Assembly: GCA_023435925.1 (NCBI GenBank)
Contig: JAEZLF010000063.1
Location: 496 to 64,495 of the forward strand
Length of the DNA: 64,000 nucleotides
Reading direction: 5' to 3'
Source of the DNA: Bacillota bacterium
GTDB taxonomy: Bacteria > Bacillota > Clostridia > Acetivibrionales > DTU013
Shown: positions 1 through 64,000 of the stretch, in pieces
How the letters are laid out: the number at the start of each line of letters is the position of its first letter
Position numbering within the stretch: the stretch's first letter is position 1
Made by a program: the position numbers and the translations under genes
The notes under the pieces: generated by a model
The model's database searches: none
Told to the model about the DNA's origin: nothing
The model's input: only the letters and a program-made list of their open reading frames with translations

Positions 1-253
1 TATATGTTCCATTTTAAAATTAAATCGCCCATTTAATTAAGCTAGACTCTTATACGACGTTGTTCAATTTCCAATGGGGGCAAGCCCCCATACCCCCTCG
101 CTGCGGGCAAAATGAATTCGCCCTGCGCTACACTTCGTGCATGAAAACCAAATACAAAGCGAAACTAAATAGATTGAAAAATCAGGTCGCTTTTTGTATA
201 ATTAATAGATTAGTTTTTTCCTTAAGTAGGGGTATAACTCAGGAGGCTTCTAA

Positions 254-1297
254 ATGATCAATAATATGCGAATTATACGCACCAGAACACTGGATCCATG
301 GTGGAATCTTGCAGTAGAAGAGTATCTTCTTGACAGAGTGGAACCCGGACAATGTATTTTATATTTGTGGCAAAACGAAAATACCATTGTAATCGGGAGA
401 AACCAAAATCCCTGGAAGGAGTGCAGGACGGAGCTCTTTGAAAGTGAGGGCGGTAAGCTTGCAAGAAGGCTATCGGGAGGCGGTGCGGTATTTCATGATA
501 TCGGAAATCTCAATTTCACATTTTTGGCCAGCCGTGAAGTATACAATCTGGAGAAGCAGGTAAGGGTGATCCTTGATGCGGTGAAGAGTCTGGGAATTGA
601 GGCTGAAATGAGCGGAAGAAATGATTTGACAGCGGATGGAAGAAAATTTTCAGGTAATGCATTTTGTTTCAGAAAAACAACTGCCTATCACCACGGAACC
701 GTTCTGGTTTCCGCTGATTTTGAAAAATTATCGAAATATCTACAGGTTTCCACAGAAAAAATGAAGTCCAAGGGTATCCAATCCGTGCAGTCAAGAGTAG
801 TTAATCTTTCCGAACTCCAACCATCTCTTACGATTAGCGCTATGACGGATGCGTTGATTGCATCCTTCCGGGAGGCTTATGAATGTACGGCACCTGTCGA
901 GGAGACAATAAAAGACGGCAATGCAGGAAGAGATGCATTGGAGGAGCTTTATTGCAAATATTCTTCATGGGCCTGGAGATATGGAGAAGCGCCGAAATTT
1001 GATGTGGATATGGAAACAAGATTCCCATGGGGCGGCGTGGAAGTAGGACTCAAGCTGGAAAACGGCGTAATCAAAGACGCATCCGTATTCTCAGATGCGA
1101 TGGATGAAGCATATATCTCAACACTCCCGGAAATTCTGAAGGGCTGTGTATTCAGCTCGCAGCAAATGGCTCAACGGCTCCGCGAAGCCGCAGATGCCGA
1201 TGGTTCCGTAAATACGGCCGTTGATATGGCAGGAGGCAATACGGTAAGAGCAATGACAATGGATCTTGCTGATTGGTTGGAAAGCAAAGGTTTTTGA
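254..1297 (+). CDS. lplA: lipoate-protein ligase A
   Basis: 347-aa ORF with AGGAGG just upstream of the ATG. It has LplA/LipB-family catalytic motifs RRLSGGGAVFHDIGN and GRKFSGNA (conserved lysine). It lies directly upstream of the glycine-cleavage operon, whose H protein requires lipoylation. Confidence 0.9.
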   Translation: MINNMRIIRTRTLDPWWNLAVEEYLLDRVEPGQCILYLWQNENTIVIGRNQNPWKECRTELFESEGGKLARRLSGGGAVFHDIGNLNFTFLASREVYNLEKQVRVILDAVKSLGIEAEMSGRNDLTADGRKFSGNAFCFRKTTAYHHGTVLVSADFEKLSKYLQVSTEKMKSKGIQSVQSRVVNLSELQPSLTISAMTDALIASFREAYECTAPVEETIKDGNAGRDALEELYCKYSSWAWRYGEAPKFDVDMETRFPWGGVEVGLKLENGVIKDASVFSDAMDEAYISTLPEILKGCVFSSQQMAQRLREAADADGSVNTAVDMAGGNTVRAMTMDLADWLESKGF

Positions 1298-1324
1298 CAA
1301 AATAACTATATCATTTATATTGCA

Positions 1325-1545
1325 CATAGAATATAATGATTATGTGACTAATCATTGAAACACAGCTGAAGTAAGAAAATTTTTCTATAAACGAAAAATT
1401 TTCTTTGAACTGAAGTGTTATAATGATTATGAACAATCATTGAAACACCGTCAATGAAATGAAATATTTCTACAAAGCGTAATTTGCGAAGCAAATTATC
1501 GCCTAAACGAAAAATTCCATTTTAAACCAAGGCGTTATAATGATG
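1325..1545 (+). promoter_or_regulatory. triplicated promoter-like module (extended -10 boxes with inverted repeats) between lplA and the glycine riboswitch
   Basis: TATAAT occurs at 1332-1337, 1419-1424 and 1536-1541, each followed by GAT(T/G). The block AAACGAAAAATT is repeated at 1389-1400 and 1505-1516. Copies 1 and 2 contain ATAATGATT-N6-AATCATT inverted repeats. Only copy 3 is positioned to initiate just before the riboswitch. Confidence 0.4.
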
Positions 1546-1564
1546 GTGTAATTGAATAAAAGTG

Positions 1565-1770
1565 GATGATGGCTGCAGGAGAGACCCGCAAAGGCGGGAG
1601 CCGAAGAAGTAAGCTACGGGCTTGTCAGACCGGTGGTGAATCTTTCAGGCAAAAGGACTGCTGCCGAACAATACTCTGAAAAGCTTTGAATAGAGCACCG
1701 AAGGAGCAATATTGCAGGCCGGATAGACAAAAGGATGTCCGGCGTCAGTTGAATCTCTCAGGTTCATAAA
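1565..1770 (+). promoter_or_regulatory. tandem glycine riboswitch (two aptamers)
   Basis: Aptamer 1 reads GGAGAG...GCCGAAGAAG...CTTTCAGGCAAAAGGAC. Aptamer 2 reads CTCTGAAAAG...CACCGAAGGAGCAA...CTCTCAGG. Both match the conserved glycine-aptamer cores, and the element sits directly 5' of gcvT, the classical context. Confidence 0.85.
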
Positions 1771-1820
1771 CAGAGAAAAATGACAGTTATAATTTGTCGT
1801 TTTTTTCTGTTTTTATTTTT
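1770..1820 (+). terminator. riboswitch expression-platform terminator
   Basis: ACAGAGAAAAA (about 1770-1780) pairs with TTTTTCTGT (about 1802-1810), with an inner GACA/TGTC pairing. A TTTTATTTTT tract follows at 1811-1820. Confidence 0.6.
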
Positions 1821-1894
1821 GCGTCGATAGCGAGGACCGCCGGTTAGACAAGTGACAAATGGTATATATTATTGGTTAAGGAGGAGTTGGAATA

Positions 1895-2998
1895 ATGGAA
1901 ACAGGGAATCAGGAACAGCTGCTGAGAACACCCTTATATGAATCCCATGCGGCGGCAGGTGGAAAGATTGTTGACTTCCACGGATGGCTGCTGCCGATCC
2001 AGTACGCCGGTATTCTGAAAGAGCATGAAAGTGTAAGGACAGCAGCAGGCTTATTTGACGTGTCTCATATGGGGGAGCTGGAGGTAAGCGGTCCCGATGC
2101 ATTGGATTTTCTGCAGACACTGTTGGTCAATGATATCCGCACGAAACCGGGGAAGGCGGTATATTCGCCCATGTGCTATCCCGATGGAGGTACGGTGGAT
2201 GATCTGATTGTCTACAAGCAATCAGATGAGAAGTATTTACTGGTGGTAAATGCATCGAATACACCGAAGGATTTTCAATGGCTGCTGGAAAACAAGAAGG
2301 GAAATGTCACCATATCAAACCGCTCGTCAGAATATTCTCAGCTGGCACTTCAAGGGCCTGAAGCGGAAAATATACTGCAGCAATTCACCTCTGTCGATCT
2401 TCATAGCCTGCGTAACTTCAGATATACAGATGAAGCAGCGGTTGGAGGGTTTCAGATGCTGCTGTCACGCACAGGATATACGGGAGAGGATGGATTCGAG
2501 CTGTACTGCCGGCCGGAGGATGCCGTGAAGCTTTGGGATATGCTTCTGGATAAGGGAAAGGACCGCGGGCTTGTACCGGCAGGACTCGGAGCCAGAGACA
2601 CCCTGCGGCTTGAAGCAGCGCTGCCTCTTTACGGGCAGGAGCTTTCAGAAAACATTTCGCCGGTCATGGCAGGCCTGCAGCGATTCATTAAGCCAGAAAA
2701 AGGTGAGTTTATCGGGCGGGAAGCATTGGTACGGCAGCTGGACGGCGGCATGGAGAAAAAGCTGGCCGGATTTGAGATGATGGACAGGGCGGTGCCCAGA
2801 AACGGATACGAAATATTCTGTAATGGCACAAATGTTGGGTATGTAACAAGCGGCGGATATTTTCCCACCTTGAAGAAAAATATGGGCCTTGCACTTCTTG
2901 ACGCAGGCTGCGCAGAAGAAGGCAGTGAAATCACGATTCAGGTAAGAGATGCATTATATGCCGCAAAAATAGTCAAGCTGCCCTTTTATAAGAGATAA
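1895..2998 (+). CDS. gcvT: glycine cleavage system T protein (aminomethyltransferase)
   Basis: 367 aa, GGAGG RBS. The typical GcvT N-terminus is present (RTPLYESHAAAGGKIVDFHGWLLPIQY, LFDVSHMGE). It is the first gene after the glycine riboswitch. Confidence 0.95.
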   Translation: METGNQEQLLRTPLYESHAAAGGKIVDFHGWLLPIQYAGILKEHESVRTAAGLFDVSHMGELEVSGPDALDFLQTLLVNDIRTKPGKAVYSPMCYPDGGTVDDLIVYKQSDEKYLLVVNASNTPKDFQWLLENKKGNVTISNRSSEYSQLALQGPEAENILQQFTSVDLHSLRNFRYTDEAAVGGFQMLLSRTGYTGEDGFELYCRPEDAVKLWDMLLDKGKDRGLVPAGLGARDTLRLEAALPLYGQELSENISPVMAGLQRFIKPEKGEFIGREALVRQLDGGMEKKLAGFEMMDRAVPRNGYEIFCNGTNVGYVTSGGYFPTLKKNMGLALLDAGCAEEGSEITIQVRDALYAAKIVKLPFYKR

Positions 2999-3105
2999 GC
3001 CGAATAAAAAATAAAGCCGGTTCGGAAAATATGATACAGAGATTGTGTAAAGTGGGATAGGAAAAACAAAGTATAAAAATAACATCAAAATAAGGAGGCA
3101 ATGGT

Positions 3106-3489
3106 ATGAAAACTTATCAGGGAATGAAGTACACAAAGGAGCATGAGTGGGTCAGGGAGGAAAACGGAATATTCTTCATCGGTATTACAAATTTTGCACA
3201 GCTGGCTATGGGAGACATCGTATTTGTCGAGCTGCCCAAACCGGGCAAGAAGCTGAAGGCCGGCGACCAGCTCAGTGTTGTGGAGTCTGTCAAAACAGCT
3301 TCCGATGTATATTCGCCGGTATCCGGAGTGGTGACCAAGGTCAATGATCTACTGACCAACACACCTGAATTACTGAATACAGAACCTTATGAAAACTGGA
3401 TCGTGGCCATTGAACCGGAAAATACGGCGGAATTGAATGAATTAATGGATGAACAGCAATATGGAGAATTTTGTACAAAGGAGGCGTAG
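3106..3489 (+). CDS. gcvH: glycine cleavage system H protein
   Basis: 127 aa with the lipoyl-lysine motif VVESVKTASDVYSP and an AGGAGG RBS. Confidence 0.95.
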   Translation: MKTYQGMKYTKEHEWVREENGIFFIGITNFAQLAMGDIVFVELPKPGKKLKAGDQLSVVESVKTASDVYSPVSGVVTKVNDLLTNTPELLNTEPYENWIVAIEPENTAELNELMDEQQYGEFCTKEA

Positions 3490-3492
3490 CGC

Positions 3493-4848
3493 ATGAGTGC
3501 GTCCAGATACATACCCAATACGGAGGAAGACCGGAGGCAAATGCTGTCGGCAATCGGGCTTACGGACATTGAGGAGCTCTTTGCCGATATCCCCCAAAAT
3601 GTGAAGCTGGGGAGAAGGCTGGAGCTGCCGGAAAGCGTGTCGGAACCAGAATTGACCCGGCATTTTCGAAGTCTTGCCTCTAAAAATGTCCATTCAAACG
3701 ATTATCCATGTTTTCTGGGGGCGGGTGCCTATGACCATTTCATCCCGGCTGTTGTAAAGCACATCACCTCACGCTCGGAGTTTTATACATCATACACCCC
3801 GTATCAGCCTGAGATCAGCCAGGGAATGCTGCAGGCCATTTTTGAATACCAGACCATGATATGCCAGCTTACCGGATTGGACGCATCCAATGCCTCTATG
3901 TACGATGGTGCAACTGCTTTAACAGAGGCTGCTTTTATGGCAGTACGGGCAACCGGCAGAAATGTGCTGGCCGTGTCTGAGGGAGTACACCCGGAATATC
4001 GGGAGGTTCTCAAAACCTATGCGAGGTTTAACGGCATAACGGTACAGGAAATGGAGCTTTCGGACGGGAAAACCAGCGTGGAAGATTTGGAAAGCCGCTT
4101 GGGAGAAGACTGCGGGGCAGTGATTGTACAAAGTCCAAACTTTATCGGGACCGTAGAAGATCTGAAGAGTATTGCTGAAGCAGCGGCAAAAAAAGGCGCA
4201 TTGTCCATAGCATCCGTGGATCCCATATCCCTTGCACTGCTTAAGCCGCCGGGAGAGTGTGGCATCGACATTGCAACCGGTGACGGTCAGGCTCTGGGCA
4301 ATTCTTTGAACTTTGGAGGCCCGCATCTGGGCTTTCTGGCTGTGAAAAAGGAACTGATCAGAAAAATGCCGGGCCGGATCGTAGGCCAGACAACCGATCA
4401 TGAAGGGAAAAGAGGCTTTGTGCTGACGCTGCAGGCAAGGGAGCAGCATATACGCAGGGAAAAGGCAGTCTCCAACATCTGCTCCAACCAATCACTGAAC
4501 GCACTTGCAGCAGCAGTTTATCTTTCTGTAATGGGCAGAGAAGGGTTGAAGGAGGTCGCAAATCAGTGTCTGCAGAAATCCCATTATGCCTATGAAAAGC
4601 TTCTGGCGACGGGTAAATTTGCAAAAGTCACTAATGAGCCGTTTTTCAAGGAGTTTGCTGTCAAGGCTCTAAAGGAACCGGTTTCCGGCATAAATAGGCG
4701 CCTGCTGGACAATGGGATCACCGGCGGTCTGGATCTGGGACAAACAGCTCCGGAATTGGATAATTGCTGGCTCGTGGCGGTAACAGAAAAGCGGACAAAG
4801 CAGGAAATCGACCGGTTTGTGGAGCTGGCTGCAGGAGGTGAAGAATAA
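3493..4848 (+). CDS. gcvPA: glycine dehydrogenase (decarboxylating) subunit 1
   Basis: 451 aa with the GcvPA-type N-terminus ([36 protein letters not shown]). It starts 4 nt after gcvH. Confidence 0.95.
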
Positions 4849-4849
4849 T

Positions 4850-6379
4850 ATGCCTAACAATATAGAGAGTAATACGATAACAGACAATAAGTTAAATAGC
4901 GCGGCGAATAGCATATCCAACAGCCTCCATGAGATGGAGCTGATATTCGAGATCAGTAAAACCGGCAGGAAGGCATATAATTTGCCGGAATGTGATGTGC
5001 CCCAACAGGATCAGGAAAGCCTGCTCCCTGCTGAATTACTCAGAGAAGCGGATGCAGCATTGCCGGAGGCAAGCGAGGGAGATGTGGTGAGGCATTTTAC
5101 ACAGCTCTCCCGGCGAAATCACGGAGTGGATTCCGGGTTTTACCCTCTCGGCTCCTGCACGATGAAATACAATCCCAAGATCAATGAAGAAGTGGCCGGT
5201 TTGGAGGGCTTCACCGGTGTACACCCATATCAGCAGGCGGATACGATTCAAGGCTGTCTGCAGGTAATATATGAGATGGACCGGATGCTCTCAGAGATTA
5301 CCGGCATGGAGCAATTTTCTCTCCAGCCGGCAGCCGGAGCCCATGGTGAGCTGACAGGCCTCATGATCATGAGAGCCTATCATCAGAGTCGGGGAGACGA
5401 GGCCCGTACAAAGATTATTGTACCGGATTCCGCTCATGGTACAAATCCTGCTTCGGCGGTGCTGGCAGGCTTTGAAGTGGTTGAAGTGAAATCAGATGCC
5501 AGAGGCGGAGTGGATATCGATGCATTGAAACAAGCGGTGGGTAGTGATACGGCGGGGCTGATGTTGACGAACCCTAACACGCTGGGATTATTCGACGAAA
5601 ACATCAACGAAATCGCCAAGATCATTCACGATGCGGGAGGATTGCTTTACTATGACGGAGCAAATGCCAACGCAATACTGGGCATTTGCAGACCGGGGGA
5701 CATGGGCTTTGATGTGGTCCATCTGAATCTCCACAAGACCTTCAGCACTCCCCACGGAGGAGGAGGGCCTGGAGCCGGTCCGGTCGGTGTCAAAAAAGAA
5801 CTGGTGCCATTCCTGCCCACACCGGTTGTGAGGCTGGAAAATGGCAGGTACAGCTTGGACAATGAACGTCCTCAGTCCATCGGACGAGTGAAAGGCTTTT
5901 ATGGCAACTTTGGGGTCATACTGAGAGCATATGCCTATATCAGAACAATGGGGCCGGACGGCCTTCGAAGTGTTTCTGAAACAGCAGTCTTAAATGCGAA
6001 TTACCTGATGGCAAAATTGAAAGATTATTTCCTGCTGGCATATGACCGTGTCTGTATGCACGAATTTGTGCTGTCTGGGCAGCGGCAGGCGGATAAGGGT
6101 GTCCGCACACTTGATATGGCAAAAAGACTTCTTGATTTCGGATATCATCCGCCAACAGTCTATTTCCCATTAATTGTCCATGAAGCCATCATGGTGGAAC
6201 CGACGGAAACAGAAAGCCTGGAGACACTGGACCGGTTCGCGGATACCATGATCAGAATCGCGGAGGAAGCGGAGAAGGAACCGGAAAAAGTAATTCATGC
6301 TCCATACAATACCGTAGTTACAAGGCTTGATGAGGTCAAAGCGGCCAGGACACCGGTTCTGAAATGGGAAGGTAAATAG
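4850..6379 (+). CDS. gcvPB: glycine dehydrogenase (decarboxylating) subunit 2
   Basis: PLP-lysine context [19 protein letters not shown] place the start at ATG 4850 (MPNNIES), 2 nt after the gcvPA stop and behind GGAGGTG, rather than at the track start 4817, which overlaps gcvPA. Confidence 0.93.
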
Positions 6380-6390
6380 CGTAAGTATTT

Positions 6391-6420
6391 GGGGCAGCAT
6401 TTGTAATGCTGCCCCAAAAA
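6391..6420 (+). terminator. hairpin after gcvPB
   Basis: GGGGCAGCA-TTTGTAA-TGCTGCCCC is a perfect 9-bp stem 12 nt after the gcvPB stop. The trailing tract is A-rich rather than T-rich, so it may act bidirectionally or weakly. Confidence 0.5.
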
Positions 6421-6585
6421 TTTGTTCACAGCCCGGGTCAAATAGTATATAATATCTTCATTGCGAGCTGCGAAATAGCGAGCGAAGCTGAGGATATTAT
6501 ACGCTTCCGGCGGAATAACCTCACTATTATGCGAAACAACCGCGATATTATTATGAAGCAGGGTCACAAAGGGTAAATAACAAGC

Positions 6586-7020
6586 ATGAATGAAGACATT
6601 TTTCAGAGCATTGGAGAACAATCCTCCATAAAGCATGGCGATAGCAACACCTACTCGCCGTTAGTACTTGCCTATGTAGGTGATGCGGTATTTGAGCTAT
6701 TTGTCCGTACGTTACTTTTGAGCCATGGAAATGCGCCGGTTCACAAGCTCCATAAGCAATCCATTTCCTTTGTAAAAGCAAAGGCTCAGTCGGACACGAT
6801 TCATCAGCTTATGGACGGTTTGACTCAGGAAGAGCAGGATATTGTAAGAAGAGGTAGAAATGCAAAATCGGGGACCATCCCTAAAAATGCAGATGTAACA
6901 GAGTACAAATATGCAACAGGATTTGAGACGTTACTGGGTTATCTTTATATAAAGGGAGACTATGCGCGGCTGCTTGAGCTGTTGAAGCAATCAACGGAGC
7001 ATGGCCGGAACGGGATATAG
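6586..7020 (+). CDS. mrnC: mini-ribonuclease III
   Basis: 144 aa with the RNase III-like signature LVLAYVGDAVFELFVR. It lies immediately upstream of rlmB, as in the Bacillus yazC-yacO arrangement. Confidence 0.85.
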   Translation: MNEDIFQSIGEQSSIKHGDSNTYSPLVLAYVGDAVFELFVRTLLLSHGNAPVHKLHKQSISFVKAKAQSDTIHQLMDGLTQEEQDIVRRGRNAKSGTIPKNADVTEYKYATGFETLLGYLYIKGDYARLLELLKQSTEHGRNGI

Positions 7021-7094
7021 GTGTATTCGGAGCAATAATAAAGAGGCTCGAGAGGTTATCAATAAGTCAGCAGAAGCAGAAAGGGCGTATAGTT

Positions 7095-8402
7095 ATGGGA
7101 GAAAACAAAGGATTCGGCAAGGGAAGTCGAAATGAAGGATATAAGCCTGCAGGATGGGGCGGCAAGGGAGTCGGTGCACGCGGCCAAAATTCCGGTGGAG
7201 CAAGAGGCAGCAGTACATCGAATTCCGGTGGGGCGCGAGGCAGTGCATCAAATTTCCGCAGTAAGCCGAAGGATGCGCAGGACAGAGGCGGTTCGGCGGA
7301 TTTCCGCAGCGGCAAACCGAAGGATGCTCAGGATAAAGGTGGATCAGCAGATTTCCGTAGCAGCAAATCGAAGGATTCACAGAATAAAGGTGGGTCGACA
7401 GATTTTCGTGGCGGTAGAAGTAAAACCGGAACCAACGGTTTTAAGAGTGGTCACGGAACAGAAAAACCACAAGGCTTTGTCTCTGATGCTTTCCACGGAG
7501 ATAAAAAAAGCAGTGAATATAAAAGAAATGACAGGCAGCAGAAGCAGCCAGACTATCGAAGCAAGCGTGATGAGCTGCAGGAATCCAGAAATGTCTATGA
7601 GGAGAATAAGCTGCAGGACACCAGAAATGACTTTGAGGGAAACCGCGCGGAGGAGTTTCAGGGAGACCTTGACAAGCTGGAGGGCAGAAATTCTGTACTG
7701 GAAGCACTTAAGTCAGGAAGAAGTATTAACAGGATTTTTGTGGCAAAGGGCGATCGGGAAGGCTCGGTAAACCAGATCATCGCGATGGCCAGACAACATC
7801 ATATATTAGTTCAGGAAATCGATAGAGCCAAGCTGGATGCCATGTCTGTCACACAAGCCCATCAGGGTGTAATAGCACTTACTGCGGCAAAGGATTATGT
7901 CGAAGTGGATGATATTCTGGAAATTGCTGCTGCAAGTGGCAGAGCACCGTTCATTATTATTCTGGATGAAATCACCGATTCGCATAATTTGGGGTCTATT
8001 TTAAGAACCGCCAATGCGGCCGGCGTGCATGGTGTTATCATTCCGAAGCGCAGAGCGGTCGGTCTCACCTCTGTTGTTTCAAAAGCCTCTGCCGGAGCCA
8101 TTGAATATGTGCCGGTTGCGCGGGTTACCAATATTGTACAGACCATTGAAAAGCTTAAAAAGCAGAATATATGGGTAGCAGGCACAGATGCCACAGGAGA
8201 AAAGCCATACTTTGAGATGGATCTCACCGGACCCATTGCTCTTGTCATCGGAAGTGAAGGTGAAGGAATGGGGAAGCTTGTCCGTGAAAGTTGCGACTTT
8301 GTAGTAAACATTCCCATGCTGGGGCAAATCTCTTCATTGAATGCCGCTGTAGCCGGAGCGATTGTTACCTATGAGATATTAAGGCAACGGAGTAAAAAAT
8401 AA
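7095..8402 (+). CDS. rlmB: 23S rRNA (guanosine-2'-O)-methyltransferase, SpoU/TrmH family, with ~190-aa low-complexity N-terminal extension
   Basis: The C-terminal 245 aa carry SpoU motifs (LEGRNSVLEAL, LDEITDSHNLGSILRTA, IGSEGEGM, IPMLGQISSLNAAVA). The N-terminal part is G/S/R/K/D-rich and repetitive. Confidence 0.85.
   Translation: MGENKGFGKGSRNEGYKPAGWGGKGVGARGQNSGGARGSSTSNSGGARGSASNFRSKPKDAQDRGGSADFRSGKPKDAQDKGGSADFRSSKSKDSQNKGGSTDFRGGRSKTGTNGFKSGHGTEKPQGFVSDAFHGDKKSSEYKRNDRQQKQPDYRSKRDELQESRNVYEENKLQDTRNDFEGNRAEEFQGDLDKLEGRNSVLEALKSGRSINRIFVAKGDREGSVNQIIAMARQHHILVQEIDRAKLDAMSVTQAHQGVIALTAAKDYVEVDDILEIAAASGRAPFIIILDEITDSHNLGSILRTANAAGVHGVIIPKRRAVGLTSVVSKASAGAIEYVPVARVTNIVQTIEKLKKQNIWVAGTDATGEKPYFEMDLTGPIALVIGSEGEGMGKLVRESCDFVVNIPMLGQISSLNAAVAGAIVTYEILRQRSKK
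7254..7424 (+). repeat. in-frame 48-51-nt tandem repeat inside rlmB
   Basis: Three and a half units encode FRS(G)KPKDAQD(R/K)GGSAD, at 7254-7301, 7302-7352, 7353-7403 and a partial unit at 7404-7424. Confidence 0.85.
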
Positions 8403-8539
8403 TTCGTCTGATCAGATGCTGATTTTGCGGCAATAGCACCAATCACCGTTGCCGCTTATCAGTATGGTTGATAAAAGCATGTAAATGTGCACATGATAAA
8501 ATAGTATTCATTTATTGTAAGGCATGCGAGGTGAGTTTA

Positions 8540-9484
8540 TTGACGGATACGATTTCAGTAGTTTCCAAAGTCTTGCCTGTTATCTTAATGATCATACTTG
8601 GAAATATATTGCAAAGAACCTCGTTTCTTAAACAGAATACAATTGATGAACTAAAAAAGATTGTTGTGAATATTTCTTTACCGTCCTCACTTTTCTTAAC
8701 CTTTGCCGAAACAAATTTCGAAGCCAGATACCTGTTAATTTTTATTGCGGTATTTTTCACATGCGGTATCATGCTGTTTTTAGGTATGGTCTTTAATACT
8801 TTTACCGGTTTGAATAATCGTTATGCTCCGGCATTATTCAGTGGATTTGAAGCCGGTATGATGGGATATTCCATATTTGTCGCCGTCTATGGGGCTGAAA
8901 ATATGTATAAGCTTGCAATCATTGACCTTGGTCAGGTGACCTTTGTATTCTTTGTGCTTGTCAGCTATTTGCAGAGACTTAACGGTGAATCTGCCAATGC
9001 AAAACAACTAACGCTCTCATTCATAAAATCCCCTGTCATACTTTCTATCCTTTCGGGCATATTTATTGGAAGCCTGGGAATCATTGGGCCGGTAAAATCA
9101 TTCCCATTGTCCAATTCTATTCTGGAAATGTTAAAGCTGATTTCAAATATTACGGTACCGGTAATATGTCTGGTCATTGGATATGAGCTCCGCGTTGACC
9201 TAAAAAATATAAAAAAGCCGTTTCTTGCAGCTTTTACAAGGCTCGCAGTACTCTTACTGATTGCTTTTGTGTTAAACACTTTCTTAATAGAAAAAGTCCT
9301 TCATCTGGACAATACCTTCAAAATAGCGCTATACACCATGTTTCTTCTGCCGCCTCCTTTTGTTATCCCAATCTATATGAAGGATCACGATGAGAACAAC
9401 AAGCAGTTCATATTAAATACGATATCAATCTGCATAATACTTGCATTGGCGGCATTCCTCATTTTGATCATTATTATGCATTAA
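8540..9484 (+). CDS. AEC-family (auxin efflux carrier / malate permease-like) membrane transporter
   Basis: Polytopic hydrophobic protein of about 314 aa with AEC-like N- and C-terminal halves. The start is uncertain: TTG 8540 lies behind GAGGTG and GTG 8531 is an alternative. The track start 8468 adds a non-hydrophobic leader with no RBS. Confidence 0.7.
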   Translation: MTDTISVVSKVLPVILMIILGNILQRTSFLKQNTIDELKKIVVNISLPSSLFLTFAETNFEARYLLIFIAVFFTCGIMLFLGMVFNTFTGLNNRYAPALFSGFEAGMMGYSIFVAVYGAENMYKLAIIDLGQVTFVFFVLVSYLQRLNGESANAKQLTLSFIKSPVILSILSGIFIGSLGIIGPVKSFPLSNSILEMLKLISNITVPVICLVIGYELRVDLKNIKKPFLAAFTRLAVLLLIAFVLNTFLIEKVLHLDNTFKIALYTMFLLPPPFVIPIYMKDHDENNKQFILNTISICIILALAAFLILIIIMH

Positions 9485-9669
9485 TCCGGTTTAGTAAAAA
9501 AATTGTGTTCACGAAAGAATATGATTTTGTCGATAGTTATATAGAAAGATTTGTTTGACAGCTAACGATACATTATTTCCCAAACAAGCAAAACAAAATA
9601 TTGAATGGGATAATATCAACCACTGCGGATGAAAAAGCTTGGGGAACTGCGCAGAAGCCAAGCACCAGC

Positions 9670-9698
9670 TTGACATAAAAGAATGTGTTACGTATAAT
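9670..9698 (+). promoter_or_regulatory. sigma-A type promoter upstream of sigH
   Basis: TTGACA (9670-9675), a 17-nt spacer, then TATAAT (9693-9698). Both hexamers match consensus perfectly, 73 nt before the sigH start. Confidence 0.6.
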
Positions 9699-9770
9699 TA
9701 GGTGAGGTAATCGCTGGATTATCTTCCTATTTACATCAGGGATCTGCATTATATAAGAGGGGGCGTTTAA

Positions 9771-10424
9771 TTGAAGTCATATGCACATGCCGAGGCACAG
9801 CCAAGTCATAATCTTACAGTAGACGAAGAAATCATCCGGGATGCAAAAGCTGGAAATGACCAAGCCCTCGAGTTTCTGATCACGAAGTATAAGAGCTTCG
9901 TCCGTGCAAAAGCAAGGACCTATTTCCTTATTGGTGCAGACCGGGAAGACATTATCCAGGAAGGCATGATCGGCCTCTATAAAGCAATCAGAGACTTCAG
10001 AGGGGACAAGCTCACCTCCTTCCGGGCCTTTGCAGAGCTATGCATCACCAGACAGATTATCACGGCAATCAAAACAGCCACAAGGCAAAAGCATATTCCG
10101 TTGAATTCATACGTTTCTCTGAATAAACCCATTTTTGACGAGGATTCCGATCGTACACTGCTCGATGTCATCAGCGAGGAGAGCGTCAGTGATCCGGAAG
10201 AATTGATGATCAATAGAGAAGAGTTTGCCGGGATCGAACTAAAAATGGGAGAGATCCTCAGCAGCCTGGAATGGGAAGTCCTGTCCAAGTATCTTCAGGG
10301 CCGATCCTATCAGGAGATCGCCGTTGACCTGAACAGACATGTGAAGTCCATCGACAATGCGCTCCAGCGGGTTAAACGCAAGCTGGAGAAGTATTTGGAG
10401 GAAGGTAAGATCGCCGAAGCTTAG
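9771..10424 (+). CDS. sigH: RNA polymerase sporulation sigma factor SigH
   Basis: 217 aa with a TTG start behind AGAGGGGG. The SigH-type region 2 is present (DREDIIQEGMIGLYKAIRDFRGDKLTSFRAFAELCITRQIITAIKTATRQKH), together with a region 4 HTH (RSYQEIAVDLNRHVKSIDNALQRVKRKL). Confidence 0.9.
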   Translation: MKSYAHAEAQPSHNLTVDEEIIRDAKAGNDQALEFLITKYKSFVRAKARTYFLIGADREDIIQEGMIGLYKAIRDFRGDKLTSFRAFAELCITRQIITAIKTATRQKHIPLNSYVSLNKPIFDEDSDRTLLDVISEESVSDPEELMINREEFAGIELKMGEILSSLEWEVLSKYLQGRSYQEIAVDLNRHVKSIDNALQRVKRKLEKYLEEGKIAEA

Positions 10425-10630
10425 GAAATCTGATGGTGGGATAATCGCAGCAGGAAGTTTATTCGGTAGCCCGGCGGCAGGAAGTTAAAACGGAAGTTGA
10501 CAGCAGGCTAATTATTGCGGACGTTTTAAACGGCAGTCGACAGCAGGCCGATTACAACGTATTATTTACCGGCAGTAAAACGAATGAAAAAATTGCTACT
10601 GCTGATTGGACAAAAAATTTGCATCTTATA

Positions 10631-10659
10631 TGGACATCAATGGGCGTATGTGTTATAAT
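10631..10659 (+). promoter_or_regulatory. extended -10 promoter for the tRNA-Gly/tRNA-Thr unit
   Basis: TGGACA (10631-10636), a 17-nt spacer, then TGT-TATAAT (10651-10659). Confidence 0.5.
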
Positions 10660-10671
10660 ACAATTCGCCTA

Positions 10672-10794
10672 GGACGCATAGGCCAGCAGATGGCGAAGTC
10701 ATTGACCAGCCCGGACGCATGGTCGAGCAGATGGCGCAGTCATTGACCAGCCTGGACGCATGGGCGAGCAGATGACACAGTCATCGACCAGCCC
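10672..10794 (+). repeat. 3 x 41-bp tandem repeat in the tRNA leader
   Basis: Units start at 10672, 10713 and 10754, with consensus GGACGCATGGnCGAGCAGATGGCGCAGTCATTGACCAGCCC. The 41-bp period is not a multiple of 3. Confidence 0.9.
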
Positions 10795-10812
10795 CGTTGA
10801 ACTAAAAGATTT

Positions 10813-10886
10813 GCGGGTGTAGTTCAGTGGTAGAACATCAGCTTCCCAAGCTGATTGTGAGGGTTCGATTCCCTTCACCCGCTCCA
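10813..10886 (+). tRNA. tRNA-Gly (anticodon CCC)
   Basis: It folds by hand as a cloverleaf. The acceptor stem is GCGGGTG/CACCCGC, the D arm GTTC-AGTGGTA-GAAC, the anticodon arm TCAGC-TTCCCAA-GCTGA and the T arm AGGGT-TCGATTC-CCTTC. The 3' CCA is encoded. Confidence 0.95.
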
Positions 10887-10972
10887 CAGGTTTTACAGCG
10901 GCGGCGAAGTGCTATTTTTATTAAGTAGCGTAAATGCTCCGCGACAACTTCATAAGCCAAGCAACGGCCCAC

Positions 10973-11048
10973 GCCCTCATAGCTCAGTTGGCAGAGCGCA
11001 TCCATGGTAAGGATGAGGTCACCAGTTCGACTCTGGTTGAGGGCTCCA
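10973..11048 (+). tRNA. tRNA-Thr (anticodon GGU)
   Basis: The acceptor stem is GCCCTCA/TGAGGGC, the D arm GCTC-AGTTGGCA-GAGC, the anticodon arm CATCC-ATGGTAA-GGATG and the T arm ACCAG-TTCGACT-CTGGT. The 3' CCA is encoded. Confidence 0.95.
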
Positions 11049-11090
11049 ACAAAAAGAAAGGATAGTCAGATGACTATCCTTTCTTTTTGT
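11049..11090 (+). terminator. rho-independent terminator after tRNA-Thr
   Basis: AAAAAGAAAGGATAGTC-AGAT-GACTATCCTTTCTTTTT is a perfect 17-bp stem ending in a T run, immediately 3' of the tRNA. Confidence 0.8.
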
Positions 11091-11224
11091 TGGCCTTCTC
11101 ACAGTGCCGCCTGATGGCCATTTCCCTAATCGAAGCGCTCTGCCGGCAGAGCATGTAGAGTAAAAAGCAAGCAGTACAAGGAAAACGAACACTGAGGAGC
11201 GGAGCATATGACGATATGTGAGCA

Positions 11225-11307
11225 CCGCAAGTGTGAAGTTTGACGCAGCAATGCGCAGATTTTTACTCCTCAGAGCGTCCATGGTAAGGATGAGGTCATC
11301 TGGTTGT
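11225..11307 (+). repeat. decayed copy of the tRNA-Thr 3' half plus a shared 5' arm (att-like remnant, copy 1)
   Basis: CAGAGCGTCCATGGTAAGGATGAGGTCATCTGGTTG (11271-11307) matches tRNA-Thr from the D-stem 3' side onward, with an internal deletion. The preceding CCGCAAGTGTGAAGTTTGACGCAGCAATGCGCAGATTTTTACTC recurs at 24371-24415. Confidence 0.75.
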
Positions 11308-11310
11308 CGT

Positions 11311-11406
11311 GACCTGGCCGAGGTCACTCTGCCAAATAGTGTGACAGAAATCGGCATCGGCGCATTTGATAACACCAGGTGGCTTAACAGGACCTTAAAT
11401 ACTTAA
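11311..11406 (+). pseudogene. 3' remnant of a BspA-type leucine-rich-repeat surface protein gene
   Basis: The translation ...VTLPNSVTEIGIGAFDNTRWL... matches the LRR_5/BspA repeat consensus (IPxSVTxIGxxAF). There is no upstream coding continuation. Confidence 0.3.
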
Positions 11407-11670
11407 ATGCAAAAACAGAATTTCTTGAAGGGACTCGATCCTTACTGGATATTCATTATAGCAAAGTGGAAGGTCAGTTTCCTAGCAAATTATTTTAATC
11501 CCCTATGCTGGCTTTGCTGCATTGTGTGTCAGCTTTACACTTTTGCCATTAACCGCTTTACGGGCCATAATTGATATCGCTTTGTGTATCAGTGTATGAT
11601 GAAAATACATTATTGACATAACCTGTATAATATACAATAATGAAAGTGCAATACAGAAAGAGGTTGTATT

Positions 11671-12141
11671 ATGGCATATGAGATAGAAAGAAAATTTTTA
11701 GTTGTTAACCAGTCGTATCGTGAAAATGCAGAGGGAGTTCTCTATAAGCAAGCTTACCTTAACAGTAGCTCTGATCGTATAGTAAGGATAAGAATAATAG
11801 GGCAGAAAGGATATATCACTATAAAAGGTCCATCGGAGGGTTGTAAGCGTTTAGAATTTGAATATGAGATACCTTATAGCGATGCGCAAATTATGTTTGA
11901 ATGTCTATGTGAAAAACCTATACTTGAAAAGTATAGATATAAAGTTAATATTAATGATTTAACCTGGGAAGTAGATGAGTTTATGGGAGAGAATAAGGGG
12001 TTAATAATTGCAGAATTGGAACTGCCAAATGAGAAACATAGTTTTACAATCCCAAACTGGTTAGGTCAAGAGGTAACAAATGATCCTAAATACTATAATT
12101 CGAACTTGATCAAAAATCCTTTTATTAAATGGGAAAAATGA
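11671..12141 (+). CDS. CYTH-domain protein (triphosphate tunnel metalloenzyme)
   Basis: 156 aa. The N-terminal EIERKFLV carries the CYTH ExExK signature. An RBS (AGAGG) is present. Confidence 0.8.
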   Translation: MAYEIERKFLVVNQSYRENAEGVLYKQAYLNSSSDRIVRIRIIGQKGYITIKGPSEGCKRLEFEYEIPYSDAQIMFECLCEKPILEKYRYKVNINDLTWEVDEFMGENKGLIIAELELPNEKHSFTIPNWLGQEVTNDPKYYNSNLIKNPFIKWEK

Positions 12142-12433
12142 ATTATAGTTCTTGATTACATAAAATCCGGTTTTCGTTTCTAATTCACTATTTTTATTAA
12201 TGTACCCTGGGCTTTTCTAATTTCATATTTACATATATAATTATTTGCTAAAACTCGCACAAGAAGAGGTATGTTATAATGTAGAAAATTTATTACAATT
12301 CAGGTATTAGTTGGAAGGAGTGTATACATAATGAGTGATCATAAGATATTAAACTTCTTGGTTACCAATAAGACGGCAGTCTTTTTATAGGTACACAATT
12401 ACTATTTTAGTGACGAACGAGGTGTAATAAATA

Positions 12434-13258
12434 ATGAATAAATTAATAATCAGGCGGGAAACACCCGCTGATTTCAAAGCGATAGAACATCTGACAATGA
12501 GGGCATTTTGGAATATTCATGGTCCGGGATGCAATGAACATCTTCTTGTCAGAAAGATTAGACAGTCGCAGGATTACTTACCAAATATCAGTCGAGTTGC
12601 TGAATTGAATGGAAAAGTAGCGGGGGCAATTTATTATACAAAAGCTAAAGTTGTTGAAGATAAAACAGAGCATGACGTAGTTACATTTGGGCCATTAGCA
12701 ATAGAACCAACTTTGCAGAATTCCGGTATCGGAAAAGATTTGCTTGAAGAGACCATTCATTTAGCCAAAGAGGCTGGTTATTCCGGAATTATTATTACTG
12801 GAGAGCCTACATACTATCCCAAAAGAGGCTTTATGACTTGTGATAAGCTTGGGATTACTGATGCTGAAGGTAAAAATTATGATGCGTTGATGTGCTTGCC
12901 ACTTAATAAGGAATTGTTCAATTCTGTTCATGGAAAATTTTTAGAAAGTTCTGTATTTGAAGAATGTGATAATGACGAGGAATTAGAGCAGCTTGAAGTA
13001 GAGTATCCTACATATCGCAAGGTAAAAATCAAAGACGGTTTTTTGATGCTTTTAGATAAGAGGTTAGGAGTCATTGAAGCAGTGGACGGAGATGTTTATT
13101 ATGTGAAGTTTTGGGAATTAACAATTCCAGCAAAGTTAAGTAAAGACTATAATAATGATTCTGCTGAACCGAATGTGGGAGATGATGTTATCTTCATTTG
13201 GAATAATAGTGACAAATCAGAAATCATCTCTGTATGTAAGAACATGTTGGAAGAGTAA
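12434..13258 (+). CDS. GNAT-family N-acetyltransferase with C-terminal extension
   Basis: YhbS-like GNAT core (IRRETPADFKAIEHLTMRAFW, acetyl-CoA loop QNSGIGKDLLEE), followed by about 110 aa of unknown function. Confidence 0.8.
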   Translation: MNKLIIRRETPADFKAIEHLTMRAFWNIHGPGCNEHLLVRKIRQSQDYLPNISRVAELNGKVAGAIYYTKAKVVEDKTEHDVVTFGPLAIEPTLQNSGIGKDLLEETIHLAKEAGYSGIIITGEPTYYPKRGFMTCDKLGITDAEGKNYDALMCLPLNKELFNSVHGKFLESSVFEECDNDEELEQLEVEYPTYRKVKIKDGFLMLLDKRLGVIEAVDGDVYYVKFWELTIPAKLSKDYNNDSAEPNVGDDVIFIWNNSDKSEIISVCKNMLEE

Positions 13259-13519
13259 CCCTCTGATATTGAATTATGGTGACATTACAGTGCGTTTCCA
13301 GAGAATCGCTTATATGAACAGACGACTCAATCCGGAAGGTAGTGTTTCTGTCCGCCAAAGAAATCACGAAAAAGTGGACGTAGCCGTCAAGAGACTGAGC
13401 TATGGCATATAGCCTCCTCGGCGTCGCCCGATTTATGCTGCAATGTAATTATTAACAAACAATTGGAGGAGTGTACCATTTACACTAAACAGTGTTCAAT
13501 CCTTCAAACATTGAGTAAG

Positions 13520-13687
13520 TTATTCTTTTGCCATATCACAATTCAACTTCATCAGTTCAGCCAGCTGTTCTTCCAGTTCCTCCAGCTCTTGAATCAGATA
13601 AGGCTGTACTGAATGATATGGGAATCGCTTTTTTGTTTCGACTATTTTTTCTTCAAGTTCTTGTATCTTCTTTTCTATATCATTCAT
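13520..13687 (-). CDS. small coiled-coil protein (hypothetical)
   Basis: 55 aa starting at MNDIEKKIQELEEKI, behind a GGGGGAT RBS. It shows a heptad-like E/K/L pattern. No function is assignable. Confidence 0.4.
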   Translation of the reverse strand: MNDIEKKIQELEEKIVETKKRFPYHSVQPYLIQELEELEEQLAELMKLNCDMAKE

Positions 13688-13978
13688 TTTACTATCCCCC
13701 AATCCTGCTGCGGTTTGCATATACTGCAAGGGTATATTTGCTATCTTCTATTTCCGACAGCTTAACCGGTATTTTGCTTTTTGATAGATACCGGAACCCA
13801 TCCTTGTGGTATTTTTCACCTGTGTCAGTTATGTATACTATTATATCATTAGTGTTGTCTTCTGTTGTAGACGAAGTCATATTTTCAACAACTTCTGCAG
13901 CTTTTACAATAGTATTAGTGAATGCTTGTATCCTTTTTGGATGCCGACAAAGTAGCTGTGTTAAATTACAGATGAGAT

Positions 13979-14200
13979 TTATACCGGCCCTTGATTGTTA
14001 TAGATAGCAGGAATACGTACTTTTACACTGGTACCTTCTCCATACCTGCTTGAAAACTCAAGTCCAAATTCCTCTCCATAGTGAAGACGGATTCTTCTGT
14101 TGATGTTTCTCAATCCGTACCCATTCTCATTACCGGCTCCAACTTCACTTCTTTGCAGCTTATCAAGCTTATCATTTTTGCCGCCAGTAAGGATATGCCT
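13979..14200 (-). pseudogene. C-terminal fragment of a sensor histidine kinase (HATPase_c end)
   Basis: The minus-strand translation is ...ILTGGKNDKLDKLQRSEVGAGNENGYGLRNINRRIRLHYGEEFGLEFSSRYGEGTSVKVRIPAIYNNQGPV*. This matches the G2 box and C-terminus of YesM-type kinases. No upstream kinase body is present. Confidence 0.5.
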
Positions 14201-14466
14201 TCATTAAAGGAGTAGGAAATGGCATAGGCAGCAAAAATTGCAATTGTGCCGACCAATATCAAGAGAATGTTTGGACTATATATAAATCTGAACAGTTCTA
14301 GCAATAGCTTTTATGAATCCTTATCAAATAAAGCCGATTGATGTACGGCATCCGAGGTCGTAGAGGATTTTACAGCGATACTAGCAAATCCTCGACATGT
14401 GGAACAAGGTGTTTCAGGTTCAGCTCCTTGAAAAGCGCATTAAGTTGTGCTGCCTGTGTATCCAAA

Positions 14467-15342
14467 TCATTTATGACTGTATATCTGGCGATAGCTTTGA
14501 GGTGATATGCCTACTATTTTTTTAAAGGATGTTGAAAAATAATATGGATTACTGAATCCCAGTGAAGAGCAGATCGTGTTAATCTTTGCCGAAGAGGTTT
14601 CTAAAAGCTCACAGGCTTTCTGAATCTTTAATCGATTAAAGTAATCAATAGGGGTATAACCGGTTTTATTTTTAAACAGCCGAACAAAATGGTACTTGGA
14701 TATATTTACGTAAATGGACAACTGATCGAGGGATAAGTCAACATTTATATTGTCCAACATATAGGTAATCACCTTTTCCATGCTCATATCTTCTGCTTTA
14801 CTTAGCAATTTGTTCATGGATAGGCTGTTAATATAGCTCAAAATATTGTTGAGATAAGAAGTGGCGAAAATCAAGTTGCTCTGCGTATAACCTGTCTTTA
14901 GAATATTAAAGATATCTTGCAGCCAGGATAAAATTTTTGTATTCTCTCCTATATGAAGAATAGGTGAGTCAATAGTGAGTCCCAATATTGCCATGTAAGA
15001 ATTTGCATTTTTGCCTCTAAAATGAATCCAGTATTTAGTCCAGGGAGATTTGTCATCTGCTCCATAGGAGTGCAAAATATTTGGAGGGCATACAAAGATA
15101 TCTCCTTTTTTTATAGTCCAACGCTTTCCACCTAGATGAAGCCAACCCATACCATCAACGCAATAAATTAAAACATAGTCCTCAAGAACTCTATTGTTCA
15201 CAATATGACCGAATGCCTTCACATAACAGCCTGCCCAGGAAAGCAAAAGATTAGACAAAATATCATTTTGAGACTCTCTTCCTATAATATCAGGCGGGGT
15301 GTAAAAAGACATCTTTTCGTAAAAATTATTATTTACAGTCAT
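14467..15342 (-). CDS. AraC-family transcriptional regulator (cupin + HTH)
   Basis: 291 aa with an N-terminal cupin sugar-binding region and a C-terminal double HTH (ISKYHFVRLFKNKTGYTPIDYFNRLKIQKACELL...GFSNPYYFSTSFKK). It is divergent from the beta-galactosidase gene. Confidence 0.9.
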   Translation of the reverse strand: MTVNNNFYEKMSFYTPPDIIGRESQNDILSNLLLSWAGCYVKAFGHIVNNRVLEDYVLIYCVDGMGWLHLGGKRWTIKKGDIFVCPPNILHSYGADDKSPWTKYWIHFRGKNANSYMAILGLTIDSPILHIGENTKILSWLQDIFNILKTGYTQSNLIFATSYLNNILSYINSLSMNKLLSKAEDMSMEKVITYMLDNINVDLSLDQLSIYVNISKYHFVRLFKNKTGYTPIDYFNRLKIQKACELLETSSAKINTICSSLGFSNPYYFSTSFKKIVGISPQSYRQIYSHK

Positions 15343-15542
15343 TGCGGCTACCTCCGTTAAACGGCAAATGCAACTCTCATAATAGCAATATATTATATTA
15401 GTCTGAGCAATATTGCAAATTCCATTTTGCGTGTAACAGTTTTATAATAAGCGTAGATATCAGAATATAATGCAAGAAATAGCAAAAGGATCAAGAATCT
15501 TTACACGTATATAGAACGAACCATGTTCGCAATTATTATTAA

Positions 15543-18719
<3,177 letters not shown>

Positions 18720-18972
18720 AATAGACTTATTTCTACTAAAATACAGTTTGACATAAAAGCAGCACAGAGCATTTTTAGCTGTGTTGAGGCCGGATATCTC
18801 GTGTTCTTACAAAACATCGGAACTCCGGCCTTTTATATATGCATATTTGCAACAAATTTATACTATGATACAATAAAAAAATGGAAATCATGACAGCTTG
18901 CCAATCATAACAACTTGCCTCTTCTTAACAGTCATAACAACTTACCATTTTATTAAAGGGAGGGTTGACTCT

Positions 18973-20532
18973 ATGACATCTAACAACTTTAATTCAGAAT
19001 TCGACGCCGTAGTTATCGGAGCCGGAAACGGTGGATTGACAGCGGCAGCCACACTTGCAGGGAAAGGGTTAAAAACACTGTTGCTTGAGAGGCACAATCT
19101 GCCGGGCGGATTTGCAACAAGCTTCGTAAGGGGCAGATTCGAATTCGAGCCTTCGCTTCATGAAATTTCGGATTTTGGGCCAATGGAAGACAAGGGCAAT
19201 GTCCGCAAGCTTCTGGAAGACAAGATTGGCCTAAACCTCGATTGGATCAGAGTTCCGGAGGCCTATCGTCTTATCATTCCCGATGAAAAGGGTGGAAGGC
19301 TAGATGCAGTGATGCCTTTCGGTGTTGATGAGTTTATCTCAAAGATGGAGAGTTATGTTCCGGGATCGACACCTTCCGTTACACGATTTATTGAACTATG
19401 CGGCGAGGTGGTTGACGCTCTGGCCTACATTGCCGGATCAAAGGGTAATGCTGATAAGAATGTGCTTCTAGACAAGTATTCCAACTTCTTAAAAACGGCT
19501 CCGTATTCCGTTCAGGATGTGCTTCATTCACTGAAAATGCCTTATAGGGCGCAAAAAATAATTACTGCTTATTGGTGCTATATCGGCCTTGGTGTGAAGG
19601 ATATGAGCTTTACAATCTTTGGAGCGATGTTTCATAGATACCTGACAAAGGCGGCTTATATTCCAAGGTATCGTTCACACGGCTATACCGCAGCACTCGA
19701 TATTAAAATCCGTGAGCTTGGAGGAGAGATACAGTACAACACAGCCGTTGAAAAAATACTTGTTGAAGACGGAAAGGTAATTGGTGTTGAAACAGATAAG
19801 GGTGGCAGGATAAAAACCGGCATTGTTGTATCAAACGCTAACCCGCATCTGGTATACAACCAATTGATTTATCCAAAGGAAGAAGTGCCCGCCATTGCAT
19901 ATAAAACATGCAACGCACGAAAAGTAGGATTTTCTGCATTTGTTGTTTACCTTGGCCTTGATAAAAGTCCTCAGGAGCTTGGCATTAATGAATACAGTTA
20001 TTTTGTTTATAGTACACCTGATACAAATAGTATTTATAAAGCCTTTCATACACTCAACAGGCCTGTCGGGCAGGCAGTCGTATGTCTGAACAATGCTATC
20101 CCTGATTGCTCGCCGGATGGCACCACTATTTTGTCGATGACTACACTGTTTAGCGGCGACTGTTGGGCAGGGGTTGAACCGAAGGATTATCATAAAGTAA
20201 AAGACCGAATTACGGAAGAAGTTATCGATGAGTTTGAAAAGGCATTGGGAGTGAGGATCAGGGACAGTATTGAAGAAATTGAAGCAGCCACGCCGGTGAC
20301 CTTTGCAAATTACACAGGAGCTTTCAATGGAAGCATTTACGGTTATGAACCAATACCCTGGGATTCAATCCTGCCAAGGCTAATGTGCTTAAATGATGAA
20401 AAATACATAAAGGGCCTGGAATTCGCAGGTGGCTTTGGCGTGAGGTGTCACGGCTACTCAAGCTCATTGCAGTCAGGAGAACTGGCTGGTCTGCTTTCCT
20501 ACAAATATTTTGGGGAGGTAAAGGGAATATGA
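18973..20532 (+). CDS. NAD(P)/FAD-dependent oxidoreductase, phytoene desaturase (CrtI) family
   Basis: Rossmann motif DAVVIGAGNGGLTAAATLAGKG...LLERHNLPGG. The start is set at ATG 18973, behind AAAGGGAGGG. The track start 18898 adds a leader with no RBS. Confidence 0.8.
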   Translation: MTSNNFNSEFDAVVIGAGNGGLTAAATLAGKGLKTLLLERHNLPGGFATSFVRGRFEFEPSLHEISDFGPMEDKGNVRKLLEDKIGLNLDWIRVPEAYRLIIPDEKGGRLDAVMPFGVDEFISKMESYVPGSTPSVTRFIELCGEVVDALAYIAGSKGNADKNVLLDKYSNFLKTAPYSVQDVLHSLKMPYRAQKIITAYWCYIGLGVKDMSFTIFGAMFHRYLTKAAYIPRYRSHGYTAALDIKIRELGGEIQYNTAVEKILVEDGKVIGVETDKGGRIKTGIVVSNANPHLVYNQLIYPKEEVPAIAYKTCNARKVGFSAFVVYLGLDKSPQELGINEYSYFVYSTPDTNSIYKAFHTLNRPVGQAVVCLNNAIPDCSPDGTTILSMTTLFSGDCWAGVEPKDYHKVKDRITEEVIDEFEKALGVRIRDSIEEIEAATPVTFANYTGAFNGSIYGYEPIPWDSILPRLMCLNDEKYIKGLEFAGGFGVRCHGYSSSLQSGELAGLLSYKYFGEVKGI

Positions 20533-21752
20533 AAAATGAAAAACTGAATGTAAAAATAAGACCTGTTGGTTTTTTAGACTTGCTTGCCTTTAAAAAACTG
20601 ATTCCCTCCAGGAAAAAGAGGATCGCCCTTGCCCCGTCAACTCCGGTAGATGCCGCACCTCCGGTAAATGTGCTTGCAGACAGGCTTCATCCGAAGGTTC
20701 AATATCTTGAGGTACGTGAAATAACTCAGGAAACGCCGGACGTAAGAACATTCCGATTGATTCCCGACGGCAGCTCAGGCAGTAAGGAGCTTGCCATCTT
20801 CCGTCCCGGTCAGTACGTAAGCTTTTCTTTTGAAATTGAGGGAGCTTCCGTCACGAGGCCGTATTCGTTATCTTCTTCACCTTCTGAAGCCTTGAAGGGA
20901 TATTATGAGGTAACAGTAAAAAGAAATGACGAAGGATTTGTATCCAATTATATATGGGAGAATTGGAAAGTGGGATCAAAGGTTCAATGCGGAGATCCAC
21001 AGGGCCTTTTTTATTACAATGCCATAAGAGACTCCCGTAAAATAGCCGGTATTGCAGGCGGCTGCGGAATAACGCCATTTCGTTCCATGGCAAAAGCTAT
21101 TGTAGATGGGACTCTTGATTCTGAATTGACTATATTTTTTGGCTGTAGGACAATTAATGATGTTGTGTTTGATAAAGAGTTCAAGCTGCTTGAAGAAGCT
21201 TCAAACGGCAGGATAAAAGTAATACATATTCTTTCGGATGAGGAATATGATAGCTGTGAGCACGGTTTTATAACTGCGGATCTGATAAGAAAGTATGTTG
21301 ATCCTGATATTTGTTCCTTTTTCATAAGCGGTCCCCAGGCGATGTATGAATTTGTCCGCGGGGAGCTCAAGAAACTTAATGTACGGGATAAATTTATTCG
21401 ATGGGAGCTTTTCGGTGAAATCAAAAATGCTGAAGAAACCGCAGGCTTTCCTAAAGAGAAGGCGGGGCATTCATTCAGTATGACCGTACATATGGGGCGC
21501 GCCGTTCAGGTTATTCCGGCTATCTCAGGCGAGTCACTTTTAGTGGCGATGGAAAGGGCAGGAATGAATCCACCTTCTGTCTGCAGGAGTAGTGTTTGCG
21601 GCTATTGCAGGTCTTTGCTTGTGAAAGGGGATGTATTCATTCCGGAAAATGAGACAGGAAGAAGGCAAGCGGATAAACAATTTGGATATATACATCCCTG
21701 CTGTTCATTCCCGATAAGTGATCTGGAAATCATTATTCCGAGAAAAAAGTAA
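20529..21752 (+). CDS. ferredoxin-NADP reductase-like flavoprotein with C-terminal 2Fe-2S ferredoxin domain
   Basis: FAD-binding RPYSLSS, NAD-binding GIAGGCGITPF, and a C-terminal cysteine cluster CRSSVCGYCRS...C. The start ATG 20529 overlaps the upstream stop (ATGA). Confidence 0.8.
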   Translation: MKNEKLNVKIRPVGFLDLLAFKKLIPSRKKRIALAPSTPVDAAPPVNVLADRLHPKVQYLEVREITQETPDVRTFRLIPDGSSGSKELAIFRPGQYVSFSFEIEGASVTRPYSLSSSPSEALKGYYEVTVKRNDEGFVSNYIWENWKVGSKVQCGDPQGLFYYNAIRDSRKIAGIAGGCGITPFRSMAKAIVDGTLDSELTIFFGCRTINDVVFDKEFKLLEEASNGRIKVIHILSDEEYDSCEHGFITADLIRKYVDPDICSFFISGPQAMYEFVRGELKKLNVRDKFIRWELFGEIKNAEETAGFPKEKAGHSFSMTVHMGRAVQVIPAISGESLLVAMERAGMNPPSVCRSSVCGYCRSLLVKGDVFIPENETGRRQADKQFGYIHPCCSFPISDLEIIIPRKK

Positions 21753-21850
21753 GGGATAAGCTTTTGTAAAGGAGAATTATCTATGAGCAGAGGTCTATCA
21801 AAACAGTTCTAGCGCTGCTTGGAATTGAATTCAGGTTTATTTGGCCTTTC

Positions 21851-22279
21851 ATGCGTCCGTTTACTTCGATACGGTTTGGACAATTCTTCCTTTACCTGCC
21901 AATCTATGCGGTATTTTTCCTTTTCAACGGAGGAGTGAGACTATTCGGCCAGTTCAGGCTCAAGGAATATGCTTCGCCTGTGAAGACACAGCTTGTATGG
22001 TGGCTGAAAAACTCGTTGCTGATGCTTGGCGGGCTGGTTTTTGTTGCGCTATTTGAATATGTGCCGTTTATTTTGGGTATAGGGCCCGGATTTGACGCTG
22101 TTGGTATGCCGGTTTTCGGAGGACCGTTTATGTCCGCTCTGATCGTAATCGCGCCGCAATTTCTGGTTTTGTTTTTCGTCATGACCTATTTTTACCGAAA
22201 GACAGGCAAAATTTATCTAGGCGGATTATTCACCGCGCTTGTGGCAACCTGGATTGCAACCGGTGCGGCGATATTTTAG
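21851..22279 (+). CDS. hydrophobic membrane protein, possibly 5'-truncated
   Basis: 142 aa with 4-5 predicted TM helices. The frame stays open upstream of the ATG without an RBS, which suggests a gene remnant. Confidence 0.3.
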   Translation: MRPFTSIRFGQFFLYLPIYAVFFLFNGGVRLFGQFRLKEYASPVKTQLVWWLKNSLLMLGGLVFVALFEYVPFILGIGPGFDAVGMPVFGGPFMSALIVIAPQFLVLFFVMTYFYRKTGKIYLGGLFTALVATWIATGAAIF

Positions 22280-22780
22280 GGTAAGTACGGAAGAGTATTT
22301 TAAGCAATCCTTTAATTCAACTGTCACCGGAATAATAAAAGTATCCACTTTTGGCGGAGAGAAGGAGACCATCGCAGAGCGGACGATATGCGACATTCTG
22401 CGTAGCCGTAATCGCATGTAAATACTGATACTTAGATGCCCTAAACCATTGATTTTACTGGGGTGCTTTAAGAATTTCTGTAAACCACTCCGACCAATGT
22501 CAGGGCTGCATATAACGCCTGTTGGGCTTTAATTGGGTTTTAACAATCATACGCCAGCCGCAAAGCTGCTCAAAAAGGTGTTCATGATTATAATGGACTT
22601 ATCCATGGATTTGGAGATATAACTTAAAAGCTGATGACCCACTGATCCCGCTCAAATTGCCCCAGTGTTCTGATTCAAAATGATCCATCCTCTACCAAGG
22701 GATATTTAAGGATAATCAAATTGACAGACAGTGTCAAAGGGAGTTATCAAGCAGTCCAGTAAGAGGCTCTTGACATTTAC

Positions 22781-23974
22781 TTATTTTATAATGATGTCAT
22801 TTGTATAGTAAGAGTGTTTCCCAGTTTCATCTTCCCAATAGATCAATGAAACGGGCTCCAATTTCTGGGCAACTAATGCATCTCCCGTTTCTTTTGCTTC
22901 TCTAGCAGCAGAGAGCAAATCGTTGGTGTTTTGGTAAGAATTTAACTCGGATAATTTACCCATTTGCTGCTTAATCTCATTTTTTTGTTCTCTTTTGCCT
23001 AATAACCATGATGGGCAATTTCTTTGCCACCAGTTCATATCAGATATTGTTTCTTTTAAACTATTTGATATCTGTTCAACTTTTATGGGGCTGTTTTCAA
23101 TATCATTCCATGACTGCTTGTATTGTTCTACTTTTTCTATTATCTTGGTAGATAGATGGCTTAAGTACCCAGGATTTTCTTGCACAGTCAGTCTCAGTCT
23201 CAACATGTCAATTCTTAAATCGACTATCGATAAAACAATAGACATATATGCATCAGTTCTGTTATATGCTAGGTCATCACTAGTTAGTCCGGTATCAAAT
23301 GCTTGCGCTTCATATAAGTACTTGTATCTTTCAAGAATAGGATTAATGTTATTCTCAATTAAAGATAGTCTGATTATCATCTCCTGCGTAAATTTATTTG
23401 TTACAGATAATTCATCCTCAAGAATATCGAGGCGTGAAATAGCAGAAAACAATTCACCAATATACTCAGCTTCATTCCTCTGAATTACACGATTTATTGC
23501 CTTTTCTATTTTTATGAGCCGCTCATTGATAGGCTTAAACTGCTGCATCATCGTTATGGTAGATAACAATTGAAATGCCAATAATGGAGATGCAACAGGC
23601 ATTATAGCACCTGATACTGGTATAAATGGAGCATGTGCAACTATTCCCCCTGCGCCCATGACAGCACTTCCTACGCCATTTCCTATTGCCATTAATGTAG
23701 CTGAGTTAGCAGTTGCCATAAATAAAGAACCAGATGCAGCAGCACTAATACCTAATGATGCGCCTCCACAAGCAAGAAGGCCAGGAATACATGATTTCGA
23801 TACTTCACCTCCATTACTAATATGGTCGCCTTGAACCATATAATTATTTTTTAGGTTTGCAAGAATTTTGTCTTTCATTTCTCCATTAAGAGCTAAAAGA
23901 GCATACCTTTCGTTAGTTTCGGGATTCTCATAGATCTTTGCTATGTTCTTTGACAGCTTTTTTCGTAAAAACAT
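22781..23974 (-). CDS. hypothetical protein with Gly/Ala-rich (glycine-zipper-like) hydrophobic block and long helical C-terminal domain
   Basis: The start is set at the second ATG (MFLRKK), behind GGGAGG. Residues around 60-145 read GLLACGGASLGISAAASGSLFMATANSATLMAIGNGVGSAVMGAGGIVAHAPFIPVSGAIMPVASPLL. The rest is predicted helical. The gene is AT-rich and isolated. Confidence 0.6.
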   Translation of the reverse strand: MFLRKKLSKNIAKIYENPETNERYALLALNGEMKDKILANLKNNYMVQGDHISNGGEVSKSCIPGLLACGGASLGISAAASGSLFMATANSATLMAIGNGVGSAVMGAGGIVAHAPFIPVSGAIMPVASPLLAFQLLSTITMMQQFKPINERLIKIEKAINRVIQRNEAEYIGELFSAISRLDILEDELSVTNKFTQEMIIRLSLIENNINPILERYKYLYEAQAFDTGLTSDDLAYNRTDAYMSIVLSIVDLRIDMLRLRLTVQENPGYLSHLSTKIIEKVEQYKQSWNDIENSPIKVEQISNSLKETISDMNWWQRNCPSWLLGKREQKNEIKQQMGKLSELNSYQNTNDLLSAAREAKETGDALVAQKLEPVSLIYWEDETGKHSYYTNDIIIK

Positions 23975-24370
23975 ATGTCCTCCCATAAAACGAAATTTCG
24001 TTACAAGTTATGTAATAATATTGTAATATTATGTAATAATTATATATTGATAACCATTTTATTGCAAGACTTATATTTGCAGTGGCTAAAGGGTAGGCAA
24101 GTTAAGGCGTGGGAGTTTGACAAATAGGTTTAAACTATACCAATTAATGCATAGTAACTTGCAATGGAAAATGATTATTTGATGATTAAAATTGGGTACT
24201 TTATTATACAAACCTTCTGAGGCACAAATGGAAATCGCAAAAGTGCCATTGGAATTTCGGACTATGCTTAGCATATCATTGAACGAAGTGATGCAAATAT
24301 GTATCTAAAATTCATGAGATTAACAGCTGTTAAAACAGATAATTTGCTTCTGCCATCTTGCCGAAAACAC

Positions 24371-24470
24371 CCGCAAGGGTGAAGTTTGATGTAGTAATGC
24401 GCAGATTTATACTCTACAGAGCATCCATGGTAAGAATGAGATCATAATTCGACTTTGGTTGACGACTCCA
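24371..24470 (+). repeat. decayed copy of the tRNA-Thr 3' half plus a shared 5' arm (att-like remnant, copy 2)
   Basis: CAGAGCATCCATGGTAAGAATGAGATCATAATTCGACTTTGGTTGACGACTCCA (24416-24470) aligns with tRNA-Thr 10992-11048 at roughly 80% identity by eye, through to the CCA end. The 5' arm at 24371-24415 matches 11225-11270. Confidence 0.8.
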
Positions 24471-24948
24471 ATAAGACTTTAAAATACTTGATATGTAAAC
24501 GTGAATCCGACATTTTGTTTTATATGAAAAAGTCAACTTGTCAACTAACAGCAAACTAAACTAATTAATAATAGTTCATTAAGAGTAGTTATGGCAAAAT
24601 TGAGTGTTAGCATCTATAATTTTGATCGACATCGGTGTAGGTTTGTACAAATATCATTCACAAGGTAGGGATAACATATAAAAGCAGTTAATAAGTATCA
24701 AGCATACTATTCTATTTACCTGAATATGCACTAATTACAATATTATTAAGTTAATGTTTTTACATAAAAATTAGGTAACAATGAAGGAATTAGGAAGTTT
24801 ATGTAGAATAATGTTGTATGAGTTAAATATGCACAAGGGGGAGTTATAGATGCAAAAAAACAATGAGACTCAAGAAACTGATGATAAAAAAGAATAACCA
24901 TAATATTGTTTAGAATAAATTTCATGAATGTAATGTATAGGGGGATTT

Positions 24949-26064
24949 ATGAGAATATCAAAAGAAGCACTGAGGGGATATTTATTGGAGGAAGCATTGG
25001 CTTATTTGATTAAGAATACAGGATATACGTTGTTGGTTGATAAAAGTCAAGACGAGAGAGAACTCCAAAAAAGAGGGAATGGACTTGTGGTTATTGGTAG
25101 AGGTGGGGAGCACCAAGTCGATGTTCTCGGACAGCTTTCATGGATACCAACATTTACTTTCCCAATAAGGCTTTTTATTGAGGCCAAATTCCGTAATGCA
25201 AAAACAGGGATAGATGTAGTAAGGAGTGCTGTAGGTATAATAGAAGACCTGAATCAAAATTTTTCACCTATGAGAGAAACAGGTATCTTGATTAAGCGAT
25301 ACAACTATAATTATGCTTTGTTTTCTACATCAGGATTTTCAAAGGACGCCATAAAGATGGCTATTGCTCATAGGATATCTTTAATAGATTTAAGTGGGCC
25401 TGAGTTCACCGATTTGAGAAATATGATAGAACAAGCAGCAAATAATATTATTCAGTATTATGCTACAAGAGAAGATGTTGCTGTAACTAATGATAACACA
25501 GTAGAAAACGAAGATGATTCCCTGTCTAGGAATAGTTTTATTACTCAATTGAGAATGTTCATAAGGCAGCAATTAAGAACTTTACCAGTAAGTGTAATAG
25601 AAAATCAGTATTGGAGAGGTCAAGATGAAGGTATATTGCTTGACAATTTTCTTGGCGAGTTAATTTCGTTCTTAAATCATTATAATGAACTATTTGTCGG
25701 AATGGCTAATGGACCGTTTATGTTGGTTCTTAAAGCAGATGATGTAAACGATTTTAGATCATATGTCGAAGAGTACCCGACTCATAAGGTTACAATTCAT
25801 TGGAGTGCCTATGATCATGGGGGTAGAAGATGGTATATTAGACCGGTAGATTACTATAATCGTAGATACCAACTTACGTTTACGTTACCAAAGATTTTAG
25901 GTGATTGGATATTTAAAAGTAATAATCCCATAAGCAAAGCGATAAACGCAAAGGAGAAGTATTTATCAAACATTACTATTTACCGTTCAAGTGAAGATAA
26001 AGATGAATTATATCGGCTTATTTATTCTGCTGAAGATACACAACGTCTAATAAATAATTTTTGA
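24949..26064 (+). CDS. Mrr-like (PD-(D/E)xK) restriction endonuclease domain protein with unknown C-terminal half
   Basis: The N-terminal 155 aa follow the Mrr_cat pattern: LEEALAYLIKNTGYTL, GGEHQVDVLG, LFIEAKF, GIDVVRSAVG, ALFSTSGFSKDAIKMA, ISLIDLSG. The C-terminal roughly 215 aa have no motif I recognise. Confidence 0.6.
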   Translation: MRISKEALRGYLLEEALAYLIKNTGYTLLVDKSQDERELQKRGNGLVVIGRGGEHQVDVLGQLSWIPTFTFPIRLFIEAKFRNAKTGIDVVRSAVGIIEDLNQNFSPMRETGILIKRYNYNYALFSTSGFSKDAIKMAIAHRISLIDLSGPEFTDLRNMIEQAANNIIQYYATREDVAVTNDNTVENEDDSLSRNSFITQLRMFIRQQLRTLPVSVIENQYWRGQDEGILLDNFLGELISFLNHYNELFVGMANGPFMLVLKADDVNDFRSYVEEYPTHKVTIHWSAYDHGGRRWYIRPVDYYNRRYQLTFTLPKILGDWIFKSNNPISKAINAKEKYLSNITIYRSSEDKDELYRLIYSAEDTQRLINNF

Positions 26065-26228
26065 TGATTTGGAGAGTTGTTATATAATGGGGAAAAGCTT
26101 GTATATCCAATGTGCTTAGCTTCTCAGCTTGTTCATTAAATACTTTTATTGTACAATATATTATGGAAAATATCCTAGTAAAAATATTTTTAGGAAAATA
26201 TGTTGACAAATAATGTTTAAGGGAAAAG

Positions 26229-29093
26229 ATGTTTAATTTTGGAAATGCAAATGATGGACAAAAACTTGCTATTTCGACCGTCGAGGGGCCGGTTTTAATA
26301 ACGGCAGGACCGGGTACGGGAAAAACCTATACCCTCGTTCAGCGTGCTATCTATTTGATTCAGGAGAAAGGCGTTCAGCCGGAGCGAATACTGATGGCAA
26401 CGTTCACCGAGAAAGCCGCCAAGGAGCTTGTAACCAGAATCACGAATGAACTCGCCGCTCGTGGCATCATTGTAAACATAAACGAAATGTATATTGGGAC
26501 GTTCCATTCCCTATGTCTGCGGATAATAAAAGAGCATCTCGAATATACCCGTCTCAAGAAAAACTACCGTACTTTGGACGACTTTGACCAGAGTTATACA
26601 GTGTTCCAGAGCATTCATAAGTTCCGCCACATCACCGGTTTTGATGGAGTGCTGTCGAACACCGGAGCATGGCGACAGGCAGGCGAAATATGTGAACTTG
26701 TAAACAACCTCTCTGAGGAATTAATAGACCCTGCTGATTTGAAATCAGACCCAGACCAGCAGATAGCTGCGTTGGGGAATATACTCGAAATCTATCAGGA
26801 GGTTCTCTTGGAGAATAACCTGATGGATTTCTCTGCTATTCAGACAGAGGCATACTGGCTGTTAAAAAACAACTCCTCAATCCTTGCCGAAATCCAGAAA
26901 CAGATTCAGTATGTAATGATAGATGAATACCAAGACACGAACTACATTCAGGAGCAGATAGTTTTTCTCATTGGCGGCAGTCACAATAATATCTGTGTAG
27001 TAGGCGACGATGACCAAGGTCTGTACCGTTTCAGAGGCGCAACTATCCGAAACATACTTGAGTTTCCATCAAAGTTCACCAAAGGAGAATGCAATGTCAT
27101 TCCACTTGTGGTGAACTATCGCTCGAACAGTGACATCGTGGATTTTTATAATAATTGGATGGTGACGACCGATGGTGCTCGGTTTCGCTTCCGATGGAAT
27201 AAGTTCCGTTATGACAAGACGATAGAGCCGCATGACAAATCCACCCTTAAAAGCCCAGCAGTTGTGAAGTTGGCGAGCGTGGAGGACGAGGAGGAATGGC
27301 GTGAGAAGATACTTTTGTTCATCTCCGAATTGATGAGTTCCGGGAAATTGAATGATTACAACCAGATAGCGTTCCTCTTCAACTCCGTAAAGCACGAGCG
27401 TGTCACAAGACTCGCCCGCTACTTAGAGGATAATGGAGTGAATGTCTATTCGCCGCGTTCAGATATGTTCTTTCAGCGGGACGAGATAAGGCTGATGATA
27501 GGTTGCCTGATGCTGATGTTCCCTAAATATGTTATAGGGCTTGAGCAAGAGCAATATCAGTTCCTCCAAACTGAGCACTATAAATACTACCGTGGCTGTG
27601 TAATGGCAGCAAACGCCTACCTTCAGAAGTCTGAATCGGCAGATCTCCGCAACTGGATACGTCGTCGCGGGAAAATTCATGCAAACCTGAAGGAAACGAC
27701 AGATTATGCATATTCAGGTCTGATTTACCAGATGTTTGAGTTCGCACCGTTTTCACACATCCTCGGTACAGATATACGTGTCGGTGTGGTAGATATACGC
27801 CCGGCTCGGAACATAGCGCTCTTTACACAGGTAGTCGGGAAATTCGAATATTTACACCGTATAGACGTTTTTAATACAAAATACATCGATATAAACACAG
27901 AGCGGTTCTTTAACCTTTATCTGAGGCTGCTATTCGACGGTGGTATCTCTGAGTATGAGGACGATGCGGAGTATGCTCCGAGCGGATGCGTTTCATTTCT
28001 GACGATTCACCAGTCGAAGGGAATGGAGTTCCCGATTGTATTCGTGGATTCACTTGGCAATATTCCCCGAAAAGCATATAAAGACCTCATTGAGGCTGTA
28101 GAAGATAAATACTTCAAACGCCCAGCGTTCGAACCATATGAGATGACGAAGTATTTTGACTATTGGAGGCTTTACTATACGGCGTTCTCTCGTGCTCAGG
28201 ATTTACTTGTCCTCACCTGCAACGAAGACAAGCGCACCCCGAGTATGTACTTTCGTGAGGTATATGAGGATTTATATGATGCAGATGGAGAAATGTTTGA
28301 CCTTTCCGAGTTTGATTTCAAAGGAGTGAAGAACGTTAATCTAAAAGCTACTTTCTCTTTCACCTCCCACATCACCGTCTACGAAACCTGCTCGCTTCAG
28401 TATAAGTTCTATAAAGAACTGGAATTCGCACCTGTTCGTGTGAACGCTATGTTATTTGGTATGCTTGTTCATCAGACGATTGAGGACATTCACCGTGCTG
28501 CACTCCGGCATGCGGAACACCTAATCAGCCCCGAGAACATCATAGGATGGTTCGATACGAACTACACATCACTCACAAAGAGCGAGCGGACCTACCTTGC
28601 AGAGCCGCAAAAGAATGCCGCCCTGCAGCAGGTACTTCGCTATGCGGAGCGGCAGGAAGGCCAATGGCATACGTTGAAGGATGCCGAGGTGGATGTGAGC
28701 CTTGTGAAGCCTGACTATATAATTGAGGGCAAGATTGACCTAATAAAGGGCGAGGGGGACACAGTTGAACTTGTAGACTTCAAGTCCGAGAAGAAGCCTG
28801 ATATTTTTAAAGATGCGGAGCAACTCGAACACTACCGCCGACAACTTCGGGTATATGCTCACCTCGTGGAGGAGCGGACAGGCCAGAAGGTCAGCAAGAT
28901 GCATCTTTATTACACTGGGGAGGATGGTGGAGTTCCGACTATCAGCTATCCGTATCAGAAGACTGTAGTGGATGCGACGATTCAAGCTTTCGATGATACT
29001 GTTCATAAAATCCTGAGGAAAGAATATGGACAGAGGTCTTCCTCTCCGAAGACATGCAGAGATTGCGATTTCCGTTTCTATTGTGGTAAGTAA
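26229..29093 (+). CDS. UvrD/PcrA-family SF1 helicase fused to a RecB/Cas4-type nuclease with Cys cluster
   Basis: Helicase motifs: AGPGTGKT, MIDEYQDTN, VVGDDDQGLYRFRGA, NYRSN, TIHQSKGMEFPIVFV, YYTAFSRAQDLLVL. The C-terminal nuclease has an early Cys (YETCSLQY), IDLIKG...VELVDFKSEK, QLRVYAHL and a terminal CRDCDFRFYC. Confidence 0.85.
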   Translation: MFNFGNANDGQKLAISTVEGPVLITAGPGTGKTYTLVQRAIYLIQEKGVQPERILMATFTEKAAKELVTRITNELAARGIIVNINEMYIGTFHSLCLRIIKEHLEYTRLKKNYRTLDDFDQSYTVFQSIHKFRHITGFDGVLSNTGAWRQAGEICELVNNLSEELIDPADLKSDPDQQIAALGNILEIYQEVLLENNLMDFSAIQTEAYWLLKNNSSILAEIQKQIQYVMIDEYQDTNYIQEQIVFLIGGSHNNICVVGDDDQGLYRFRGATIRNILEFPSKFTKGECNVIPLVVNYRSNSDIVDFYNNWMVTTDGARFRFRWNKFRYDKTIEPHDKSTLKSPAVVKLASVEDEEEWREKILLFISELMSSGKLNDYNQIAFLFNSVKHERVTRLARYLEDNGVNVYSPRSDMFFQRDEIRLMIGCLMLMFPKYVIGLEQEQYQFLQTEHYKYYRGCVMAANAYLQKSESADLRNWIRRRGKIHANLKETTDYAYSGLIYQMFEFAPFSHILGTDIRVGVVDIRPARNIALFTQVVGKFEYLHRIDVFNTKYIDINTERFFNLYLRLLFDGGISEYEDDAEYAPSGCVSFLTIHQSKGMEFPIVFVDSLGNIPRKAYKDLIEAVEDKYFKRPAFEPYEMTKYFDYWRLYYTAFSRAQDLLVLTCNEDKRTPSMYFREVYEDLYDADGEMFDLSEFDFKGVKNVNLKATFSFTSHITVYETCSLQYKFYKELEFAPVRVNAMLFGMLVHQTIEDIHRAALRHAEHLISPENIIGWFDTNYTSLTKSERTYLAEPQKNAALQQVLRYAERQEGQWHTLKDAEVDVSLVKPDYIIEGKIDLIKGEGDTVELVDFKSEKKPDIFKDAEQLEHYRRQLRVYAHLVEERTGQKVSKMHLYYTGEDGGVPTISYPYQKTVVDATIQAFDDTVHKILRKEYGQRSSSPKTCRDCDFRFYCGK

Positions 29094-29115
29094 TTAGCTT
29101 GGAGGTCTTTTAATA

Positions 29116-31170
29116 ATGGCAGAACAACTTACTTTTGAATTTAATGAACGTCCAACGATAAAGGGCTTTCCTGAACTGCGTTGGACGGGAAAACGCCCAT
29201 ATCGCTCTACGCAATATTTCCCTGCGCAGCTTCGTGAGCGGTACGGTGAGGAACAGGACGGGTGGATTAATAAGATTTACTGGGGTGATAACCTCCAAGT
29301 GATGAGTCATCTTCTAAATGAGTTTCGTGGTAAAGTTGACCTTATCTATATTGACCCACCATTTGATTCCAAAGCGGACTACAAGAAAAAGATTTCGCTC
29401 CGTGGACAAACTGTCACTAGTGATAGTTCTTCGTTCGAGGAAAAACAATACGGTGATATTTGGACAAACGATGAGTACCTCCAGTTTATGTATGAACGGC
29501 TTATCATTTTGCGTGAATTGCTATCAGAAACAGGTAGCATCTATTTGCATTGCGATTATCACAAAAATCAATATCTTCGTTGCCTTCTTGATGAGGTTTT
29601 CGGGATGGATAATTTTATTAATGAAATAACTTGGAAAAGGCGTGGAGGTGCACTGAACAACTTTAAGTCTTTAGGGCAACTTACTGACACTATTTACTTG
29701 TATTGCAAGAATAATGGTACGTATAAATTTAATGCGATAAAAACAAAAGATACCCCCGAAGTTCAAGAGTATATCAGACAGAGATTCGTCTACGATGATG
29801 GAGATGGCAGAAAATATAGTCGCGACCCCGTGACAAATCCCTCAGCTACGGCTACTCCGTCATTGATTTACGAATATAAAGGCTATCAGCCTCCTGAAAA
29901 AGGGTGGGCATTTTCTCGTCAAACTATGGAGGAATGGGATGCCAAAGGGAAACTCTATTTCCCGCCAGAAAAAACCCAGAGAATACGGCGTAAAACGTTC
30001 CTTGATGACTATGAAGGGCAACCCCTTCAAAATTACTGGGGAGACATTTATGTTATCAATTCACAAGCAAAGGAATCCCTGGCTTACCCAACTCAAAAAC
30101 CTGAAGATTTGCTTGACCGTATAATTCGCATAAGTTCCAACCCCGGAGACCTTGTTTTCGACTGTTTTATGGGCAGTGGCACGACGCAAGCCGTTGCTAT
30201 GAAACTGGGGCGACGTTTCATTGGTGCAGACATTAACCTTGGGGCTATACAAATCACAACGAAACGCCTCATCTCCCTTGCTGTCGAGTTGCGGACTACT
30301 GAGCCAGAGCAACTAACGATGATTGCGAGCAATAAGAAAGAAAAATTGAGTAAAATCGAGTATACTACTGAACACGGCTATGCTTCGAGGGCTGCCGAGG
30401 AATCAGGTAAATATCTTGGAGATAATGAGGAGAACGAAGAAACAGAAAGCACTGTTCTGACCGAAGCTATGCCGTTTACCAGCTTTGAGGTATACAATGT
30501 TAACAATTACGAGTTCTTTCGCAACCCCGTCGAGGCTCGCGATCTCCTGATTGATGCCTTAGAGATTCAGTCTTTCCCTCAGCGTGATGTGTGGGATGGT
30601 GAACTGGACGGGCGTATGGTAAAGATTATGCCTGTCAACCGAATCGCAACTAAAGCTGACTTGGAAGAACTCAAGGCGAATCTACCATATAAAACATATG
30701 AGAAGCGAAAAGATGAGAACCCAAACCAACCAGTGGAGAGGATTACGATTGTATGTATGGGCCACGAGCCTGACTTGAAGGCTTCCCTTGAAAAGGCACT
30801 CTCCGAATATAAACTCGACATCGAAATTGTCGATATTCTTCGCGATAAGGCAGACCTCCAACTGAAACGTGAGTCAGAGGCAGACATAGCCATCGAGGAC
30901 GGTCGGCTTGCTATCCGTGCGTTCTATCCGCTGAACCTAATGCAGAAGCTGTCCCTCCAGAAGGAGTATGTGGAAGATTGGCGCCAGCTCGTCGAGTCCG
31001 TAATGATTGACTGGAACTATGACGGAGTTGTCATGCAGCCGACGGTGACTGATGTGCCAGGAAAGAAGAATATTGTGAAAGGTATCTATGACATCCCTGA
31101 AGGAGTTGGAACAATTAAGGTAAAGATAACTGACTTACTCTCCGAGTCTTTGGAAACAGAGGTGAGATGA
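29116..31170 (+). CDS. mod: Type III restriction-modification methyltransferase (Mod), beta-class
   Basis: Motif IV DLIYIDPPFDS lies near the N-terminus and motif I FDCFMGSGTTQAVAMKLGRRFIGADIN about 270 aa later. This IV-TRD-I order is typical of Type III Mod. The stop overlaps the res start. Confidence 0.85.
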   Translation: MAEQLTFEFNERPTIKGFPELRWTGKRPYRSTQYFPAQLRERYGEEQDGWINKIYWGDNLQVMSHLLNEFRGKVDLIYIDPPFDSKADYKKKISLRGQTVTSDSSSFEEKQYGDIWTNDEYLQFMYERLIILRELLSETGSIYLHCDYHKNQYLRCLLDEVFGMDNFINEITWKRRGGALNNFKSLGQLTDTIYLYCKNNGTYKFNAIKTKDTPEVQEYIRQRFVYDDGDGRKYSRDPVTNPSATATPSLIYEYKGYQPPEKGWAFSRQTMEEWDAKGKLYFPPEKTQRIRRKTFLDDYEGQPLQNYWGDIYVINSQAKESLAYPTQKPEDLLDRIIRISSNPGDLVFDCFMGSGTTQAVAMKLGRRFIGADINLGAIQITTKRLISLAVELRTTEPEQLTMIASNKKEKLSKIEYTTEHGYASRAAEESGKYLGDNEENEETESTVLTEAMPFTSFEVYNVNNYEFFRNPVEARDLLIDALEIQSFPQRDVWDGELDGRMVKIMPVNRIATKADLEELKANLPYKTYEKRKDENPNQPVERITIVCMGHEPDLKASLEKALSEYKLDIEIVDILRDKADLQLKRESEADIAIEDGRLAIRAFYPLNLMQKLSLQKEYVEDWRQLVESVMIDWNYDGVVMQPTVTDVPGKKNIVKGIYDIPEGVGTIKVKITDLLSESLETEVR

Positions 31171-33836
31171 TGTCTATTGAAACAACTGACAATTTTGCTT
31201 TTTATGAACAATTAAAATACTACTATCAGGTAAACCGCCGAAAAATCCGCTCACGGTATAATGAACTGACGAGGAAGTTCCTTGCATATAATGACCGTGA
31301 GGAGAACCCAACAGCATTTCTACGTCTACCACAATTTGAAGCCCTGGAGATTTATATCTTTATTAAGGAGTTTATGGGAAATGCGCAGGTCTATGAAATG
31401 TTCGATGATTGGCGCAACCGCCGTGACAGGTTTGCGGATGCTTCTTATTACGCTGTCAATAGGGATGGGCAGTACACGATTTTTGATTTCGTCCAGACAA
31501 TGAGTGGGAAGACTGTATTCTTGCCCGGAGCGGTCGAGAAGCAGACCGATATTCTCTTTAAACAGATGAAGAAATATACAGAGAAATACCCAAACTACAT
31601 CTACGCTCTGACGATGGGGTTGGGGAAAACCATACTGATGGCGACTTGTATATTCTATGAGTTTCTTTTAGCATACAAATATCCTAAAGATAAACGGTTT
31701 TGCCACAATGCACTTATATTCGCCCCTGATAAGACTGTCCTTCAGTCGCTACGCGAAATTATCACGTTCGACAAGACGAAGGTCGTGCCACCGGAATATG
31801 CGAGGGTACTCGATGCTAACATAAAGTTTCATTTTCTCGAGGATAGTGGGACGACGCTTCATACACTTGACGCTTCCGATTTCAATATTATTATCTCGAA
31901 TACACAAAAGATTATAGTAAAGAAGAAGCGCAAAGAAGATAAGCCAGCCGACGTCTTATTTAATCAAGGTTCACTTCTATCCTCTGTATATAGTGGGAAT
32001 GATGAGGACGATGATGTCAATGATGATTCCACTCTGATGGAAAATCAGCGTTTCAAGAAGCTATGCCGTCTCAATCAGCTTGGTGTATATGTGGACGAGG
32101 CGCACCACCTATTTGGTGCAGATTTGGAGAAACAGATACGCTCCACAAGCGGTCAGAAAACGAGTCTTCGCGATACTATCAATATGCTTGCTGACAGCAC
32201 GTCAATTGTTGCCTGCTATAACTACACCGGAACACCTTATGTGAATAAACAGCTTTTACCGGAAGTTGTTTACGCATATGGCTTAAAGGAGTCAATCCAA
32301 AACGGTTTCCTTAAGGACGCCGACCTGAAAGCATTTGATAATATTAAGAGCAAGGAGTTCCTACGCACTGTTATCACAGCCTTCTGGGGGAAATACGGTT
32401 GTAGAATGTTTGAAGGTTTGCCACCTAAACTGGCGATTTTTGCAACGACAATAAAAGAAGCTGATGAGGAGGTTCGCCCGATTGTGGAAAAAATTCTCGC
32501 CGACTTGGGCGTACCATCTTCAAAGATACTGGTAAACGTCGGTGATGAGAAGATAACAAAGAACGAGGATATTCGGAATTTCAATGACCTCGATGTACCG
32601 GGGACAATCGGCAGCCAGAAACAGATACTCATTCTTGTAGGCAAAGGACGTGAGGGATGGAACTGCCGTTCGCTTTTTGGAGTTGCGATGTACCGGAGCC
32701 CACAGTCTAAAATATTCGTCCTCCAAGCGACGATGCGCTGTCTGCGCAAGATTACCTCCGAGCAGTTGACAGCCACAGTGTTCCTCTCAAAAGAGAACTA
32801 CGACATCCTTGATGATGAACTCAATAAGAACTTCAATATGGAAATCAAGGACATGTCAAAGTCTAGTGGTGACAAGCCGCAGCGTTATAAGGTCAGGTTT
32901 ATTCCACCGCAGCAGAAGATAAAGCTGAAACGTATTTCACATGAGTATACACTTTTCGAAAAGGGCTATACAGCGCCGATAGATTTTGAGCTTAAAGGTG
33001 CGGATTTCTCAAAATACGCCGCCGTGATGTATGAGAAACATAGTATCTCCAACGACATGAGTGTTAAGGAGATGAATATCGACCATTTAAAAGAGCGGAT
33101 GCGTTATAGTGCGTTTTCTCTCGCTGGCGAGATTGCTCGCTATCTGAACATCTCCTGTATCCTTGCAGCTCGGATTGTGAGGGAGTCAAAAGATGGGGAG
33201 AAAGCTGTTCTTGAAACTGTAAATAAATATAACGAAATCCTTGATGATATGATTATCCCACGGATATTCCACACCATTTTTGAGGTTTCAAGTAATATAA
33301 AGACAGAGGACTACGAACTAATCCTTCTGAAAGAGCCAAAAGAAGGTGGATATTTCGAATTTTCCGCAAAACCCGAACTTGTTGTGAAGAACACTGATAC
33401 ACAGTTTAAACCCAGCGAGTTGATTAAGAGCTTCCATGCTGATACCTACTGTTTTGACTCGAGGCCAGAGAAGGAGTGCTTCCTCCAGTATGTGTCAAGT
33501 GAAAAGGTCAAAAAGGTGTATTTTACCGGGATGTTCACGAGTAAACAAGGTGACCTTTCGATACAGTATTACGACCCCGAATCCAGAAGAATCCGTCAAT
33601 ACTACCCCGACTTTTTCGCTGAAATGGCAGACGGTTCCTACCAACTTATAGAGGTCAAGGGTGATGATAAAATTGACGATGCAGTAGTAAAAGCAAAAGC
33701 AGATGCTGCGCGTGAAATAGCAGTTCAAAGTGGTATTGAGTATAGGATGTATGCAGGGAGTGAACTGATGAAAAGAAATGTGCTTAATAAAGCTTTAGAG
33801 TCATACATCTCACCAGGTCTTGGGGGTAAACGATGA
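31167..33836 (+). CDS. res: Type III restriction enzyme Res subunit (SF2 helicase + C-terminal PD-(D/E)xK)
   Basis: Motifs LTMGLGKTILMA, VYVDEAHHLFG, GKGREGWNCRSL and the C-terminal nuclease motif YYPDFFAEMADGSYQLIEVKGDDK. There is an ATGA-type overlap with mod (31167-31170). Confidence 0.8.
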   Translation: MMSIETTDNFAFYEQLKYYYQVNRRKIRSRYNELTRKFLAYNDREENPTAFLRLPQFEALEIYIFIKEFMGNAQVYEMFDDWRNRRDRFADASYYAVNRDGQYTIFDFVQTMSGKTVFLPGAVEKQTDILFKQMKKYTEKYPNYIYALTMGLGKTILMATCIFYEFLLAYKYPKDKRFCHNALIFAPDKTVLQSLREIITFDKTKVVPPEYARVLDANIKFHFLEDSGTTLHTLDASDFNIIISNTQKIIVKKKRKEDKPADVLFNQGSLLSSVYSGNDEDDDVNDDSTLMENQRFKKLCRLNQLGVYVDEAHHLFGADLEKQIRSTSGQKTSLRDTINMLADSTSIVACYNYTGTPYVNKQLLPEVVYAYGLKESIQNGFLKDADLKAFDNIKSKEFLRTVITAFWGKYGCRMFEGLPPKLAIFATTIKEADEEVRPIVEKILADLGVPSSKILVNVGDEKITKNEDIRNFNDLDVPGTIGSQKQILILVGKGREGWNCRSLFGVAMYRSPQSKIFVLQATMRCLRKITSEQLTATVFLSKENYDILDDELNKNFNMEIKDMSKSSGDKPQRYKVRFIPPQQKIKLKRISHEYTLFEKGYTAPIDFELKGADFSKYAAVMYEKHSISNDMSVKEMNIDHLKERMRYSAFSLAGEIARYLNISCILAARIVRESKDGEKAVLETVNKYNEILDDMIIPRIFHTIFEVSSNIKTEDYELILLKEPKEGGYFEFSAKPELVVKNTDTQFKPSELIKSFHADTYCFDSRPEKECFLQYVSSEKVKKVYFTGMFTSKQGDLSIQYYDPESRRIRQYYPDFFAEMADGSYQLIEVKGDDKIDDAVVKAKADAAREIAVQSGIEYRMYAGSELMKRNVLNKALESYISPGLGGKR

Positions 33837-34798
33837 GTTTATTATATAAAACGGAGTATGGAAAATATTATGTAGGTAAGTGTGAGCAGATGATTCGCAG
33901 ACTGAAACTAAATGGAAAAGTCCAGCTTATCTTGACATCTCCTCCATTTCCCCTTAACAATAAGAAACAATATGGGAATTTAACGGGTGAAGACTATCTA
34001 AGATGGTTTAGTGGTCTTGCAGAGTTATTCTCAAGTGTTTTAACACCTGACGGTTCTATTGTTATTGAGTTGGGTAATGCATGGGAAAAAGGAAGACCAG
34101 TTCAGTCATTGCTAAATCTTAAATCTTTAATGAGCTTTGTTTCAAATGAGCGAGCTGGACTGCGCCTTTGTCAGGAGTTTATATGTTATAATCCAGCGCG
34201 CTTACCTTCCCCAGCACAATGGGTCACTATAAATCGAATCCGTGCAATAGATAGCTTCACTCATGTATGGTGGATGGCAAATTCAGATTATCCGAAGGCA
34301 GATAACAAGAAAGTGTTACGTCCCTATAGCAAAAGTATGAAAAAATTACTAAGAACACAAAAATTTAATGCCGGTAAAAGACCATCAGAGCATGTAATAA
34401 GTAAAGAGGCATTCTTAAAAGATAATAGTGGGAGTATTTCACATAATGTCTTGGAATTGGCGAATCCAGATGCTAATGAGGAACAGCGCCAACCTCATTC
34501 GATGTTTAGTATATCCAATACACAATCAAACGACTTCTTTACAAGGACCTGCAAGGAGCGAAATATCACTCCTCATCCAGCGAGAATGCCACTTGAATTA
34601 GCAAGTTTTTTTATTGAATTTCTAACTGACCCAGGCGATTTAGTCCTTGACCCTTTTGGTGGAAGTAATACCACAGGATTTTGCGCAGAACGGGCAAAGC
34701 GCAAGTGGATAAGCATAGATGCAAGCGAAGAATATGGAGAACAGTCGATTATTCGGTTTGAAGACCCAACAATAGAAACCCAAATTAAGAGGAGGTAG
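33833..34798 (+). CDS. stand-alone beta-class DNA methyltransferase (SPPF motif IV; N4-C or N6-A)
   Basis: Motif IV is LILTSPPFPLNN (aa ~33-44) and motif I is DPFGGSNTTGFCAERAKRKWISIDAS (aa ~280). The ATG overlaps the res stop (ATGA at 33833-33836). Confidence 0.85.
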   Translation: MSLLYKTEYGKYYVGKCEQMIRRLKLNGKVQLILTSPPFPLNNKKQYGNLTGEDYLRWFSGLAELFSSVLTPDGSIVIELGNAWEKGRPVQSLLNLKSLMSFVSNERAGLRLCQEFICYNPARLPSPAQWVTINRIRAIDSFTHVWWMANSDYPKADNKKVLRPYSKSMKKLLRTQKFNAGKRPSEHVISKEAFLKDNSGSISHNVLELANPDANEEQRQPHSMFSISNTQSNDFFTRTCKERNITPHPARMPLELASFFIEFLTDPGDLVLDPFGGSNTTGFCAERAKRKWISIDASEEYGEQSIIRFEDPTIETQIKRR

Positions 34799-34804
34799 AT
34801 ATGA

Positions 34805-36808
34805 ATGGGACTCACACAAGAAGTTAAAAATCTTGCTACCGTGGACATATTCCAAGAAGCCAAGAAGCCGGATATGTTTATTGGCAGACCATTTTACCTT
34901 GATTTTGAAAAAGCATACTTGTTAATTACAGATGCGTGGAAAGAAAGGGTTGGGGGTATTCCGCAGGGAACTTTTCTACTTGCTTTTTATGAAAATGAAA
35001 ACGATGACATTGATGAATGCCTTTTACTTAGAGCAATAAGACCTGCGAAGTTGCCGACTGATAATGATGTTATTGCATCTATGGTCGAATATTATAAAGA
35101 TAATTTAAATACCTCAGGCAAAAAGAATCAGCTTGATGACTTTACAAAATACACCTTCAGTTTTTCGGGTCTGGAATGTCGGGTTTTGGGCACTTTCTTT
35201 AGAGACGAAGCAGATAAAATTCAGTTTGGAGCCGATGTGGAAAATTATTATAGCGCACATAACTATGTAGCCTACAAACCTATTGGTAATGTTCTCGAGC
35301 AGATAGTAAACTTCAGGGATGGCAATTCCATTGGGAGCTCTACAGATTATCGGATCGGGAAGATAAGATACAGTTCAAGCCGTCGTTTTCAGGAAAAGCA
35401 TGCGGATGTGCCTGTATATATAAGCCCAAGTGATTTTTTGGGCAAACGTACCGCACTTTTTGGTATGACGAGAACTGGAAAATCAAATACTGTAAAGAAG
35501 ATAATTGAATCTACGACTGAAATAAGCAATAAAGCAAAATCTACTTCTGTTGCAGCAAATTTAGTTGATGCTACGGAAGTTATAATGCAATTTGAGGATA
35601 ATGGATTGCCTAAATATAAAGTAGGACAAATTATCTTCGATATGAATGGCGAATATGCCAATGCAAATTTACAAGACGAGGGGACGGCAATCTTTGAAAA
35701 ATATAAAAGTATAACGACAAGATATAGTGTGCTTGATAAGCCTGATTTTAAGGTACTAAAAGTAAATTTTTATAAAGAAATATCAGTAGGCTTTGAACTG
35801 ATCTGCAGCCTTCTTGCAGATGAAGGCGGTGATTACATAAAAAGCTTCCTTGCGGTTGACTTACAAGAACCTGACATAAATAATAGGTCAGCTCATACCC
35901 GTTGGCTACGTAAGGCTGCTGCCTATCAATGTTGCCTGAAAGCAGCAGGATTTACTGTACCGAAGAATCATAGGGTTAGCTTCACAGGGAATAAGGAGAT
36001 AAATGATAAGATTATCACGGGAAAAGTAATTGACCCCTCCAGTGGAATTAACTTAGAAGATGCAACTGCTTTTTGGACATGGGTTGCTGAACATCAAGAC
36101 GACAATTTTTTTGCAAATTACAAAAGCAGTAATGGTCATGATTGGGTTGATGAAGATTTGAAGGCGATCTTAGTTTTCTTAACTCGTAAGCGAGATTTAG
36201 GCAGAAACGTAAATATAACTGGTTACCGCAAATTGGTGCCACTACTAGATTACCATACAATAAATTCTGACTCTCCTTTTGAAATAGATATTGTTAACCT
36301 ACTCCGTCAAGGTCAAATAGTAATTGTTGATTTGTCTCAGGGCGATCCGATTATACAGCAAACTTTTGCAGAAAAAATCTGTGTAAGCGTTTTTAGAAAT
36401 GCGATGGATAATTTCGTAAAAACAAAACCGAATAATTTTATTCAATTTTATTTTGAGGAAGCCCACAACCTTTTCCCTCATAAAGAAGATAAAGATTTAA
36501 GTAGAATTTATAACCGCATTGCAAAAGAAGGGGCCAAGCTCAATATTGGTTTAATTTATGCTACCCAAGAAGTTAGTTCAATATCCTCAAACATATTAAA
36601 AAATACCCAAAACTGGTTTATCGCTCACCTTAATAATGAGGATGAACTTAAGGAAATTCGTAAATTCTACGATTTCGCTGACTTTTGTGACAGCTTAATC
36701 AGATATAGCTCGGGAAGCGATAAAGGCTTCATTCGTATGAAGACATACTCCAACGCATTTATTGTACCGGTGCAGATTGATAGGTTTACAGCACAAGGGG
36801 GTAATTGA
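34805..36808 (+). CDS. HerA/FtsK-superfamily (DUF87-like) ATPase
   Basis: Walker A is ALFGMTRTGKSNTVKKI and the Walker B region is FIQFYFEEAHNLFP. The HerA-like distal block is GLIYATQEVSSISSNILKNTQNWFIAHLNNEDE. An AGGAGG RBS is present, and the gene starts 6 nt after the methyltransferase. Confidence 0.7.
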   Translation: MGLTQEVKNLATVDIFQEAKKPDMFIGRPFYLDFEKAYLLITDAWKERVGGIPQGTFLLAFYENENDDIDECLLLRAIRPAKLPTDNDVIASMVEYYKDNLNTSGKKNQLDDFTKYTFSFSGLECRVLGTFFRDEADKIQFGADVENYYSAHNYVAYKPIGNVLEQIVNFRDGNSIGSSTDYRIGKIRYSSSRRFQEKHADVPVYISPSDFLGKRTALFGMTRTGKSNTVKKIIESTTEISNKAKSTSVAANLVDATEVIMQFEDNGLPKYKVGQIIFDMNGEYANANLQDEGTAIFEKYKSITTRYSVLDKPDFKVLKVNFYKEISVGFELICSLLADEGGDYIKSFLAVDLQEPDINNRSAHTRWLRKAAAYQCCLKAAGFTVPKNHRVSFTGNKEINDKIITGKVIDPSSGINLEDATAFWTWVAEHQDDNFFANYKSSNGHDWVDEDLKAILVFLTRKRDLGRNVNITGYRKLVPLLDYHTINSDSPFEIDIVNLLRQGQIVIVDLSQGDPIIQQTFAEKICVSVFRNAMDNFVKTKPNNFIQFYFEEAHNLFPHKEDKDLSRIYNRIAKEGAKLNIGLIYATQEVSSISSNILKNTQNWFIAHLNNEDELKEIRKFYDFADFCDSLIRYSSGSDKGFIRMKTYSNAFIVPVQIDRFTAQGGN

Positions 36809-38151
36809 AAGTGAGTTATGGAAATGAATATTCCAGTAAGCCTTTTGAAAGGGCCAGTAAAACCGCACATACAAACATAATTAACGACAAAGAAGTGCAA
36901 GCCTTTCTTACGAAGTGTAAGATACCACCCTATCAAGATGATGTTGATAGCGAAGATATGGAGATGCGTTTTCTTAACCCTCTTGCCCTAAATCCAATCA
37001 AAAACGTTGTTACCATAGATGGCGGATATACGAATATTTTTATAAAAGAGGATTTCCCATCATCCACCATTGCTTTTTTTCAGTTTGGAGCATTGTTTTT
37101 CAAGCATCAGGATTTATTTGATTTGAAGGTTAAGCCTTTTATTGACCCTGATGATTTTTCAAAACTACAAAAAATTCAGAGGATTAAACTGGTTGTGCCG
37201 ACCAAAGGAGTAGCTTTGGACGGAGAAATTGATTTAATAAGTTCTGTGAGAAAGTCAATATATGATTTTTTCTGTTCGCAGCCGGAACGGAACGGATTCA
37301 TATCTGCATTAAAATGGTTGCTCTTTGAGGAATACGATACTTCTGTTAAGAATTCTATTTGGCACTTGGCTTCTTGCCCATATTGCCAGGAAGGTGCAAA
37401 TATAAACAAATTGGATATTACACCAGCATATACAATTATTTGTCCTCATTGCAGCGGAACCATTTATTTAACTGATGTGTTTCGGCTTCATGAAGCGATT
37501 GACAACGAACTTGGAGCGGGAGGCATTCTTGGTTACTTATCTACGACTGTCGAACAAATAATTATTGTGTTTCTCATCAAACAAATGATTTCTATACGAC
37601 CAAGCCTCCTATCCGAAACGTTATTCATAAAAGATGGTCCGCTTGCATTTTACGGTCAAACTGCAAATATTCATAAGCCTATGAGAAAACTGATTACCTA
37701 CCTAAATAAGTTTCACAGCATATACATGGTCGGTTTAGAAAAAAGTGGATCTTTCGTTGAACATGCAGAACAAGTATCAAAGAAAATGAAGCAAAAACAA
37801 ATCCTGTTGTTGGGCAATAAATATATTTATAAGTATATCATTCCAGGCCAAGCAAAAGACAATGAACCCTATGCGAGTTCAACATATTATGGCCATAAGG
37901 TTATCTTTAAATCTGAATATGATAATGTTTATGTTGCTACTGTCCCTAGTTTGCAACCACAGTGTGAACCCAAAGTAGATGATTATATACATCTACATGA
38001 AACACTTTATAATGTAAGCGCTCTAAAATGCGACTTGTACTATAACTCACTTGTTCCAATAGTTTTAGCCAATAAGTTGGTATCTCTCGCTGACCATCCA
38101 AGCGCAGATGTATTAAAAGCTTTTGCTCAAAACAAAATAACCAACTATTAA
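36805..38151 (+). CDS. NurA-like nuclease with inserted zinc ribbon (putative)
   Basis: The spacing resembles NurA: VVTIDGGYTNIF, then LFIKDGPLAFYGQ, then MVGLEKSGSF. CPYCQEG...CPHCSG lies between them. The TTG start overlaps the ATPase stop (TTGA at 36805-36808). The fold assignment is by eye only. Confidence 0.5.
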   Translation: MKVSYGNEYSSKPFERASKTAHTNIINDKEVQAFLTKCKIPPYQDDVDSEDMEMRFLNPLALNPIKNVVTIDGGYTNIFIKEDFPSSTIAFFQFGALFFKHQDLFDLKVKPFIDPDDFSKLQKIQRIKLVVPTKGVALDGEIDLISSVRKSIYDFFCSQPERNGFISALKWLLFEEYDTSVKNSIWHLASCPYCQEGANINKLDITPAYTIICPHCSGTIYLTDVFRLHEAIDNELGAGGILGYLSTTVEQIIIVFLIKQMISIRPSLLSETLFIKDGPLAFYGQTANIHKPMRKLITYLNKFHSIYMVGLEKSGSFVEHAEQVSKKMKQKQILLLGNKYIYKYIIPGQAKDNEPYASSTYYGHKVIFKSEYDNVYVATVPSLQPQCEPKVDDYIHLHETLYNVSALKCDLYYNSLVPIVLANKLVSLADHPSADVLKAFAQNKITNY

Positions 38152-38246
38152 TTGGATTGAGGGGTATTAAAGGGATTGGATATAGAAATAGATGAGGATC
38201 TGGAACGTGAAGAATGACGTTAAGGCTATGATGGGAGATAAAGATA

Positions 38247-38768
38247 ATGAATAAGATACCAAAAGATTTTATAGCATTTGACTTGGAAACCACAGGATTT
38301 GCCCCTCCGTGCAAAATCATTGAAATTGGTGCTGTCAAAGTGCTAAACGGCAATATAGTCGAGCAAGTCCAGACTTTTGTTAATCCGTGTTCTGCAATTC
38401 CCAAGCATATCACAGACATTACCGGCATTAATCAAATGATGGTTGATAAAGCTCCTAAAATAGAAGATGCATTACCGATGTTCATTCATTTTATTGAGTT
38501 TTTCCCTATAGCCGCTCATAATGCTTCTTTTGATATGAAGTTTATACGGTCTGAAGCAAATAAGTTGGGCTACTCCGTAAGAAACCAGGTAATTGATACG
38601 CTTACCTTAGCCCGAAGGCATTTTCCGAGATTAGATAATCATAAACTGAATACTGTTGCCCGACATATAGGTGTGATAAATCAGAATGAACATAGAGGCC
38701 TTTATGATGCTATGGTTGTCGCCGAGATTTTATTGAAGATATCTCTCAATGATGAACAGGTAGGTTAG
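38247..38768 (+). CDS. DEDDh 3'-5' exonuclease (DnaQ/epsilon-like)
   Basis: ExoI is FIAFDLETTG, ExoII is AHNASFDMKF and ExoIII is HRGLYDA (H-x4-D). Confidence 0.85.
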   Translation: MNKIPKDFIAFDLETTGFAPPCKIIEIGAVKVLNGNIVEQVQTFVNPCSAIPKHITDITGINQMMVDKAPKIEDALPMFIHFIEFFPIAAHNASFDMKFIRSEANKLGYSVRNQVIDTLTLARRHFPRLDNHKLNTVARHIGVINQNEHRGLYDAMVVAEILLKISLNDEQVG

Positions 38769-38933
38769 CGATAGATTGCAAATAAAGAAACGGTAGCATT
38801 GATGGACAGACTCGTTCATCATACTCACTTTTATGTAAATTTAACTTACAAACCTTGTAAACATATGTCAACATTGCTTATATTGATATAGGCTATTTAT
38901 TTCGCTGTTAAACTATAAGTACCGTCGTATATA

Positions 38934-39296
38934 AAAAATCCTAAGGAGATTCCACAATGCCAACCACCCACTATAACAAACTAATCCGTGACAAAATCCC
39001 TGAAATTATTGAAAAATCCGGTAAAAAACCAATCACAGAGATACTTGATGCCGAGGCCTATAAAAAGCACCTTGACCTAAAACTCAGCGAGGAGCTTCAA
39101 GAATATCTTAATGACGATAATATCAATGAGTTGGCTGATCTGGTTGAAGTGATTTATGCGATCCTAAAACATAAGGGTATTGAGCTGGACGATTTTGAGC
39201 AAGTTCGAAAAAGGAAGGCAGAGGAGCGGGGAGCATTTGATAAGAGGCTGTTGCTAAAAGAAGTCAGAGACTAAATCATGAGTTATTGTCAGACAG
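38934..39296 (+). repeat. 363-bp direct repeat, copy 1 (MazG-like gene plus first 21 nt of the downstream helicase gene)
   Basis: It aligns colinearly, with substitutions only, to 41422-41784. Both copies end at ...TAAATCATGAGTTATTGTCAGACAG. Confidence 0.9.
38957..39274 (+). CDS. MazG-like all-alpha NTP pyrophosphohydrolase (copy 1)
   Basis: 105 aa. The N-terminus YNKLIRDKIPEII and the acidic metal-binding helices SEELQEYL and ELADLVEV match small MazG/phosphoribosyl-ATP-PPase-like proteins. Confidence 0.7.
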   Translation: MPTTHYNKLIRDKIPEIIEKSGKKPITEILDAEAYKKHLDLKLSEELQEYLNDDNINELADLVEVIYAILKHKGIELDDFEQVRKRKAEERGAFDKRLLLKEVRD

Positions 39297-39371
39297 CCTA
39301 ATCAACAAAACAGGATGAGCTCGAAGTTTATTGTAAGAAGTACAATGAAGTGATATTGGAGGGTTTTTATA

Positions 39372-40049
39372 TTGAGCGGTTTGACAGAAAAGTATGTTCA
39401 GGATGTTTCTTTGGAATTCCTTAAAAAGTATTATGAGGATAAGGACAAACCTGAAAAGATCTTTTGTAAAAAAGAAGTGGTGACCAAATATAAAAAGCGA
39501 AAAGGAAGAGCGGATGGGTTAATTGCTTATAAGAATGGAAATCAGATTTATACTGTGTCATTGGAAGCAAAGTCGCATAAAACATATGATACCCTGATTG
39601 CAATATATAATGATAAATTGTGGTTATTGATTGGTTTCATAGTTGCTTGCATTATTTTTGCTTTCTCCATTTTTTTACTTTGGCAGTTAAATTGGATTAT
39701 CAAGATGGTTATTTCTTTATCTGTAGGGACATTATTTGGGTTTGCAGCAATGTTTCTTATAGATGAAAAAGGATATTTGAATAGGCATGGGATTATTGAA
39801 CAAGTAAGAAGATATCCTGCCAATGAACGGTGGATTGCTTTTTCATATGATGCTTATAGCTTTTTCGATAAGCAAAATGAACATGAATTAAAGATTCGTG
39901 CTAAAAGATATGGAATCGGCATCATAATTGTCAGCAAATCAAGAAAGGCTTATATTGAACTGCATGCTAAAGCAAGTAACATGAAGGGAAAAATGAATTT
40001 TCTAAAATACTATTCAGCAGCAGACAGTATTGAAAAATCTATAAATTAG
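39372..40049 (+). CDS. hypothetical membrane protein with PD-(D/E)xK-like motif split by a TM hairpin
   Basis: TTG start behind GGAGGG. GRADGLIAYK...YTVSLEAKS forms a D...EAK pattern. Two or three TM helices follow (LWLLIGFIVACIIFAFSIFLLW, MVISLSVGTLFGFAAMFLI), then a soluble tail ending in RYGIGIIIVS. Confidence 0.4.
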   Translation: MSGLTEKYVQDVSLEFLKKYYEDKDKPEKIFCKKEVVTKYKKRKGRADGLIAYKNGNQIYTVSLEAKSHKTYDTLIAIYNDKLWLLIGFIVACIIFAFSIFLLWQLNWIIKMVISLSVGTLFGFAAMFLIDEKGYLNRHGIIEQVRRYPANERWIAFSYDAYSFFDKQNEHELKIRAKRYGIGIIIVSKSRKAYIELHAKASNMKGKMNFLKYYSAADSIEKSIN

Positions 40050-40100
40050 TATGAGAATTGAAGAAAATATCAAAGCTGTTGTCATAACCTGTCATCTGTT

Positions 40101-40877
40101 ATGATAATGAATAATCTATCATCAATTTATAGTTACAAATATAGACAAATTATGATATTATTAAGTATATTGATTAGTGTAAATAAGTTTATATGGGGAA
40201 GGTTCTCTATGGGTAATGATGGTATTGATATTTATGAATTTGCCTATAAATTAAGCTATAAAAAAGATAAACGTAAGCTTTTCGTGATAGGGCTTGGAAT
40301 TATATATTCATTTGATTTGATATTCTTCTTAATTCTTAAAAACGTTATAAAAATAAATTCCATCATTAGTTTTCTTATTATTTTTGTATCCATCTGTACG
40401 TACCCATTTTTAATTGGGATAATAAGATCTTTCTTCCCATTTCATGAAAGAAAGATTGAAAATAAGAAGTTAGGTGAATCTTCAAAAGCTATTGAGGATG
40501 CTATAAAGAATTATTTCAATGAATCATTTGTAGATCAAAATGACATAGTATGTCGTGCAAAACAAGCGAGTGCGTATTTAATTAATACAGGAATAATTAT
40601 TTCTGATTTGCAGAAAGAGATGGAAGAAAGAAATAGAGCACTTGAGAGCTTGTTATCAACCATTGAGACAAGGAAACAAGATGCTGAGTATTACGCCCAA
40701 TTAGCAGCTTTAAATGAGCAATTAGCAGCGCCCTTGATGAAAGAGATTGAAAAAGTCATAAGAAATGAGTTCGAGCTAAAAGAAAAACAAAAAAGAGTGT
40801 TTAATATTCTTATTTGGATAGTTACCTTAATTGCGGGTGGAATTGTAGGGGTATTATTTCAAATATGGTTTTCATAA
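40101..40877 (+). CDS. hypothetical membrane protein with coiled-coil segment
   Basis: It has 2-3 N-terminal TM helices, a central helical E/K/Q-rich region and a C-terminal TM helix. A likelier start is ATG 40209 (MGNDG), behind GGGGAAGG. Confidence 0.4.
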   Translation: MIMNNLSSIYSYKYRQIMILLSILISVNKFIWGRFSMGNDGIDIYEFAYKLSYKKDKRKLFVIGLGIIYSFDLIFFLILKNVIKINSIISFLIIFVSICTYPFLIGIIRSFFPFHERKIENKKLGESSKAIEDAIKNYFNESFVDQNDIVCRAKQASAYLINTGIIISDLQKEMEERNRALESLLSTIETRKQDAEYYAQLAALNEQLAAPLMKEIEKVIRNEFELKEKQKRVFNILIWIVTLIAGGIVGVLFQIWFS

Positions 40878-41094
40878 ATACTACAAGATGTTTGGATTGA
40901 TGTTGCTTTGAAAGATATAGAAGAAGCTAAAAGAAAAATTGATGAGATTCCTAAACAGCACCCGTTTGAGTTAAGATATCATGTAAATGTCGGTAAGGTA
41001 GATTGGGAGAGATGCGTTAATGTGCTGGATGGTAAGGAAAAACGTAAGTATTTGATGAATGGATGGAGATAAATCGGTAGAGGGGTAAGAAAAG

Positions 41095-41325
41095 ATGGCT
41101 AAAGTTAGTAAAATAAGTAAGATTGAGAAGAATAGGGATTCCATACATGTTGATGTTGAATGTACCTATAGCGTGTTTGAGAACTTTGGGAAGAAATATT
41201 TCCAGATAGACACATATGGTACAGAACAAAGACAAGTGAAAAACCAACCGAGTCAGAAGATTCAGTTTGATAAAGAATTTGCAGTTCAATTAATTGATAT
41301 ATTAAAAAAGGAATTTAACTTGTAA
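41095..41325 (+). CDS. hypothetical small protein
   Basis: 76 aa, AGGGGTAAG RBS, no recognisable motif. Confidence 0.35.
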   Translation: MAKVSKISKIEKNRDSIHVDVECTYSVFENFGKKYFQIDTYGTEQRQVKNQPSQKIQFDKEFAVQLIDILKKEFNL

Positions 41326-41421
41326 AGAGGGCTATAACTCTTTGCTCCAGATGCAACTTAGGGAAAAGAGATATGATGCTATGAGATTCTGTCCATATTA
41401 TACTATGAGCACAATCATGAA

Positions 41422-41784
41422 AATAATCTTGAGGAGATTATAATATGCCCACGATCCACTACAACAAACTTATCCGCGACAAAATCCCTGAAATTATCGA
41501 AAAATCCGGCAAAAAGCCGATTACAGAAATACTTGATGCCGAAGCCTATAAAAAGCACCTTGACCTAAAACTCAGTGAGGAGCTTCAAGAATATCTTAAA
41601 GACGATGATGTCAATGAGTTGGCCGATCTGGTTGAGGTGGTTTATGCGATCCTGAAACACAAAGGCATTGGGCTGGACGATTTTGAGCAGATCCGTAGAA
41701 AGAAGGCAGAGGAGCGGGGAGCATTTGATAAAAGGCTGCTGCTAAAAGAAGTCAAAGACTAAATCATGAGTTATTGTCAGACAG
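41422..41784 (+). repeat. 363-bp direct repeat, copy 2
   Basis: See copy 1. In this copy the helicase reading frame continues intact beyond the repeat. Confidence 0.9.
41445..41762 (+). CDS. MazG-like all-alpha NTP pyrophosphohydrolase (copy 2)
   Basis: 95 of 105 residues are identical to copy 1. The stop lies 3 nt before the helicase ATG. Confidence 0.7.
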   Translation: MPTIHYNKLIRDKIPEIIEKSGKKPITEILDAEAYKKHLDLKLSEELQEYLKDDDVNELADLVEVVYAILKHKGIGLDDFEQIRRKKAEERGAFDKRLLLKEVKD

Positions 41785-44054
41785 GGGGAGTCGGTGTGGA
41801 GAATGAAGTGAGGTATACAACCAGCCTTGCCAGCGTAGCAGAGGATTTATTTGTAGAATTATTCTGCGAAGCATTCGGGCCGGACAAGACACAATATCTT
41901 TCTGTGCAGCATCCCTTTGTAGATATCTACGGAAATAGAAGATACATAGATTTCGCACTTGAAAGTGATGTCTTAAAGCTTGCTATAGAGATCGATGGTG
42001 AGAGATTTCATAATCCTCAGAAGGTTTCTGGTAATAAGTACCATGATGACCTTCTGAAACAAAACAGTCTGATCTATAACGACTGGAAGGTTTACAGATG
42101 GGCATATGTTCAATTGAAAAGGCAGCGGGAAAAGGTAAAGGACGAACTATTCACTTTTGTTGGTGAAATGCCGCAGTTCAGGATGCTGGATGATTATCTG
42201 CCAAAACAGAAGGGAAAAACATTTGAACTGAAGAATCATCAGCAAGCAGCCATAGATAACCTGCAAAAGATGAGGGAGAATGGAGAAAGCATTGCACTTC
42301 TATACCATGCAACAGGGGTCGGGAAAACGGTTACTGCCGTAAGCGATGCCCGGAAAGTAGGCAAAAGAACGTTATTCCTCGCCCACACCAGGGAGCTTGT
42401 GAAACAAGCGAAAAATACGTTTGAGAGCATTTGGACGGATAAGCAAACCGGCATGTATGTAGCGGAACAAAAAAGCGAGGATGCATACATTGTATGTGCA
42501 AGCATTCAAAGTGTTGCTCAAAACCTCGATCATTTCAAACCGGATGACTTTGGATATGTAATTATTGATGAATGCCATCACGGTACAGCGGAGACCTATA
42601 GAAAAATATTAGGTCACTTCAAGCCGGAGTTCACTCTTGGTTTGACTGCAACACCAGAAAGAGCGGATGGTGAAGACTTACTGGAGTTGTTTAAGAACAT
42701 AGCGCACAAGCTTGATTTAAAAACTGCCGTTGAGATGGGTGAACTGTCGCCCATCCGCTGTATTCGCGTTAAAACAAATGTTGACCTGTCAACTGTTCGC
42801 ATTAACGGTATTAAATATTATTCTCAGGATCTTGAAAGTAAGCTCTTTGTTCCGGAAAGAAACAGAATAATTATTGACACATACCTACAGTATGTGAAGA
42901 ATAGGAAGACGGTTGTGTTTTGTGCGTCGGTGAAGCATGCAGAGGAAATTGCCGGATTATTCAGGGAAAATGGAGTGAAATGCGAAGCAGTTTCGGGAAC
43001 GCTCAGAGCGTCGGAAAGAGAACGGATTCTGGAGAATTATGAAAACGGAGAAATTTATGTTCTATGCGCATGTGACCTACTGAATGAGGGATGGGACAGC
43101 CCTAAGACAGAAGTATTGCTCATGGCAAGGCCCACCATGTCTAAAACTTTGTATATGCAGCAGCTGGGACGTGGAATGAGAAAATGTGAGGGCAAGGAAT
43201 ATCTTATGGTATTTGATTTCATCGATAATGCGAATATGTTCAACACTCCATATTCCATCCACAGACTGTTGAATTTGAAAGAGTACAGACCTGGACAAAT
43301 GGTATTGGCTCCGCAAAAGCAGCTGGAGCTTGATAAAGATTTGCTGGCAAAAGGCGAAAAGCCTGAGGTGTATTTGGACTTTCCCATTGATGTTGCAGAT
43401 TATGAACTAATCGATCTTTTTAACTGGCAGGATGAAGTAAAGGATATGATTTCCCAGCTCGAGTTTGTCAGAATGGTAGATATTCAATCAGAGACCATTG
43501 AAAAGTACATCCGGGATAGGAAGATAAAGCCCGATCTGGAGGTTCCCGTAGGTGATAAACGCAGTTTCAAATATTTCAAGGAAGATACTGTGAAGAAATA
43601 CGCATCGGAATTCAAGTGGGAACTTATAACAGCAGCCAATATGAAAGATAAATTTATGCAAATGGTTAAGACCATGGATATGAGCTTTTCTTATAAACCA
43701 GTGCTGTTAAAGGCCATGTTGGAACATGTGGATGAAAACGGAAGAGTTCGTGTTGAAGATATCATTGACTTCTTTATAGACTTTTATGGTAACCGAAAAG
43801 ATAAAGGACTTTTTGTTGAAAAGAAGTCCAGTGTATTCTGCAGGGACGGATTTACGCGAAAGGACGTAGAGCGTAATGTTTTTGCTAATCCTTTTAAAAG
43901 ATTCGAAGATATGCGGTTTATGAAGCGATGCAGGGAGATTGAGTATGTTGAGTTTAATAAGCATGTGTTTAAGAAGCTGACTAAAGTGGATATGGCGTGG
44001 ATTAAGGTATACTGTGATGAGAAATTGGGGGAGTATTATGGGAGATACATATGA
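41766..44054 (+). CDS. Vsr/DUF559-like endonuclease domain + SF2 (ResIII/DEAH) helicase + unknown C-terminal domain
   Basis: The N-terminus reads RRYIDFALESDVLKLAIEIDGERFH...NDWKVYRW, the DUF559 pattern. Helicase motifs are HATGVGKT, IIDECHHG, GLTATPER and QQLGRGMR. The last roughly 200 aa (SFSYKPVLLKAMLEHVDENGRVRVEDIIDFF...) are unassigned. Confidence 0.8.
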   Translation: MSYCQTGGVGVENEVRYTTSLASVAEDLFVELFCEAFGPDKTQYLSVQHPFVDIYGNRRYIDFALESDVLKLAIEIDGERFHNPQKVSGNKYHDDLLKQNSLIYNDWKVYRWAYVQLKRQREKVKDELFTFVGEMPQFRMLDDYLPKQKGKTFELKNHQQAAIDNLQKMRENGESIALLYHATGVGKTVTAVSDARKVGKRTLFLAHTRELVKQAKNTFESIWTDKQTGMYVAEQKSEDAYIVCASIQSVAQNLDHFKPDDFGYVIIDECHHGTAETYRKILGHFKPEFTLGLTATPERADGEDLLELFKNIAHKLDLKTAVEMGELSPIRCIRVKTNVDLSTVRINGIKYYSQDLESKLFVPERNRIIIDTYLQYVKNRKTVVFCASVKHAEEIAGLFRENGVKCEAVSGTLRASERERILENYENGEIYVLCACDLLNEGWDSPKTEVLLMARPTMSKTLYMQQLGRGMRKCEGKEYLMVFDFIDNANMFNTPYSIHRLLNLKEYRPGQMVLAPQKQLELDKDLLAKGEKPEVYLDFPIDVADYELIDLFNWQDEVKDMISQLEFVRMVDIQSETIEKYIRDRKIKPDLEVPVGDKRSFKYFKEDTVKKYASEFKWELITAANMKDKFMQMVKTMDMSFSYKPVLLKAMLEHVDENGRVRVEDIIDFFIDFYGNRKDKGLFVEKKSSVFCRDGFTRKDVERNVFANPFKRFEDMRFMKRCREIEYVEFNKHVFKKLTKVDMAWIKVYCDEKLGEYYGRYI

Positions 44055-44183
44055 CTATGTCATGCAAAGGTGAACCAATAAAGCTGCATCAGGTTCAATA
44101 TAACAGCCTGTGTTTGCAATCAATGGGATTAAGGATATTGATGAGCCCAATGGAGTACTGAAACGTGGTGGAGGTGTATTTTT

Positions 44184-44792
44184 ATGTCGAAGATATCAAC
44201 ATCAGCAGATACTAAGAAAAACACTTTGGATAGATATGAAGCACTAAAAACATTAGTGGTTGATAGAAAAACTCAGTTTGACAGGCTTATTGCGTTTATG
44301 GAAAATGAGACAACTTGGCTGACTTCGCCGGCGAGTACGAAGTACCACCTTTGTAAAGAAGGTGGATTGCTTGAGCATTCTGTCAACGTTGCTGAATCCA
44401 TGTTAAAGATCAGAGAAGCATTAGCTCCGGAAATCAGTGAAGAGAGCTGCGTTATTGTATCTTTAATTCATGACCTGGGGAAGGTTGGAATGCCTGGGAA
44501 TCCACAATATCTGATTAATGAACCGTCAGAGAAACAGCTAAAGTACGGATACAAGCCCGATGCACCATACAGGTTTAATAAAGATCTCACTTATTTGAGT
44601 GTGCCCATCAGGAGTCTTTTCCTGGCTTCGAAATATATAGACCTAACAGAACAAGAGGTACAAGCCATTGTTTATCATGATGGACAATATGTAGAGGACA
44701 ATCGATCAGTTGCTAAAAATGAGGAACCGCTGACATTACTGTTGCAATATGCAGATAGCTGGAGCGGGTTTGTGGCGGAAAAGGAAAGGTGA
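44184..44792 (+). CDS. HD-superfamily hydrolase, YhaM-type HD domain without OB fold
   Basis: SPASTKYHLCKEGGLLEHSVNV and LIHDLGKV (the HD motif) resemble the HD module of YhaM-type 3'-5' exonucleases. 202 aa. Confidence 0.75.
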   Translation: MSKISTSADTKKNTLDRYEALKTLVVDRKTQFDRLIAFMENETTWLTSPASTKYHLCKEGGLLEHSVNVAESMLKIREALAPEISEESCVIVSLIHDLGKVGMPGNPQYLINEPSEKQLKYGYKPDAPYRFNKDLTYLSVPIRSLFLASKYIDLTEQEVQAIVYHDGQYVEDNRSVAKNEEPLTLLLQYADSWSGFVAEKER

Positions 44793-45448
44793 GACACTGT
44801 GCAAATTGACTTTATAGATTTTTCTTAGGATGAAAGAAATAGAGTATTAGCTACTTTAAGGTTGTTTGGAACACAGACAGCATTGGAAATATTCTTGAGC
44901 ATCGCTAAAAAGCCATTGGCATTTCAGAGAGTAAGACATTTAGATTGATCAATGTTCTATACTGTTCGAAACTGAACTAAGCAGATCTGAATATGTGATA
45001 TTGGAGGTCTTGTTGAAATGAATGAGCGTTATTTGACTAAATCGAGGTTTATTGCCGGAGAGTGTTATTGAAGAATATAAGCACTGCATACAGGAGATTT
45101 TGGAGCAATATCCATAATCGTGTCATAGTCCGTTTTATTGTACACACTATTTGACACAATGGGTGAAACAGGAAATCTACCAGCCGTGATGAATGTTATA
45201 CGAGACCCTGAATATGAGAAGCTGAATGATGAATGAGCAAGAATAAAAATCAACTTGCCGAACTTATTGAAGACAGGGACGATACTGTCAGTGCAAGATT
45301 CATGGATACAAGAAAGCTTATATATGGAATTGTGCAGGATAGGGAAAAGGAAGGAAACTGGCTCAAGATGCGCAAAGATATATTTGAAGTATTAGATTGC
45401 CGCCTTAATGTACAGGATATTTTATAAAATTATTTATGGGGTGTTGAA

Positions 45449-45605
45449 ATGGCGCAGTATTTAGTTGAACGATACTCAGAAATGATAAAAAGTATTGATA
45501 AAGCAAATTTGAGAATACGAAATGAAAACAATAAGCGAAAATGAGACCTCCTGGCTTACTTCCCCTGCGAGTACAAAATTTCATTTATGGAAGGGGAATC
45601 TGTAA
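45449..45605 (+). pseudogene. frameshifted 5' fragment of a paralogous YhaM-type HD gene
   Basis: One frame reads MAQYLVERYSEMIKSIDKAN...; the next frame reads ENETSWLTSPASTKFHLWKGNL*. This is colinear with residues around 15-60 of the 44184 gene (ENETTWLTSPASTKYHLCKEGGL). It is cut off where the next gene begins. Confidence 0.55.
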
Positions 45606-46588
45606 TGGACTTTCAATTAAAACAAGAGGTGATACAAAGTGAACTTTTTAAAGGTAAATGTGGAGGGCAATTTAACTCTGCTGAATATCCTTATGTCTTA
45701 AGAGAAGAACATAGAAAAGAAAACTTATATACAGATATTGCTGATAGTGCTATAAAGTATTTTAAAGAAAATAGAATTGTTTGGTGGCGAGGTAAAGACG
45801 GTTTACCTACCAACCATACATTATCTTCACAAGTTGCATGTCTCAATCATCTATTTTGGATAAGAGACAATCAAAAAGCTGCGACAAGCGTTTTAAAGCA
45901 GATAGACAAGGATTTCGTTACGATAAAGTTTCCAAATTCAGATTTAAATTCAGAGAATTATGTTGAATTTGAATTAAATGGATATGATAAAAGTCAGGGG
46001 AACTTACTAGGCGAGAAAGGAAGTGCCAGAGGGGCAAACACAACGTCTATCGATGCGGCAATGTTGGCTATGAAAGATAATAAAATTATACTAATATTTA
46101 TTGAATGGAAATATGTTGAACATTACCATAGGAGAATAGATGCACTGAAAGCTGAACCCAAATATGAAGTTCAAAAAAAGACATATAAGAATCTTCTGTT
46201 AAGTGATGATAGCCCAATTATCCTAGATAAAATAAGAAATAAATTGAACCTGGATTTTGATTTGGCTTATCAGAAATTTTCTGTAGAGCCGTTCTATCAG
46301 TTAATGCGACAAACCTTGCTGGCTTGGAGATTGAGCTGTGTAAAAAGGTATGGAGCAGAAGACTATCTACATATTCATGTTATTCCTAAAGATAACAAAA
46401 AGCTATTGCTATGCAAAACTTCTCCTGAAATCACTGAAGGGTATAGCGATATTCGATCTGCATGGGCAGCACAACTTAAAAATCCAGCAAAGTATATACA
46501 TATGGATCCATCTGAGTTAATTGGACATGCAGCTTTTGAGTACAACAAGGGTTTATATGAGTATTTGAACAATAGATACTGGAGATGA
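45605..46588 (+). CDS. hypothetical protein, possible PD-(D/E)xK nuclease
   Basis: The start is set at ATG 45605, behind AAGGGGA. The candidate motif is SIDAAMLAMKDNKIILIFIEWKY (D...E-x-K). There is no other recognisable domain. Confidence 0.35.
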   Translation: MDFQLKQEVIQSELFKGKCGGQFNSAEYPYVLREEHRKENLYTDIADSAIKYFKENRIVWWRGKDGLPTNHTLSSQVACLNHLFWIRDNQKAATSVLKQIDKDFVTIKFPNSDLNSENYVEFELNGYDKSQGNLLGEKGSARGANTTSIDAAMLAMKDNKIILIFIEWKYVEHYHRRIDALKAEPKYEVQKKTYKNLLLSDDSPIILDKIRNKLNLDFDLAYQKFSVEPFYQLMRQTLLAWRLSCVKRYGAEDYLHIHVIPKDNKKLLLCKTSPEITEGYSDIRSAWAAQLKNPAKYIHMDPSELIGHAAFEYNKGLYEYLNNRYWR

Positions 46589-46632
46589 AAAGGAGAAATA
46601 ACTATTAAATGTAAAATCGGGAATTTCTATGG

Positions 46633-46833
46633 TTGCCTCTAGGCAGAGTTATCGGAGATGCTTTGGGGTATTCGGTAGAGTTTATGAGTATTGGTGAAAT
46701 AAAGGATAGGTTTGGAGCCGAGGGGATAACCGATTTGCTTTGCGATAAGGTGAGTGGCAAGGCAATTATATCGGATGATACACAGATGACGATGTTTACT
46801 GTTGGAAGGTATTCTGTGGGCGGATATGCGTGA
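46633..46833 (+). pseudogene. N-terminal fragment of an ADP-ribosylglycohydrolase
   Basis: IGDALGYSVEFMSIGEIKDRFGAEGITDL...ISDDTQMTMFT matches the ARH/DraG N-terminal metal-site block. The frame stops after 66 aa, whereas a full-length protein would be about 300 aa. Confidence 0.6.
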
Positions 46834-46999
46834 ATAGGAAAGAGGAATTTGCAGTTATCCTGCATGTGTTTTCTTCTCATATCAAAGATGGCTCTACACT
46901 CAGACAGGTAGATTAGCAAGTAAAGGCAACTTTGGATTGTTGAAAGAGAAAGCTGTTGTATAGTTGAATTACATCAATAGATAAAATGGGGGGAGTAAA

Positions 47000-49357
47000 A
47001 TGACTGAATATAAGCTATCAGAACCAATCGACTTATTAAAAACTGATCTGGACAATAAAAAGCTCCATAAACACCAAACAGAGGCAATAGAAGGGTTGAA
47101 TAGGTATTTTGATCTCACATTAAAATCAGATGCTGGACAAAACGGGTTACTTGTAATGCCAACGGGAAGTGGTAAGACATTTACAGCAGTGAATTGGTTG
47201 CTTGATAGAACTGTCTCGCAGGGCTTTAAAGTTTTGTGGCTTGTTCACAGGCAAGAACTTATTGAACAGACAGATAGGACTTTTAGAAAGCAGGCCCCGA
47301 TACTTATACAACATGGCTTTAAAAAGTTGAGAGTTATTCCGGTATCAGGTGGGCATCTTTCAATGTCACAAGCTTCAAGGTATGATATAAACATTTGCGG
47401 TATAGGTTCAGTGGCTAGTAAAAATGGTATGAGATACCTCCGCAGAATGTTGGGAACCAATGGTAAAGAAAAGTTAGTAGTTGTAATTGATGAAGCGCAC
47501 CATGCTGTGTCTCCGTCATATAGAAAGGTAATGCAAAGAATATCAGAAATTAATCCGAAAAGATTATTGCTTGGACTCACAGCGACTCCTTATCGTATGC
47601 AGGATGTTGAGCAGGGGCAACTTCTGAGGATGTTCGATGTTAATAGCAATATAAAAAATAAAAAAGGCACTAACAAAGGGTACATATATGAAGTAACTTT
47701 GCGGGAATTACTTCTCGCTGGTTTTTTGGCTGAGCCTATATATAAAAGAATTGAAACACAAATAAATGGTGATACTGAGTTCGATTTAACTCAAGAAGAT
47801 GAAGCCTTTTTCGAGAGATTTGGAGAACTTTCCGAATACCTTAAAGAGCAACTTGCAAAATCGGCTACTCGTAATCAGCTAATAGTTGACGAATATATAA
47901 AGCATAAAGACAAATATGGGAAAACACTTGTTTTTGCTGTAAATCGCTTGCATTGCGTTACTCTGGCAAAAGCATTTCTTCAAGCAGGTATTTCCTGCCG
48001 TTATTGTATGTCGGGCGAACCGGGTGTACAGGAAACAATAGAAGATTTCAAAGCTAATAAATTCGAGGTGCTTATAAATGTTCAGATCCTGACGGAGGGA
48101 AGCGACGTACCGGACATTCAAACGATTTTTTTAGCGAGACAAACCAACAGCGATTCCTTGCTTATGCAGATGATAGGTAGAGGATTAAGGGGACTTGATG
48201 CTGGGGGCACAAAGTTTGCCTATATTGTTGATTTCCATGATACTTGGGAAAAATTCAATTTCTGGCTTGATCCCAAGAAGCTCATAATTGATGAGTTCGG
48301 CGAAGTAAAGGAGACAGTTGGCGAATATGATGAACCTTTGAATGATGAATCAAATGAAGATACGATTGATTCTGATAATAATTCATTACATATTATTCCT
48401 GAAGAGAATTACTCTATGTGGGACTTATATTTAAGAATGTATAATGCCATGAAAATGAATTTAACCGGCATTTCACATAATGAGATTTTCCCACAAGGCT
48501 GGTATGCTGTTGTCAACAATGACGGAGAAGATACTAAAGTCCTTGTCTTTGATAATCAAGCCGCAGGCTATGAGCTGATTTCAAAAGATGTTAATTGCCT
48601 GTTGAAAAATAAACCCTCTGCGCAAACTGTGATAAAGAAATATTTTGATGTTGAAGAGAATCTTCCACGGATTGATGAAGTACAGTTAATAGTAGATATG
48701 CTCTATGAAACAGGCGAAATGCCGCTTTTTTACACTTTCAAGCAAAGAGACGAGGTCGATGCTAAGAGGATTGCAAAGAATCTCATAGAACAGGACTTGA
48801 AGAGATCAGAGGAAGAATATAGATTGAAAGAACTGTTTGACACAACTCCAATAATTAAAGAACTTTATAAGACTTTTTATGTTTTTAAACAGAGTGTTCG
48901 TGATTCTATTGAAAAAATATCTGATGGAGATTCTATTGAGCCTCAAATTGTGAGTATCGACGATAGAGCGGAGTTCAATATTATTGATGATTACTTCAAT
49001 CTGGAAGAGCTTTATAATGAAGTAGTTGAGAAATGGTTTCCAAATGGAGTAAAGCCTGAAATAAGATGGAGTAATAAGCCACTAAGAAGCAGATATGGCC
49101 TATGTACAAAACATGATGATGGCAGCTTTGTAATAGCAATAAATAGATTACTCTGTTCACCTGATGTTTCACCCGAGGTAGTAAAGTATCTGCTATACCA
49201 TGAACTTTTGCATGCAAATGGATTTTGGAATCACAATGAAGCTTTCAGAACCGCCGAATGGGAATATCCCAATTCTGATGAACTTGATGGTTTTATAGAC
49301 GAGTTATTTTTGCGATACAAAATTGATGAGATTGTTCCTCCCAGGAGAAGAAAATAA
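47000..49357 (+). CDS. SF2 DEAH helicase fused to a C-terminal DUF45/YgjP-type (HExxH) metallohydrolase domain
   Basis: Helicase motifs are MPTGSGKT, VIDEAHHA, GLTATPYR and MIGRGLRG. The C-terminus reads IRWSNKPLRSRYGLCTKHDDGSFVIAINRLL...VVKYLLYHELLHANGFWNHNEAF, the DUF45 pattern. Confidence 0.8.
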   Translation: MTEYKLSEPIDLLKTDLDNKKLHKHQTEAIEGLNRYFDLTLKSDAGQNGLLVMPTGSGKTFTAVNWLLDRTVSQGFKVLWLVHRQELIEQTDRTFRKQAPILIQHGFKKLRVIPVSGGHLSMSQASRYDINICGIGSVASKNGMRYLRRMLGTNGKEKLVVVIDEAHHAVSPSYRKVMQRISEINPKRLLLGLTATPYRMQDVEQGQLLRMFDVNSNIKNKKGTNKGYIYEVTLRELLLAGFLAEPIYKRIETQINGDTEFDLTQEDEAFFERFGELSEYLKEQLAKSATRNQLIVDEYIKHKDKYGKTLVFAVNRLHCVTLAKAFLQAGISCRYCMSGEPGVQETIEDFKANKFEVLINVQILTEGSDVPDIQTIFLARQTNSDSLLMQMIGRGLRGLDAGGTKFAYIVDFHDTWEKFNFWLDPKKLIIDEFGEVKETVGEYDEPLNDESNEDTIDSDNNSLHIIPEENYSMWDLYLRMYNAMKMNLTGISHNEIFPQGWYAVVNNDGEDTKVLVFDNQAAGYELISKDVNCLLKNKPSAQTVIKKYFDVEENLPRIDEVQLIVDMLYETGEMPLFYTFKQRDEVDAKRIAKNLIEQDLKRSEEEYRLKELFDTTPIIKELYKTFYVFKQSVRDSIEKISDGDSIEPQIVSIDDRAEFNIIDDYFNLEELYNEVVEKWFPNGVKPEIRWSNKPLRSRYGLCTKHDDGSFVIAINRLLCSPDVSPEVVKYLLYHELLHANGFWNHNEAFRTAEWEYPNSDELDGFIDELFLRYKIDEIVPPRRRK

Positions 49358-49414
49358 ATATGATACCAGACCAATGAAATGAGAGATGAAAATTATGAGG
49401 AGATATGAGAGATA

Positions 49415-49939
49415 ATGAAATACATTCTTGGTGTGGATGCAGCTTGGACAGAGAAAGAACCTACAGGTGTCGCGCTACTTTCAATAAATAATGACAATTC
49501 GATACAAGCTGTTAAAATCGCTAGGTCATACGAAGAGTTCTCTAAAGGAAGAATCAGTTGGGATAACTCCGTAACCGGGTCAAAACCCGATTTTCCAAGG
49601 CTTTTATGCTATTGTAGGAATAATGAATGGGTCATTGATCTGATAGCTCTTGATATTCCTTTATCTCCTGAAAGGATAATAGTAAGACGAGAATGTGACA
49701 GGCTAATATCCAGGCATTATGGGAAATATGGTGCGTCAACCCACAGCCCAAGTGAGATCCGACCTGGACCTATTTCAGAGGCTATTTTCAAGCAGCTTTC
49801 GGAAGCAGGATACAGTTGGAATGGAGATGCTAATGAAAGTTTGTCTTTCATCGAGGTATATCCGCACACAACAATAATTGAAATTTTTGAATATCAATAT
49901 AGATTCCAATACAATTTGAGTCCGTATTATAAGGAATAG
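49415..49939 (+). CDS. DUF429-like (RNase H-fold) protein, probably C-terminally truncated
   Basis: The N-terminus ILGVDAAWTEKEPTGVALL is typical of DUF429. At 174 aa it is shorter than I expect for the family, and an IS remnant follows. Confidence 0.5.
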   Translation: MKYILGVDAAWTEKEPTGVALLSINNDNSIQAVKIARSYEEFSKGRISWDNSVTGSKPDFPRLLCYCRNNEWVIDLIALDIPLSPERIIVRRECDRLISRHYGKYGASTHSPSEIRPGPISEAIFKQLSEAGYSWNGDANESLSFIEVYPHTTIIEIFEYQYRFQYNLSPYYKE

Positions 49940-49984
49940 ATAAAGAATGGTTGTGGGGATGAATATAGCAACATTGCAGAGCCA

Positions 49985-50191
49985 ATGAGGTTTTCGATGA
50001 GAAATGGTAAGGTCAATTTTATTACAACCAGCGGAATGATGGTTGTACGTTGGTGCGAGCAGAACAACGTAAATATTAAGTCATACTACTACTGGCTACG
50101 TAGAATCCGTTCATTGGCATGCGAGATTATGCTCTATTTCTATATAAATGTATATTATACAACAATCATCCTGTATCCACAAATTAGATAG
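49985..50191 (+). mobile_element. remnant of an IS66-family accessory/transposase N-terminus
   Basis: RWCEQNNVNIKSYYYWLRRIR resembles the HTH N-terminus of clostridial IS66-family proteins. No transposase body or inverted repeats were identified. Confidence 0.3.
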
Positions 50192-50335
50192 ATTTATCAC
50201 TGCCGTATGATTATTGCAACGATTTTTGGTCCATATAATGTAGATAGTACACCTTCTTTGTAGACGAACATTGTTGTTTTGAACTGCAATAATTTGGGGA
50301 ACCAGAATGTAAAATATAGAATTGGAGGTTTATTT

Positions 50336-50875
50336 ATGAAAAGAATATTAACATCGATTATATTACTAGGATTTTTGTTCAGTTTTGCAGGTTGTGGCAG
50401 CGGACTGGACATTCCAACAGAGGACGGAGGCAATCTGAAAATTACAAAAGACGGAATTCAAGTGGAAGGGTCTGACGGCAGCAAAGCTGTTATTTCAAAT
50501 GAAAACAGCCAGTATGTAATGGAGAGTTCACAAGGTGAAGTGAAATTCGGTGAGAACCTGGATCTGCCGAAGGATTACCCAAAGGATCTGGTGCCGCTTT
50601 TCAAGGAGGATTCCATTTTGTCCTACACGACAACAGAGACTGGTGAATTAGCTATTATATACAGATCCAAAGAATCAGTAGAAGATTGCTTTAATTTTTA
50701 CAAGGATCTCGTCAAAGATGCAGAAAGCAAAATGGAATCACAGGACGAAAATGGAGCGATGATTATAGCTGCAATTAATAATAGAGACTTTACTCTCATT
50801 ATATCAACTGACAGCGATAACGAAAAAAAAGCGATCGTTTCGATAAATATAGGAGCACCTCCGACAGAAGAATAA
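50336..50875 (+). CDS. lipoprotein (hypothetical)
   Basis: The start is ATG 50336, behind TGGAGG. The signal peptide MKRILTSIILLGFLFSFAGC carries the lipobox FAGC. Confidence 0.7.
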   Translation: MKRILTSIILLGFLFSFAGCGSGLDIPTEDGGNLKITKDGIQVEGSDGSKAVISNENSQYVMESSQGEVKFGENLDLPKDYPKDLVPLFKEDSILSYTTTETGELAIIYRSKESVEDCFNFYKDLVKDAESKMESQDENGAMIIAAINNRDFTLIISTDSDNEKKAIVSINIGAPPTEE

Positions 50876-50927
50876 AATGAGTAAGCTGAATCACCTCACA
50901 AACTCCATCGGCAGCTTAATCCGATGA

Positions 50928-51038
50928 AAGTGGGGGGACGGTTCTACTGAAGAAGAAAGTTTGTAAGTGGGGGGCGGTTCTGCTGAAGAAGAAAGTTTGT
51001 CAAAGTGGGGGGACGGTTCCAAAGTGGGGGGACGGTTC
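50928..51038. repeat. four copies of AAGTGGGGGG(A/C)GGTTC, the first two within 37-bp units
   Basis: Cores lie at 50928-50944, 50965-50980, 51003-51019 and 51022-51038. Units 1-2 share the tail T(A/G)CTGAAGAAGAAAGTTTGT. A partial inverted match GACTTTCTTCTC lies at about 51051-51062. Confidence 0.85.
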
Positions 51039-51310
51039 TGCCAGAATGAGAGACTTTCTTCTCTATCCCAGGTTAACAATCTATAAGAACGTTACATATT
51101 ACATGGCTAAAACGCAATAACTAATGTAGCAAATTTTTTTTAGTCAATAAATAATAATGGGAAGTTCAATATCGCCAACTCAAGCTCCGGGAATTTTGGC
51201 TGGAAGCCGTTTACACATTCTTTTGCCTATGCAGGGCGCAAACTCTCACATATAAATTCCCAGGTGTGAATATCTTATATTTATGAGATTTTATGAATGG
51301 AGGTATTTAC

Positions 51311-52126
51311 ATGGGATTTTATATTGGTGTCGAGCCGAATGTAAAAATCTATGTAGAGGATATTAACCCGGCAGGCAACAAGACCATCCTGTTCATTCAC
51401 GGATGGCCTGGAAATCATAATTTATTTGAATACCAGTTTAACCAATTGCCTAAAATGGGGTACAGGTGCATCGGAATAGACTGCAGGGGATTCGGTTTAT
51501 CAGATAAGCCTTGGACCGGCTATGATTATAACCGATTATCGGATGATATTCGAAGTGTGGTTGACGCACTTGGATTGCAGAATTTCACGCTTGGGGGACA
51601 CTCGACAGGAGGAGCGATTTGTGTCAGGTACATGGCCAGACATAAGGGCTACGGAGTTACAAAGCTTGGACTTTTTGCCGCAGCGGCTCCAAGTCTTGTC
51701 CAGCGGCCATATTTTCCATATGGTTTGCAAAAACAAGCTGTAATTAACATCATCCAGGGTACATACAGCGACCGGCCCAGTATGCTGAGGGGGTTTGGAA
51801 ATATGATCTTTTATAATCCTGTCAGTGTGCCATTATCTGATTGGATTTTCCAATTGGGGTTACAGGCAGCTAGTTGGTCTACTGCGGCTATAGCAAATAC
51901 CTGGCTGGATGAAGAGGAATTATTTAATGATCTGAAAACTATAAATGTTCCAACGATAATTCTTCATGGCATTAATGACCAGGTCTGTTTATATCCGTTG
52001 GCTATAGCACAAAAGAACAGTATCAGAAATTCAAAGCTGGTGCCGTTTGACAGGTGTGGCCATTTTCTGTTTTATGACCAGCGTGAAAGGTTTAACTATG
52101 AATTAGTGCAATTCACGGAAGTATAA
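51311..52126 (+). CDS. alpha/beta-fold hydrolase
   Basis: HGWPGN oxyanion region, nucleophile elbow GGHSTGG and C-terminal GHF histidine. The start is ATG 51311, behind TGGAGG. Confidence 0.85.
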   Translation: MGFYIGVEPNVKIYVEDINPAGNKTILFIHGWPGNHNLFEYQFNQLPKMGYRCIGIDCRGFGLSDKPWTGYDYNRLSDDIRSVVDALGLQNFTLGGHSTGGAICVRYMARHKGYGVTKLGLFAAAAPSLVQRPYFPYGLQKQAVINIIQGTYSDRPSMLRGFGNMIFYNPVSVPLSDWIFQLGLQAASWSTAAIANTWLDEEELFNDLKTINVPTIILHGINDQVCLYPLAIAQKNSIRNSKLVPFDRCGHFLFYDQRERFNYELVQFTEV

Positions 52127-52724
52127 TTTATAACAGCATGATTTTTTTTATTAGCCTTTACCCTTATTGGGTTGCAATTGGGTTATGTGGTTCTTACCCA
52201 GTTTTCTTTTGTATAGTGTTTCTACTGCTACTACTTGAGCTGCAGTAAGGGTCCTTGGTATAGTCCTTAGGATGTCTAATAATTCTCAGATGCTTTTAAG
52301 TAAGTTATTGAATACTATTAAATAATTAACCCAGGTGTACGAAAATGTACACTTGCATTATATTAACAATAGTATTATAAGAGATGCTTGCTAAGCACAA
52401 GATACATCCGTCCTTGTTTAGTAGGATGCAGTCGTCGGAGGTGTTAAGTATGGGATATTCTTATAGCGGAGTAGTTGATGGATTAAAAGAATTTTATTCA
52501 TCTATGAGAAAACTTAATGTAGAAATAGGAACTTTTGAGCATACATACAACAGTATAGTTGGGACTAGAAACCTATGCCTAATAGGAGGTATCCAAATTG
52601 TATAATATCGCGGCTCATAGTAATTAAAATGCTGCAAATATGGAGGACTACTGTGAAAATATGTAGAATACTTAGTGTTATATAATATGATGTGAGGAAA
52701 GTATCTTTTGTAGGGGGTTAATCA

Positions 52725-53156
52725 ATGATTGAAAAAGCAATCAAAATAGCAGCGATGGCGCATACAGGACAGAAGGATAAAGCAGGAGAACCTTATATAT
52801 TTCATCCGCTTCGAGTAATGCTTAGGTGCAGTAATGATATTGATAGAATATGTGGAGTTCTGCATGATGTGATCGAAGATACGGCGATTACTTTGGAATA
52901 CTTGCAAAAAGAAGGCTTTTCTCAGGAAGTGATTACTGCCCTAGAAGCACTTACAAGACAGACCGATGAGAATTACGATGACTTTATTGGACGAGTACTG
53001 AAGAATGAAATAGCTTGCCATGTGAAGCTTGCAGATCTTGCTGACAATATGGATTTATCCCGTCTGCGAAACCCTTCTGAGGAAGATTTTCTCAGAGTTA
53101 AGAAGTATCAAAAGGCAGTGGAGAGGATACATGCAAGTTTGAAAAATGGTGCTTAA
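52725..53156 (+). CDS. small HD-domain (p)ppGpp-hydrolase-like protein (small alarmone hydrolase type)
   Basis: 143 aa. AIKIAAMAHTGQKDKAGEPYIFHPLRV and LHDVIEDT match the RelA/SpoT hydrolase (HD_4) core. Confidence 0.75.
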   Translation: MIEKAIKIAAMAHTGQKDKAGEPYIFHPLRVMLRCSNDIDRICGVLHDVIEDTAITLEYLQKEGFSQEVITALEALTRQTDENYDDFIGRVLKNEIACHVKLADLADNMDLSRLRNPSEEDFLRVKKYQKAVERIHASLKNGA

Positions 53157-53208
53157 GATACTTAGGAGAATATCGAATGCAGTATATTCGTTAATATAGG
53201 ATTAAGAT

Positions 53209-55770
53209 ATGGACTTTATAAAATACTTATCAGAAAAGCATAAAATAAATTTAAGTGAACAGCAACAGAAGGCTGTATTGAACATAGAGGGGCCAATTCT
53301 ACTCCTGGCAGTACCTGGGGGCGGAAAGACTACTGTTATTGTTTCACGGTGTGCTAATATGGTTATCAACCATAAAATTGATCCGGAGACCATTTTAACT
53401 TTAACTTTTAGTAAGGCATCTGCTCTTGATATGAAGCATAGGTTTCAGAAAGTTTTCGGGGAGGATGTAAATAGGGATCTCCGTTTTTCTACAATTCATA
53501 GCTTTTGCTTTTACGTGCTTAAGGCATATTATCAGAAAACACATAATACATTTCCAACCATAATTGAAGATGAAAAGGCTCCTATAACTAAAAGCCAACT
53601 CCTGCGGCAAATCACTCAGAAAGTAAAAAAAATATATCTGAGTGATGATAAAGTGGAAGAATTGTCAAGTGCAATTTCCTATATCAAAAACATGATGATT
53701 CCCGAGAACGAGATCGAAGTGAGGATTCCTTATATCGACGATCTCTATGAGGTTTTTAAATTGTATGAAACCACTAAGATCCAAAATAATTTTATTGATT
53801 TTGATGATATGCTGATGAAAACACTTGAAATATTTCAATCCAACAAGGACTTAATTAACTCATATAGGAACAAATATAAGTATATTAACATTGATGAATC
53901 TCAGGACACCTCGTATTTACAACACGAAATCATTAAATGCCTTGCCAGTCCGAAAAACAACATATTCATGGTAGGTGATGAGGACCAGAGCATTTATTCA
54001 TTCAGAGCCGCTTTCCCCAAGGCATTGCTGGATTTTGAGAAGACTTATCCCGGAGCTCGTATTTTCTTGATGGAGAATAATTACCGTTCCACTAAAAGTA
54101 TTGTGAATGCTGCTAATAAATTCATCAAGCAAAATCAGGATCGCCACAATAAAAACATGTTCTCGAATAATGATGAAGGAACGCCAGCTAAATTTATTAG
54201 TCTGAAGGACCGGAATGACCAAAATGAATATTTGCTTGACTCAATAAAGAAGGAAACTAATTTAGCGGAGATTGCAGTATTATATAGGAATAATGTTTCG
54301 GCAATTCCATTAGCTGATGCGTTTAGTAGAAATGGTGTTCCATTTTTCATCCGGGAAGCAAAAATTCATTTTTTCAAGCATTGGGTGACAAATGATATCA
54401 TTTCATTTATGAACCTTTCACAAAACTTGAATGATATTGAGGCGTTTAGTCAGATTTACTATAAAATGAATGCCTATCTATCAAAGGCTGCTATTGAGTT
54501 AGCCACAGCAAATAGACATACGAATGCAGATCTGTTTGATGCTCTCTTGAGTATTTCATCCTTGAATGAAAAGCAACGGCTAAAAATGAATGAAATCAGG
54601 TATAACCTTGTAAAAATGTCTAAAATGAAGGCGCTGGACGCGATAGAATTCATTGTCAATGTTCTTGAGTATGGAGATTATCTGAAAAAACAGAATAATT
54701 CCGGAAGTGACTCAACGGATAGTTTACTGCAGATAATAAGCGGGCTGAAAAATATCGCTGCAAAAACATCTACTATGGAGGATTTTAAACATAGGCTTGA
54801 TCAACTTCAGAAAATAATGGATAGCGCAAAATTCAACAAAGGGAAAAATGCTGTAACTTTTTCTACAATTCATTCCAGTAAAGGCTTGGAATTCGATAAG
54901 GTTTACATCATTGACCTTTATGACGGACAGTTCCCAACCGCCAACAGCATCAGCGAGTTCAACGATGGGAATAAGGCATTAATGGAAGAAGAGGTCCGCC
55001 TTTTTTATGTCGGAGCAACAAGAGCAAGACAAAAGCTTGAACTGATTACAACTAACTTCCTTGATGGCAGGAAAGTAAAGCCGTCTCGTTTTATTAACCG
55101 ATTTATGTCAGCATATGAGAAACCAAAAGTACAAACATCCTCCCAAAATGAATTTGTTCACCCAAATGAATATGTGGATACAGGGAATATTACGGTAAAA
55201 GACTTAGTTATTGGAGCTATGGTTGTTCACAAAAAATATGGTATGGGTGATATAAGAGCTATAAATCAAAAAGCTGACTTGCTTGAAATTTGTTTTGCCA
55301 AATCAGGGCTGCGAATATTTTCTTTAAAGATATGTTTGAGCGGCGATATTCTGCATTTAGCAAATAAGATAGATACGAATAATGGAAGTAATAAGAACGT
55401 TTTACGCGAAGAATTAAACAACACTACCAACATGGATGTAAAGGCCTTAAGAGAGTTGGCGTTATCTATCGGAGAAACGGGAGAAAAACGTGAACTATTG
55501 CCGGAATTATTTAGAAATCCTGACTATGAGATTAGACGTAGAGCATGCTCCGCAGCTAAAAAATTAAGGGATAACAACATTACAAAACATATAGTTCCGT
55601 GCTTGTACGATAAAGAACCTCAGATTAGGCAGTATGCATTAAGTGCTGTACTAAGCAGCAAATGCAAAGATGTACTTGGCCATATTAGAGAAGTCAATTC
55701 TAAAGACGATAAGGACTATAATGTGAAGTTGTGCGAAGAAATTTTGAAACGGCTAAGTAATAACAAATGA
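53209..55770 (+). CDS. UvrD/Rep-family SF1 helicase with C-terminal Tudor-like segment and HEAT-like repeats
   Basis: Helicase motifs are AVPGGGKT, NIDESQDTS, MVGDEDQSIYSFRAA, NYRST, TIHSSKGLEFDKVYI and FYVGATRARQKLEL. These are followed by VVHKKYGMGDI and HEAT-like PDYEIRRRACSAAKKL / KEPQIRQYALSAVL. Confidence 0.85.
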   Translation: MDFIKYLSEKHKINLSEQQQKAVLNIEGPILLLAVPGGGKTTVIVSRCANMVINHKIDPETILTLTFSKASALDMKHRFQKVFGEDVNRDLRFSTIHSFCFYVLKAYYQKTHNTFPTIIEDEKAPITKSQLLRQITQKVKKIYLSDDKVEELSSAISYIKNMMIPENEIEVRIPYIDDLYEVFKLYETTKIQNNFIDFDDMLMKTLEIFQSNKDLINSYRNKYKYINIDESQDTSYLQHEIIKCLASPKNNIFMVGDEDQSIYSFRAAFPKALLDFEKTYPGARIFLMENNYRSTKSIVNAANKFIKQNQDRHNKNMFSNNDEGTPAKFISLKDRNDQNEYLLDSIKKETNLAEIAVLYRNNVSAIPLADAFSRNGVPFFIREAKIHFFKHWVTNDIISFMNLSQNLNDIEAFSQIYYKMNAYLSKAAIELATANRHTNADLFDALLSISSLNEKQRLKMNEIRYNLVKMSKMKALDAIEFIVNVLEYGDYLKKQNNSGSDSTDSLLQIISGLKNIAAKTSTMEDFKHRLDQLQKIMDSAKFNKGKNAVTFSTIHSSKGLEFDKVYIIDLYDGQFPTANSISEFNDGNKALMEEEVRLFYVGATRARQKLELITTNFLDGRKVKPSRFINRFMSAYEKPKVQTSSQNEFVHPNEYVDTGNITVKDLVIGAMVVHKKYGMGDIRAINQKADLLEICFAKSGLRIFSLKICLSGDILHLANKIDTNNGSNKNVLREELNNTTNMDVKALRELALSIGETGEKRELLPELFRNPDYEIRRRACSAAKKLRDNNITKHIVPCLYDKEPQIRQYALSAVLSSKCKDVLGHIREVNSKDDKDYNVKLCEEILKRLSNNK

Positions 55771-55802
55771 ATGTAATGAAGAGTATAGGGGGAGATGATA
55801 AA

Positions 55803-56255
55803 ATGCCAAAGACAAGAAACCCATTCATGATGTTTGCTGATAAAGGCTATAAACCAGTTAACATAGATAGAGATGATGAATACTTCCCAAATGGCATATT
55901 TGTTTTCAATATCACGAAGATGCTCAGGTATATCGAAAGTAATAAAGATGAAGTAAAGTGTGAGGACATTGATGTTCATAAATATCGCGATGAAAAGTTT
56001 TGTATTGATGAAGCATATCTCGAATTTTCGGATTTATCGAAACCTGTCATACTAGCTGAGATCTGTCCAGGTATCTATAATTTGATTGATGGCCACCATC
56101 GGATTGAAAAAGCTTATAGATTGGGTATTGAAAAAATTTCTTCTTATAAATTAAAACCTGCTCAGCATTTACTCTTTCTAACGACTGAACAAGCCTATGT
56201 GAGATACATTGAATACTGGAATTCGAAAATCGAAGATGGCTTCGTACCTGCTTAA
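55803..56255 (+). CDS. ParB/Srx-fold (ParB-like nuclease domain) protein
   Basis: The motif LIDGHHRIEKAYRLG is present. I prefer ATG 55803, behind AGGGGGA. The track start 55767 would overlap the helicase stop by 4 nt. Confidence 0.6.
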   Translation: MPKTRNPFMMFADKGYKPVNIDRDDEYFPNGIFVFNITKMLRYIESNKDEVKCEDIDVHKYRDEKFCIDEAYLEFSDLSKPVILAEICPGIYNLIDGHHRIEKAYRLGIEKISSYKLKPAQHLLFLTTEQAYVRYIEYWNSKIEDGFVPA

Positions 56256-56369
56256 ATCCTATATCAGTATGTAGATTGAAGAGAAAAAGTAATATAATAA
56301 TGAAAGGAATACATAAGTGGTAGCTTACCAATTATGCGATGCGAGAACGAATAAAAGGATGAATATAAG

Positions 56370-57134
56370 ATGAGAGATGAGTTTAGTCAAAGAACAAAAC
56401 TTACGCTAGCACTTCGGGCGGGGTTTAAATGTTCTAATCCAGATTGTGGAATGCTCACCATCGGCCCGGCACAAGATAATAACAAGTCTGTTAATGTTGG
56501 TGTTGCTGCTCATATATGTGCTGCTTCTAAGGGTGGACCTCGGTATGACGATGTAATGACTCCGGAAGAGAGAAAAGGTATTGATAATGGAATCTGGTTA
56601 TGTCAAACACACGCATGCCTTATAGATAAAGACCCAACAAGATACCCAAAAGAATTGTTGCGTCAGTGGAAAAGCGCCTCTGAAGAAAAAGCTAGAAAGG
56701 GCCTTACAGATTGGAAACCAGCGAATAGCGTTGAAGTAATTGAAGAAGATAAAAAAATTATGCAAGTGCTTATTTTAACGTTCGAAGACGAAGACACTAT
56801 TAGCTTGTTAAATCATGATTTTCATGGAAAATTTCCGCGTAAGTGGCGTAGACCTCTTGATGACTTGAGTGAATTTTACCATTTATTCTCTAGTAAACCG
56901 GGACATAAAGTGTTGAGAGCATTAACTGATCGTCTAATGAACAGTGTTGATAATTTAATATGTCACCTAAAAGTTAACAGCTTCACAAGTAAGGATTGGA
57001 TTAATGATAACACATATTGCATTGAGGATGAAGACGACATGCTATGCTGCAATGGTATGTGCTCGTTAATTTGGAAAGAGTACGAGTATTTAATTGAAAC
57101 ATATATAAAAATATTACATAAAGCTGAAAATTAA
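56370..57134 (+). CDS. HNH-type endonuclease domain protein with unknown C-terminal domain
   Basis: CSNPDCG...VGVAAHICAASKGGPRYD...NGIWLCQTHACLIDKD gives the Cys/His pattern of HNH nucleases. The C-terminal roughly 130 aa are unassigned. Confidence 0.6.
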   Translation: MRDEFSQRTKLTLALRAGFKCSNPDCGMLTIGPAQDNNKSVNVGVAAHICAASKGGPRYDDVMTPEERKGIDNGIWLCQTHACLIDKDPTRYPKELLRQWKSASEEKARKGLTDWKPANSVEVIEEDKKIMQVLILTFEDEDTISLLNHDFHGKFPRKWRRPLDDLSEFYHLFSSKPGHKVLRALTDRLMNSVDNLICHLKVNSFTSKDWINDNTYCIEDEDDMLCCNGMCSLIWKEYEYLIETYIKILHKAEN

Positions 57135-57263
57135 ACGTATGATGAGAAGCTGAAGAAACTTGAGATTAAGATACGCTTTTCAAAAATCAACTACATTCTT
57201 GCTGGAACATATATCCTCCGCTTATTGTCTAAAAAGGTGAATATTATTGGGGGGGATACAAAT

Positions 57264-58724
57264 ATGGCAAAGATATTTCAATCACTAGCTTTCGTTTTGA
57301 TTACTGGTATTTTAATAATATTAGTAGGTTGCGTGCCAGGTAATTCCCATGATAGTTTCGCTGGCTTAGGTGACAAATCGGTCAAGCACACCGGCAGCAC
57401 GGTCAATAATATTGATAACAATTCTTCTGAAGTAAATGTACCCCAGATAATAGACAATCTTAAAAGTATTGAAATTGAGAATTTAAATGATGAAAATAAC
57501 TCAAAAGTAACCCTTAACCTTCCTGAAGGCTGGCATGCAAAGGAATTGATTTTTAACAAGGTTCCAAGCTTTGAGTTTAATGCAGAAAAAAATAAGAAAA
57601 TGAATAAAGAATATAGTTATGAGCTTTATAACTCGATGAGCACGGATAAATTCAATCTATATGGAATCAAAGGATTTGCAGGGGAGTTTTATATGCAGGC
57701 TTACTATAGAGACCAACCCGAGAGCTCTCGATTTCTAAACCATTCTCAAGTCACGGAAAGAGTATATTCAGGTGAAACTGTATTGGGTCAGGGTGAAATA
57801 TTTGTTTTGGACTGTGACCTGCCGAGAGACATGAGGACTGACCAGTACTCCACCTATGACATGATATATGTCTGGATTCCAATAAAGGATGAAGCATTGG
57901 CATACAACCTATCAATTAGCGTCCCGTTAGGCGAAAAGGATGACGGGTACATCGAAATGGTAAAGAATTTGCTGAAAGCAGACAATCAAACATATATAAA
58001 TTCAGATAATATTGAATGGATGACGATGCAGGGTGGCTTGGGAATTACTACAAAGGTCTTGTTCACTGAACATGATGAAGAAAAAATTAACAGAATTGTT
58101 TCGATGATTAATTCCGGTACAGAAAAAACGGATTCTACCGAAGCTGAGATTAATGTAATCCAATCAAGGGCAAGGCCAATTGGCATCTGTTTTCAATTGA
58201 TAGATGGGAGTAAGGCATATGTCTGGACTGACTATTCTACAAAAGCCTTTGAGAATGGATGGTCGGCAACTGCTCTCAATGACAGATTTGTGCTGGTTAT
58301 TCAAAACAGCGGTCAGGATGAATACTATACGATTTTTTCGGATGATGTGGCAGCTTATCTTCGTGAAGGCTGGAAGTCGGATATGCCTATGGTCAGCAAA
58401 ATAACAGTAAGCTCTGAACCAGGCAAAAACGGAGAGCCGAATGTCATAAGGGATGGTGATATGATTATCGTTTCTGGTGACGGCTGCACTTCAAAAGAAG
58501 TAGTCATTCATTTGCGGAGGAACAGCAATCCCAAAGAAGATTATGTTATGGGAAAGGCTATCCCTGAATACGGTAAATGGGAATGGAAGGGTTCCATAAC
58601 AAAGAAGTTTAAAACTCTGGACGGTAAGGAAGTCACTTTGGCAAAGGACCTCTATGATATTGTGGCAGACGAGGACGGTGCAGGGATAAGTGTTTGCGGA
58701 GTTATAGATTTAAGGAAAGATTAG
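57264..58724 (+). CDS. lipoprotein (hypothetical)
   Basis: The start is ATG 57264, behind GGGGGGA. The signal peptide ends in LVGC (lipobox). There are no catalytic motifs. Confidence 0.6.
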   Translation: MAKIFQSLAFVLITGILIILVGCVPGNSHDSFAGLGDKSVKHTGSTVNNIDNNSSEVNVPQIIDNLKSIEIENLNDENNSKVTLNLPEGWHAKELIFNKVPSFEFNAEKNKKMNKEYSYELYNSMSTDKFNLYGIKGFAGEFYMQAYYRDQPESSRFLNHSQVTERVYSGETVLGQGEIFVLDCDLPRDMRTDQYSTYDMIYVWIPIKDEALAYNLSISVPLGEKDDGYIEMVKNLLKADNQTYINSDNIEWMTMQGGLGITTKVLFTEHDEEKINRIVSMINSGTEKTDSTEAEINVIQSRARPIGICFQLIDGSKAYVWTDYSTKAFENGWSATALNDRFVLVIQNSGQDEYYTIFSDDVAAYLREGWKSDMPMVSKITVSSEPGKNGEPNVIRDGDMIIVSGDGCTSKEVVIHLRRNSNPKEDYVMGKAIPEYGKWEWKGSITKKFKTLDGKEVTLAKDLYDIVADEDGAGISVCGVIDLRKD

Positions 58725-58935
58725 AGAAATGAGGTCGTGTTTCGACTCTGATTGAGAGCTCAACACTAAACGTACTAATTCAATTCAATATACTCATTTA
58801 TCTAAAATGTATAATATTAGCTTTAATGCAAGGTCTAGTGATATAATCAAGATATCTTGATAAAAGGATGTATAATGTGTGGAATTGTGAAACAAGAGTT
58901 TTTCAATATGTTGGAAAAAACTGGAGGAAAAACAA

Positions 58936-59352
58936 ATGAGCAGTGAAATAATCGAAAAGTCATTAGCACTTGTAGACAGAAGTTTTACCGGTATATTGGG
59001 AACAGTTGATGAAAATGGGATTCCTCAACTGAAGGCTATGATAAAAACAGCGGCAGATGGTCTCAGGGAATTCTGGTTTTGCTCCAATACATCCTCAAAG
59101 AGAGTAACACAGATACAGAAAAACCCGAATGCCAGCCTTTATTTCCACGATGAGAAAACCTTCGAGGGCTTGATGCTGACCGGAAAAGCAGAGGTTTCTT
59201 ATGATGATGTAAAGAGGAAAGAATTCTGGAATGACGGAATGGAAATATACTACCCTTTGGGTTATACTGACCCGGATTTTGCATTGATTCGATTTATTGC
59301 CAGCAAGGGCAACTATTATCACGGACTTAAGAATATTGATTTTGATATATGA
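58936..59352 (+). CDS. pyridoxamine 5'-phosphate oxidase-family (general stress protein 26-like) flavoprotein
   Basis: 138 aa with a split-barrel pattern: GILGTVDENGIPQLKAM, NPNASLYF, LTGKAEV, DPDFALIRF. Confidence 0.75.
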   Translation: MSSEIIEKSLALVDRSFTGILGTVDENGIPQLKAMIKTAADGLREFWFCSNTSSKRVTQIQKNPNASLYFHDEKTFEGLMLTGKAEVSYDDVKRKEFWNDGMEIYYPLGYTDPDFALIRFIASKGNYYHGLKNIDFDI

Positions 59353-59353
59353 A

Positions 59354-60100
59354 ATGGCATTAGTGAAGAAAAACTCAACAAGGGGGATGCCTGTGGCAGA
59401 ACTTAAAGATCCCAATCGCCAACACTGGAACCGGCAGTTTAAAATATTGCAGGACACATGGCCAAAGCCTGATAATTTTGAAACCTGTATTGAAATTTGT
59501 TTGAATGTCCATGCAATGGTGCATACGGCAGAAATGTCTAATACTGGTTTATGGTCCTTTGAGGACGAGCTGTGGCAAAGAATGTCTGAGCCGGTATTCA
59601 GGAAGGTACATAACGACAATCAGTCAATTGCCTGGAAGCTATGGCATTCCACCCGGATAGAAGATATCACAATGAACATTTTAATAGCGGGAGAACCGCA
59701 AATATTATACTCCGGAAACTGGCTTGAAAAGATAGGGGCAACTATACATGATACAGGGAATGCAATGAATGAAAAGGAGATCGAGGTCTTAAGTAATTCA
59801 ATTGATATGCAGGCCCTAAGGGATTATCGTAAAGCAGTAGGAAGAAAGACAAGAAACATCATTAAATCATTGAAAGCAAAGGATTTGAAAAAAAGAGTTG
59901 AGGCTGAAAGACTTAAGATTATAATTGATGAAGGAGCAGTTGTAGAGGAAGCAAGATGGCTTACTGATTACTGGGGCAAAAAGACTTTTTCAGGGCTTTT
60001 GTTGATGCCTGCCACCCGGCATAATCTTGTGCACCTGAATGAATCCATGCGGATTCTCGGGAAAGAAAAATCTCGTAAAATTGATATATTGCAGGAGTGA
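59354..60100 (+). CDS. hypothetical protein (possibly DinB-like helical bundle)
   Basis: The start is ATG 59354, 2 nt after the upstream stop. WKLWHSTRIEDITMN is reminiscent of DinB-family helices. This assignment is weak. Confidence 0.4.
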   Translation: MALVKKNSTRGMPVAELKDPNRQHWNRQFKILQDTWPKPDNFETCIEICLNVHAMVHTAEMSNTGLWSFEDELWQRMSEPVFRKVHNDNQSIAWKLWHSTRIEDITMNILIAGEPQILYSGNWLEKIGATIHDTGNAMNEKEIEVLSNSIDMQALRDYRKAVGRKTRNIIKSLKAKDLKKRVEAERLKIIIDEGAVVEEARWLTDYWGKKTFSGLLLMPATRHNLVHLNESMRILGKEKSRKIDILQE

Positions 60101-60107
60101 CATTATT

Positions 60108-60689
60108 ATGAGCAAAAAAGAGGAATTTATTGATCTTTATAATAAATATATACACAGGGAAGGTGCAGATAAACTACTGGAATACTTGTTATCGAAGGCC
60201 AGTGACTTTTTTACGGCACCAGCAAGTACAAGATATCATGGTTCATATGAGGGAGGACTCGTTGAACATTGTATTAATGTCTATTCCTGCCTTAAGGATT
60301 ACCTATCACGTGATAGAGTAAAGGATCTATATGATATGCAGTTTGATGACGAAACGATTGCAATTGTTGCACTTTTGCATGATTTATGCAAAATCAACTG
60401 CTATAAACCCGGTACAAGAAATGTAAAAGATGAAAATGGGATATGGCAGACAGTTGCGACATATGAATTTGATGATAGGTTACCTTATGGACATGGGGAA
60501 AAATCCGTATATATTATTACCGGCTTTATGAAATTGACACGGGAAGAAGCATTTGCTATTCGATATCATATGGGGTTTTCAGGGGTAGAGGATAAAAGAA
60601 ATGTTGGGGATGCCTTTGAGCAATTTCCATTAGCATTTGCTCTTTGTACAGCTGATATGGAAGCAACTTACTTTGTCGAACGAAAATAA
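60108..60689 (+). CDS. HD-superfamily hydrolase, YhaM-type HD domain (paralog of 44184-44792)
   Basis: APASTRYHGSYEGGLVEHCINV and LLHDLCKI are present. The start is ATG 60108, behind AGGAG. Confidence 0.75.
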   Translation: MSKKEEFIDLYNKYIHREGADKLLEYLLSKASDFFTAPASTRYHGSYEGGLVEHCINVYSCLKDYLSRDRVKDLYDMQFDDETIAIVALLHDLCKINCYKPGTRNVKDENGIWQTVATYEFDDRLPYGHGEKSVYIITGFMKLTREEAFAIRYHMGFSGVEDKRNVGDAFEQFPLAFALCTADMEATYFVERK

Positions 60690-61140
60690 TAGACTACTAT
60701 AGAGTTGGCCATTTGTATACGGATCATGTTAACTATAATCGCAATTAAGAAATCGTTGAATGGTGTAACGAATTATTGCACAACTATTGAATGAATTCAT
60801 ATACTCTGCTTGTTAGTCAAAGTAACTTCCACTATACAAAAGTAGCTACCACGTTTTTCATTTCTCCTAATTTGCAGAACTAAATTCCGCGCTACCTGTG
60901 AAATTGGTGCGGATTTTACTTTCTCAAATAAGGCTGCCGCTTGCTGCTGCTTGTTGCTATATTTTTCTCAACTAAGTTATTGTATTGGGAACTTATGTTT
61001 GATATAATGACACAGTAGTTTGAATTCATTCATATTATTAACAAAGACCAGAATAAATTCGGCAAAAGTGGGAATACATTATTAGTAAGACTTCATTTTT
61101 ACCCTATGCCGGATCCGAGTAACGGGAGGTAAAACAGGAT

Positions 61141-61497
61141 ATGTGTTGTACAAGGATTTTTGCCGATGTTATCTTGGCAAATTTATTTGGAAGTGATCGT
61201 TTCGTCTCCTTTGATCCGATTTCCATGGAGGACATCAAGAACTTTTGCTCGTACCTGGACAATTTTCTTCCAGGTTTTATATTTTTTGAAAACTCCGAAG
61301 AGGATATGAAGGAAGTTGCAAGGAAGTATCCTCAATTCTATCAATTCGCAAATGGTAGGATATATCCAATGGAATATATGCCAATACGTACTAATTTTAA
61401 TACAGCTTATCGCGGGGAGATAGCAAACATCATCGAAGAAGCGGCAGATAGATTTATGGAATCCCAAACAAGACTTGTATCTTGCCACACTGCCTAG
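61141..61497 (+). CDS. hypothetical protein
   Basis: 118 aa, GGGAGG RBS, no recognisable motif. Confidence 0.35.
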   Translation: MCCTRIFADVILANLFGSDRFVSFDPISMEDIKNFCSYLDNFLPGFIFFENSEEDMKEVARKYPQFYQFANGRIYPMEYMPIRTNFNTAYRGEIANIIEEAADRFMESQTRLVSCHTA

Positions 61498-61650
61498 ATC
61501 AGTGTGGAATATATTCGGTTTGAATTGAAAATTCGTTGTAAAAGGCTGAAAACATCCTTTTATCTACATTAAACGCATTAACATACTTGTTTGTTCCTTA
61601 CAATGAATTAGTTATTTTACCTTAAACGAATGTAATTGTGAGGAGCAAAA

Positions 61651-64000
61651 ATGAAAAAGATTAATGACGATTGGACAAAAACCATTCTAATCCGTGATAC
61701 AGTACACGGTTATATAAAGATTCCGAAGGTGATCGTAGAAGACATTATTGACACCTGCTGTTTCCAGAGGCTTAAGGATATAGAACAGACAGGTATGAGG
61801 GTACTTTACCCTACTGCTTCCCATGACCGTTTTACCCATTCGCTTGGAGTATACCATCTTGGAGTACTAGCCTTTGAGAAGTTCAGGGATAACGTTTACA
61901 ATTTTGATAATCACAGTATTTACAATAAAGTGTCTCCCGAAGCCAACCCTGACTTAGCTTCCATTAAATGGGATAAGTGGGGGCTGCTTTTCTCATTAGC
62001 CTGTTTGCTGCATGATTGTGGACATTCACCATTTTCCCATACACTTGAATTCCTATATGATATGGATTTTGATACTGATCCCGAAGAAGATTATGAATGG
62101 AATAAGAAGGTCCTTGAATCAGGTAAAAGCACTATTGATCCCTTAAAAGCAAGAGTAAACCGTAAATTGTGTAAAATTTTAAAATCGGGGGATAAAAGAA
62201 GCTTTGAGGATGATCTCTACTCCAAAGCGGAAAATAAGTATAAAGGAATCCCTCATGAACGAATGAGTGCTTATTATATATGCGCTTTATTCTACAAGGA
62301 GATTTATTGTCTTGTAAATTCCTTTATGGTAAACAAACATAAAAGCAGATTTGAAAACAATTATTATGACTCATCAGAGTGCCCTCCCGAAATAAGTAGT
62401 AAAGAGGAATTTTTCGATGATATGGAATTTATGTGCAGAATGGTTACTGGATGTAAATACGACCTAGATTTTTGCAATGATTATAGAAATTCCGAGAAAC
62501 ATGCTATGTGGGAATATGAGCTCCAGCTGCGAAACTGCGTTATAAAAATGCTAAACTCGGATCTTGACGTTGATAATCTCGACTATACCATGCGTGATGC
62601 TAAGGTTTCCGGGTATGAAAGCATTCAGGTTGATATAGAGCGCCTTCTATCGGCCTTTACAATAACAAGGGCTTACAGGATGAATGAATACGAACTGAAC
62701 AGTGATGATTTTAACTATACGGTATCTTGTGAAAAGTTTCATGGCATCATTGATGCGCACATTTACGGTCAATTTAATATGAAGACTGTTGAAAAAGCTA
62801 AAAATATAGAGGTTAACGGCAATGTATCACTGGTTGACGAGTATAAATATGATAATGTAAACCCTCGTAAATATTTCTACACAAACGCAGACTTTGCGGC
62901 GCAAGTAAAGTGCGGTAGTATTGAGATTACGCCGGGCAAAATCAATGATATAAGGCAGGAAAGCTGCAGCTTACACATCAAAGGGAGCTTAGACGGCACT
63001 TTTACCGGTATTATTTATGGATTTGATTCCAGTAAAGTCACAGCAAATCCGGATTGCTGTAAAGAGCTTATATATTTTGCCTTTAACAAAAGTTGTATCA
63101 GTGTATTAAAAAGCGCAGTCGATGCAAGAAATTATGAATATTTATGGATATATGCTCATCATATTGTCACATATCAAACCAGATTCCTTATTATTTATTT
63201 GCTTGACCAATATGCCAAATATATCAGAAAAACAGAAGGATTACCCTTGAAGGATATCATATATCACACTATTAATAGGGCATCTGATATATCGGCTGAT
63301 ACTATTAAAAGTGGTGAAACGGTAGATCATAGCACTTGTCACGAAGGATTAAGATATTTAGAAAAGTTGGAAAGGAATTATTCTTCGTTTAATGCCGAAA
63401 AAGACTGTGATAGTGAAATCAGCCAATATATAGAGAAATTTAAGAAATATAGTCTTCCTAATAATGAAAGAAAGGAACTGGCAGAGGTATATATCATTTC
63501 AGCAGCTATATTGTTGATATCTGAATTGAAGCCAGCATTTGAAGCCAACGCGGAGAGTACCTTCGAATATGTTAAAAAGCTTCTCGGTGTTGTTGAAAAA
63601 ATCATAGAAGATAGATATGACACGGACTCCCTTGATTTACTGGTTAAGGAAGCGAAACGGCTGATTAATTATATCCGGGAATATGCATGGATAGATATCG
63701 GGATAATGGTAAAAATACTTTTTAGCAAAAGCCCTCAAAATGCCATTGATGGAACCAACATTGATACCAATGATATGCAAAAGGAGAAATACCTTATTTC
63801 CGATCTCGATTTATTGGCTGATCTGAAAAAGGTCTTTTTAAAACTAGATAAAGATTCGAAAATGCAAGACAAGTATAATGAATTGTATTTAGCCTTGAAT
63901 GAACATTTTATGAGGGATTATCCATCAGCAGCCTGGAAAACCTATGCGGAATTCCGCCATCATTTCAGGAGCTGGACATACAAAGAAATTGAGCATTTAC
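61651..64000 (+). CDS. SAMHD1/dGTPase-like HD-domain dNTP triphosphohydrolase, oversized, 3'-partial (runs off window)
   Basis: This gene is not in the supplied ORF track. I read the frame from ATG 61651 (RBS GAGGAG) codon by codon to 64000 and found no stop, giving >783 aa. Motifs are IRDTVHGYI, FQRLKDIEQTG, HDRFTHSLGVYHL, LLHDCGHSPFSH and DVDNLDYTMRDAKVSG. Confidence 0.8.
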   Translation, partial: MKKINDDWTKTILIRDTVHGYIKIPKVIVEDIIDTCCFQRLKDIEQTGMRVLYPTASHDRFTHSLGVYHLGVLAFEKFRDNVYNFDNHSIYNKVSPEANPDLASIKWDKWGLLFSLACLLHDCGHSPFSHTLEFLYDMDFDTDPEEDYEWNKKVLESGKSTIDPLKARVNRKLCKILKSGDKRSFEDDLYSKAENKYKGIPHERMSAYYICALFYKEIYCLVNSFMVNKHKSRFENNYYDSSECPPEISSKEEFFDDMEFMCRMVTGCKYDLDFCNDYRNSEKHAMWEYELQLRNCVIKMLNSDLDVDNLDYTMRDAKVSGYESIQVDIERLLSAFTITRAYRMNEYELNSDDFNYTVSCEKFHGIIDAHIYGQFNMKTVEKAKNIEVNGNVSLVDEYKYDNVNPRKYFYTNADFAAQVKCGSIEITPGKINDIRQESCSLHIKGSLDGTFTGIIYGFDSSKVTANPDCCKELIYFAFNKSCISVLKSAVDARNYEYLWIYAHHIVTYQTRFLIIYLLDQYAKYIRKTEGLPLKDIIYHTINRASDISADTIKSGETVDHSTCHEGLRYLEKLERNYSSFNAEKDCDSEISQYIEKFKKYSLPNNERKELAEVYIISAAILLISELKPAFEANAESTFEYVKKLLGVVEKIIEDRYDTDSLDLLVKEAKRLINYIREYAWIDIGIMVKILFSKSPQNAIDGTNIDTNDMQKEKYLISDLDLLADLKKVFLKLDKDSKMQDKYNELYLALNEHFMRDYPSAAWKTYAEFRHHFRSWTYKEIEHL

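Follow-up and report, generated by a model that had tools for sequence, protein, structure and literature searches.

Islands at tRNA and tmRNA genes have been described by the accretion/CIME model, which includes ICESt1/CIME of Streptococcus thermophilus (PMC5704250), and accretion has also been described for the ssrA islands of Dehalococcoides (PMC3146451). As with those islands, an intact RNA gene of the locus analysed here is followed by several direct repeats of its 3' end, all in one orientation, which delimit variable segments; some of these segments are without an integration module, and cognate tyrosine integrases are found in relatives. Unlike in those islands, two of the three repeats form part of a conserved hairpin module lying outside the islands, the repeat in the module (from about tRNA position 20) is longer than the integrase core (from positions 28-32), and the ends of a 13-kb segment are eroded. 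A comparable arrangement is that of E. coli tyrT, in which tRNA-Tyr is followed by 178-bp repeats that each end in the last 19 nt of the tRNA and are the source of rtT RNA, for which Rfam lists a family. Here as in tyrT, tandem non-coding units lie behind a tRNA gene, and each closes with a copy of the tRNA 3' end; the locus differs in the size of the unit (about 275 bp), in the 150-nt covarying rod, the antisense tRNA piece and the terminator that each unit possesses, and in the conservation of the module across an order, and it has neither sequence relation to tyrT nor an Rfam match.

The window, that is, the whole 64,000-nt stretch of DNA analysed here, carries tRNA-Gly(CCC) at 10813-10886 (ARAGORN; Rfam tRNA, 74.4 bits) and an intact tRNA-Thr(GGT) at 10973-11048 (ARAGORN; Rfam tRNA, 64.5 bits), the putative primary attachment site; coordinates of all features refer to the plus strand, except for the two cargo segments, which have no strand. 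This gene pair, Gly first, is conserved and recurs in relatives, and the tRNA-Thr is the sole GGT isoacceptor gene of the 4.67-Mb assembly. It is followed by a terminator-type hairpin with A and T tracts on either side (11049-11093, by reading of the sequence), which pairs back onto the CCA end of the tRNA-Thr; in relatives an equivalent hairpin is present after the tRNA-Thr and after every module.

The first-pass annotation had reported partial tRNA-Thr copies behind this gene that share one preceding block, and sequence comparison confirmed them at 11268-11307 and 24416-24470. Fragment 1 (11268-11315) is tRNA-like between about 11268 (CAGAGCG...) and 11307, and what follows, as far as about 11315, may be a decayed remainder; the fragment corresponds to tRNA positions ~20 to ~50, followed by a T-arm deletion of ~10 nt and then a break. 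Fragment 2 (24416-24470, positions ~20-76) is decayed, reaches the CCA and matches tRNA-Thr positions 23-76 at 83%, close to the ~80% that had been estimated by eye. The 45-bp non-tRNA block precedes both copies (11226-11270 and 24371-24415) and, as had been noted, is missing upstream of the intact tRNA-Thr in the sequence comparison; over 75 nt, 11225-11299 and 24371-24445 share 86.7% identity (E about 1e-20). The concern that the 100-bp element made of block and tRNA piece might be a dispersed repeat does not hold for this genome, where a search of the 4.67-Mb assembly matched these places only, but the family of the arm is dispersed in related genomes. A further repeat had been predicted past 64 kb; it exists, but inside the window. 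This fragment 3, a short, decayed and bare tRNA-Thr 3' piece found by similarity search (58729-58763, about positions 39-76, AATGAGGTCGTGTTTCGACTCTGATTGAGAGCTCAA), matches tRNA-Thr at about 28-30 of 38 positions (about 75-79% identity) and the fragment type of relative G028 at 22 of 23 (E = 7e-4 genome-wide). On the remainder of the contig no copy beyond these three was found.

Comparison with relatives revealed a conserved module of about 275 bp on the chromosome behind tRNA-Thr(GGT). It opens with the terminator hairpin; next comes a short spacer, at whose end lies an antisense piece of the tRNA (from about position 56 back to position 20), then a conserved core of ~130 nt and finally a sense pseudo-tRNA-Thr (~20 to CCA). 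The antisense piece, the core and the sense piece fold as one long rod. Module 1 of the window has a complete, covarying rod hairpin of ~150 nt (11131-11282; model R1, 152.3 bits, E = 9e-35). The outer 5' strand of this rod is a decayed antisense tRNA-Thr copy (11110-11142, about position 56 back to 20), which pairs with 11275-11305 when the window's own sequence is folded (MFE), and which is clear in relatives, for example in G001 (CTGGAGACCTCAT..TCCTTACCATGGATGCGCTCT). Of module 2 there remains only the 3' strand of a second rod, of type 1 (24371-24415, 86.7% identity to module 1), ahead of fragment 2; this rod is cut at the hairpin apex, and model R1 gives no score there. Half-rods like this one recur elsewhere in the rod family.

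The rod is a strongly covarying element new to Rfam. RNAalifold analysis of 11 rod units gave 46 pairs, 18 of them with compensatory changes, and in a set of 39 units 92.1% of the cells were paired, against 78.8% in shuffles, with changes on both sides in 33 of 43 pairs. None of 500 shuffles reached the rod values on any of five measures, and slid controls were 23-43% paired. On the tRNA-sense strand G.U pairs outnumber A.C pairs by 97 to 23. The internal-loop letters CAAGGAA, GAGGAGCGGAG, UGAGCAC and UGACGCAG are invariant at order-level divergence, and the conserved rod ends CGTCAGAAGC...GCTTATCACG are inverted repeats, as the flanks also are inverted and not direct repeats. The rods match no Rfam 15 family at E <= 1-10, the adjoining matches being only tRNA, T-box and L10_leader.

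A search of 149 genomes of the order with model R1 (cut-off E <= 1e-18) found the rod in 39, some of these matches being dispersed copies and not the tRNA-Thr module, which is carried by at least 25 of the 149. We inspected 30 loci from 28 genomes, at which the rods score at least about 99 bits (E <= 1e-21 per genome, roughly). At 22 of these the rod begins 70-100 nt 3' of tRNA-Thr(GGT), mostly 83-85, with tRNA-Gly(CCC) upstream, and at three (G085, G111, G113) it lies 81-89 nt after a bare fragment (positions 29/30/32-76); the remaining loci were either cut by a contig end at that point (three) or dispersed copies (two). Tandem arrays of modules with a period of 272-276 bp are present in G019 (four units), G112 (three), G096, G101, G087 and G109, G045 has two units with an intron insertion between them, and five other loci have additional weaker units behind the module. 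Among the inspected loci, modules bearing a pseudo-tRNA are confined to the tRNA-Thr locus. Terminator variants are common to several genera, and two old rod types are mixed across families and within arrays. In G057 and G028 one and the same terminator stands behind the tRNA and behind the unit, which points to local duplication. In genus g8 of the same family the R1 search found no rods at all.

Both partial copies had originally been read as attR scars of successive related islands, with the 45-bp block as island-end (attP-arm) sequence. The relatives provide some grounds for this: integrase-bearing islands are present at tRNA-Thr in G001, G113, G085, G035 and G015, bounded by the tRNA or a pseudo-tRNA at one end and by a 3' fragment (positions 28/32-76) at the other, and their tyrosine integrase adjoins the tRNA-Thr or a fragment covering positions 28/32-76. 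These islands support the view that tRNA-Thr(GGT) is a hot spot of site-specific integration in this order. In addition, the segments of the window are bounded by direct repeats of the tRNA 3' part, and the Dehalococcoides ssrA islands have a conserved motif just 5' of each direct repeat (PMC3146451). However, the block is part of the covarying hairpin, and in many genomes it keeps its near-constant distance to the tRNA, where nothing points to an intervening island. In G113 the order is xis-int, attR fragment (positions 32-76), terminator, rod and fragment, and in G085 it is tRNA, integrase, 39-kb island, fragment (29-76), terminator and rod; because the module sits beyond attR, it is outside the island in both. 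The bare attR scars of G001, G035 and G113 begin at tRNA positions 28-32 and are preceded by unrelated sequence, and G035 carries three stacked fragments without rods. Nor was anything similar found in phage or viral collections: the module had no match in 50,697 phage records, and IMG/VR contigs matching a core word had no R1 match. The model of attR scars with island-end arms appears very unlikely. The shared arm as island-end sequence is largely refuted, 11226-11270 being instead the 3' strand of the rod. As for the stacked island scars, the hot spot in relatives upholds that part of the first description, but the left end of the 13-kb segment does not.

This left end consists of a truncated T arm fused to the last ~30 codons of a leucine-rich-repeat gene, of which a BspA-type 3'-end scrap is present at 11308-11406 (..LAEVTLPNSVTEIGIGAFDNTRWLNRTLNT, then stop; ORF 11218-11406, family by eye), and it reads as a deletion junction and not as a clean att site. 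The 13-kb segment between the modules (11308-24370; Pfam, NCBIfam) carries metabolic genes, encoding CYTH and GNAT proteins, an AraC regulator, a GH2 beta-galactosidase, FAD/ferredoxin oxidoreductases and an unknown protein of 401 aa. Pfam and NCBIfam searches found no recombinase encoded in 11308-24370, and the segment has no synteny with the regions behind the modules of relatives. It is bounded by tRNA 3' repeats only in part, fragment 1 being truncated and fragment 2 lying behind the half-rod. Its ends are not clean att sites, and illegitimate recombination could have brought it in.

The second segment is a defence-rich island of 34 kb (24471-58728; Pfam, PADLOC), which encodes, among other proteins, an Mrr-like nuclease, two UvrD/GajB-like helicases, two DNA methylases, a ResIII/TnsA-like protein, a HerA-like ATPase and type IV REase-like helicases, and in which Pfam found no recombinase. 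It has tRNA-Thr 3' direct repeats at both ends, and from this arrangement fragment 2 is likely to be its left attachment site and fragment 3 probably its right attachment scar. Part of its cargo is in common with the regions behind the tRNA-Thr modules of G087 and G109. Cargo behind the modules of relatives is variable and horizontally shared, and is common to different families, with, for example, 90% protein identity for one cargo gene. The original claim that no integrase is present stands, as a profile search found no Phage_integrase domain (PF00589) on the contig and tblastn with the tRNA-Thr integrases of relatives found no remnant in the window; the nearest recombinases of the genome are on other contigs and are 21-27% identical to those integrases. 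Such a lack would be compatible with a CIME, not with an active island. Contigs from other samples break inside tRNA-like repeats, and a contig from another sample begins exactly at fragment 3.

We also considered that chance or plain local duplication produced the repeats, copy 2 being a stray and the segments ordinary chromosome with no link to integration. The ordinary metabolic genes and eroded ends of the 13-kb segment would agree with this, and half-rods elsewhere do arise through local partial duplication. Against it, the 75-nt repeat has an E-value of about 1e-20, the three fragments are co-oriented and each lies exactly at a content boundary, the same fragments adjoin integrases in relatives, and the content 3' of the tRNA is syntenic in none of 11 relatives (the genus having one representative). 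This explanation seems very unlikely.

The locus is probably best explained by a chromosomal rod module of which two decayed copies acted as secondary attachment sites, with DNA accreted between and behind them. The modules would multiply in tandem, the likely route to the arrays being unequal recombination of the tRNA with its pseudo-copy. Since the pseudo-tRNA retains positions 31-76, the core that appears to be used by a family of tyrosine integrases, each module would offer a secondary attachment site behind the real gene. Such use may be seen in G001, where the order is tRNA, module, 34 kb, integrase and a perfect 46-nt fragment, an arrangement suggesting that the module was used as the attachment site; GCAACAA arm repeats lie inside both ends of this island, and its arm motif (AAAAGTGCAACAA) is also present behind the module in G025 and G045. 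In the genome studied here, the ancestral state would have comprised at least two tandem modules. Module 1 would have kept its rod whole and lost its pseudo-tRNA end through deletion, and of module 2, the putative attB, the 3' rod half and the decayed pseudo-tRNA would remain, so that the 13 kb of metabolic genes now lie between the modules and the defence island between module 2 and fragment 3. The integrases that delivered both segments would since have been lost, and because of this loss the segments would be fixed, CIME-like remnants. This two-module history needs at least two deletions. Horizontal movement of modules would also fit the terminator variants shared among genera and the rod types mixed among families.

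Another idea is that the module of ~275 bp is in itself a mini integrative element of a non-autonomous kind, the smallest form of a CIME, which tRNA-Thr integrases would excise and re-integrate in trans. The arrays would then result from repeated site-specific integration, and on single-stranded DNA the antisense and sense tRNA pieces around the rod might fold into a hairpin attachment site. The integrase core (positions 31-76) lies at the borders of every unit, the period is constant across families, the variants of terminator and rod are common to genera and mixed within arrays, and the inverted tRNA pieces reproduce the duplex of the recombination core. But the terminators of G057 and G028 point to local duplication, modules with a pseudo-tRNA occur at this one locus only, and no circular form or junction was observed; the G.U excess is suggestive of selection acting on a single strand, as with RNA, a bias that a single-stranded DNA hairpin would show likewise. 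We consider this origin unlikely. Quite unlikely, too, is that rod and pseudo-tRNA together form a self-contained hairpin attachment cassette of 275 bp, which would serve as a landing pad and so spare the tRNA gene, itself essential and single-copy. The inverted tRNA-Thr pieces would then fold, as RNA or single-stranded DNA, into a copy of the integrase core, and tRNA-Thr integrases would capture, multiply or move the unit in trans. The attP of phage CTX and the attC of integrons are folded single-strand attachment sites. Like them, the module has two inverted core copies with a spacer between that can fold to a duplex, one of them fused to the chromosomal target; the resemblance is formal only, with no single-stranded intermediate and no Xer or IntI-type enzyme.

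The rod is not restricted to tRNA-Thr. R1 matches occur in 1-10 copies per genome in 22 of 38 genomes of the family, at sites that include the rplK and rplJ leaders, the spacer before the 23S rRNA and T-box leaders; this genome has two full R1 copies only, and in the rplJ leader, where G001 has a rod, it shows an empty site. Imperfect palindromes in many copies at unrelated intergenic sites, the rods are MITE/REP-like in this respect and comparable to ERIC, Correia/CREE, RUP, bcr1 and REPIN (reviewed in PMC3184786). As in those families, the rod core belongs to a multi-copy family of intergenic palindromes of 120-150 nt that often lie beside terminators and ribosome-binding sites and are predicted to be co-transcribed. 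Unlike in those families, the copies within one genome are old and diverged, several rods occupy the same locus in different genera (tRNA-Thr; the proS leader), no target-site duplication was identified, and inverted flanks derived from the tRNA, together with a G.U bias, mark the tRNA-Thr subfamily.

As to what the module does, our best guess is a structured RNA that arises by read-through from the tRNA operon. We see it as possible, though doubtful, that the module is a functional non-coding RNA of the tRNA-Gly/tRNA-Thr operon, like E. coli rtT RNA, to which the islands are incidental. Such an RNA might be a long rod that RNase III processes, or it might act as a regulator or sponge tied to tRNA-Thr. 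As it concerns function, this proposal is compatible with the module as a secondary attachment site. Consistent with an RNA are the strong covariation, the invariant internal-loop letters, the G.U excess on the sense strand, the orientation of the module as the tRNA at a near-constant distance, the terminator of each unit, and the related rods in the rplK and rplJ leaders and before the 23S rRNA. However, a strong terminator separates tRNA and module, and a sequence scan between the tRNA-Thr terminator and the rod found no promoter-like site. Furthermore, the rods in T-box leaders are on the strand opposite to the mRNA, the dispersed copies are almost pure Watson-Crick palindromes without strand bias, as expected of DNA repeats, and genus g8 lives without rods.

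For annotation, these results mean that pseudo-tRNA-Thr pieces 0.2-0.3 kb behind tRNA-Thr(GGT) in this order should not be taken for integration scars, and that island-boundary callers relying on tRNA 3' repeats will set false ends at the modules. For RNA biology, they provide a covarying rod outside Rfam with relatives in the leaders of translation-apparatus genes, which makes it a concrete target in cultured relatives. For mobile elements, conserved decoy copies of a tRNA 3' end may serve as secondary attachment sites behind which defence and metabolic cargo of up to 34 kb would accrete. If rod and pseudo-tRNA did form an attachment cassette, they would represent a new class of non-coding partner of site-specific integration in Clostridia.

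The window carries a tRNA-Gly(CCC) gene (10813-10886) followed by an intact tRNA-Thr(GGT) gene (10973-11048), both called by ARAGORN and Rfam, and the latter is the sole gene for the GGT isoacceptor in the 4.67-Mb, 319-contig assembly. As the first-pass annotation had described, two partial copies of tRNA-Thr follow: copy 1, with an onset near 11268 and recognisable up to 11307, and copy 2 (24416-24470), which extends through CCA. Both are preceded by the same 45-bp non-tRNA block, and BLAST aligned 11225-11299 with 24371-24445 at 86.7% identity over 75 nt (E about 1e-20). In the whole assembly, matches to this 100-bp element were confined to the two places already noted, so that in this genome the element is not dispersed. 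The nearest match of copy 2 is copy 1 of its own genome (87%, versus 80% to the related genome G028), which fits an origin within the genome. Using a relative's unit as BLAST query, we found a third piece, fragment 3 (58729-58763), which shares 22 of 23 bases with a G028-type fragment (genome-wide E 7e-4) and has the one-base T-stem deletion common to many fragments. It lies 5 nt past the stop codon of a lipoprotein-like ORF of 499 aa, whose appearance led us to reject it as a recombinase. A further repeat beyond the defence-rich segment, as had been anticipated, is thus present, inside the window and not past 64 kb. An intron-containing or permuted tRNA was rejected as an explanation of the copies, since the 5' acceptor strand is absent and neither ARAGORN nor Rfam calls one. 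The tRNA-Gly/tRNA-Thr operon has a strong extended -10 promoter (10631-10659), behind which its leader contains three 41-bp tandem repeats (10666-10790).

The 45-bp block had been taken for conserved island-end sequence, that is, an attP arm. A search of 60 relatives with copy 2, and BLAST comparison of the loci retrieved, showed that a homologue of copy 1 stands behind the tRNA-Gly(CCC)/tRNA-Thr(GGT) pair in many genomes of this family and order. The homologue joins 105 nt or more of non-tRNA sequence (75-88% identity) to tRNA-Thr positions 23-76. The unit begins behind tRNA-Thr with a terminator hairpin, and continues with ~30-50 nt ending in an antisense tRNA copy (about position 56 back to 20; near-intact in G001 and G019, decayed in the window), a conserved core of ~130 nt, a sense pseudo-tRNA running from position ~20 to CCA, and a second terminator hairpin. 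Almost all pseudo-tRNAs have the sequence CAGAGCATCC, which is two bases shorter than that of the tRNA; copy 1 of the window has CAGAGCGTCC. The antisense piece, the core and the sense piece fold together as a single long rod of 46 pairs, compensatory changes being present in 18 (RNAalifold, 11 sequences), and on this fold we built a covariance model, R1. Among 39 units from the order, paired cells reached 92.1%, versus 78.8% in shuffles; 33 of 43 rod pairs had changed on both sides, none of 500 shuffles reached any of the five measures, and sliding the partners lowered pairing to 23-43%. On the tRNA-sense strand G.U pairs exceeded A.C pairs by 97 to 23, a bias compatible with an RNA, or with one DNA strand, of this polarity. 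The module may be a functional RNA. No promoter-like site for its independent expression was seen from the tRNA terminator to the rod, and a permissive Rfam 15 search with the module and six dispersed rods returned only tRNA, T-box and L10_leader, with no family for the rod. In the window R1 matches 11131-11282 with 152 bits, and the 3' strand of this covarying rod is what had been taken for an attP arm (11226-11270).

A search of 149 genomes of the order detected rods at E <= 1e-18 in 39; some of these rods are dispersed copies at other loci. Thirty loci from 28 genomes, with rods scoring about 99 bits or more, were inspected. At 22 of these the rod starts 70-100 nt (mostly 83-85 nt) downstream of an intact tRNA-Thr(GGT) that has tRNA-Gly(CCC) upstream, and at three (G085, G111 and G113) a bare tRNA fragment (positions 29/30/32-76) lies 81-89 nt ahead of the rod; the module therefore occurs at tRNA-Thr in at least 25 genomes. 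At three more loci the contig is cut ahead of the rod, and the other two, which lack tRNA-like sequence there, are dispersed copies. Tandem arrays with a period of 272-276 bp were present in G019 (at least 4 units), G112 (3 units), G096, G101, G087 and G109, and five other loci had further, weaker units downstream. G045 has two units with an intron insertion between them. The insertion, directly behind the terminator of the first module, resembles a class-C-type group II intron; it splits the two modules and breaks the assembly (end of locus L038 and start of L039; end of contig G045:C56 and start of C106). There are two rod types, starting with GCGCTCTGCCGGCAGAGCATG (type 1) and GCGCTCT..GATCCAGGCTGAGGCTCGAT (type 2); both are old, each is found in more than one family, and they coexist in G045. 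Copies 1 and 2 of the window are both type 1. The module may alternatively be a mini integrative cassette. A blastn search with the two unit types against phage records gave no match, and a scan of IMG/VR with a conserved 19-mer gave seven chance matches, of which none scored with R1 and none was near a tRNA. From gene context we provisionally rejected a TnpB/IscB guide RNA, a retron and a bridge RNA: a partner gene stood beside the module in none of the inspected loci.

The rod is not restricted to tRNA-Thr. At 31-100 bits, R1 detected one to 10 rods per genome in 22 of the 38 genomes of the family. Most of its genera have rods, whereas genus g8 has none. The dispersed copies are near-pure Watson-Crick palindromes without strand bias, with typical ends CGTCAGAAGC...GCTTATCACG and base stems that are complementary and locus-specific, and half-rods severed at the apex are found repeatedly. 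Of the seven R1 matches in the complete genome G001, six adjoin genes of the translation apparatus, at the tRNA-Thr module, the rplJ leader just behind the Rfam L10_leader, two spacers ahead of 23S rRNA and two T-box leaders, one of them that of proS, while G028 has a rod between nusG and rplK. Rods behind T-box leaders are antisense to the mRNA. The genome under study has one dispersed copy (C16:3458-3667, locus L081), a rod with an upstream half-rod in the interval from the T-box terminator of proS to its start codon, antisense to the gene; G001 has the same placement. A near-identical rod stands in G009 behind a T-box, ahead of a gene of no assigned family, and shows the compensatory change from GCAAAAA/TTTTTGC to GUAAAAA/UUUUUAC. 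Compared with G001, the rplJ leader of the genome under study is an empty site. The dispersed copies and this empty site indicate that the rod core belongs to a family of dispersed hairpin repeats, of the kind represented by ERIC, Correia and bcr1 (review PMC3184786). The module may instead be a fixed copy of such a repeat, whose palindrome grew into the adjacent pseudo-tRNA.

Integrase-bearing islands occur at tRNA-Thr in several relatives. The order in G113 is an excisionase-like gene, a tyrosine integrase, an attR fragment (positions 32-76), a terminator, the rod and the pseudo-tRNA; in the complete genome G085, tRNA-Thr precedes an integrase on the other strand, a 39-kb island, a fragment (positions 29-76), a terminator and the rod. 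In both, the module is outside the island, which, with the rod fold, argues against reading the 45-bp block as an island end. G001 has the tRNA, the module, 34 kb, an integrase and a perfect 46-nt fragment (positions 31-76), with GCAACAA repeats inside both ends of the island; this island sits in the pseudo-tRNA of the module. The island-end motif of G001, AAAAGTGCAACAA, is also present downstream of the module in G025 and G045. From these arrangements we infer that the module acts as a secondary attachment site. In G015 an integrase lies directly 3' of the tRNA, and 41 of 149 genomes had homologues of the G001 integrase. G035, from a genus without rods, shows a true stack of scars: three fragments follow its tRNA, the first behind an 18.4-kb integrase-bearing island and the next two after further intervals of 4.5 kb and 5.6 kb. 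The contig under study has no Phage_integrase domain and no tblastn trace of the relatives' tRNA-Thr integrases, in agreement with the first reading, and the cognate integrase sought elsewhere in the genome was not found at E <= 1e-40, the best tblastn matches having 21-27% identity. About 60 nt past the CCA of copy 2 there is a direct repeat, AGTCAACTTGTCAACT (24527-24542), and relatives have arm-type-looking direct repeats at the matching place, such as TTTGACAGAAATTTGACAGAAA in G101 and G084.

In the window, tRNA-Thr is followed by a terminator hairpin (11049-11093) and module 1 (11131-11315), with a full rod and a pseudo-tRNA that lacks ~10 nt of the T arm, then breaks off and is fused to a scrap of an LRR gene (11308-11406; family assigned by eye). 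The 13-kb segment (11308-24370) encodes CYTH, GNAT, AraC, a GH2 beta-galactosidase, oxidoreductases and a 401-aa protein. The latter, encoded directly ahead of module 2 (22781-23986, minus strand), had no Pfam or NCBIfam match; its sequence, with a hydrophobic segment rich in glycine and alanine and a long C-terminal part of coiled-coil type, looks membrane-bound and coiled-coil, and it was rejected as a recombinase. Module 2 (24371-24470) is a remnant, with the 3' half of the rod and a decayed pseudo-tRNA. Relatives commonly have tandem modules, and the simplest history of the 13-kb segment would therefore be two tandem modules between which DNA was accreted or inserted, with later deletions that cost module 1 its end and module 2 its 5' half. 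This history is less clear than that of the 34-kb defence island (24471-58728), which shares with the G001 island its outline, a module pseudo-tRNA on the left and a bare fragment on the right, but lacks an integrase.

Downstream of the tRNA there was no synteny with 11 relatives. An alpha/beta-hydrolase gene (51293-52126) nevertheless has 90% protein identity to a gene that G109, from another family of the order, carries 3 kb past its tRNA-Thr modules, an identity which suggests that cargo may have been exchanged recently at the tRNA-Thr locus. Helicases and a 105-aa ORF are common to the defence island and the region just downstream of the G087 modules. The 105-aa ORF, of no family, is duplicated (38957-39274 and 41445-41762) and has 62-66% identity to an ORF ~9 kb downstream of the G087 tRNA-Thr modules, beside related ResIII helicases. 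After fragment 3, the DNA of a PNPOx-like/DinB-like gene pair (58900-60100) is 83-93% identical in G019:C119, G020:C258, G006:C20 and G002:C55, four other genera, an unusually high identity for that taxonomic distance. The contexts of the pair differ in these genomes, so it was rejected as the ancestral right flank and defines no such flank. Contigs from other samples hint at possible polymorphism of the locus: L163 starts exactly at fragment 3, and L159 and L160 both terminate within the T arm of the tRNA. Compared with 10425-11030, L160 (ERZ28598474 scaffold_4160) shows no difference up to the end of tRNA-Gly, the sigma-factor gene included, and then has a 24-nt spacer to tRNA-Thr, versus 86 nt in the window, and another tRNA-Thr allele.

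The repeats had been interpreted as stacked integration scars. What stands is that they mark an integration hot spot with accreted segments devoid of integrase, at a tRNA-Thr that receives integrase islands in relatives; copies 1 and 2 themselves belong to modules. Such tRNA-repeat hot spots are a known kind of locus (PMC5704250, PMC3146451). What is new is the conserved module of rod and pseudo-tRNA, which accounts for the shared arm and misleads scar-based island calling.

Follow-up and report, generated by a model that had tools for sequence, protein, structure and literature searches.

The locus considered here raises the question of what a DNA methyltransferase, a HerA-type ATPase and a NurA-like nuclease, encoded side by side, do together. 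The initial annotation of the window (the whole 64,000-nucleotide stretch of DNA that was analysed) had proposed that the methyltransferase marks self DNA and that the ATPase and nuclease degrade unmodified invading DNA. The features that bear on this proposal are as follows.

26229..33836, plus strand: upstream block joined to the trio at this locus, probably a module of its own (Pfam, PADLOC)
33833..34798, plus strand: DNA methyltransferase, 321 aa, beta-class, M.PvuII family, probably N4-cytosine
34805..36808, plus strand: HerA/FtsK-type (TdpA-like) ATPase, 667 aa (DUF87 and TdpA matches)
36811..38151, plus strand: NurA-like (TdpB-like) nuclease, 446 aa (AF2 model and Foldseek)
37375..37452, plus strand: four-cysteine zinc ribbon (CPYC ... 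CPHC) within the nuclease (conserved cysteines)

As originally described, the three trio genes are co-directional and tightly packed, with open reading frames and junctions at 33833-38151. They do not stand alone: a co-directional array of six genes (26229-38151) ends with them, and its successive intergenic gaps are 22, -4, -4, 6 and 2 nt. The upstream stop is overlapped by the methyltransferase ATG at 33833 (ATGA, 33833-33836), and 6 nt separate the methyltransferase stop (34796-98) from the ATPase ATG at 34805, with AGGAGG at 34790-95, 5' of that ATG. The nuclease start had to be revised: a TTG at 36805 does overlap the ATPase stop (TGA, 36806-08) and gives a protein of 448 aa, but GTG 36811 is the likelier start, because the resulting 446-aa form is an entry in a public protein collection (P0001) and because GGGGG at 36797-801 lies 9 nt before the GTG and only 3 nt before the TTG. 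The ATPase and nuclease genes abut whichever start is used. All motifs quoted in the initial annotation, including IDGG, KDGPL, EKSGS, CPYC and CPHC, were found in the trio proteins; the motif positions are given below.

33938-33949, plus strand: motif IV SPPF, methyltransferase aa 36-39 (sequence)
34649-34675, plus strand: motif I DPFGGSNTT, methyltransferase aa 273-281 (sequence)
35462-35485, plus strand: Walker A GMTRTGKS, ATPase aa 220-227 (sequence)
36446-36469, plus strand: Walker B FYFEEAHN, ATPase aa 548-555 (sequence)
37015-37026, plus strand: nuclease IDGG with candidate catalytic D70 (conserved columns)
37471-37494, plus strand: invariant nuclease motif TD(V/L)(F/L)RLHE, 3' of the zinc ribbon (conserved columns)
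37630-37644, plus strand: nuclease KDGPL with candidate catalytic D275 (conserved columns)
37738-37752, plus strand: nuclease GxEKSG motif (conserved columns)

In keeping with its assignment to the beta class, the methyltransferase proved to be a full-length homologue of M.PvuII (PDB 1boo_A, E=3.5e-72), and it also matched Pfam N6_N4_Mtase (E=3.6e-32) and the PADLOC model MTase_II PDLC03323 (E=5.5e-88). Its predicted catalytic motifs are intact. SPPF is typical of N4-cytosine enzymes, and this member of the M.PvuII family probably makes an N4-cytosine mark; a site-avoidance analysis for a CAGCTG-type target gave no usable signal, which we count against the reading preferred below. The full-length homology, the SPPF motif and the MTase_II call recall PvuII-type Type II restriction-modification (R-M), but the trio has neither an R.PvuII-like PD-(D/E)XK endonuclease nor a C-protein, and the partners of its methyltransferase are instead an ATP-dependent motor and a NurA nuclease.

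The HerA-type assignment of the ATPase was upheld by Pfam DUF87 (HerA central), at 51.5 bits against a cut-off of 23.2. Matches to PADLOC HerA models reached E=1.2e-20, and scores fell far under the NCBIfam HerA equivalog cut-offs. By homology the protein belongs to the HerA/FtsK-type ATPases, and both of its Walker motifs are intact; these lie ~320 aa apart, and the N-terminal ~190 aa are strongly conserved. Its best PDB sequence match was TdpA (8wet_A, E=3e-17), followed by HerA at 1e-9, and the top six Foldseek matches were all TdpA chains (E=1e-16 to 2e-14), obtained with a moderate model (pLDDT 60.7) that is poor across residues 1-177.

Taken alone, the nuclease matched nothing in Pfam, PADLOC or NCBIfam searches. 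The top 10 Foldseek PDB matches of its AF2 model (pLDDT 93.7) were all NurA-family proteins, which bears out the NurA/RNase-H-like fold suggested earlier for the 448-aa form; TdpB came first (8wfd_G, 7.1e-10), then NurA structures (D. radiodurans, T. kodakarensis, S. solfataricus and P. furiosus) and TM1739. Pfam NurA was matched by 13 of the 74 nuclease family members (best 8.5e-26), and the family profile matched TdpB at E=0.0056, with VDGG and FIKDG(R/P)LA aligned. The ribbon cysteines and the D222 column are kept across the family at 24-80% identity, aa 183-219 are modelled as short beta-strands, and the zinc-ribbon insert falls outside canonical NurA Pfam matches. The conserved columns mark E248 as a further candidate catalytic residue, and the model identifies the product of the third gene as a NurA-fold nuclease with conserved acidic residues.

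The closest solved structure for the ATPase and for the nuclease is the TdpA6-TdpB2 complex (TdpABC structures in PDB: 8wet, 8wfd and 8y1k), TdpA and TdpB being the nearest solved relatives of the window proteins by both sequence and structure (structural match of TdpA to the ATPase, E=1.4e-16). The ATPase has in common with TdpA the F(L/V)G(K/R)RTAxFG.T..GKSN segment around Walker A, EEAHN and AKEGxKxxIGxxYxTQ around Walker B and the wide spacing of the two motifs, and the nuclease has VDGG and FIKDG(R/P)LA in common with TdpB. TdpABC (An et al. 2025, Nat Chem Biol, doi 10.1038/s41589-024-01832-w) is described as a phosphorothioate (PT)-based R-M-like system found in extremophilic bacteria; tdpC is sufficient for the PT modification, and TdpA and TdpB are the restriction part. 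Like the trio, TdpABC sets a HerA-like hexameric ATPase and a NurA-fold nuclease side by side, in A-then-B order and with one modification gene. However, that gene is the PT-forming TdpC rather than an M.PvuII-family methyltransferase, sequence identity between TdpAB and the window pair is only about 12-20%, and TdpB is ~70 aa shorter than the window nuclease, which carries the zinc-ribbon insert. Among the trio's window neighbours, domains of Dnd, Ssp or TdpC type were not seen.

Canonical HerA-NurA pairs (S. solfataricus, P. furiosus, T. kodakarensis and D. radiodurans) resemble the trio pair in both folds and in adjacency, and the trio pair likely has the same hexamer-dimer architecture, although the window nuclease by itself falls under the Pfam NurA threshold. 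The classical role of HerA-NurA, housekeeping resection of double-strand-break ends, would agree with the match of the nuclease fold to repair NurA proteins and with the NCBI label 'DNA double-strand break repair nuclease NurA' carried by some homologues. We nevertheless consider this role highly improbable for the trio: the pair is nearer to TdpAB than to repair HerA/NurA, its linkage is to a methyltransferase instead of Mre11/Rad50, copies of the module occur in defence islands, on plasmids and in the accessory region of a prophage, and its distribution is patchy and horizontally transferred, at about 70-80% identity across phyla. SIR2-HerA (Nezha) and DUF4297-HerA, which form the second tier of the ATPase's structural and PADLOC matches, are defence operons in which a HerA-type ATPase likewise serves an effector as scaffold and motor, but their effector is SIR2 or DUF4297/Cap4-like rather than a NurA-fold nuclease, and they lack a modification gene and work by abortive infection rather than self-DNA marking.

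The trio co-occurs widely outside its source genome, and its arrangement is not due to chance: dozens of unrelated contigs repeat its gene order. The ATPase gene is immediately 5' of the nuclease gene at all 62 loci with room, and a methyltransferase is adjacent at 53 of 54: an M.PvuII-like enzyme immediately 5' of the ATPase (50 loci), a related methyltransferase just downstream instead (2 loci) or a different, permuted N6_N4 methyltransferase upstream (1 locus). At the metagenomic locus L087, an adjacent methyltransferase was not seen. Across 46 loci, identity to the window copy is correlated among the three proteins (r=0.93-0.96), and mean identity is 69% for the methyltransferase, the best conserved of the three, and 67% and 57% for the others; judged by these identities, the three genes have been inherited together. 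Identity stays at 69-81% across Clostridia, Thermotogota (Petrotoga) and Spirochaetota, with unrelated flanks and beside transposases or AbiEii, and on this distribution the trio is a conserved unit that moves horizontally. Distant relatives carry a D12/Dam-class methyltransferase (a Vibrio prophage, between int and xis), a permuted N6_N4 methyltransferase (a Deferribacter megaplasmid) or a gene annotated 'DNA methyltransferase' (a haloarchaeal plasmid), a pattern that we read as non-orthologous methyltransferase replacement. On three Nostocales plasmids, a closely related ATPase-nuclease pair (60-62% and ~50% identity) has no adjacent methyltransferase and an XRE HTH gene occupies that position; together with L087, these plasmids indicate that the pair can exist without a linked methylase.

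If defence were independent of methylation, HerA-NurA would attack free DNA ends or replication intermediates of invaders, as RecBCD or archaeal end resection does, and be checked by regulation instead of self-marking, and the methyltransferase would be an orphan, anti-restriction or epigenetic traveller. Canonical HerA-NurA acts on DNA ends, and the HTH regulator that replaces the methyltransferase on the Nostocales plasmids would suit such a scheme; we consider it improbable, since the adjacency (53/54), the replacement by unrelated classes and the co-variation (r>0.92) are hard to explain without functional dependence on the methyltransferase. A Type III-like variant, in which the methyltransferase would be the recognition subunit that binds unmethylated sites and recruits or licenses HerA-NurA as Mod does Res, is conceivable but unlikely. 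The methyltransferase is encoded first, is translationally coupled and co-varies tightly with its partners as the best conserved of the three, and neither the ATPase nor the nuclease has a recognisable sequence-specific DNA-binding domain. Yet the methyltransferases of distant relatives belong to unrelated classes and differ in position and orientation, which is easier to reconcile with a diffusible self-mark than with a docked subunit, and the Nostocales pairs have none adjacent. Type III and other ATP-dependent R-M systems likewise combine a modification enzyme with an ATP-driven restriction component; the Type III motor is an SF2 helicase and its nuclease PD-(D/E)XK, whereas the trio has a ring translocase of the HerA/FtsK (ASCE) class and an RNase-H-like NurA fold.

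A real Type III-like Mod/Res pair does lie directly upstream of the trio, within a fused block that was missing from the earlier account. By Pfam and PADLOC, this block consists of a UvrD helicase plus PD-(D/E)XK nuclease gene (26229-29093), a Type III-like Mod (29116-31170) and a Res with ResIII helicase and TnsA-like nuclease (31167-33836). Its GC content is 43-46%, compared with 36-39% for the trio; the same block stands beside the trio at two other loci (L003 and L010, 66-89% identity) and is absent beside it in Petrotoga, Acutalibacter and most other loci examined. It is probably a separate module joined to the trio here. The trio sits in a chromosomal defence island, and ~24.9-49.4 kb of the window is dense in restriction-type genes.

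A restriction enzyme next to such genes is also found in the mobile element ICEth1 of Thermus thermophilus HB27, where the co-transcribed TTC1877-1880 encode a Type IIG R-M enzyme, a NurA-like protein, the HerA/FtsK ATPase TdtA and an N4/N6 methylase. This operon was published as a 'transjugation' DNA-donation system, in which donation is lost or greatly reduced on knock-out of the R-M enzyme, the NurA-like protein or TdtA, and the methylase can nearly be dispensed with (PMC5365140, PMC7767461). On this model, a neighbouring restriction enzyme would nick or cut donor DNA, NurA and HerA would process and export that DNA, and the methylase would be minor. The parts are the same (NurA-like protein, hexameric HerA/FtsK ATPase, pfam01555 methylase and adjacent restriction enzyme, the likeness to TdtA and TTC1878 being by published description), and the Mod/Res fused upstream here, at L003 and at L010 speaks for it. 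However, an adjacent restriction enzyme is missing at most trio loci, the gene order differs (REase-NurA-TdtA-methylase versus methyltransferase-HerA-NurA), and the methylase, of 410 rather than 321 aa, is nearly dispensable in Thermus, whereas methyltransferase linkage is almost invariant here. The Thermus operon is part of an ICE that has an integrase and att repeats, whereas no integrase, relaxase, conjugation gene or att-like context was found among window ORFs of at least 150 aa, and TdpAB, the nearest solved relative, is described as a restriction module. We therefore regard donation as very unlikely for the trio.

The reading that we prefer, with a probability of roughly 0.58, is that the trio is a self-contained, mobile R-M-type defence module, a methylation-based counterpart of the PT-based TdpABC. 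Counted against it are the Nostocales pairs, L087 and the Thermus operon with its DNA-donation assignment; likewise, no domain able to read a base methyl group was identified. In such a module, the methyltransferase would mark host DNA, probably with N4-methylcytosine at a short motif, and the ATPase would assemble as a hexameric ring and feed double-stranded DNA to a NurA-like dimer for processive degradation. Methylated self DNA would be spared either because methylated sites stop loading or translocation, as PT sites reportedly do for TdpA, or because a dedicated reader senses the mark, the candidates being the conserved N-terminal region of the ATPase, its ~320-aa insert and the zinc ribbon of the nuclease. 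A backbone-tracking motor may sense PT, but how such a motor would detect N4mC, a mark on the base, is not obvious. Incoming unmethylated phage or plasmid DNA would be shredded.

The nuclease and its 73 relatives match no PADLOC-DB 2.0 model, and our literature search found no paper describing the trio. The trio's standing as an unrecognised system holds to that extent, but TdpABC and the ICEth1 operon are precedents, and the trio is less unprecedented than had been thought because TdpABC already pairs HerA-like and NurA-like proteins with DNA modification. We regard the initial annotation as partly supported, on account of these precedents, the Nostocales exceptions, the overlooked upstream block and a logic, 'methyltransferase protects, HerA-NurA restricts', that we infer from synteny and homology. 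Overall, the three genes resemble an anti-phage system of restriction-modification type that is widespread and has yet to be named.

All three ORFs of the trio lie where the initial annotation had placed them, packed on one strand as follows:

33833-34798, + strand: methyltransferase (321 aa; ATG start)
34805-36808, + strand: HerA/FtsK-type ATPase (667 aa)
36811-38151, + strand: NurA-like nuclease (GTG start at 36811, 446 aa; with a TTG start at 36805, 448 aa)

The ATG of the methyltransferase gene overlaps the preceding stop codon (ATGA) and a 6-nt gap separates this gene from that of the ATPase, both as originally claimed; an AGGAGG sequence lies 9 nt before the ATPase start. The nuclease had been given the TTG start at 36805, which overlaps the TGA of the ATPase gene. 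This start is readable, but the GTG at 36811 is the better one and is preferred here because it is well spaced from a G-run and yields the 446-aa form present in public collections. Every motif that had been quoted is present in the sequence. The three genes are indeed chained, although the initial annotation did not mention that they are the last of six co-directional genes in an array (26229-38151) whose gaps measure 22, -4, -4, 6 and 2 nt. In a promoter/terminator scan, the promoter count was not above that of shuffled sequence and the extra terminator-like sites did not delimit an operon.

The ATPase matches the HerA central domain of Pfam (PF01935, DUF87) at 51.5 bits against a cut-off of 23.2, and its Walker A (GMTRTGKS) and Walker B (FYFEEAHN) motifs are invariant among 33-37 homologues. 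Many PADLOC HerA models match its C-terminal half. Its scores fall far under the NCBIfam equivalog cut-offs for ‘anti-phage-associated HerA’ (48.7 bits vs 800) and ‘DSB repair HerA’ (33.3 vs 970), and judged by sequence it is outside both of these specific HerA subfamilies. Its matches to the PADLOC systems SIR2-HerA, DUF4297-HerA and MADS are generic, partial HerA and mad8 matches only; no SIR2, DUF4297 or further mad matches occur among its neighbours and, unlike these systems, the trio is without their effector or remaining system genes. By sequence, its nearest solved relative is TdpA (3e-17), followed by the ATPase of SIR2-HerA (1e-9) and Thermococcus HerA (2e-9). TdpA is the HerA-like ATPase of TdpABC, a phosphorothioate (PT)-based, restriction-modification (R-M)-like system in which TdpB is a nuclease of NurA fold and TdpC forms the PT. 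The same relative was recovered with a predicted monomer model of the ATPase of moderate quality, built from an alignment of homologues at ≥63% identity (pLDDT 60.7, residues 1-177 unmodelled): TdpA chains make up all six of its best structural matches (1e-16 to 2e-14), and the defence and archaeal HerAs come after them.

Direct searches with the nuclease returned no match in Pfam, PADLOC, NCBIfam, PHROGs or the PDB sequences, and its family was assigned only via structure and distant family members. This family comprises 2389 clusters at 90% identity (E≤1e-3) and at least 676 clusters at 50% identity. Among 74 diverse aligned members, 13 match Pfam NurA (PF09376; best 8.5e-26), so that the window nuclease, itself without such a match, is transitively homologous to NurA. 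A confident AlphaFold (AF2) model of the nuclease from the family alignment (pLDDT 93.7) bore out the NurA/RNase-H-like fold that had been supposed for it: the ten best Foldseek matches in the PDB are all NurA-family proteins (E=7e-10 to 1e-3, TM 0.3-0.5), with TdpB first (7.1e-10), followed by NurA of D. radiodurans, T. kodakarensis, S. solfataricus and P. furiosus, and with TM1739 also present. The candidate catalytic residues are D70, which is invariant, and E248 and D275-G276, which are ≥90% conserved across the 74 sequences (22-79% identity), as is a GxEKSG motif; the conserved motifs align with VDGG and FIKDGRLA of TdpB. A conserved four-cysteine zinc ribbon is inserted in the NurA-like fold and is followed by an invariant TD..RLHE motif. 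Thus the top matches of the ATPase and those of the nuclease lead, each on their own, to one solved complex, TdpAB, which is represented in the PDB by several structures, one with DNA (8wfd). At 12-20% identity, this resemblance is one of family and not of orthology.

The methyltransferase matches Pfam N6_N4_Mtase (3.6e-32) and the PADLOC Type II methyltransferase model (5.5e-88), and the N4-cytosine methyltransferase M.PvuII (1boo_A) aligns end to end with it (residues 5-315, E=3.5e-72). Its motif IV is SPPF, which is typical of N4C enzymes. Although the trio thus shares an M.PvuII-family methyltransferase with PvuII-like Type II R-M systems, it differs from them in that no cognate single-protein, ATP-independent endonuclease adjoins the methyltransferase gene; a Res gene precedes it, and the genes for the HerA-like and NurA-like proteins follow it. 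We also considered whether palindrome avoidance would reveal the PvuII site, CAGCTG, as the recognition site. No other 6-bp palindrome is as depleted in the 64-kb window (11 observed vs 20.4 expected, z=-2.1), but when the flanks of 54 trio loci are pooled CAGCTG comes only 15th among 64; the depletion, which is weak and was not reproduced in those flanks, was rejected as evidence.

As had been required of a genuine system, the three genes co-occur outside the source genome. In 88 loci from genomes and metagenomes (nuclease identity 45-84%), the gene directly upstream of the nuclease encodes the ATPase in all 62 loci with room for it, and the two also adjoin on 5/5 plasmids. An M.PvuII-like methyltransferase gene directly precedes the ATPase gene in 50 of 54 loci; in two of the other four loci a related methyltransferase gene follows just downstream, in a third the upstream position is held by a different, permuted N6_N4 enzyme of 598 aa, and in the fourth no methyltransferase was detected. 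The trio is found at 69-83% identity in Petrotoga mobilis (Thermotogota) and Acutalibacter muris (Clostridia) in unrelated surroundings, with transposases in one and AbiEii, ParA and recombinases in the other. Identities to the window copies correlate among the three proteins (r=0.93-0.96, 46 loci), as expected under co-inheritance. Overall, the trio is one unit.

More distant ATPase-nuclease pairs (24-32% nuclease identity) keep a methyltransferase, but one of another class. In Vibrio prophages the int-xis accessory region encodes a D12/Dam-type enzyme, on the strand opposite to the pair, the Deferribacter desulfuricans megaplasmid pDF308 (L090, 3126-6924) has a permuted N6_N4 methyltransferase with the pair, and on a haloarchaeal plasmid a ‘DNA methyltransferase’ lies downstream of it. 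That the methylase is swapped for non-orthologous enzymes while the association is kept argues for functional dependence and not for an accident of neighbourhood. In pDF308 the DUF87/HerA gene is split by an IS200/IS605 element (tnpA and tnpB), with methyltransferase and nuclease intact. In Vibrio phage 10N.286.55.C4_PE001 (PQ189371; L091, 1309-5750) the pair, at 24% identity, and a Dam-class methyltransferase lie between the integrase and the excisionase of this temperate phage, where defence cargo is usually located. This Vibrio prophage relative is the sole phage-borne case found: a pattern scan of IMG/VR gave no relatives and BFVD gave no structural matches.

It could also be argued that the pair acts independently of methylation. 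The ATPase-nuclease pair is present on three Nostocales plasmids, at 60-62% and ~50% identity; there, an XRE HTH gene occupies the place of the methyltransferase gene, and no methyltransferase adjoins the pair on any of them:

L089 4658-8335, L093 4681-8357 and L094 4680-8360: XRE HTH (82 aa), DUF87 and NurA variant on Nostoc, Tolypothrix and Calothrix plasmids

The methyltransferase linkage is thus not obligatory, and the Nostocales variant may represent a regulator-controlled or methylation-independent branch of the family. On the Nostoc plasmid an AbiTii-domain gene follows the variant.

The window is chromosomal and carries glycine-cleavage genes, a lipoate ligase, tRNAs and a beta-galactosidase; no integrase, recombinase or conjugation gene was found among its ORFs of ≥150 aa. 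The trio lies in a defence island (~24.9-49.4 kb) that also contains a Type IV-like helicase-nuclease, another ResIII helicase and the following features:

24949-26064: weak Mrr_cat-like protein, where the island has its left edge and GC is low (33%); a restriction-type gene
26229-33836: UvrD helicase with PD-(D/E)XK nuclease, Type III-like Mod, and Res with TnsA-like nuclease, directly before the trio (henceforth referred to as the upstream block)
38247-38768: DEDDh (RNase T-like) exonuclease, 95 nt past the NurA-like gene, matching PADLOC PDC-S48 and a Cas-associated DEDDh model
38957-39274 and 41445-41762: MazG/PRA-PH-like protein of 105 aa, in two copies with ~90% identity
45587-46588: REase-ARP/PDDEXK_13 protein, a restriction-type gene

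The upstream block also precedes the trio in two other loci, L003 (1-4921) and L010, at 66-89% identity across matches. A single five- or six-gene system, composed of the trio and the block, was nevertheless rejected as the default because the trio stands alone in most loci and GC content differs (43-46% in the block vs 36-39% in the trio); since the block is missing beside most trios, we regard it as a module in its own right that is fused to the trio in the window. In L086 (4768-10377) and L030 (1697-3067) the trio is directly followed by a version of the UvrD-nuclease (33-36% identity), in L086 together with a Mod-like gene (37%). The recurrence of UvrD/Mod genes at deep divergence may reflect a functional link or merely a frequent companion in defence islands. 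Within the block, Mod (29116-31170) and its counterpart in L003 (333-2267) are >85% identical at their ends and unrelated over residues ~180-300, which suggests that the target-recognition domain has been exchanged, and with it the specificity of the Type III-like system. On the other side of the trio, the DEDDh exonuclease is not kept in other loci; the Tolypothrix plasmid has exonuclease genes downstream of the pair. The MazG/PRA-PH-like copies flank a 2.2-kb segment encoding two proteins without family match (39372-40049 and 40101-40877), and the Type IV-like helicase with MTES_1575 nuclease (41766-44054) directly adjoins the second of them.

A role for the trio in housekeeping repair, the function of archaeal HerA-NurA, is unlikely given its mobility, its context and its closer relation to TdpAB. 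The tdpABC operon has been described as the third PT-based R-M system, in which tdpC alone makes the modification. The trio resembles it in encoding a TdpA-like ATPase and a TdpB-like nuclease as a pair, with TdpA and TdpB as the best solved relatives, and differs from it in that the linked modification gene specifies an N6_N4 methyltransferase and not TdpC. Since, in addition, no PT-related domain was seen among the window neighbours scanned, the trio is not a Tdp system; by analogy, it plausibly works like one. In the work of An et al. 2025, PT in self DNA reportedly loosens the hold of TdpA, so that translocation and cleavage come to a halt.

The best explanation of the trio, by this analogy, is an R-M-type module: the methyltransferase would mark self DNA, and the HerA-like ring, presumably a hexamer, would feed DNA into the NurA-like nuclease, which would degrade what is unmarked. 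A base methyl group might stop translocation as PT reportedly does; alternatively, a methyl reader might reside in one of three candidate regions, namely the conserved N-terminus of the ATPase, the ~320-aa insert or the zinc ribbon of the nuclease. In a close variant of this idea, the methyltransferase itself may be the specificity subunit, in Type III fashion.

The same parts list has been associated with a different process. The tdtA operon of ICEth1 (TTC1877-1880) in Thermus thermophilus HB27 encodes a Type IIG enzyme, a NurA-like protein, the HerA/FtsK ATPase TdtA and an N4/N6 methylase, and is genetically required for DNA donation in ‘transjugation’, with the methylase nearly dispensable (PMC5365140, PMC7767461). 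The window, L003 and L010 likewise combine NurA-like, HerA/FtsK and N4/N6 methylase genes with an adjacent restriction enzyme. The gene order of the window trio differs, and the likeness is one of composition. That the trio is DNA-donation machinery is less likely than an R-M function: ICEth1 has an integrase and att repeats, whereas no integrase or recombinase was found among the window ORFs of ≥150 aa, and the methyltransferase linkage is near-invariant in trio loci as opposed to the nearly dispensable methylase of Thermus.

Taken further, and with a probability that we put at about 0.4, the trio would represent a distinct, widespread and unnamed class of R-M system, with members in both bacteria and archaea as well as on plasmids and in prophages (the family numbers at least 676 clusters at 50% identity), in which a processive HerA ring and NurA act as a ‘shredder’ and N4mC or N6mA, according to the methyltransferase recruited, serves as a stop or no-entry signal for the motor and not as protection of a cleavage site. 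TdpABC would then be the PT-using branch of a ‘modification-gated HerA-NurA’ superfamily, of which the Thermus operon may be a member, with donation a by-product of the processing of self DNA.

The suggestion that the trio had not been catalogued held for its nuclease, which, together with 73 relatives, matches no PADLOC-DB 2.0 model; as nothing relevant appeared across all 74 family members, this component is not in that collection. Full-text literature searches found no published account of a methyltransferase-HerA-NurA defence system, and an earlier in-silico mention is possible. With TdpABC and the ICEth1 operon already known, the trio is not a new category. It is widespread and amenable to experiment, and it is mis-annotated: its genes are at present labelled separately, as ‘orphan Type II methyltransferase’, as ‘DUF87’ and as ‘hypothetical’ or ‘NurA repair nuclease’. 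If confirmed, it would add a common methylation-based system to the known defence systems, join the separate literatures on archaeal HerA-NurA repair, PT-dependent TdpAB restriction and Thermus transjugation, and pose the mechanistic question of how a ring translocase discriminates methylated from unmethylated DNA. Modules of this type would be transformation barriers in Clostridia, Thermotogota and gut anaerobes, and DNA pre-methylated with their methyltransferases could make these bacteria genetically accessible.

What the first reader, a model, noticed from the sequence alone, without database searches (positions are those of the whole stretch)
38247..44792. DEDDh exonuclease - MazG - Vsr/DUF559-SF2 helicase - YhaM-type HD hydrolase: candidate multi-gene anti-phage system
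Ignoring the inserted cassette, four co-oriented genes follow each other:
- a DnaQ-like exonuclease
- a 105-aa MazG-type NTP pyrophosphohydrolase, whose stop lies 3 nt before the next ATG
- a 762-aa protein joining a DUF559/Vsr-like endonuclease fold to a DEAH helicase and an unassigned C-terminal domain
- an HD hydrolase of the YhaM exonuclease type

Nuclease-helicase fusions and nucleotide-pool enzymes are each known defence themes. I do not recognise this particular combination, with tight MazG-helicase coupling, as a described system.

The helicase C-terminal segment (SFSYKPVLLKAMLEHVDENGRVRVEDIIDFF) vaguely recalls the DNA-recognition modules of McrA/HNH_2-type modification-dependent enzymes. 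I cannot verify that by eye.
Basis: partly seen in the sequence, partly recalled or inferred. Interest (0 to 1): 0.7.

Follow-up and report, generated by a model that had tools for sequence, protein, structure and literature searches.

The report
MazG plus nuclease-helicase restriction pair
Only two of the four flagged genes travel together across bacteria: a small MazG-like nucleotide hydrolase and a large nuclease-helicase that resembles enzymes which cut chemically modified phage DNA, which suggests an undescribed pairing of nucleotide-pool clean-up with DNA restriction.

Summary
All four genes are real and lie at the stated coordinates, inside a large chromosomal defence island. They are not a four-gene system.

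In about 160 related loci, the DEDDh exonuclease and the HD hydrolase are not linked to the helicase. None of 84 helicase-centred loci has a homologue of either.

The conserved unit is a two-gene operon:
- a 105-aa MazG/HisE-like pyrophosphohydrolase with its catalytic acidic residues invariant
- a roughly 750-aa protein with a Vsr/DUF559-type nuclease, a SauUSI/RadD-like SF2 motor, and a C-terminal HTH plus winged-helix module

MazG abuts the helicase in 37 of 62 species-level loci. In 55 abutting pairs from all loci the two proteins diverge in step (Spearman 0.88).

Six of the 17 MazG-less loci carry a HIT hydrolase instead. SauUSI-like enzymes and Nudix genes recur in the same operons.

The C-terminal module is also fused to GmrSD enzymes. 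The same MazG clade also precedes McrB-like, GmrSD, HNH and PLD-helicase genes.

Best reading: a Type IV-like restriction nuclease with a nucleotide-pool hydrolase as accessory. I found no description of this in PADLOC models or the literature searched. No function was tested.

In the window the MazG gene is duplicated around an inserted three-gene cassette.

The parts
41445..41762 (+). MazG/HisE-like all-alpha NTP pyrophosphohydrolase, copy 2 (105 aa). It is the operon partner of the helicase.
   Evidence: Homologues abut the helicase gene in 37 of 62 species-level loci. E45, E46, E49, E58, D61 and E64 are invariant. The AF2 model has pLDDT 96.7, and its top Foldseek matches are HisE, YpjD and DR2231.
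41766..44054 (+). Single-chain nuclease-helicase (762-aa ORF). The start is probably GTG 41796, behind the Shine-Dalgarno sequence GGGGGAG, which would give 752 aa.
   Evidence: ORF. Domains. The best solved relative is SauUSI (7clg), E 5e-53 over residues 150-490.
41823..42170 (+). N-terminal Vsr/DUF559-type (MTES_1575) endonuclease domain, about residues 20-135.
   Evidence: MTES_1575 scores E 3e-6, below the Pfam cut-off. It is hit by 18 of 18 homologue N-termini, and DUF559 by 8 of 18. D53, D62, E75, D77 and H82 are invariant.
42213..43250 (+). SF2 ATPase/translocase core. Walker A lies at 42309-42329, the DECH box at 42567-42581, and motif VI (QQLGRGMR) at 43158-43181.
   Evidence: ResIII and Helicase_C. 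PADLOC mREase_IV, E 3e-54, over the motor region only. PDB matches: SauUSI 5e-53 and RadD 4e-35. PHROG 16 'DNA helicase', 1e-87. Motif positions.
43428..44051 (+). C-terminal HTH (HTH_17/MerR-like) plus winged-helix 'SYKP' module. It is the presumed DNA-recognition part.
   Evidence: No Pfam or PDB sequence match. The AF2 model has pLDDT 76.8, above 85 over the last 150 residues. Foldseek gives only weak winged-helix matches such as forkhead, TubR and MukE. The same module is fused to GmrSD_N+GmrSD_C proteins.
38957..39274 (+). MazG-like copy 1 (105 aa, intact, 90% identical to copy 2). It is now separated from the helicase by the cassette.
38933..39296 (+). Left arm of the direct repeat. The right arm is 41421-41784. 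Each arm holds the MazG ribosome-binding site, the gene, and 22 nt of the spacer before the helicase Shine-Dalgarno sequence. This is a recombination scar.
   Evidence: Comparable scars occur in L017 and L028, where MazG remnants sit just before the helicase.
39297..41420 (+). Inserted low-GC cassette. It is not part of the pair. Its genes are a 225-aa protein (39372-40049), a 258-aa protein (40101-40877) and a 76-aa protein (41095-41325).
   Evidence: GC is 0.29-0.35 against about 0.40 in the flanks. No family matches apart from two marginal PHROG hits (E 1e-3 and 1e-4). The 225-aa family occurs elsewhere without MazG.
38247..38768 (+). DEDDh (DnaQ/PolC-type) 3'-5' exonuclease. It is an island neighbour, not a conserved component.
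   Evidence: RNase_T, E 1.6e-34. No homologue in 84 helicase-centred loci.
44184..44792 (+). HD-domain phosphohydrolase (202 aa). It is an island neighbour, not a conserved component.
   Evidence: HD, E 1.3e-4. PHROG metal-dependent phosphohydrolase, 2e-23. YhaM HD region, E 0.015. Absent from all related loci. A paralogue lies at 60039-60689.

Best explanation
The functional unit is a two-gene operon.

**Gene 2, the nuclease-motor protein.** It is built like an ATP-dependent, single-polypeptide restriction enzyme.
- A C-terminal HTH plus winged-helix module binds the target DNA. The target is most likely DNA carrying a modified base.
- A SauUSI/RadD-type SF2 motor translocates along the DNA.
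- An N-terminal Vsr/DUF559-type endonuclease cuts it.

**Gene 1, the 105-aa MazG/HisE-like enzyme.** It hydrolyses nucleoside triphosphates to the monophosphate plus pyrophosphate. I infer that its substrates are non-canonical (modified) dNTPs. Hydrolysing them could serve two purposes:
- It could deny a phage the modified precursor it needs.
- It could keep modified nucleotides, salvaged from degraded foreign DNA, out of the host chromosome. The host's own modification-dependent nuclease would then not attack self DNA.

**What is shown and what is inferred.**
- Shown: the domain content, intact catalytic motifs, conserved operon linkage, island context, and shared modules with Type IV enzymes.
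- Inferred: the defence function, dependence on modification, and the MazG substrate and role.

The exonuclease and the HD gene are unrelated neighbours in the same island.
For: **Linkage seen from the helicase side**
- MazG abuts the helicase upstream on the same strand in 37 of 62 assessable loci (species-level genome contigs plus three further contigs).
- MazG lies within 6 kb in 8 more loci.

**Linkage seen from the MazG side**
- 34 of 80 metagenome loci have the Vsr-helicase within 2.5 kb downstream.
- 9 more have a PLD/SauUSI-like helicase within 5 kb.
- Of the 31 loci with at least 2.5 kb on both sides, 20 have one or the other.

**Co-inheritance**
- In 55 adjacent pairs, the identities of MazG and of the helicase to the window copies correlate (Spearman 0.88).
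- Linkage persists down to 51-56% helicase identity.

**A nucleotide hydrolase seems to be required**
- 6 of the 17 MazG-less loci have a HIT hydrolase next to the helicase (within about 330 nt; one on the opposite strand, one a fragment).
- Nudix genes recur as well: L166 reads MazG - helicase - SauUSI-like (overlapping) - Nudix, and L003 has a Nudix.
- L092 reads HIT - PLD-helicase - MazG - 5'-nucleotidase.

**Ties to Type IV restriction**
- The motor's best solved relative is SauUSI, and its best PADLOC models are mREase_IV.
- A true PLD-helicase-DUF3427 gene follows the helicase in 10 of 79 loci.
- The C-terminal module is fused to five GmrSD_N+GmrSD_C proteins.
- The same MazG clade directly precedes McrB-like, GmrSD_N, HNH_2 and HNH_4 nuclease genes.

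**Defence-like population behaviour**
- It sits in defence islands: the window, L002, L003, L166 and L167.
- It also occurs as a bare two-gene insertion between housekeeping genes (L001).
- Several genera of Clostridia carry copies 72-88% identical to the window's helicase.
- Three copies each are present in two Desulfosporosinus genomes.

**Catalytic residues are intact** in the nuclease, the motor and MazG.

**Precedent**
- Human DCTPP1 is a MazG-like enzyme that controls 5-methyl-dCTP and DNA methylation (PMC4491611).
- MazG replaces a dNTP-degrading effector in rare PUA-HAD immune systems (bioRxiv 10.64898/2026.01.15.699771).
Against: - No experiment exists. Defence, modification dependence and the MazG substrate are all inferred from association.
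- The C-terminal module has no significant match to any known modified-base reader such as SRA, DUF3427, EVE/PUA or SBD. The Foldseek best E is 0.14, to generic winged helices.
- The motor also matches phage 'DNA helicase' PHROG 16 (1e-87) and RadD, so its likeness to SauUSI is not exclusive.
- The known helicase+Vsr system Hhe restricts unmodified phages (bioRxiv 10.1101/2022.06.16.496414).
- 17 of 62 helicase loci lack MazG. About half of the MazG-clade loci have other neighbours, including housekeeping genes, or none.
- The MazG and nuclease domain assignments are below Pfam's curated cut-offs.
- The C-terminus is not more variable than the motor, so there is no sign of diversifying specificity.
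- The 'SauUSI-like' tally in the MazG-centred loci rests on a tblastn filter. Only L102 and L166 were checked with Pfam.
Confidence: 0.55

Rival explanations
1. This is the four-gene system the first reader proposed. The DEDDh exonuclease, MazG, the nuclease-helicase and the HD hydrolase would act together.
For: The four genes are co-oriented and close together in the window. An exonuclease gene lies within 5 kb of a MazG-clade gene in 3 of 80 loci: L117, L136, and the RNase_T fusion in L149.
Against: No exonuclease, HD or cassette homologue was found in any of 84 helicase-centred loci. The pair occurs alone between housekeeping genes. A gap of 129 nt separates the helicase from HD, and 188 nt separates the exonuclease from MazG1. 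The HD gene has its own duplication scar and a paralogue elsewhere in the window.
Confidence: 0.03
2. The nuclease-helicase is a modification-independent defence protein of the Hhe/Hna kind. It would sense phage DNA, replication intermediates or a phage protein. MazG would be the second effector or its regulator: for example, it could deplete dNTPs on activation, or degrade a nucleotide signal to keep the nuclease silent.
For: Hhe (helicase plus Vsr nuclease) is active against the phages lambda, T3, T7 and PhiV-1 (unmodified DNA, own knowledge). MazG substitutes for a dNTP-degrading effector in PUA-HAD systems. A 5'-nucleotidase follows MazG in L092. The C-terminal module resembles generic winged helices, not a known modified-base reader.
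Against: The recurrent partners and fusion relatives belong to families better known for modification-dependent restriction: SauUSI-like, GmrSD, McrB-like and HNH_2. MazG is a bare 105-aa enzyme with no regulatory domain, and an unregulated dNTPase would be toxic. No PADLOC Hhe or Hna model matched.
Confidence: 0.22
3. This is not defence but genome hygiene or repair. MazG, HIT and Nudix would clean damaged or non-canonical nucleotides from the pool. The RadD-like helicase with its Vsr-type nicking nuclease would remove the same lesions from DNA.
For: RadD is the second-best solved relative, and the best NCBIfam model is RadD. Vsr itself is a repair nuclease. MazG, Nudix and HIT are classic house-cleaning families. 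Some MazG-clade genes sit next to housekeeping genes such as rpoB, parB and recN.
Against: The distribution is patchy and multi-copy, and copies in several genera stay 72-88% identical to the window's helicase. The pair sits in defence islands beside Hachiman, Type I R-M, GmrSD and TIR genes. It is linked in operons to SauUSI-like restriction enzymes, and its C-terminal module is shared with GmrSD.
Confidence: 0.1
4. The adjacency has no functional meaning. MazG would be a frequent 'landing pad' or flanking gene at a recombination hotspot where defence cassettes accumulate.
For: Cassettes are inserted between MazG and the helicase in the window, L017, L028 and L050, with duplicated or truncated MazG copies. 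Small genes are wedged between them in L120, L127, L129 and L143. The MazG clade has many different downstream partners.
Against: The genes abut or overlap in most loci. Divergence is correlated over 55 pairs. HIT, another nucleotide hydrolase, takes MazG's place. The pair moves as a unit into otherwise housekeeping surroundings.
Confidence: 0.1

Closest known systems
SauUSI (Staphylococcus aureus Type IV ATP-dependent restriction enzyme; PDB 7clg)
   Same: It is a single polypeptide with a nuclease, an SF2 helicase-like motor and a C-terminal DNA-recognition domain. The motor is clearly homologous (E 5e-53; PADLOC mREase_IV 3e-54). True SauUSI-like genes sit in the same operon in 10 of 79 loci.
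   Different: The nuclease is Vsr/DUF559-type rather than PLD. The C-terminus is an HTH plus winged-helix module, not DUF3427/SRA-like. A MazG gene is coupled upstream. The papers retrieved on SauUSI make no mention of an accessory gene; I saw only their abstracts.
Hhe (Gao et al. 2020; helicase plus Vsr endonuclease, single gene)
   Same: It combines a helicase with a Vsr/MTES_1575-family nuclease and is a validated anti-phage protein. An Hhe-like DUF4011-AAA_11/12-MTES_1575 protein lies in the same island in L002.
   Different: As judged from the L002 protein and my own recollection, Hhe uses an SF1 (Upf1-like) helicase with the nuclease at the C-terminus. Here the helicase is SF2 and the nuclease is N-terminal. 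No PADLOC Hhe model matched. Hhe has no MazG partner (own knowledge).
GmrSD / BrxU family Type IV restriction enzymes
   Same: Five representative GmrSD_N+GmrSD_C proteins carry the same C-terminal HTH plus 'SYKP' winged-helix module. GmrSD-type genes directly follow MazG-clade genes in L123 and L050.
   Different: The catalytic machinery is entirely different: a DUF262 NTPase and a DUF1524 HNH-like nuclease, against an SF2 motor and a Vsr nuclease.
MazG / HisE / DCTPP1 all-alpha NTP pyrophosphohydrolases
   Same: The small protein has a predicted helical bundle (three long helices plus a short one), an EExxE...ExxD acidic motif and the right size. Its best structural matches are HisE, YpjD and DR2231. 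DCTPP1 shows that such an enzyme can police 5-methyl-dCTP (PMC4491611).
   Different: Sequence similarity to curated models is below threshold. The substrate is unknown. Dedicated linkage to restriction nucleases is not described for these families in the literature searched.
PUA-Calcineurin-CE-HAD dNTP-depleting system (rare MazG variants)
   Same: A MazG-like enzyme is used as a nucleotide-directed component of an immune operon, together with a second phosphoesterase. Compare MazG plus 5'-nucleotidase in L092.
   Different: No PUA sensor or HAD partner is present here. The partner is a nuclease-helicase.

Membership tests
SauUSI-type Type IV restriction enzyme | SF2 helicase-like ATPase core homologous to SauUSI | tested here: met
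   phmmer against PDB: 7clg, E 5e-53, residues 150-490 aligned to 216-562. PADLOC mREase_IV, E 3e-54.
SauUSI-type Type IV restriction enzyme | N-terminal PLD-family nuclease | tested here: not met
   No PLDc match. The N-terminus matches MTES_1575/DUF559 instead.
SauUSI-type Type IV restriction enzyme | C-terminal DUF3427 (SRA-like) modified-cytosine reader | tested here: not met
   No DUF3427 match. The AF2 model matches only generic winged helices, best E 0.14.
SauUSI-type Type IV restriction enzyme | ATP-dependent cleavage of modified but not unmodified DNA | not testable with these tools
   This needs biochemistry or phage assays.
Hhe (helicase + Vsr nuclease) | Vsr/MTES_1575-type endonuclease domain with catalytic residues | tested here: met
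   MTES_1575 is hit by 18 of 18 N-termini (best 2.7e-8, below the Pfam cut-off). D62, E75, D77 and H82 are invariant.
Hhe (helicase + Vsr nuclease) | SF1 Upf1-like helicase (DUF4011, AAA_11, AAA_12) with the nuclease at the C-terminus | tested here: not met
   The helicase is SF2 (ResIII, Helicase_C) and the nuclease is N-terminal. No Hhe model appears among the PADLOC matches.
MazG / all-alpha NTP pyrophosphohydrolase superfamily | All-alpha helical fold like HisE/MazG | tested here: inconclusive
   AF2 pLDDT is 96.7. The top Foldseek matches are HisE (1yxb, 1yvw), YpjD (2gta) and DR2231, with probability up to 0.9-0.93 but E of at least 0.3.
MazG / all-alpha NTP pyrophosphohydrolase superfamily | Acidic metal-binding motif ExxE ... 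ExxD | tested here: met
   E45, E46, E49, E58, D61 and E64 are invariant in 38 sequences.
MazG / all-alpha NTP pyrophosphohydrolase superfamily | Match to a curated family model above its cut-off | tested here: not met
   PRA-PH scores E 0.007 (17.2 bits against a cut-off of 21.3) for copy 1, and nothing for copy 2. The profile against PDB gives HisN2 at E 0.11. Three of 120 homologues carry a precomputed PF01503 hit.
MazG / all-alpha NTP pyrophosphohydrolase superfamily | NTP to NMP + PPi activity | not testable with these tools
   This needs an enzyme assay.
YhaM-type HD exonuclease (claimed for the 202-aa gene) | HD domain | tested here: met
   Pfam HD scores 22.7 bits against a cut-off of 22. 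The HD region of YhaM (9h3f) scores E 0.015.
YhaM-type HD exonuclease (claimed for the 202-aa gene) | N-terminal OB-fold nucleic-acid-binding domain | tested here: not met
   The protein is only 202 aa. The alignment covers YhaM residues 129-201 only, and there is no OB-fold match. Its closest families are phage 'metal-dependent phosphohydrolase' PHROGs.
DEDDh (DnaQ-like) exonuclease (173-aa gene) | RNase_T/DEDDh domain | tested here: met
   RNase_T, E 1.6e-34, full length. PADLOC DEDDh, 2.6e-38.
Multi-gene defence system (operational definition: components co-occur across genomes) | All four genes conserved together | tested here: not met
   No exonuclease or HD homologue was found in any of 84 helicase-centred loci.
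Multi-gene defence system (operational definition: components co-occur across genomes) | MazG and helicase conserved together | tested here: met
   37 of 62 loci have them adjacent. 34 of 80 from the MazG side have the helicase within 2.5 kb. Spearman 0.88 over 55 pairs.

The most novel reading that the evidence does not exclude
A clade of small MazG-like pyrophosphohydrolases, sometimes replaced by HIT and often joined by Nudix enzymes, is a dedicated accessory of many unrelated modification-dependent (Type IV) restriction nucleases. These include the Vsr-helicase, SauUSI-like PLD-helicases, McrB-like, GmrSD and HNH enzymes.

The accessory would destroy the modified dNTP that corresponds to the base the nuclease recognises in DNA. 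Nucleotide-pool sanitation would thus be coupled to DNA-level restriction. It could serve as a safeguard against self-restriction, or as a second blow against phages with modified DNA.
Probability: 0.3. Interest if true: 0.75.

Novelty: new variant of a known kind. Interest (0 to 1): 0.55.

Why it matters
Type IV restriction enzymes are usually described as stand-alone proteins. How cells avoid turning them on their own chromosome, when modified nucleotides are salvaged, is rarely discussed.

A conserved operon link between a nucleotide-hydrolysing enzyme and several families of such nucleases would give that question a concrete, testable handle. The obvious tests are the MazG substrate, autoimmunity in MazG mutants, and pools during infection.

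It would also add a widespread, uncatalogued nuclease-helicase architecture to the defence repertoire of Clostridia.

For genome annotation, it shows that the neighbouring exonuclease and HD genes should not be bundled with it.

Tried and rejected
- **Four-gene system.** I ran tblastn of the exonuclease, the HD gene and the three cassette proteins against 84 helicase-centred and 80 MazG-centred loci. There were no hits, apart from three exonuclease genes near MazG-clade genes (two tblastn hits, one Pfam RNase_T fusion). Rejected.
- **Prophage replication module.** There were no pattern matches in 2.9 million viral contigs. In the phage database one unannotated 12.7-kb record matches full length at 28%; the other listed matches cover at most 71% of the protein at up to 35%. 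MazG matches a single Vibrio jumbo phage. Rejected for the pair. HD-family proteins do occur in phages.
- **Plasmid origin.** There was no megablast match in PLSDB.
- **Identity of the C-terminal domain.**
  - Pfam, NCBIfam, PADLOC and a PDB sequence search found nothing.
  - Foldseek gave only weak winged-helix matches.
  - Profile-profile comparison with MazG-linked HNH nucleases gave a borderline match.
- **N-terminal nuclease profile against PDB.** No Vsr or DUF559 structure was recovered.
- **MazG profile against PDB.** Only a marginal HisN2 hit came back.
- **Promoter and terminator scan of 38-45.7 kb.** Counts equalled the chance expectation, so it was uninformative.
- **Source contig lookups.** Exact-sequence lookups for the window's helicase and for P0121 (identical to MazG copy 1) found nothing. 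Only short Logan contigs of the same sample were recovered.
- **A third copy of the 28-nt junction at 45035-45062 (75% identity).** No MazG remnant lies around it, so I treated it as chance.
- **Literature searches.** I searched for MazG together with Type IV restriction, McrBC, GmrSD or helicase defence, and for COG4997. No description of this pairing turned up.

Full report
**What is in the window**

The region 38.2-44.8 kb carries, all on the + strand:
- a 173-aa DEDDh exonuclease (38247-38768);
- a 105-aa ORF (38957-39274);
- three unassigned ORFs of 225, 258 and 76 aa (39372-41325);
- a second 105-aa ORF (41445-41762);
- a 762-aa ORF (41766-44054);
- a 202-aa ORF (44184-44792).

The domain assignments are as follows.
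- The exonuclease is a full-length RNase_T domain, E 1.6e-34.
- The 762-aa protein has ResIII and Helicase_C domains and a sub-threshold MTES_1575 (Vsr/DUF559-like) match at residues 58-130.
- It has a Walker A motif (ATGVGKT), a DECH box and motif VI.
- The 202-aa protein just passes the Pfam HD cut-off. Its only PDB match is the HD part of YhaM, E 0.015. It lacks the region N-terminal to YhaM's HD domain (residues 1-128), where YhaM's OB fold lies (own knowledge).

One addition matters: the MazG-like gene is present twice.
- A direct repeat (38933-39296 and 41421-41784) is about 87% identical, and its last 28 nt are identical.
- Each arm holds the MazG ribosome-binding site, the gene and 22 nt of downstream spacer.
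- The repeat brackets a low-GC (0.29-0.35) cassette.
- Homologues of the helicase are about 752 aa, and a GGGGGAG motif sits 5 nt before GTG 41796. The real start is therefore probably that GTG, and the repeat ends exactly at the Shine-Dalgarno sequence.
- Independent Logan contigs from run SRR13358386 reproduce both junctions, so the duplication is not an assembly artefact of the window.

**Is the small protein a MazG?**

Sequence evidence alone is thin.
- PRA-PH scores E 0.007 for copy 1 and nothing for copy 2.
- A family profile against PDB gives only HisN2, at E 0.11.

Three other lines agree with the assignment.
- Sources annotate homologues as 'house-cleaning noncanonical NTP pyrophosphatase (MazG superfamily)'.
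- An AlphaFold model (pLDDT 96.7) is a helical bundle of three long helices plus a short one. Its best Foldseek matches are HisE, YpjD and the MazG-like DR2231, with probability up to 0.9-0.93 but E of at least 0.3.
- The acidic residues E45, E46, E49, E58, D61 and E64 are invariant in 38 sequences. They form an ExxE...ExxD pattern.

I treat it as a probable active member of the all-alpha NTP-pyrophosphohydrolase superfamily.

**The large protein**

*N-terminus.* All 18 homologue N-termini tested hit MTES_1575 (best 2.7e-8), and 8 hit DUF559. D53, D62, E75, D77 and H82 are invariant. A profile against PDB recovered no Vsr structure.

*Motor.*
- The best solved relative is the Type IV enzyme SauUSI (7clg, E 5e-53), ahead of RadD (4e-35).
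- The best PADLOC models are the two 'Type IV methyl-directed restriction enzyme' models, E about 1e-54, over the motor only.
- The motor also matches a broad phage 'DNA helicase' PHROG at 1e-87. The likeness to SauUSI is real but not exclusive.

*C-terminus (last roughly 210 residues).*
- It matches nothing in Pfam, NCBIfam, PADLOC or PDB by sequence.
- An AF2 model (pLDDT 76.8, above 85 in the last 150 residues) shows an HTH domain followed by a winged-helix-like domain.
- Foldseek finds only weak winged-helix matches.

*Distribution of the C-terminal module.* An exhaustive HMMER search of 1.84 billion representatives found 672 relatives. Among the long ones I scanned with Pfam:
- four have the same Vsr-helicase architecture;
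- two have the helicase with a different N-terminus;
- five are GmrSD_N+GmrSD_C proteins, one of them with a Macro domain;
- others include a sigma-70-like protein and a DUF6339 protein.

The module is therefore a mobile DNA-binding unit shared with a second family of Type IV restriction enzymes. Its 'SYKP' helix aligns weakly with the N-terminus of HNH nucleases found next to MazG genes (hhalign probability 59%, E 9e-5).

**Which genes travel together? The helicase side**

A scan of one genome per species gave 80 loci, and contig look-ups gave a few more. Of 62 loci with the helicase N-terminus and upstream DNA available:
- 37 have a MazG homologue abutting upstream on the same strand;
- 3 have it 2-3 kb upstream with other genes in between;
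- 2 have it just downstream;
- 3 have it nearby on the other strand;
- 17 have none.

No locus has a homologue of the exonuclease, the HD protein or any cassette protein.

Context varies from bare insertion to defence island.
- In Thermanaerosceptrum fracticalcis the pair sits alone between a lipoate-protein ligase family gene and hydrogenase maturation (hyp) genes.
- Elsewhere it lies beside Hachiman, Type I R-M, an Hhe-like protein, GmrSD genes, TIR proteins and transposases.
- Two Desulfosporosinus genomes carry three copies each.

Six of the 17 MazG-less loci have a HIT-family hydrolase next to the helicase (within about 330 nt; one on the opposite strand, one a fragment). Two more loci have HIT and MazG together.

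A genuine PLD-helicase-DUF3427 (SauUSI-type) gene follows the helicase in 10 of 79 loci. In L166 it overlaps the helicase gene and is followed by a Nudix gene.

**Which genes travel together? The MazG side**

A profile scan of metagenome contigs gave 80 loci, 45-76% identical to the window's MazG.
- The Vsr-helicase N-terminal domain lies within 2.5 kb downstream in 34 of them. In 27 it abuts MazG. In 7 there is 0.3-1.6 kb in between, usually a 148-153-aa gene such as DUF6998.
- Nine more have a PLD/SauUSI-like helicase within 5 kb.
- Among the 31 loci with at least 2.5 kb on both sides, 20 have one or the other.
- Caveat: this last tally rests on a tblastn filter. Only L102 and L166 were confirmed with Pfam.

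Other genes directly after MazG include:
- McrB-like proteins (MrcB_N+AAA_5; L139, L131);
- GmrSD_N (L123);
- HNH_4 and HNH_2 nucleases (L107, L113; L093 by homology to L107);
- GIY-YIG (L158);
- an SF1 helicase;
- an RNase_T fusion;
- a 5'-nucleotidase. That locus, L092, reads HIT - PLD-helicase - MazG - 5'-nucleotidase.

Some relatives sit next to housekeeping genes instead.

In 55 adjacent pairs, the identities of MazG and of the helicase to the window copies correlate (Spearman 0.88). The loci are phylogenetically related, so this shows co-inheritance and is not an independent statistic.

**Not a phage or plasmid module**
- No close relative of the helicase is present in 2.9 million viral contigs.
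- In the phage database one unannotated 12.7-kb record matches full length at 28%; the other listed matches cover at most 71% of the protein at up to 35% identity.
- MazG matches one jumbo Vibrio phage.
- There is no plasmid match.

**Interpretation**

The four-gene system is not supported. The two-gene MazG-helicase unit is.

The architecture is a nuclease, a translocase and a DNA-binding module with no cognate methyltransferase. Together with its company (SauUSI-like, GmrSD, McrB-like and HNH partners or fusion relatives), it points to a restriction enzyme of the modification-dependent (Type IV) kind.

The recurrent presence of a small nucleotide hydrolase suggests that hydrolysis of some nucleotide is part of the job. 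The hydrolase is MazG, or HIT in its place, and it often comes with Nudix or a 5'-nucleotidase.

My preferred, inferred mechanism is that MazG removes the triphosphate of the modified base that the nuclease recognises in DNA. That would starve phages that build modified DNA. It would also keep salvaged modified nucleotides out of the host chromosome, and so prevent self-restriction.

Two precedents are relevant.
- Human DCTPP1 is a MazG-like enzyme that controls 5-methyl-dCTP and global DNA methylation (PMC4491611).
- A 2026 preprint notes that MazG replaces a dNTP-degrading effector in rare PUA-HAD immune operons.

The main rivals are these.
- A modification-independent Hhe-like mechanism. 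Hhe (helicase plus Vsr) restricts lambda, T3 and T7 (unmodified DNA, own knowledge). In this reading MazG would be an effector or regulator.
- A repair or hygiene role.
- Meaningless adjacency at a recombination hotspot.

None of these can be excluded without experiments.

**The duplication**
- In L017 and L028 a remnant of a MazG 3' end sits directly before the helicase, and an intact, more divergent MazG lies upstream of inserted genes.
- In L050 a DUF262 protein lies between MazG and the helicase.
- L036 has two MazG copies.

The window fits this recurrent pattern, and recombination between MazG copies of different modules seems to shuffle cassettes at this junction. The 225-aa cassette protein belongs to a family found in other islands without MazG, so MazG copy 1 is probably a leftover and not the partner of the cassette.

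**Novelty**

The parts are known kinds: an SF2 restriction motor, a Vsr nuclease and a MazG fold. I found no description of this protein architecture or of a MazG link to Type IV restriction. I looked in PADLOC models (2023) and in full-text searches. I rate it a new variant of a known kind, of moderate interest. Interest would rise if the pool-sanitation link proves general.

Noticed in passing
window 45469-45593 and 45587-46833: A frameshifted remnant of a second HD gene abuts the start of a REase-ARP nuclease gene (45587-46588). In the remnant, 16 of 19 aa are identical to HD residues 40-58. The REase-ARP gene is followed by a 66-aa fragment of an ADP-ribosylglycohydrolase (46633-46833). 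The HD gene, like MazG, therefore carries a 'duplicate copy plus inserted cassette' scar, and the REase-ARP/ARH module looks decayed.
   Followed up: partly
window 33833-38151: Three overlapping genes form an operon: an N6/N4 DNA methyltransferase (321 aa), a HerA/DUF87-like ATPase (667 aa, with a weak PADLOC mad8 hit), and a 448-aa protein with no family match. This is a possible methylase-associated HerA system. The exonuclease gene starts 96 nt after it and could belong to it rather than to MazG.
   Followed up: no
window 24949-33836: Further defence-type genes lie upstream: an Mrr-like protein (371 aa), a UvrD helicase fused to a PD-(D/E)XK/Cas4-like nuclease (954 aa), a Type II/III-like methyltransferase (684 aa), and an 889-aa protein with weak ResIII and TnsA-N endonuclease matches. 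Defence-type genes begin near 24.9 kb, after housekeeping-type genes (lacZ-like and oxidoreductases); the 21.8-24.9 kb stretch, including a 401-aa minus-strand ORF with no Pfam match, was not characterised.
   Followed up: no
window 47000-49939: A second SF2 helicase (785 aa) carries a C-terminal SprT/YgjP-like metallopeptidase motif. It is followed by a 174-aa protein with a PADLOC PDC-S44 hit and a weak DUF429 match. DUF429 is fused to MazG in the Desulfosporosinus loci L028 and L041.
   Followed up: partly
window 39372-41325: These are the cassette proteins. The 225-aa protein has a D...E-x-K-like motif (RADGLIAY...SLEAKS) followed by predicted membrane helices. The 258-aa protein is membrane-anchored with a coiled coil. 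The third is a 76-aa protein. No family matches were found apart from two marginal PHROG hits (258-aa 'hemolysin', E 1e-3; 76-aa unknown function, E 1e-4). Homologues of the 225-aa protein occur in other mobile islands next to integrase or recombinase genes.
   Followed up: partly
L092, L143, L130, L166 (related loci): Several operons combine two nuclease-helicases with two or three nucleotide hydrolases. L166 reads MazG - Vsr-helicase - SauUSI-like - Nudix. L143 reads SauUSI-like - Nudix - MazG fusion - 153 aa - Vsr-helicase. L092 reads HIT - PLD-helicase - MazG - 5'-nucleotidase.
   Followed up: partly
L139, L131, L123, L107, L113, L158 (related loci): Genes of the MazG clade sit directly upstream of McrB-like, GmrSD_N, HNH_4, HNH_2 and GIY-YIG nuclease genes. 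The hydrolase may therefore be a general accessory of modification-dependent nucleases, not a partner of one family.
   Followed up: partly
window 60039-60689: A second, intact HD-domain phosphohydrolase is 30% identical to the 44184-44792 protein. It matches the same phage phosphohydrolase PHROG more strongly, at 3e-48.
   Followed up: no
L026/L035/L041 and L029/L042/L043: Desulfosporosinus sp. OT and D. metallidurans each carry three copies of the MazG-helicase pair on separate contigs, each 72-74% identical to the window's helicase. This multi-copy behaviour is typical of defence genes.
   Followed up: no

Follow-up and report, generated by a model that had tools for sequence, protein, structure and literature searches.

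A duplicated mazG gene in a Bacillota defence island looks like the scar of old, multi-step reshuffling

Within a 64,000-nucleotide stretch of DNA from a Bacillota bacterium (the window, by which we mean the whole stretch analysed), two copies of a small mazG-like gene bracket about 2 kb of AT-rich DNA, and the locus looks like the scar left by an old, multi-step reshuffling of an anti-phage island, that is, by ordinary defence-island turnover. The reading that we favour, with moderate confidence, is that two mazG-helicase defence modules were brought into tandem, each headed by one of the mazG copies, and that the helicase of the first module would later have been exchanged for foreign DNA. 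The duplication per se reveals no new mechanism and no new kind of mobile cassette. The features of the locus, numbered from the first letter of the window, are as follows, with the method of detection in brackets where one applies; loci in other genomes are referred to below by L numbers.

38855..38884, + strand: sigma-70-type promoter of the mazG-helicase module, TTGTAA-18-TATATT, present at copy 1 only (promoter scan)
38908..39296, + strand: repeat copy 1, made up of mazG1 with the terminal 49 nt of its 5' leader and 22 nt of the spacer that follows (gapped local alignment, self-blastn)
38957..39274, + strand: mazG1, 105 aa, intact, currently without a helicase partner (ORF)
39275..39296, + strand: stub of the mazG-helicase spacer, identical to 41763-41784, breaking off right before the helicase ribosome-binding site
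39297..41333, + strand: AT-rich foreign block (31% GC) in place of the helicase of the first module
39372..40049, + strand: orfA, 225 aa, with a central transmembrane hairpin (hydropathy)
40209..40877, + strand: orfB, 222 aa (258 aa if read from the ATG at 40101), with N-terminal transmembrane segments, a coiled coil and a C-terminal transmembrane segment
40908..41072, + strand: orfC, 54 aa, TTG start, a doubtful gene (ORF list only)
41095..41325, + strand: orfD, 76 aa (ORF)
41334..41384, + strand: 3'-end remnant of a DUF7225-HNH endonuclease gene, ITLCSRCNLGKRDMML followed by a stop codon (nucleotide match to L022)
41398..41784, + strand: repeat copy 2, made up of mazG2, in front of it a leader truncated to 49 nt and behind it the initial 22 nt of the spacer (gapped local alignment, self-blastn)
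41445..41762, + strand: mazG2, 105 aa, 95 of 105 residues identical to mazG1 (ORF)
41796..44054, + strand: nuclease-helicase, 752 aa from a GTG start, with a Vsr/DUF559-like MTES_1575 nuclease, an SF2 helicase and a C-terminal domain of ~270 aa (Pfam, PADLOC)

An earlier note on this DNA had described positions 38934-39296 and 41422-41784 as a direct duplication, and the two segments are indeed colinear and free of indels, with 322 of 363 positions identical (88.7%); its count of 95 shared residues out of 105, the sharp right boundary at 39296/41784 and the immediate termination of the short ORF that runs out of copy 1 (MSYCQTA, then a stop) are all borne out. While the right end thus stands, the left end lies 26 nt farther out in a gapped alignment, and the full repeat, as delimited by gapped local alignment and self-blastn, measures 389 nt in copy 1 and 387 nt in copy 2, at 87% identity and with one 2-nt indel (E = 1e-133 for copy 1 against copy 2 when the window is compared with itself by blastn). 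It is the sole long nucleotide repeat within the window, its two copies are separated by 2.1 kb, and the only two mazG copies in the whole genome are those at this locus. Runs of 29-32 nt remain identical between the repeats, the longest being 32 nt.

The same note had the repeat include the first 19-21 nt of the helicase gene, which is probably not so. The start codon kept in all relatives is a GTG at 41796 (MENEVRY...), preceded by GGGGGAG, and the deposited gene calls likewise give a 752-aa helicase product, whereas the ATG upstream at 41766 is missing from L056, lies out of frame in L022 and in L054 leads to a stop. Given the conserved GTG, the repeat ends inside the 33-nt mazG-helicase spacer, ahead of the ribosome-binding site of the helicase, and the gene model of the helicase is corrected to the GTG start.

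What lies upstream of the two copies is not equivalent. The promoter block in front of copy 1, which reads TTGTCA-17-TAATAT in relatives, shows 86-92% conservation in L019 and L056; L024, L054 and the left-hand piece of L022 have it too. The promoter plus leader of copy 1 are 92-96% identical to L019. Upstream of copy 2 (41398), alignment with the promoter regions of relatives did not exceed that of shuffled controls. Collapsing the two copies into one restores the order promoter, leader, mazG, spacer, helicase, which is single-copy in every relative examined, in agreement with the earlier proposal of a duplicated mazG-helicase junction; the 'empty' junction that this proposal implied exists in L019, L054 and L056 and, with an insertion in its leader, in L022 as well. 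A single mazG directly upstream of a full-length or near-full-length helicase is also the rule among 16 further species representatives of the order. No second two-copy mazG locus was found among the ~550 genomes searched, no alternative cassettes between such repeats came to light, and scans of genome and metagenome contigs returned no relative closer than ~89%.

These gene neighbourhoods show mazG and the Vsr-like nuclease-helicase to be a module of two genes under strict linkage. Often mazG outlives the helicase: the helicase has been lost and mazG kept independently at five other loci (L024, L012/L066, L011/L068, L007/L065 and L058). MazG-type genes also head other nuclease-helicase effectors, namely a SauUSI-like one in L024 and, in L022, an SLFN-type helicase preceded by a PF12643 MazG-like gene, L022 being another case in which two modules of the MazG-helicase type are stacked behind the same promoter.

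The product of mazG1 is predicted to be an all-alpha NTP pyrophosphohydrolase of the MazG/HisE superfamily, and its homologues are named 'nucleoside triphosphate pyrophosphohydrolase' in their source annotations. Residues E45, E46, E49, E58, D61 and E64, which are present in both copies, are invariant in 34 family sequences down to 60% identity, and we take the resulting EExxE ... ExxD pattern to be the catalytic acidic metal-binding motif of the superfamily. PF01503 matches 23 of the 34 aligned family members at E <= 0.01 (best 8.6e-7), and mazG1 itself at 17.2 bits (E = 0.007), under the gathering cut-off of 21.3 bits; the Pfam search with mazG2 gave no match. The AlphaFold2 model of the protein has four helices (pLDDT 94.8), and its top PDB matches in Foldseek are HisE (1yxb, 1yvw, 7bgn), YpjD (2gta), DR2231 and MazG (1vmg), all at E >= 0.5 and TM 0.4-0.5; searching the PDB by sequence or by profile produced no significant match. 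The proteins of the window resemble the MazG/HisE enzymes (PF01503, PF03819, PF12643) in size, in four-helix architecture and in an invariant acidic motif of this type, but differ from them in scoring under the Pfam gathering threshold and in having no significant solved-structure match by sequence or by fold. MazG domains have been predicted, without validation, to be associated with defence (PMC13092281).

For the partner protein, the closest models in PADLOC are those of mREase_IV (3e-54), and the helicase core is closest to PDB 7CLG (5e-53), presumably SauUSI, an entry deposited under the name 'Putative helicase'. The nuclease domain is MTES_1575/Vsr-like at 24.6 bits, under the 38.2-bit cut-off, and Pfam found neither a PLD nuclease nor DUF3427 in the protein. 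An assignment to the SauUSI kind of Type IV restriction enzyme, in which PLD, SF2 helicase and DUF3427 share one polypeptide, was considered and set aside, since the helicase core alone matches. The likeness to such modification-dependent enzymes is thus confined to that core, while the helicase of the window differs from them in carrying a Vsr/DUF559-like (MTES_1575) rather than a PLD nuclease, in its C-terminal 270 aa without DUF3427 and in its strict pairing with an upstream mazG. A search of the literature did not find a mazG plus Vsr-helicase system described.

The divergence between the two mazG genes (dS 0.50, dN 0.041, dN/dS 0.08) means that their split is old and that both copies have been kept under purifying selection. 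Phylogenetically, the repeat is a recombination mosaic. Over CDS positions 46-318 plus the spacer, copy 1 and copy 2 are sister sequences (support 84/91), with unique sites common to both (DLKLS, TTATTGTCAG) and an identical 22-nt spacer stub, whereas the leader plus CDS positions 1-45 place copy 1 beside L019 (94/93) and copy 2 beside L054, L024 and L022; on the whole CDS the copies are sisters with weak support (72/84). This places a homologous-recombination breakpoint within the repeat, close to where the CDS begins, from which it follows that mazG has acted as a recombination substrate. The earlier suggestion of cassette insertion or exchange by recombination between anchor genes is accordingly right in so far as recombination has occurred within the repeat; a recent single insertion does not agree with 11-13% divergence and a dS of 0.50.

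Nor is the 2.1-kb insert a coherent cassette. The three genes that had been counted between the copies become four ORFs (orfA to orfD) plus a 16-codon HNH remnant, and the foreign block has a GC content of 0.31, whereas mazG and the helicase have 0.40-0.43 and the genome as a whole 0.426. For orfA there are 44 full-length homologues, 31-60% identical, in an uncharacterised family whose members occur singly in other defence islands (L030, where one adjoins a CBASS cyclase, L031 and L032). The C-terminal half of orfB, for which the deposited gene call is the 222-aa product, has 78 representative homologues, including a 73% identical relative in L060 that has no orfA, orfC or orfD adjoining it. 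Relatives of orfA and orfB are thus found separately elsewhere, in unrelated islands, never together and never adjoining mazG, and the right end of the insert is the HNH remnant; the block does not occur as a unit elsewhere. The exact product of orfD is present in the deposited gene calls, and orfC had no family match in Pfam or PHROGs. PHROGs returned just two weak matches, of orfB to phrog_1193 ('hemolysin') and of orfD to phrog_13627, while PADLOC, Pfam and NCBIfam did not match orfA to orfD to a known defence system, and no phage or plasmid DNA matched the foreign block. There are no inverted repeats at the insert ends and no integrase or transposase domain in the 20 longest ORFs of the 22.8-50 kb interval. 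A single terminator-like site on this strand lies within orfA.

The remnant at the right end of the insert is 81% identical in nucleotides over 47 nt (15 aa plus stop) to positions 11838-11884 of L022, with an alignment score of 29 against 18.8 +/- 1.85 (maximum 25) for shuffled sequences searched against all of L022. There, the HNH gene sits three genes downstream of the L022 helicase, and the genome in question (G025) is the one whose helicase comes closest to that of the window (90% aa). HNH motifs of this C-terminal type are in themselves widespread. In the window the stop codon of the remnant lies 13 nt ahead of the truncated leader of copy 2, and the joining of an HNH gene end to this leader is the type of junction expected of a tandem duplication, albeit from a short match and one comparator lineage. 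The remnant therefore indicates a second module in tandem and a later replacement.

On the reading that we favour, module 1 (from 38855 onward) would have retained mazG1 along with its leader and the family promoter, plus 22 nt of spacer, and the segment from its helicase ribosome-binding site to near the end of the downstream HNH gene would later have been swapped for ~2.04 kb of AT-rich foreign DNA carrying orfA to orfD. Module 2, which begins 13 nt past the stop of the HNH remnant, would have had its leader cut to 49 nt and be otherwise complete (mazG2 plus nuclease-helicase); it may have arisen by tandem duplication of the segment from the leader to the HNH end, or by import from a close lineage, with a homologous anchor used on the downstream side and an illegitimate join upstream. 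A later allelic homologous recombination would then have replaced the 5' part of one copy. We infer this order and this mechanism from the junctions, and the block from mazG1 to the helicase is probably now one transcript from the copy-1 promoter. The collapse to the canonical arrangement, the asymmetry of promoter and leader, the HNH remnant, the sister relationship of the 3' parts, the old dS, the scattered relatives of orfA and orfB, the recurrent loss of the helicase and the stacking in L022 make this the best reading. Several observations count against it. The first helicase and the 47-aa and 119-aa genes left no remnant in the interval (tblastn and blastx of 39297-41397, with the same result for an HD remnant); downstream of helicase 2 there is neither an HNH gene nor a remnant of one, so that a simple tandem duplication needs an extra downstream replacement; the HNH remnant is short, its motif common, and the HNH-helicase linkage is seen in one lineage only (G025); taken over the entire CDS, the pairing of the two copies as sisters has weak support; the different nearest relatives of the 5' 94 nt would fit separate origins of the modules too; and no genome was seen to have an intermediate arrangement.

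A single homologous crossover by which circular DNA is integrated, thereby duplicating the target, is the Campbell type of duplication-insertion, and the model of the earlier note amounts to one such event: a ~2.49-kb circle, made of a 388-bp mazG fragment plus orfA to orfD, would have entered a resident module and left chimeric, reversible direct repeats. We consider this rather unlikely, even though its geometry is exact. As such an event would have it, direct repeats of a chromosomal segment surround foreign DNA, copy 1 has a native left flank and an abrupt right end and copy 2 the opposite, collapse restores the empty site of the relatives, and a breakpoint lies inside the repeat near the CDS start; the identical runs of 29-32 nt could even yet support rare recombination. 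The repeats are, however, 11-13% diverged (dS 0.50), so that either the event is ancient or the donor was diverged, and they are mosaic, with their 3' 295 nt being mutual closest relatives. Moreover, the insert is heterogeneous and no recurring unit, has neither integrase nor inverted repeats at its ends, and ends with part of a gene to which, in G025, the module itself is linked; the circle would itself need an earlier copy of the same arrangement, and the two-copy locus occurs once in the ~550 genomes.

Rather than a scar, the locus might be a selected composite operon of functional design, with mazG1 as the NTP-pyrophosphatase partner of orfA to orfD and mazG2 as that of the helicase. The integrity and strong purifying selection of both mazG copies would suit this, as would the co-directional genes behind one conserved promoter with the sole same-strand terminator-like site inside orfA, and the MazG-type genes that head other nuclease-helicase effectors in L024 and L022. 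We nevertheless find it improbable: the arrangement is unique among the ~550 genomes, mazG is never a neighbour of orfA or orfB relatives, debris is present in the form of the spacer stub and the HNH remnant, and dN/dS averages the whole time since the split and cannot show present constraint on mazG1. Least credible is an assembly chimera, in which the contig would join two strains or species at short k-mers common within mazG. The genome is a metagenome-assembled one of 319 contigs with an estimated contamination of 4.2%, and the repeat does contain identical runs of 29-32 nt, but two deposited contigs, one of 68 kb and one of 96 kb and possibly from the same reads, carry all genes of the stretch, the island's right flank shows synteny with L019, and a k-mer misjoin cannot create the unique sequence after the stub, which implies that orfA is truly preceded by a mazG 3' end and the spacer stub.

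In its general character, the locus is reminiscent of the turnover of cargo between conserved flanks that is described for enterobacterial and other defence hotspots. Variable defence genes lie between conserved neighbours (the PNPOx and 236-aa genes of L019, which reappear 15 kb farther right in the window), and truncated remnants mark the junctions (the spacer stub, the HNH remnant and an HD fragment). The window differs from such hotspots in that the duplicated 'anchor' is the first gene of a defence module, which stays intact after the loss of its partner. Integron cassette arrays offer another likeness, in the promoter-less gene blocks behind one promoter in both the window and L022, and differ from the window, where neither an integrase nor attC-like repeats were found. 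An integron-like reading was rejected, given the lack of an integrase and the different leader positions of the junctions, ~62 nt (L022) versus 49 nt (window) before the mazG ATG.

One further, highly speculative idea is that the leader behind the conserved mazG promoter could be a preferred landing site, at which promoter-less modules stack without an integrase (the MazG-like gene with its SLFN-type helicase in L022; mazG1 with orfA to orfD here), and that mazG could be kept after loss of the nuclease-helicase because downstream effectors can use it again as a partner, one that protects, acts like an antitoxin or sanitises dNTPs. If this were true, mazG would be a portable 'operon head' that organises the exchange of defence genes in Clostridia.

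Irrespective of that idea, the survival of mazG after loss of its helicase gives a testable hint about the role that mazG plays for its partner, and the locus is a well-resolved example of how a defence island is rebuilt, through duplication or stacking of modules, replacement of an effector and allelic recombination, in which the debris dates and orders the steps.

At this locus the head of a mazG-helicase defence module has been duplicated. The duplication is genuine, old and mosaic, and it is best read as the scar of stepwise island remodelling. The earlier note had described a colinear pair of segments (38934-39296 and 41422-41784), and in that fixed register 322 of 363 positions are indeed identical with no indel, the two 105-aa products having 95 residues in common. 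When gaps are allowed, both local alignment and self-blastn of the window extend the repeat to 38908-39296 and 41398-41784 (389 and 387 nt; E = 1e-133), 87% identical and with one 2-nt indel. The window has no other long nucleotide repeat, and the whole genome holds only these two copies. Its right edge is sharp, with the final 29 nt identical and similarity ending at 39296/41784. The features of the locus are as follows.

38855-38884: promoter, TTGTAA-18-TATATT, upstream of copy 1
38957-39274 (+): mazG1, copy 1
39372-40049: orfA, 225 aa, transmembrane hairpin in the centre; family uncharacterised, 44 proteins
40209-40877: orfB, 222 aa, C-terminal half common to 78 representative proteins
40908-41072: orfC, a doubtful gene
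41095-41325: orfD, weak PHROG match only
41334-41384: HNH remnant, ITLCSRCNLGKRDMML*, 47 nt aligned at 81% identity with the 3' terminus of the DUF7225-HNH gene in comparison locus L022 (a short match, from one comparator lineage)
41445-41762 (+): mazG2, copy 2
41796-44054 (+): nuclease-helicase, partner of mazG2

The gene 3' of mazG2 encodes an MTES_1575/Vsr-like nuclease fused to an SF2 helicase, with ~270 aa more forming a C-terminal domain. PDB 7CLG (5e-53), which we take to be SauUSI, and PADLOC Type IV restriction models are the nearest matches of the helicase core. In all relatives, distant ones included, the helicase start is equivalent to GTG 41796 (M-E-N/K/Q-E-V/I-R/K-Y), which is preceded by GGGGGAG, and the 752-aa product is the deposited gene call for this very sequence. 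ATG 41766 is not the conserved start: in L022 it lies out of frame, L056 lacks it, and in L054 a stop codon follows it in frame. Since the conserved start is GTG 41796, the 22 nt that follow the mazG stop codon belong to the spacer, and the repeat does not reach into the helicase ORF as had been proposed; copy 1 breaks off just 5' of the position of the helicase ribosome-binding site.

The duplicated gene belongs to a family of ~105-aa proteins named at source 'nucleoside triphosphate pyrophosphohydrolase' or 'house-cleaning NTP pyrophosphatase (MazG superfamily)'. PF01503 is matched by 23 of 34 aligned relatives, the window proteins falling below the Pfam threshold, and six acidic residues are invariant in the family alignment (E45, E46, E49, E58, D61, E64). 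The AlphaFold2 model is a four-helix protein (pLDDT 94.8) whose best PDB matches, all non-significant, are HisE, YpjD and MazG proteins. A ~70-nt leader separates the promoter from copy 1, and both elements are kept in L019, L024, L054 and L056, and in L022 in split form. Copy 2 has only the final 49 nt of the leader, with no promoter or leader similarity above shuffled controls further upstream.

A single mazG directly upstream of this helicase is the rule in relatives (L004/L023 of genome G025, L005, L006, L008, L009 and L010, and the metagenomic contigs L019, L022, L054 and L056), and mazG lies directly 5' of a full-length or near-full-length helicase in 16 other species-representative genomes of the order. 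No second locus with two nearby mazG copies was found among 149 genomes of the order and 399 of the class. The empty site anticipated by the earlier note is therefore real, and the two-copy state occurs just once. On the right side, two genes found within ~1 kb after the L019 helicase, one PNPOx-like and one encoding 236 aa (11362-12529), recur 15 kb downstream in the window (58936-60076, 88-92% aa identity), so that ~15 kb of extra defence-type genes, including HD, REase-ARP, a helicase-YgjP fusion and others, lie between conserved neighbours.

The insert is AT-rich and composite, its GC content (39297-41333) being 31%, whereas mazG and the helicase have 40-43% and the genome as a whole 42.6%. 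The four ORFs were not found as one unit elsewhere, and orfA-orfD gave no phage or plasmid DNA match. Relatives of orfA stand singly in other defence-type neighbourhoods, in L030 next to a CBASS cyclase, in L032 close to a REase-ARP gene, and an orfB relative in L060 (73% identical) has no adjoining orfA, orfC or orfD. In L032 (5063-8221) 1.6 kb separate the orfA homologue (50% identity) from the REase-ARP homologue (36% identity to window 45587-46588); the two families are also within ~6 kb of each other in the window. The orfB C-terminal coiled coil and transmembrane segment weakly match PHROG 1193, annotated 'hemolysin' (E = 0.001), and its product could be a membrane-acting effector. In a search of the whole L022 locus the HNH remnant scores 29, where shuffles score 18.8 +/- 1.85. 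L022 (G025; its DNA is that of L023) carries the helicase most similar to the window's (90% aa), and its HNH gene lies three genes downstream of that helicase.

At other loci the helicase has been deleted or truncated independently five times with mazG intact.

L024, 7883-8071: final 51 helicase codons left; L063 is the undeleted form
L012/L066, L066 4895-5342: fusion joining mazG codon 94 with about codon 705 of the helicase
L011/L068, L068 4955-5337: helicase codons 60-583 lost
L007/L065, L065 3772-3903: only an N-terminal helicase fragment
L058, 6001-6468: no helicase left

L063 (G044:C194, 2038-8130) has, in a row, mazG, Vsr-helicase, a SauUSI-like PLD-helicase-DUF3427 protein (1046 aa) and NUDIX; L024 is this array minus the Vsr-helicase except for its last 51 codons. 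In L022, too, two MazG-type helicase modules are stacked behind the family promoter: its leader holds a 2.4-kb block (5479-8000) with a PF12643 MazG-like gene (111 aa) and a gene for an SLFN-g3-type helicase (619 aa), placed right after the conserved promoter and ~62 nt upstream of the mazG ATG; no long duplication accompanies it. Further island debris of the same kind occurs at window 45537-45593, directly 5' of the REase-ARP gene (45587-46588): a 19-aa fragment that matches residues 40-58 of the HD protein encoded at 44184-44792 (84% identity). At 60168-60686 lies a distant HD paralogue (30% identity).

The copies differ at 23 synonymous and 10 non-synonymous codons (dS 0.50, dN 0.041, dN/dS 0.08), and both have been under purifying selection since they split. 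The two are as far from each other as from their counterparts in other lineages (87-88% nt). For CDS 46-318 plus spacer the copies are sisters (support 84/91), with unique sites in common and an identical spacer stub; for the leader and CDS 1-45, copy 1 groups with L019 (94/93; leader 96% identical) and copy 2 with L054, L024 and L022. This conflict points to homologous recombination with related alleles, with a breakpoint near the gene start. Recombination between the copies themselves is possible but inefficient, given 87-89% identity and identical runs of at most 32 nt.

The HNH remnant at the right end of the insert is the decisive detail. The single insertion with flanking duplication proposed in the earlier note, an event of Campbell type, fits the geometry but leaves unexplained the patchwork insert, its end in debris of a gene from the module's own downstream neighbourhood, and the strong divergence of the copies; we consider it unlikely. 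We give still less credence to a selected composite operon. An assembly chimera is very improbable: the source is a MAG of 319 contigs, and genes of the stretch are present on two deposited contigs, possibly built from shared reads, but a k-mer mis-join cannot make the junction of the stub with orfA, and such an artefact therefore leaves the core observation intact.

We favour, as moderately probable, a multi-step origin, because it accounts for all the parts: neighbourhood debris, patchwork insert and diverged copies. A second module head would have been joined behind the HNH gene (junction 41397/41398), by tandem duplication of a leader-to-HNH segment or by import from a sister lineage via a downstream homologous anchor. 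AT-rich foreign genes would then have replaced everything from helicase 1, the postulated lost partner of mazG1, through most of the HNH gene (junctions 39296/39297 and about 41326-41337), and the 5' part of one copy would have been altered by allelic recombination. Helicase losses with mazG kept, the stacking in L022 and the HD debris support this multi-step origin. Against it, no trace of helicase 1 remains in the locus, no intermediate allele was found, and the HNH match is short and comes from one comparator lineage.

Elsewhere in the window, short direct repeats (11225-11299 and 24371-24445, 87%; 10995-11052 and 24418-24474, 83%) and a 170-nt imperfect palindrome adjoining tRNA-Gly (10982-11152) may be att-like ends of a ~13 kb island (10982-11299 and 24371-24474). 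ARAGORN calls a tRNA-Thr at 10973-11048, without Rfam confirmation, and a tandem glycine riboswitch (two aptamers, 1566-1775) lies upstream of the gene at 1895-2998.

Because all genes from mazG1 through the helicase are co-directional, the sole terminator-like site on that strand is inside orfA and the family promoter is missing from copy 2, transcription of the stretch probably begins at the promoter at 38855-38884. Such a transcript would probably yield two doses of MazG, two putative membrane proteins and the nuclease-helicase. The mazG duplication reveals no new mechanism; what the locus offers is a corrected helicase gene model and a hint on mazG, which outlasts its helicase partner. Five helicase losses against one mazG decay (L080, one of the 16 genomes, its helicase intact, the sole reverse case seen) hint that mazG alone may be tolerated or useful, whereas the helicase without mazG may not be.
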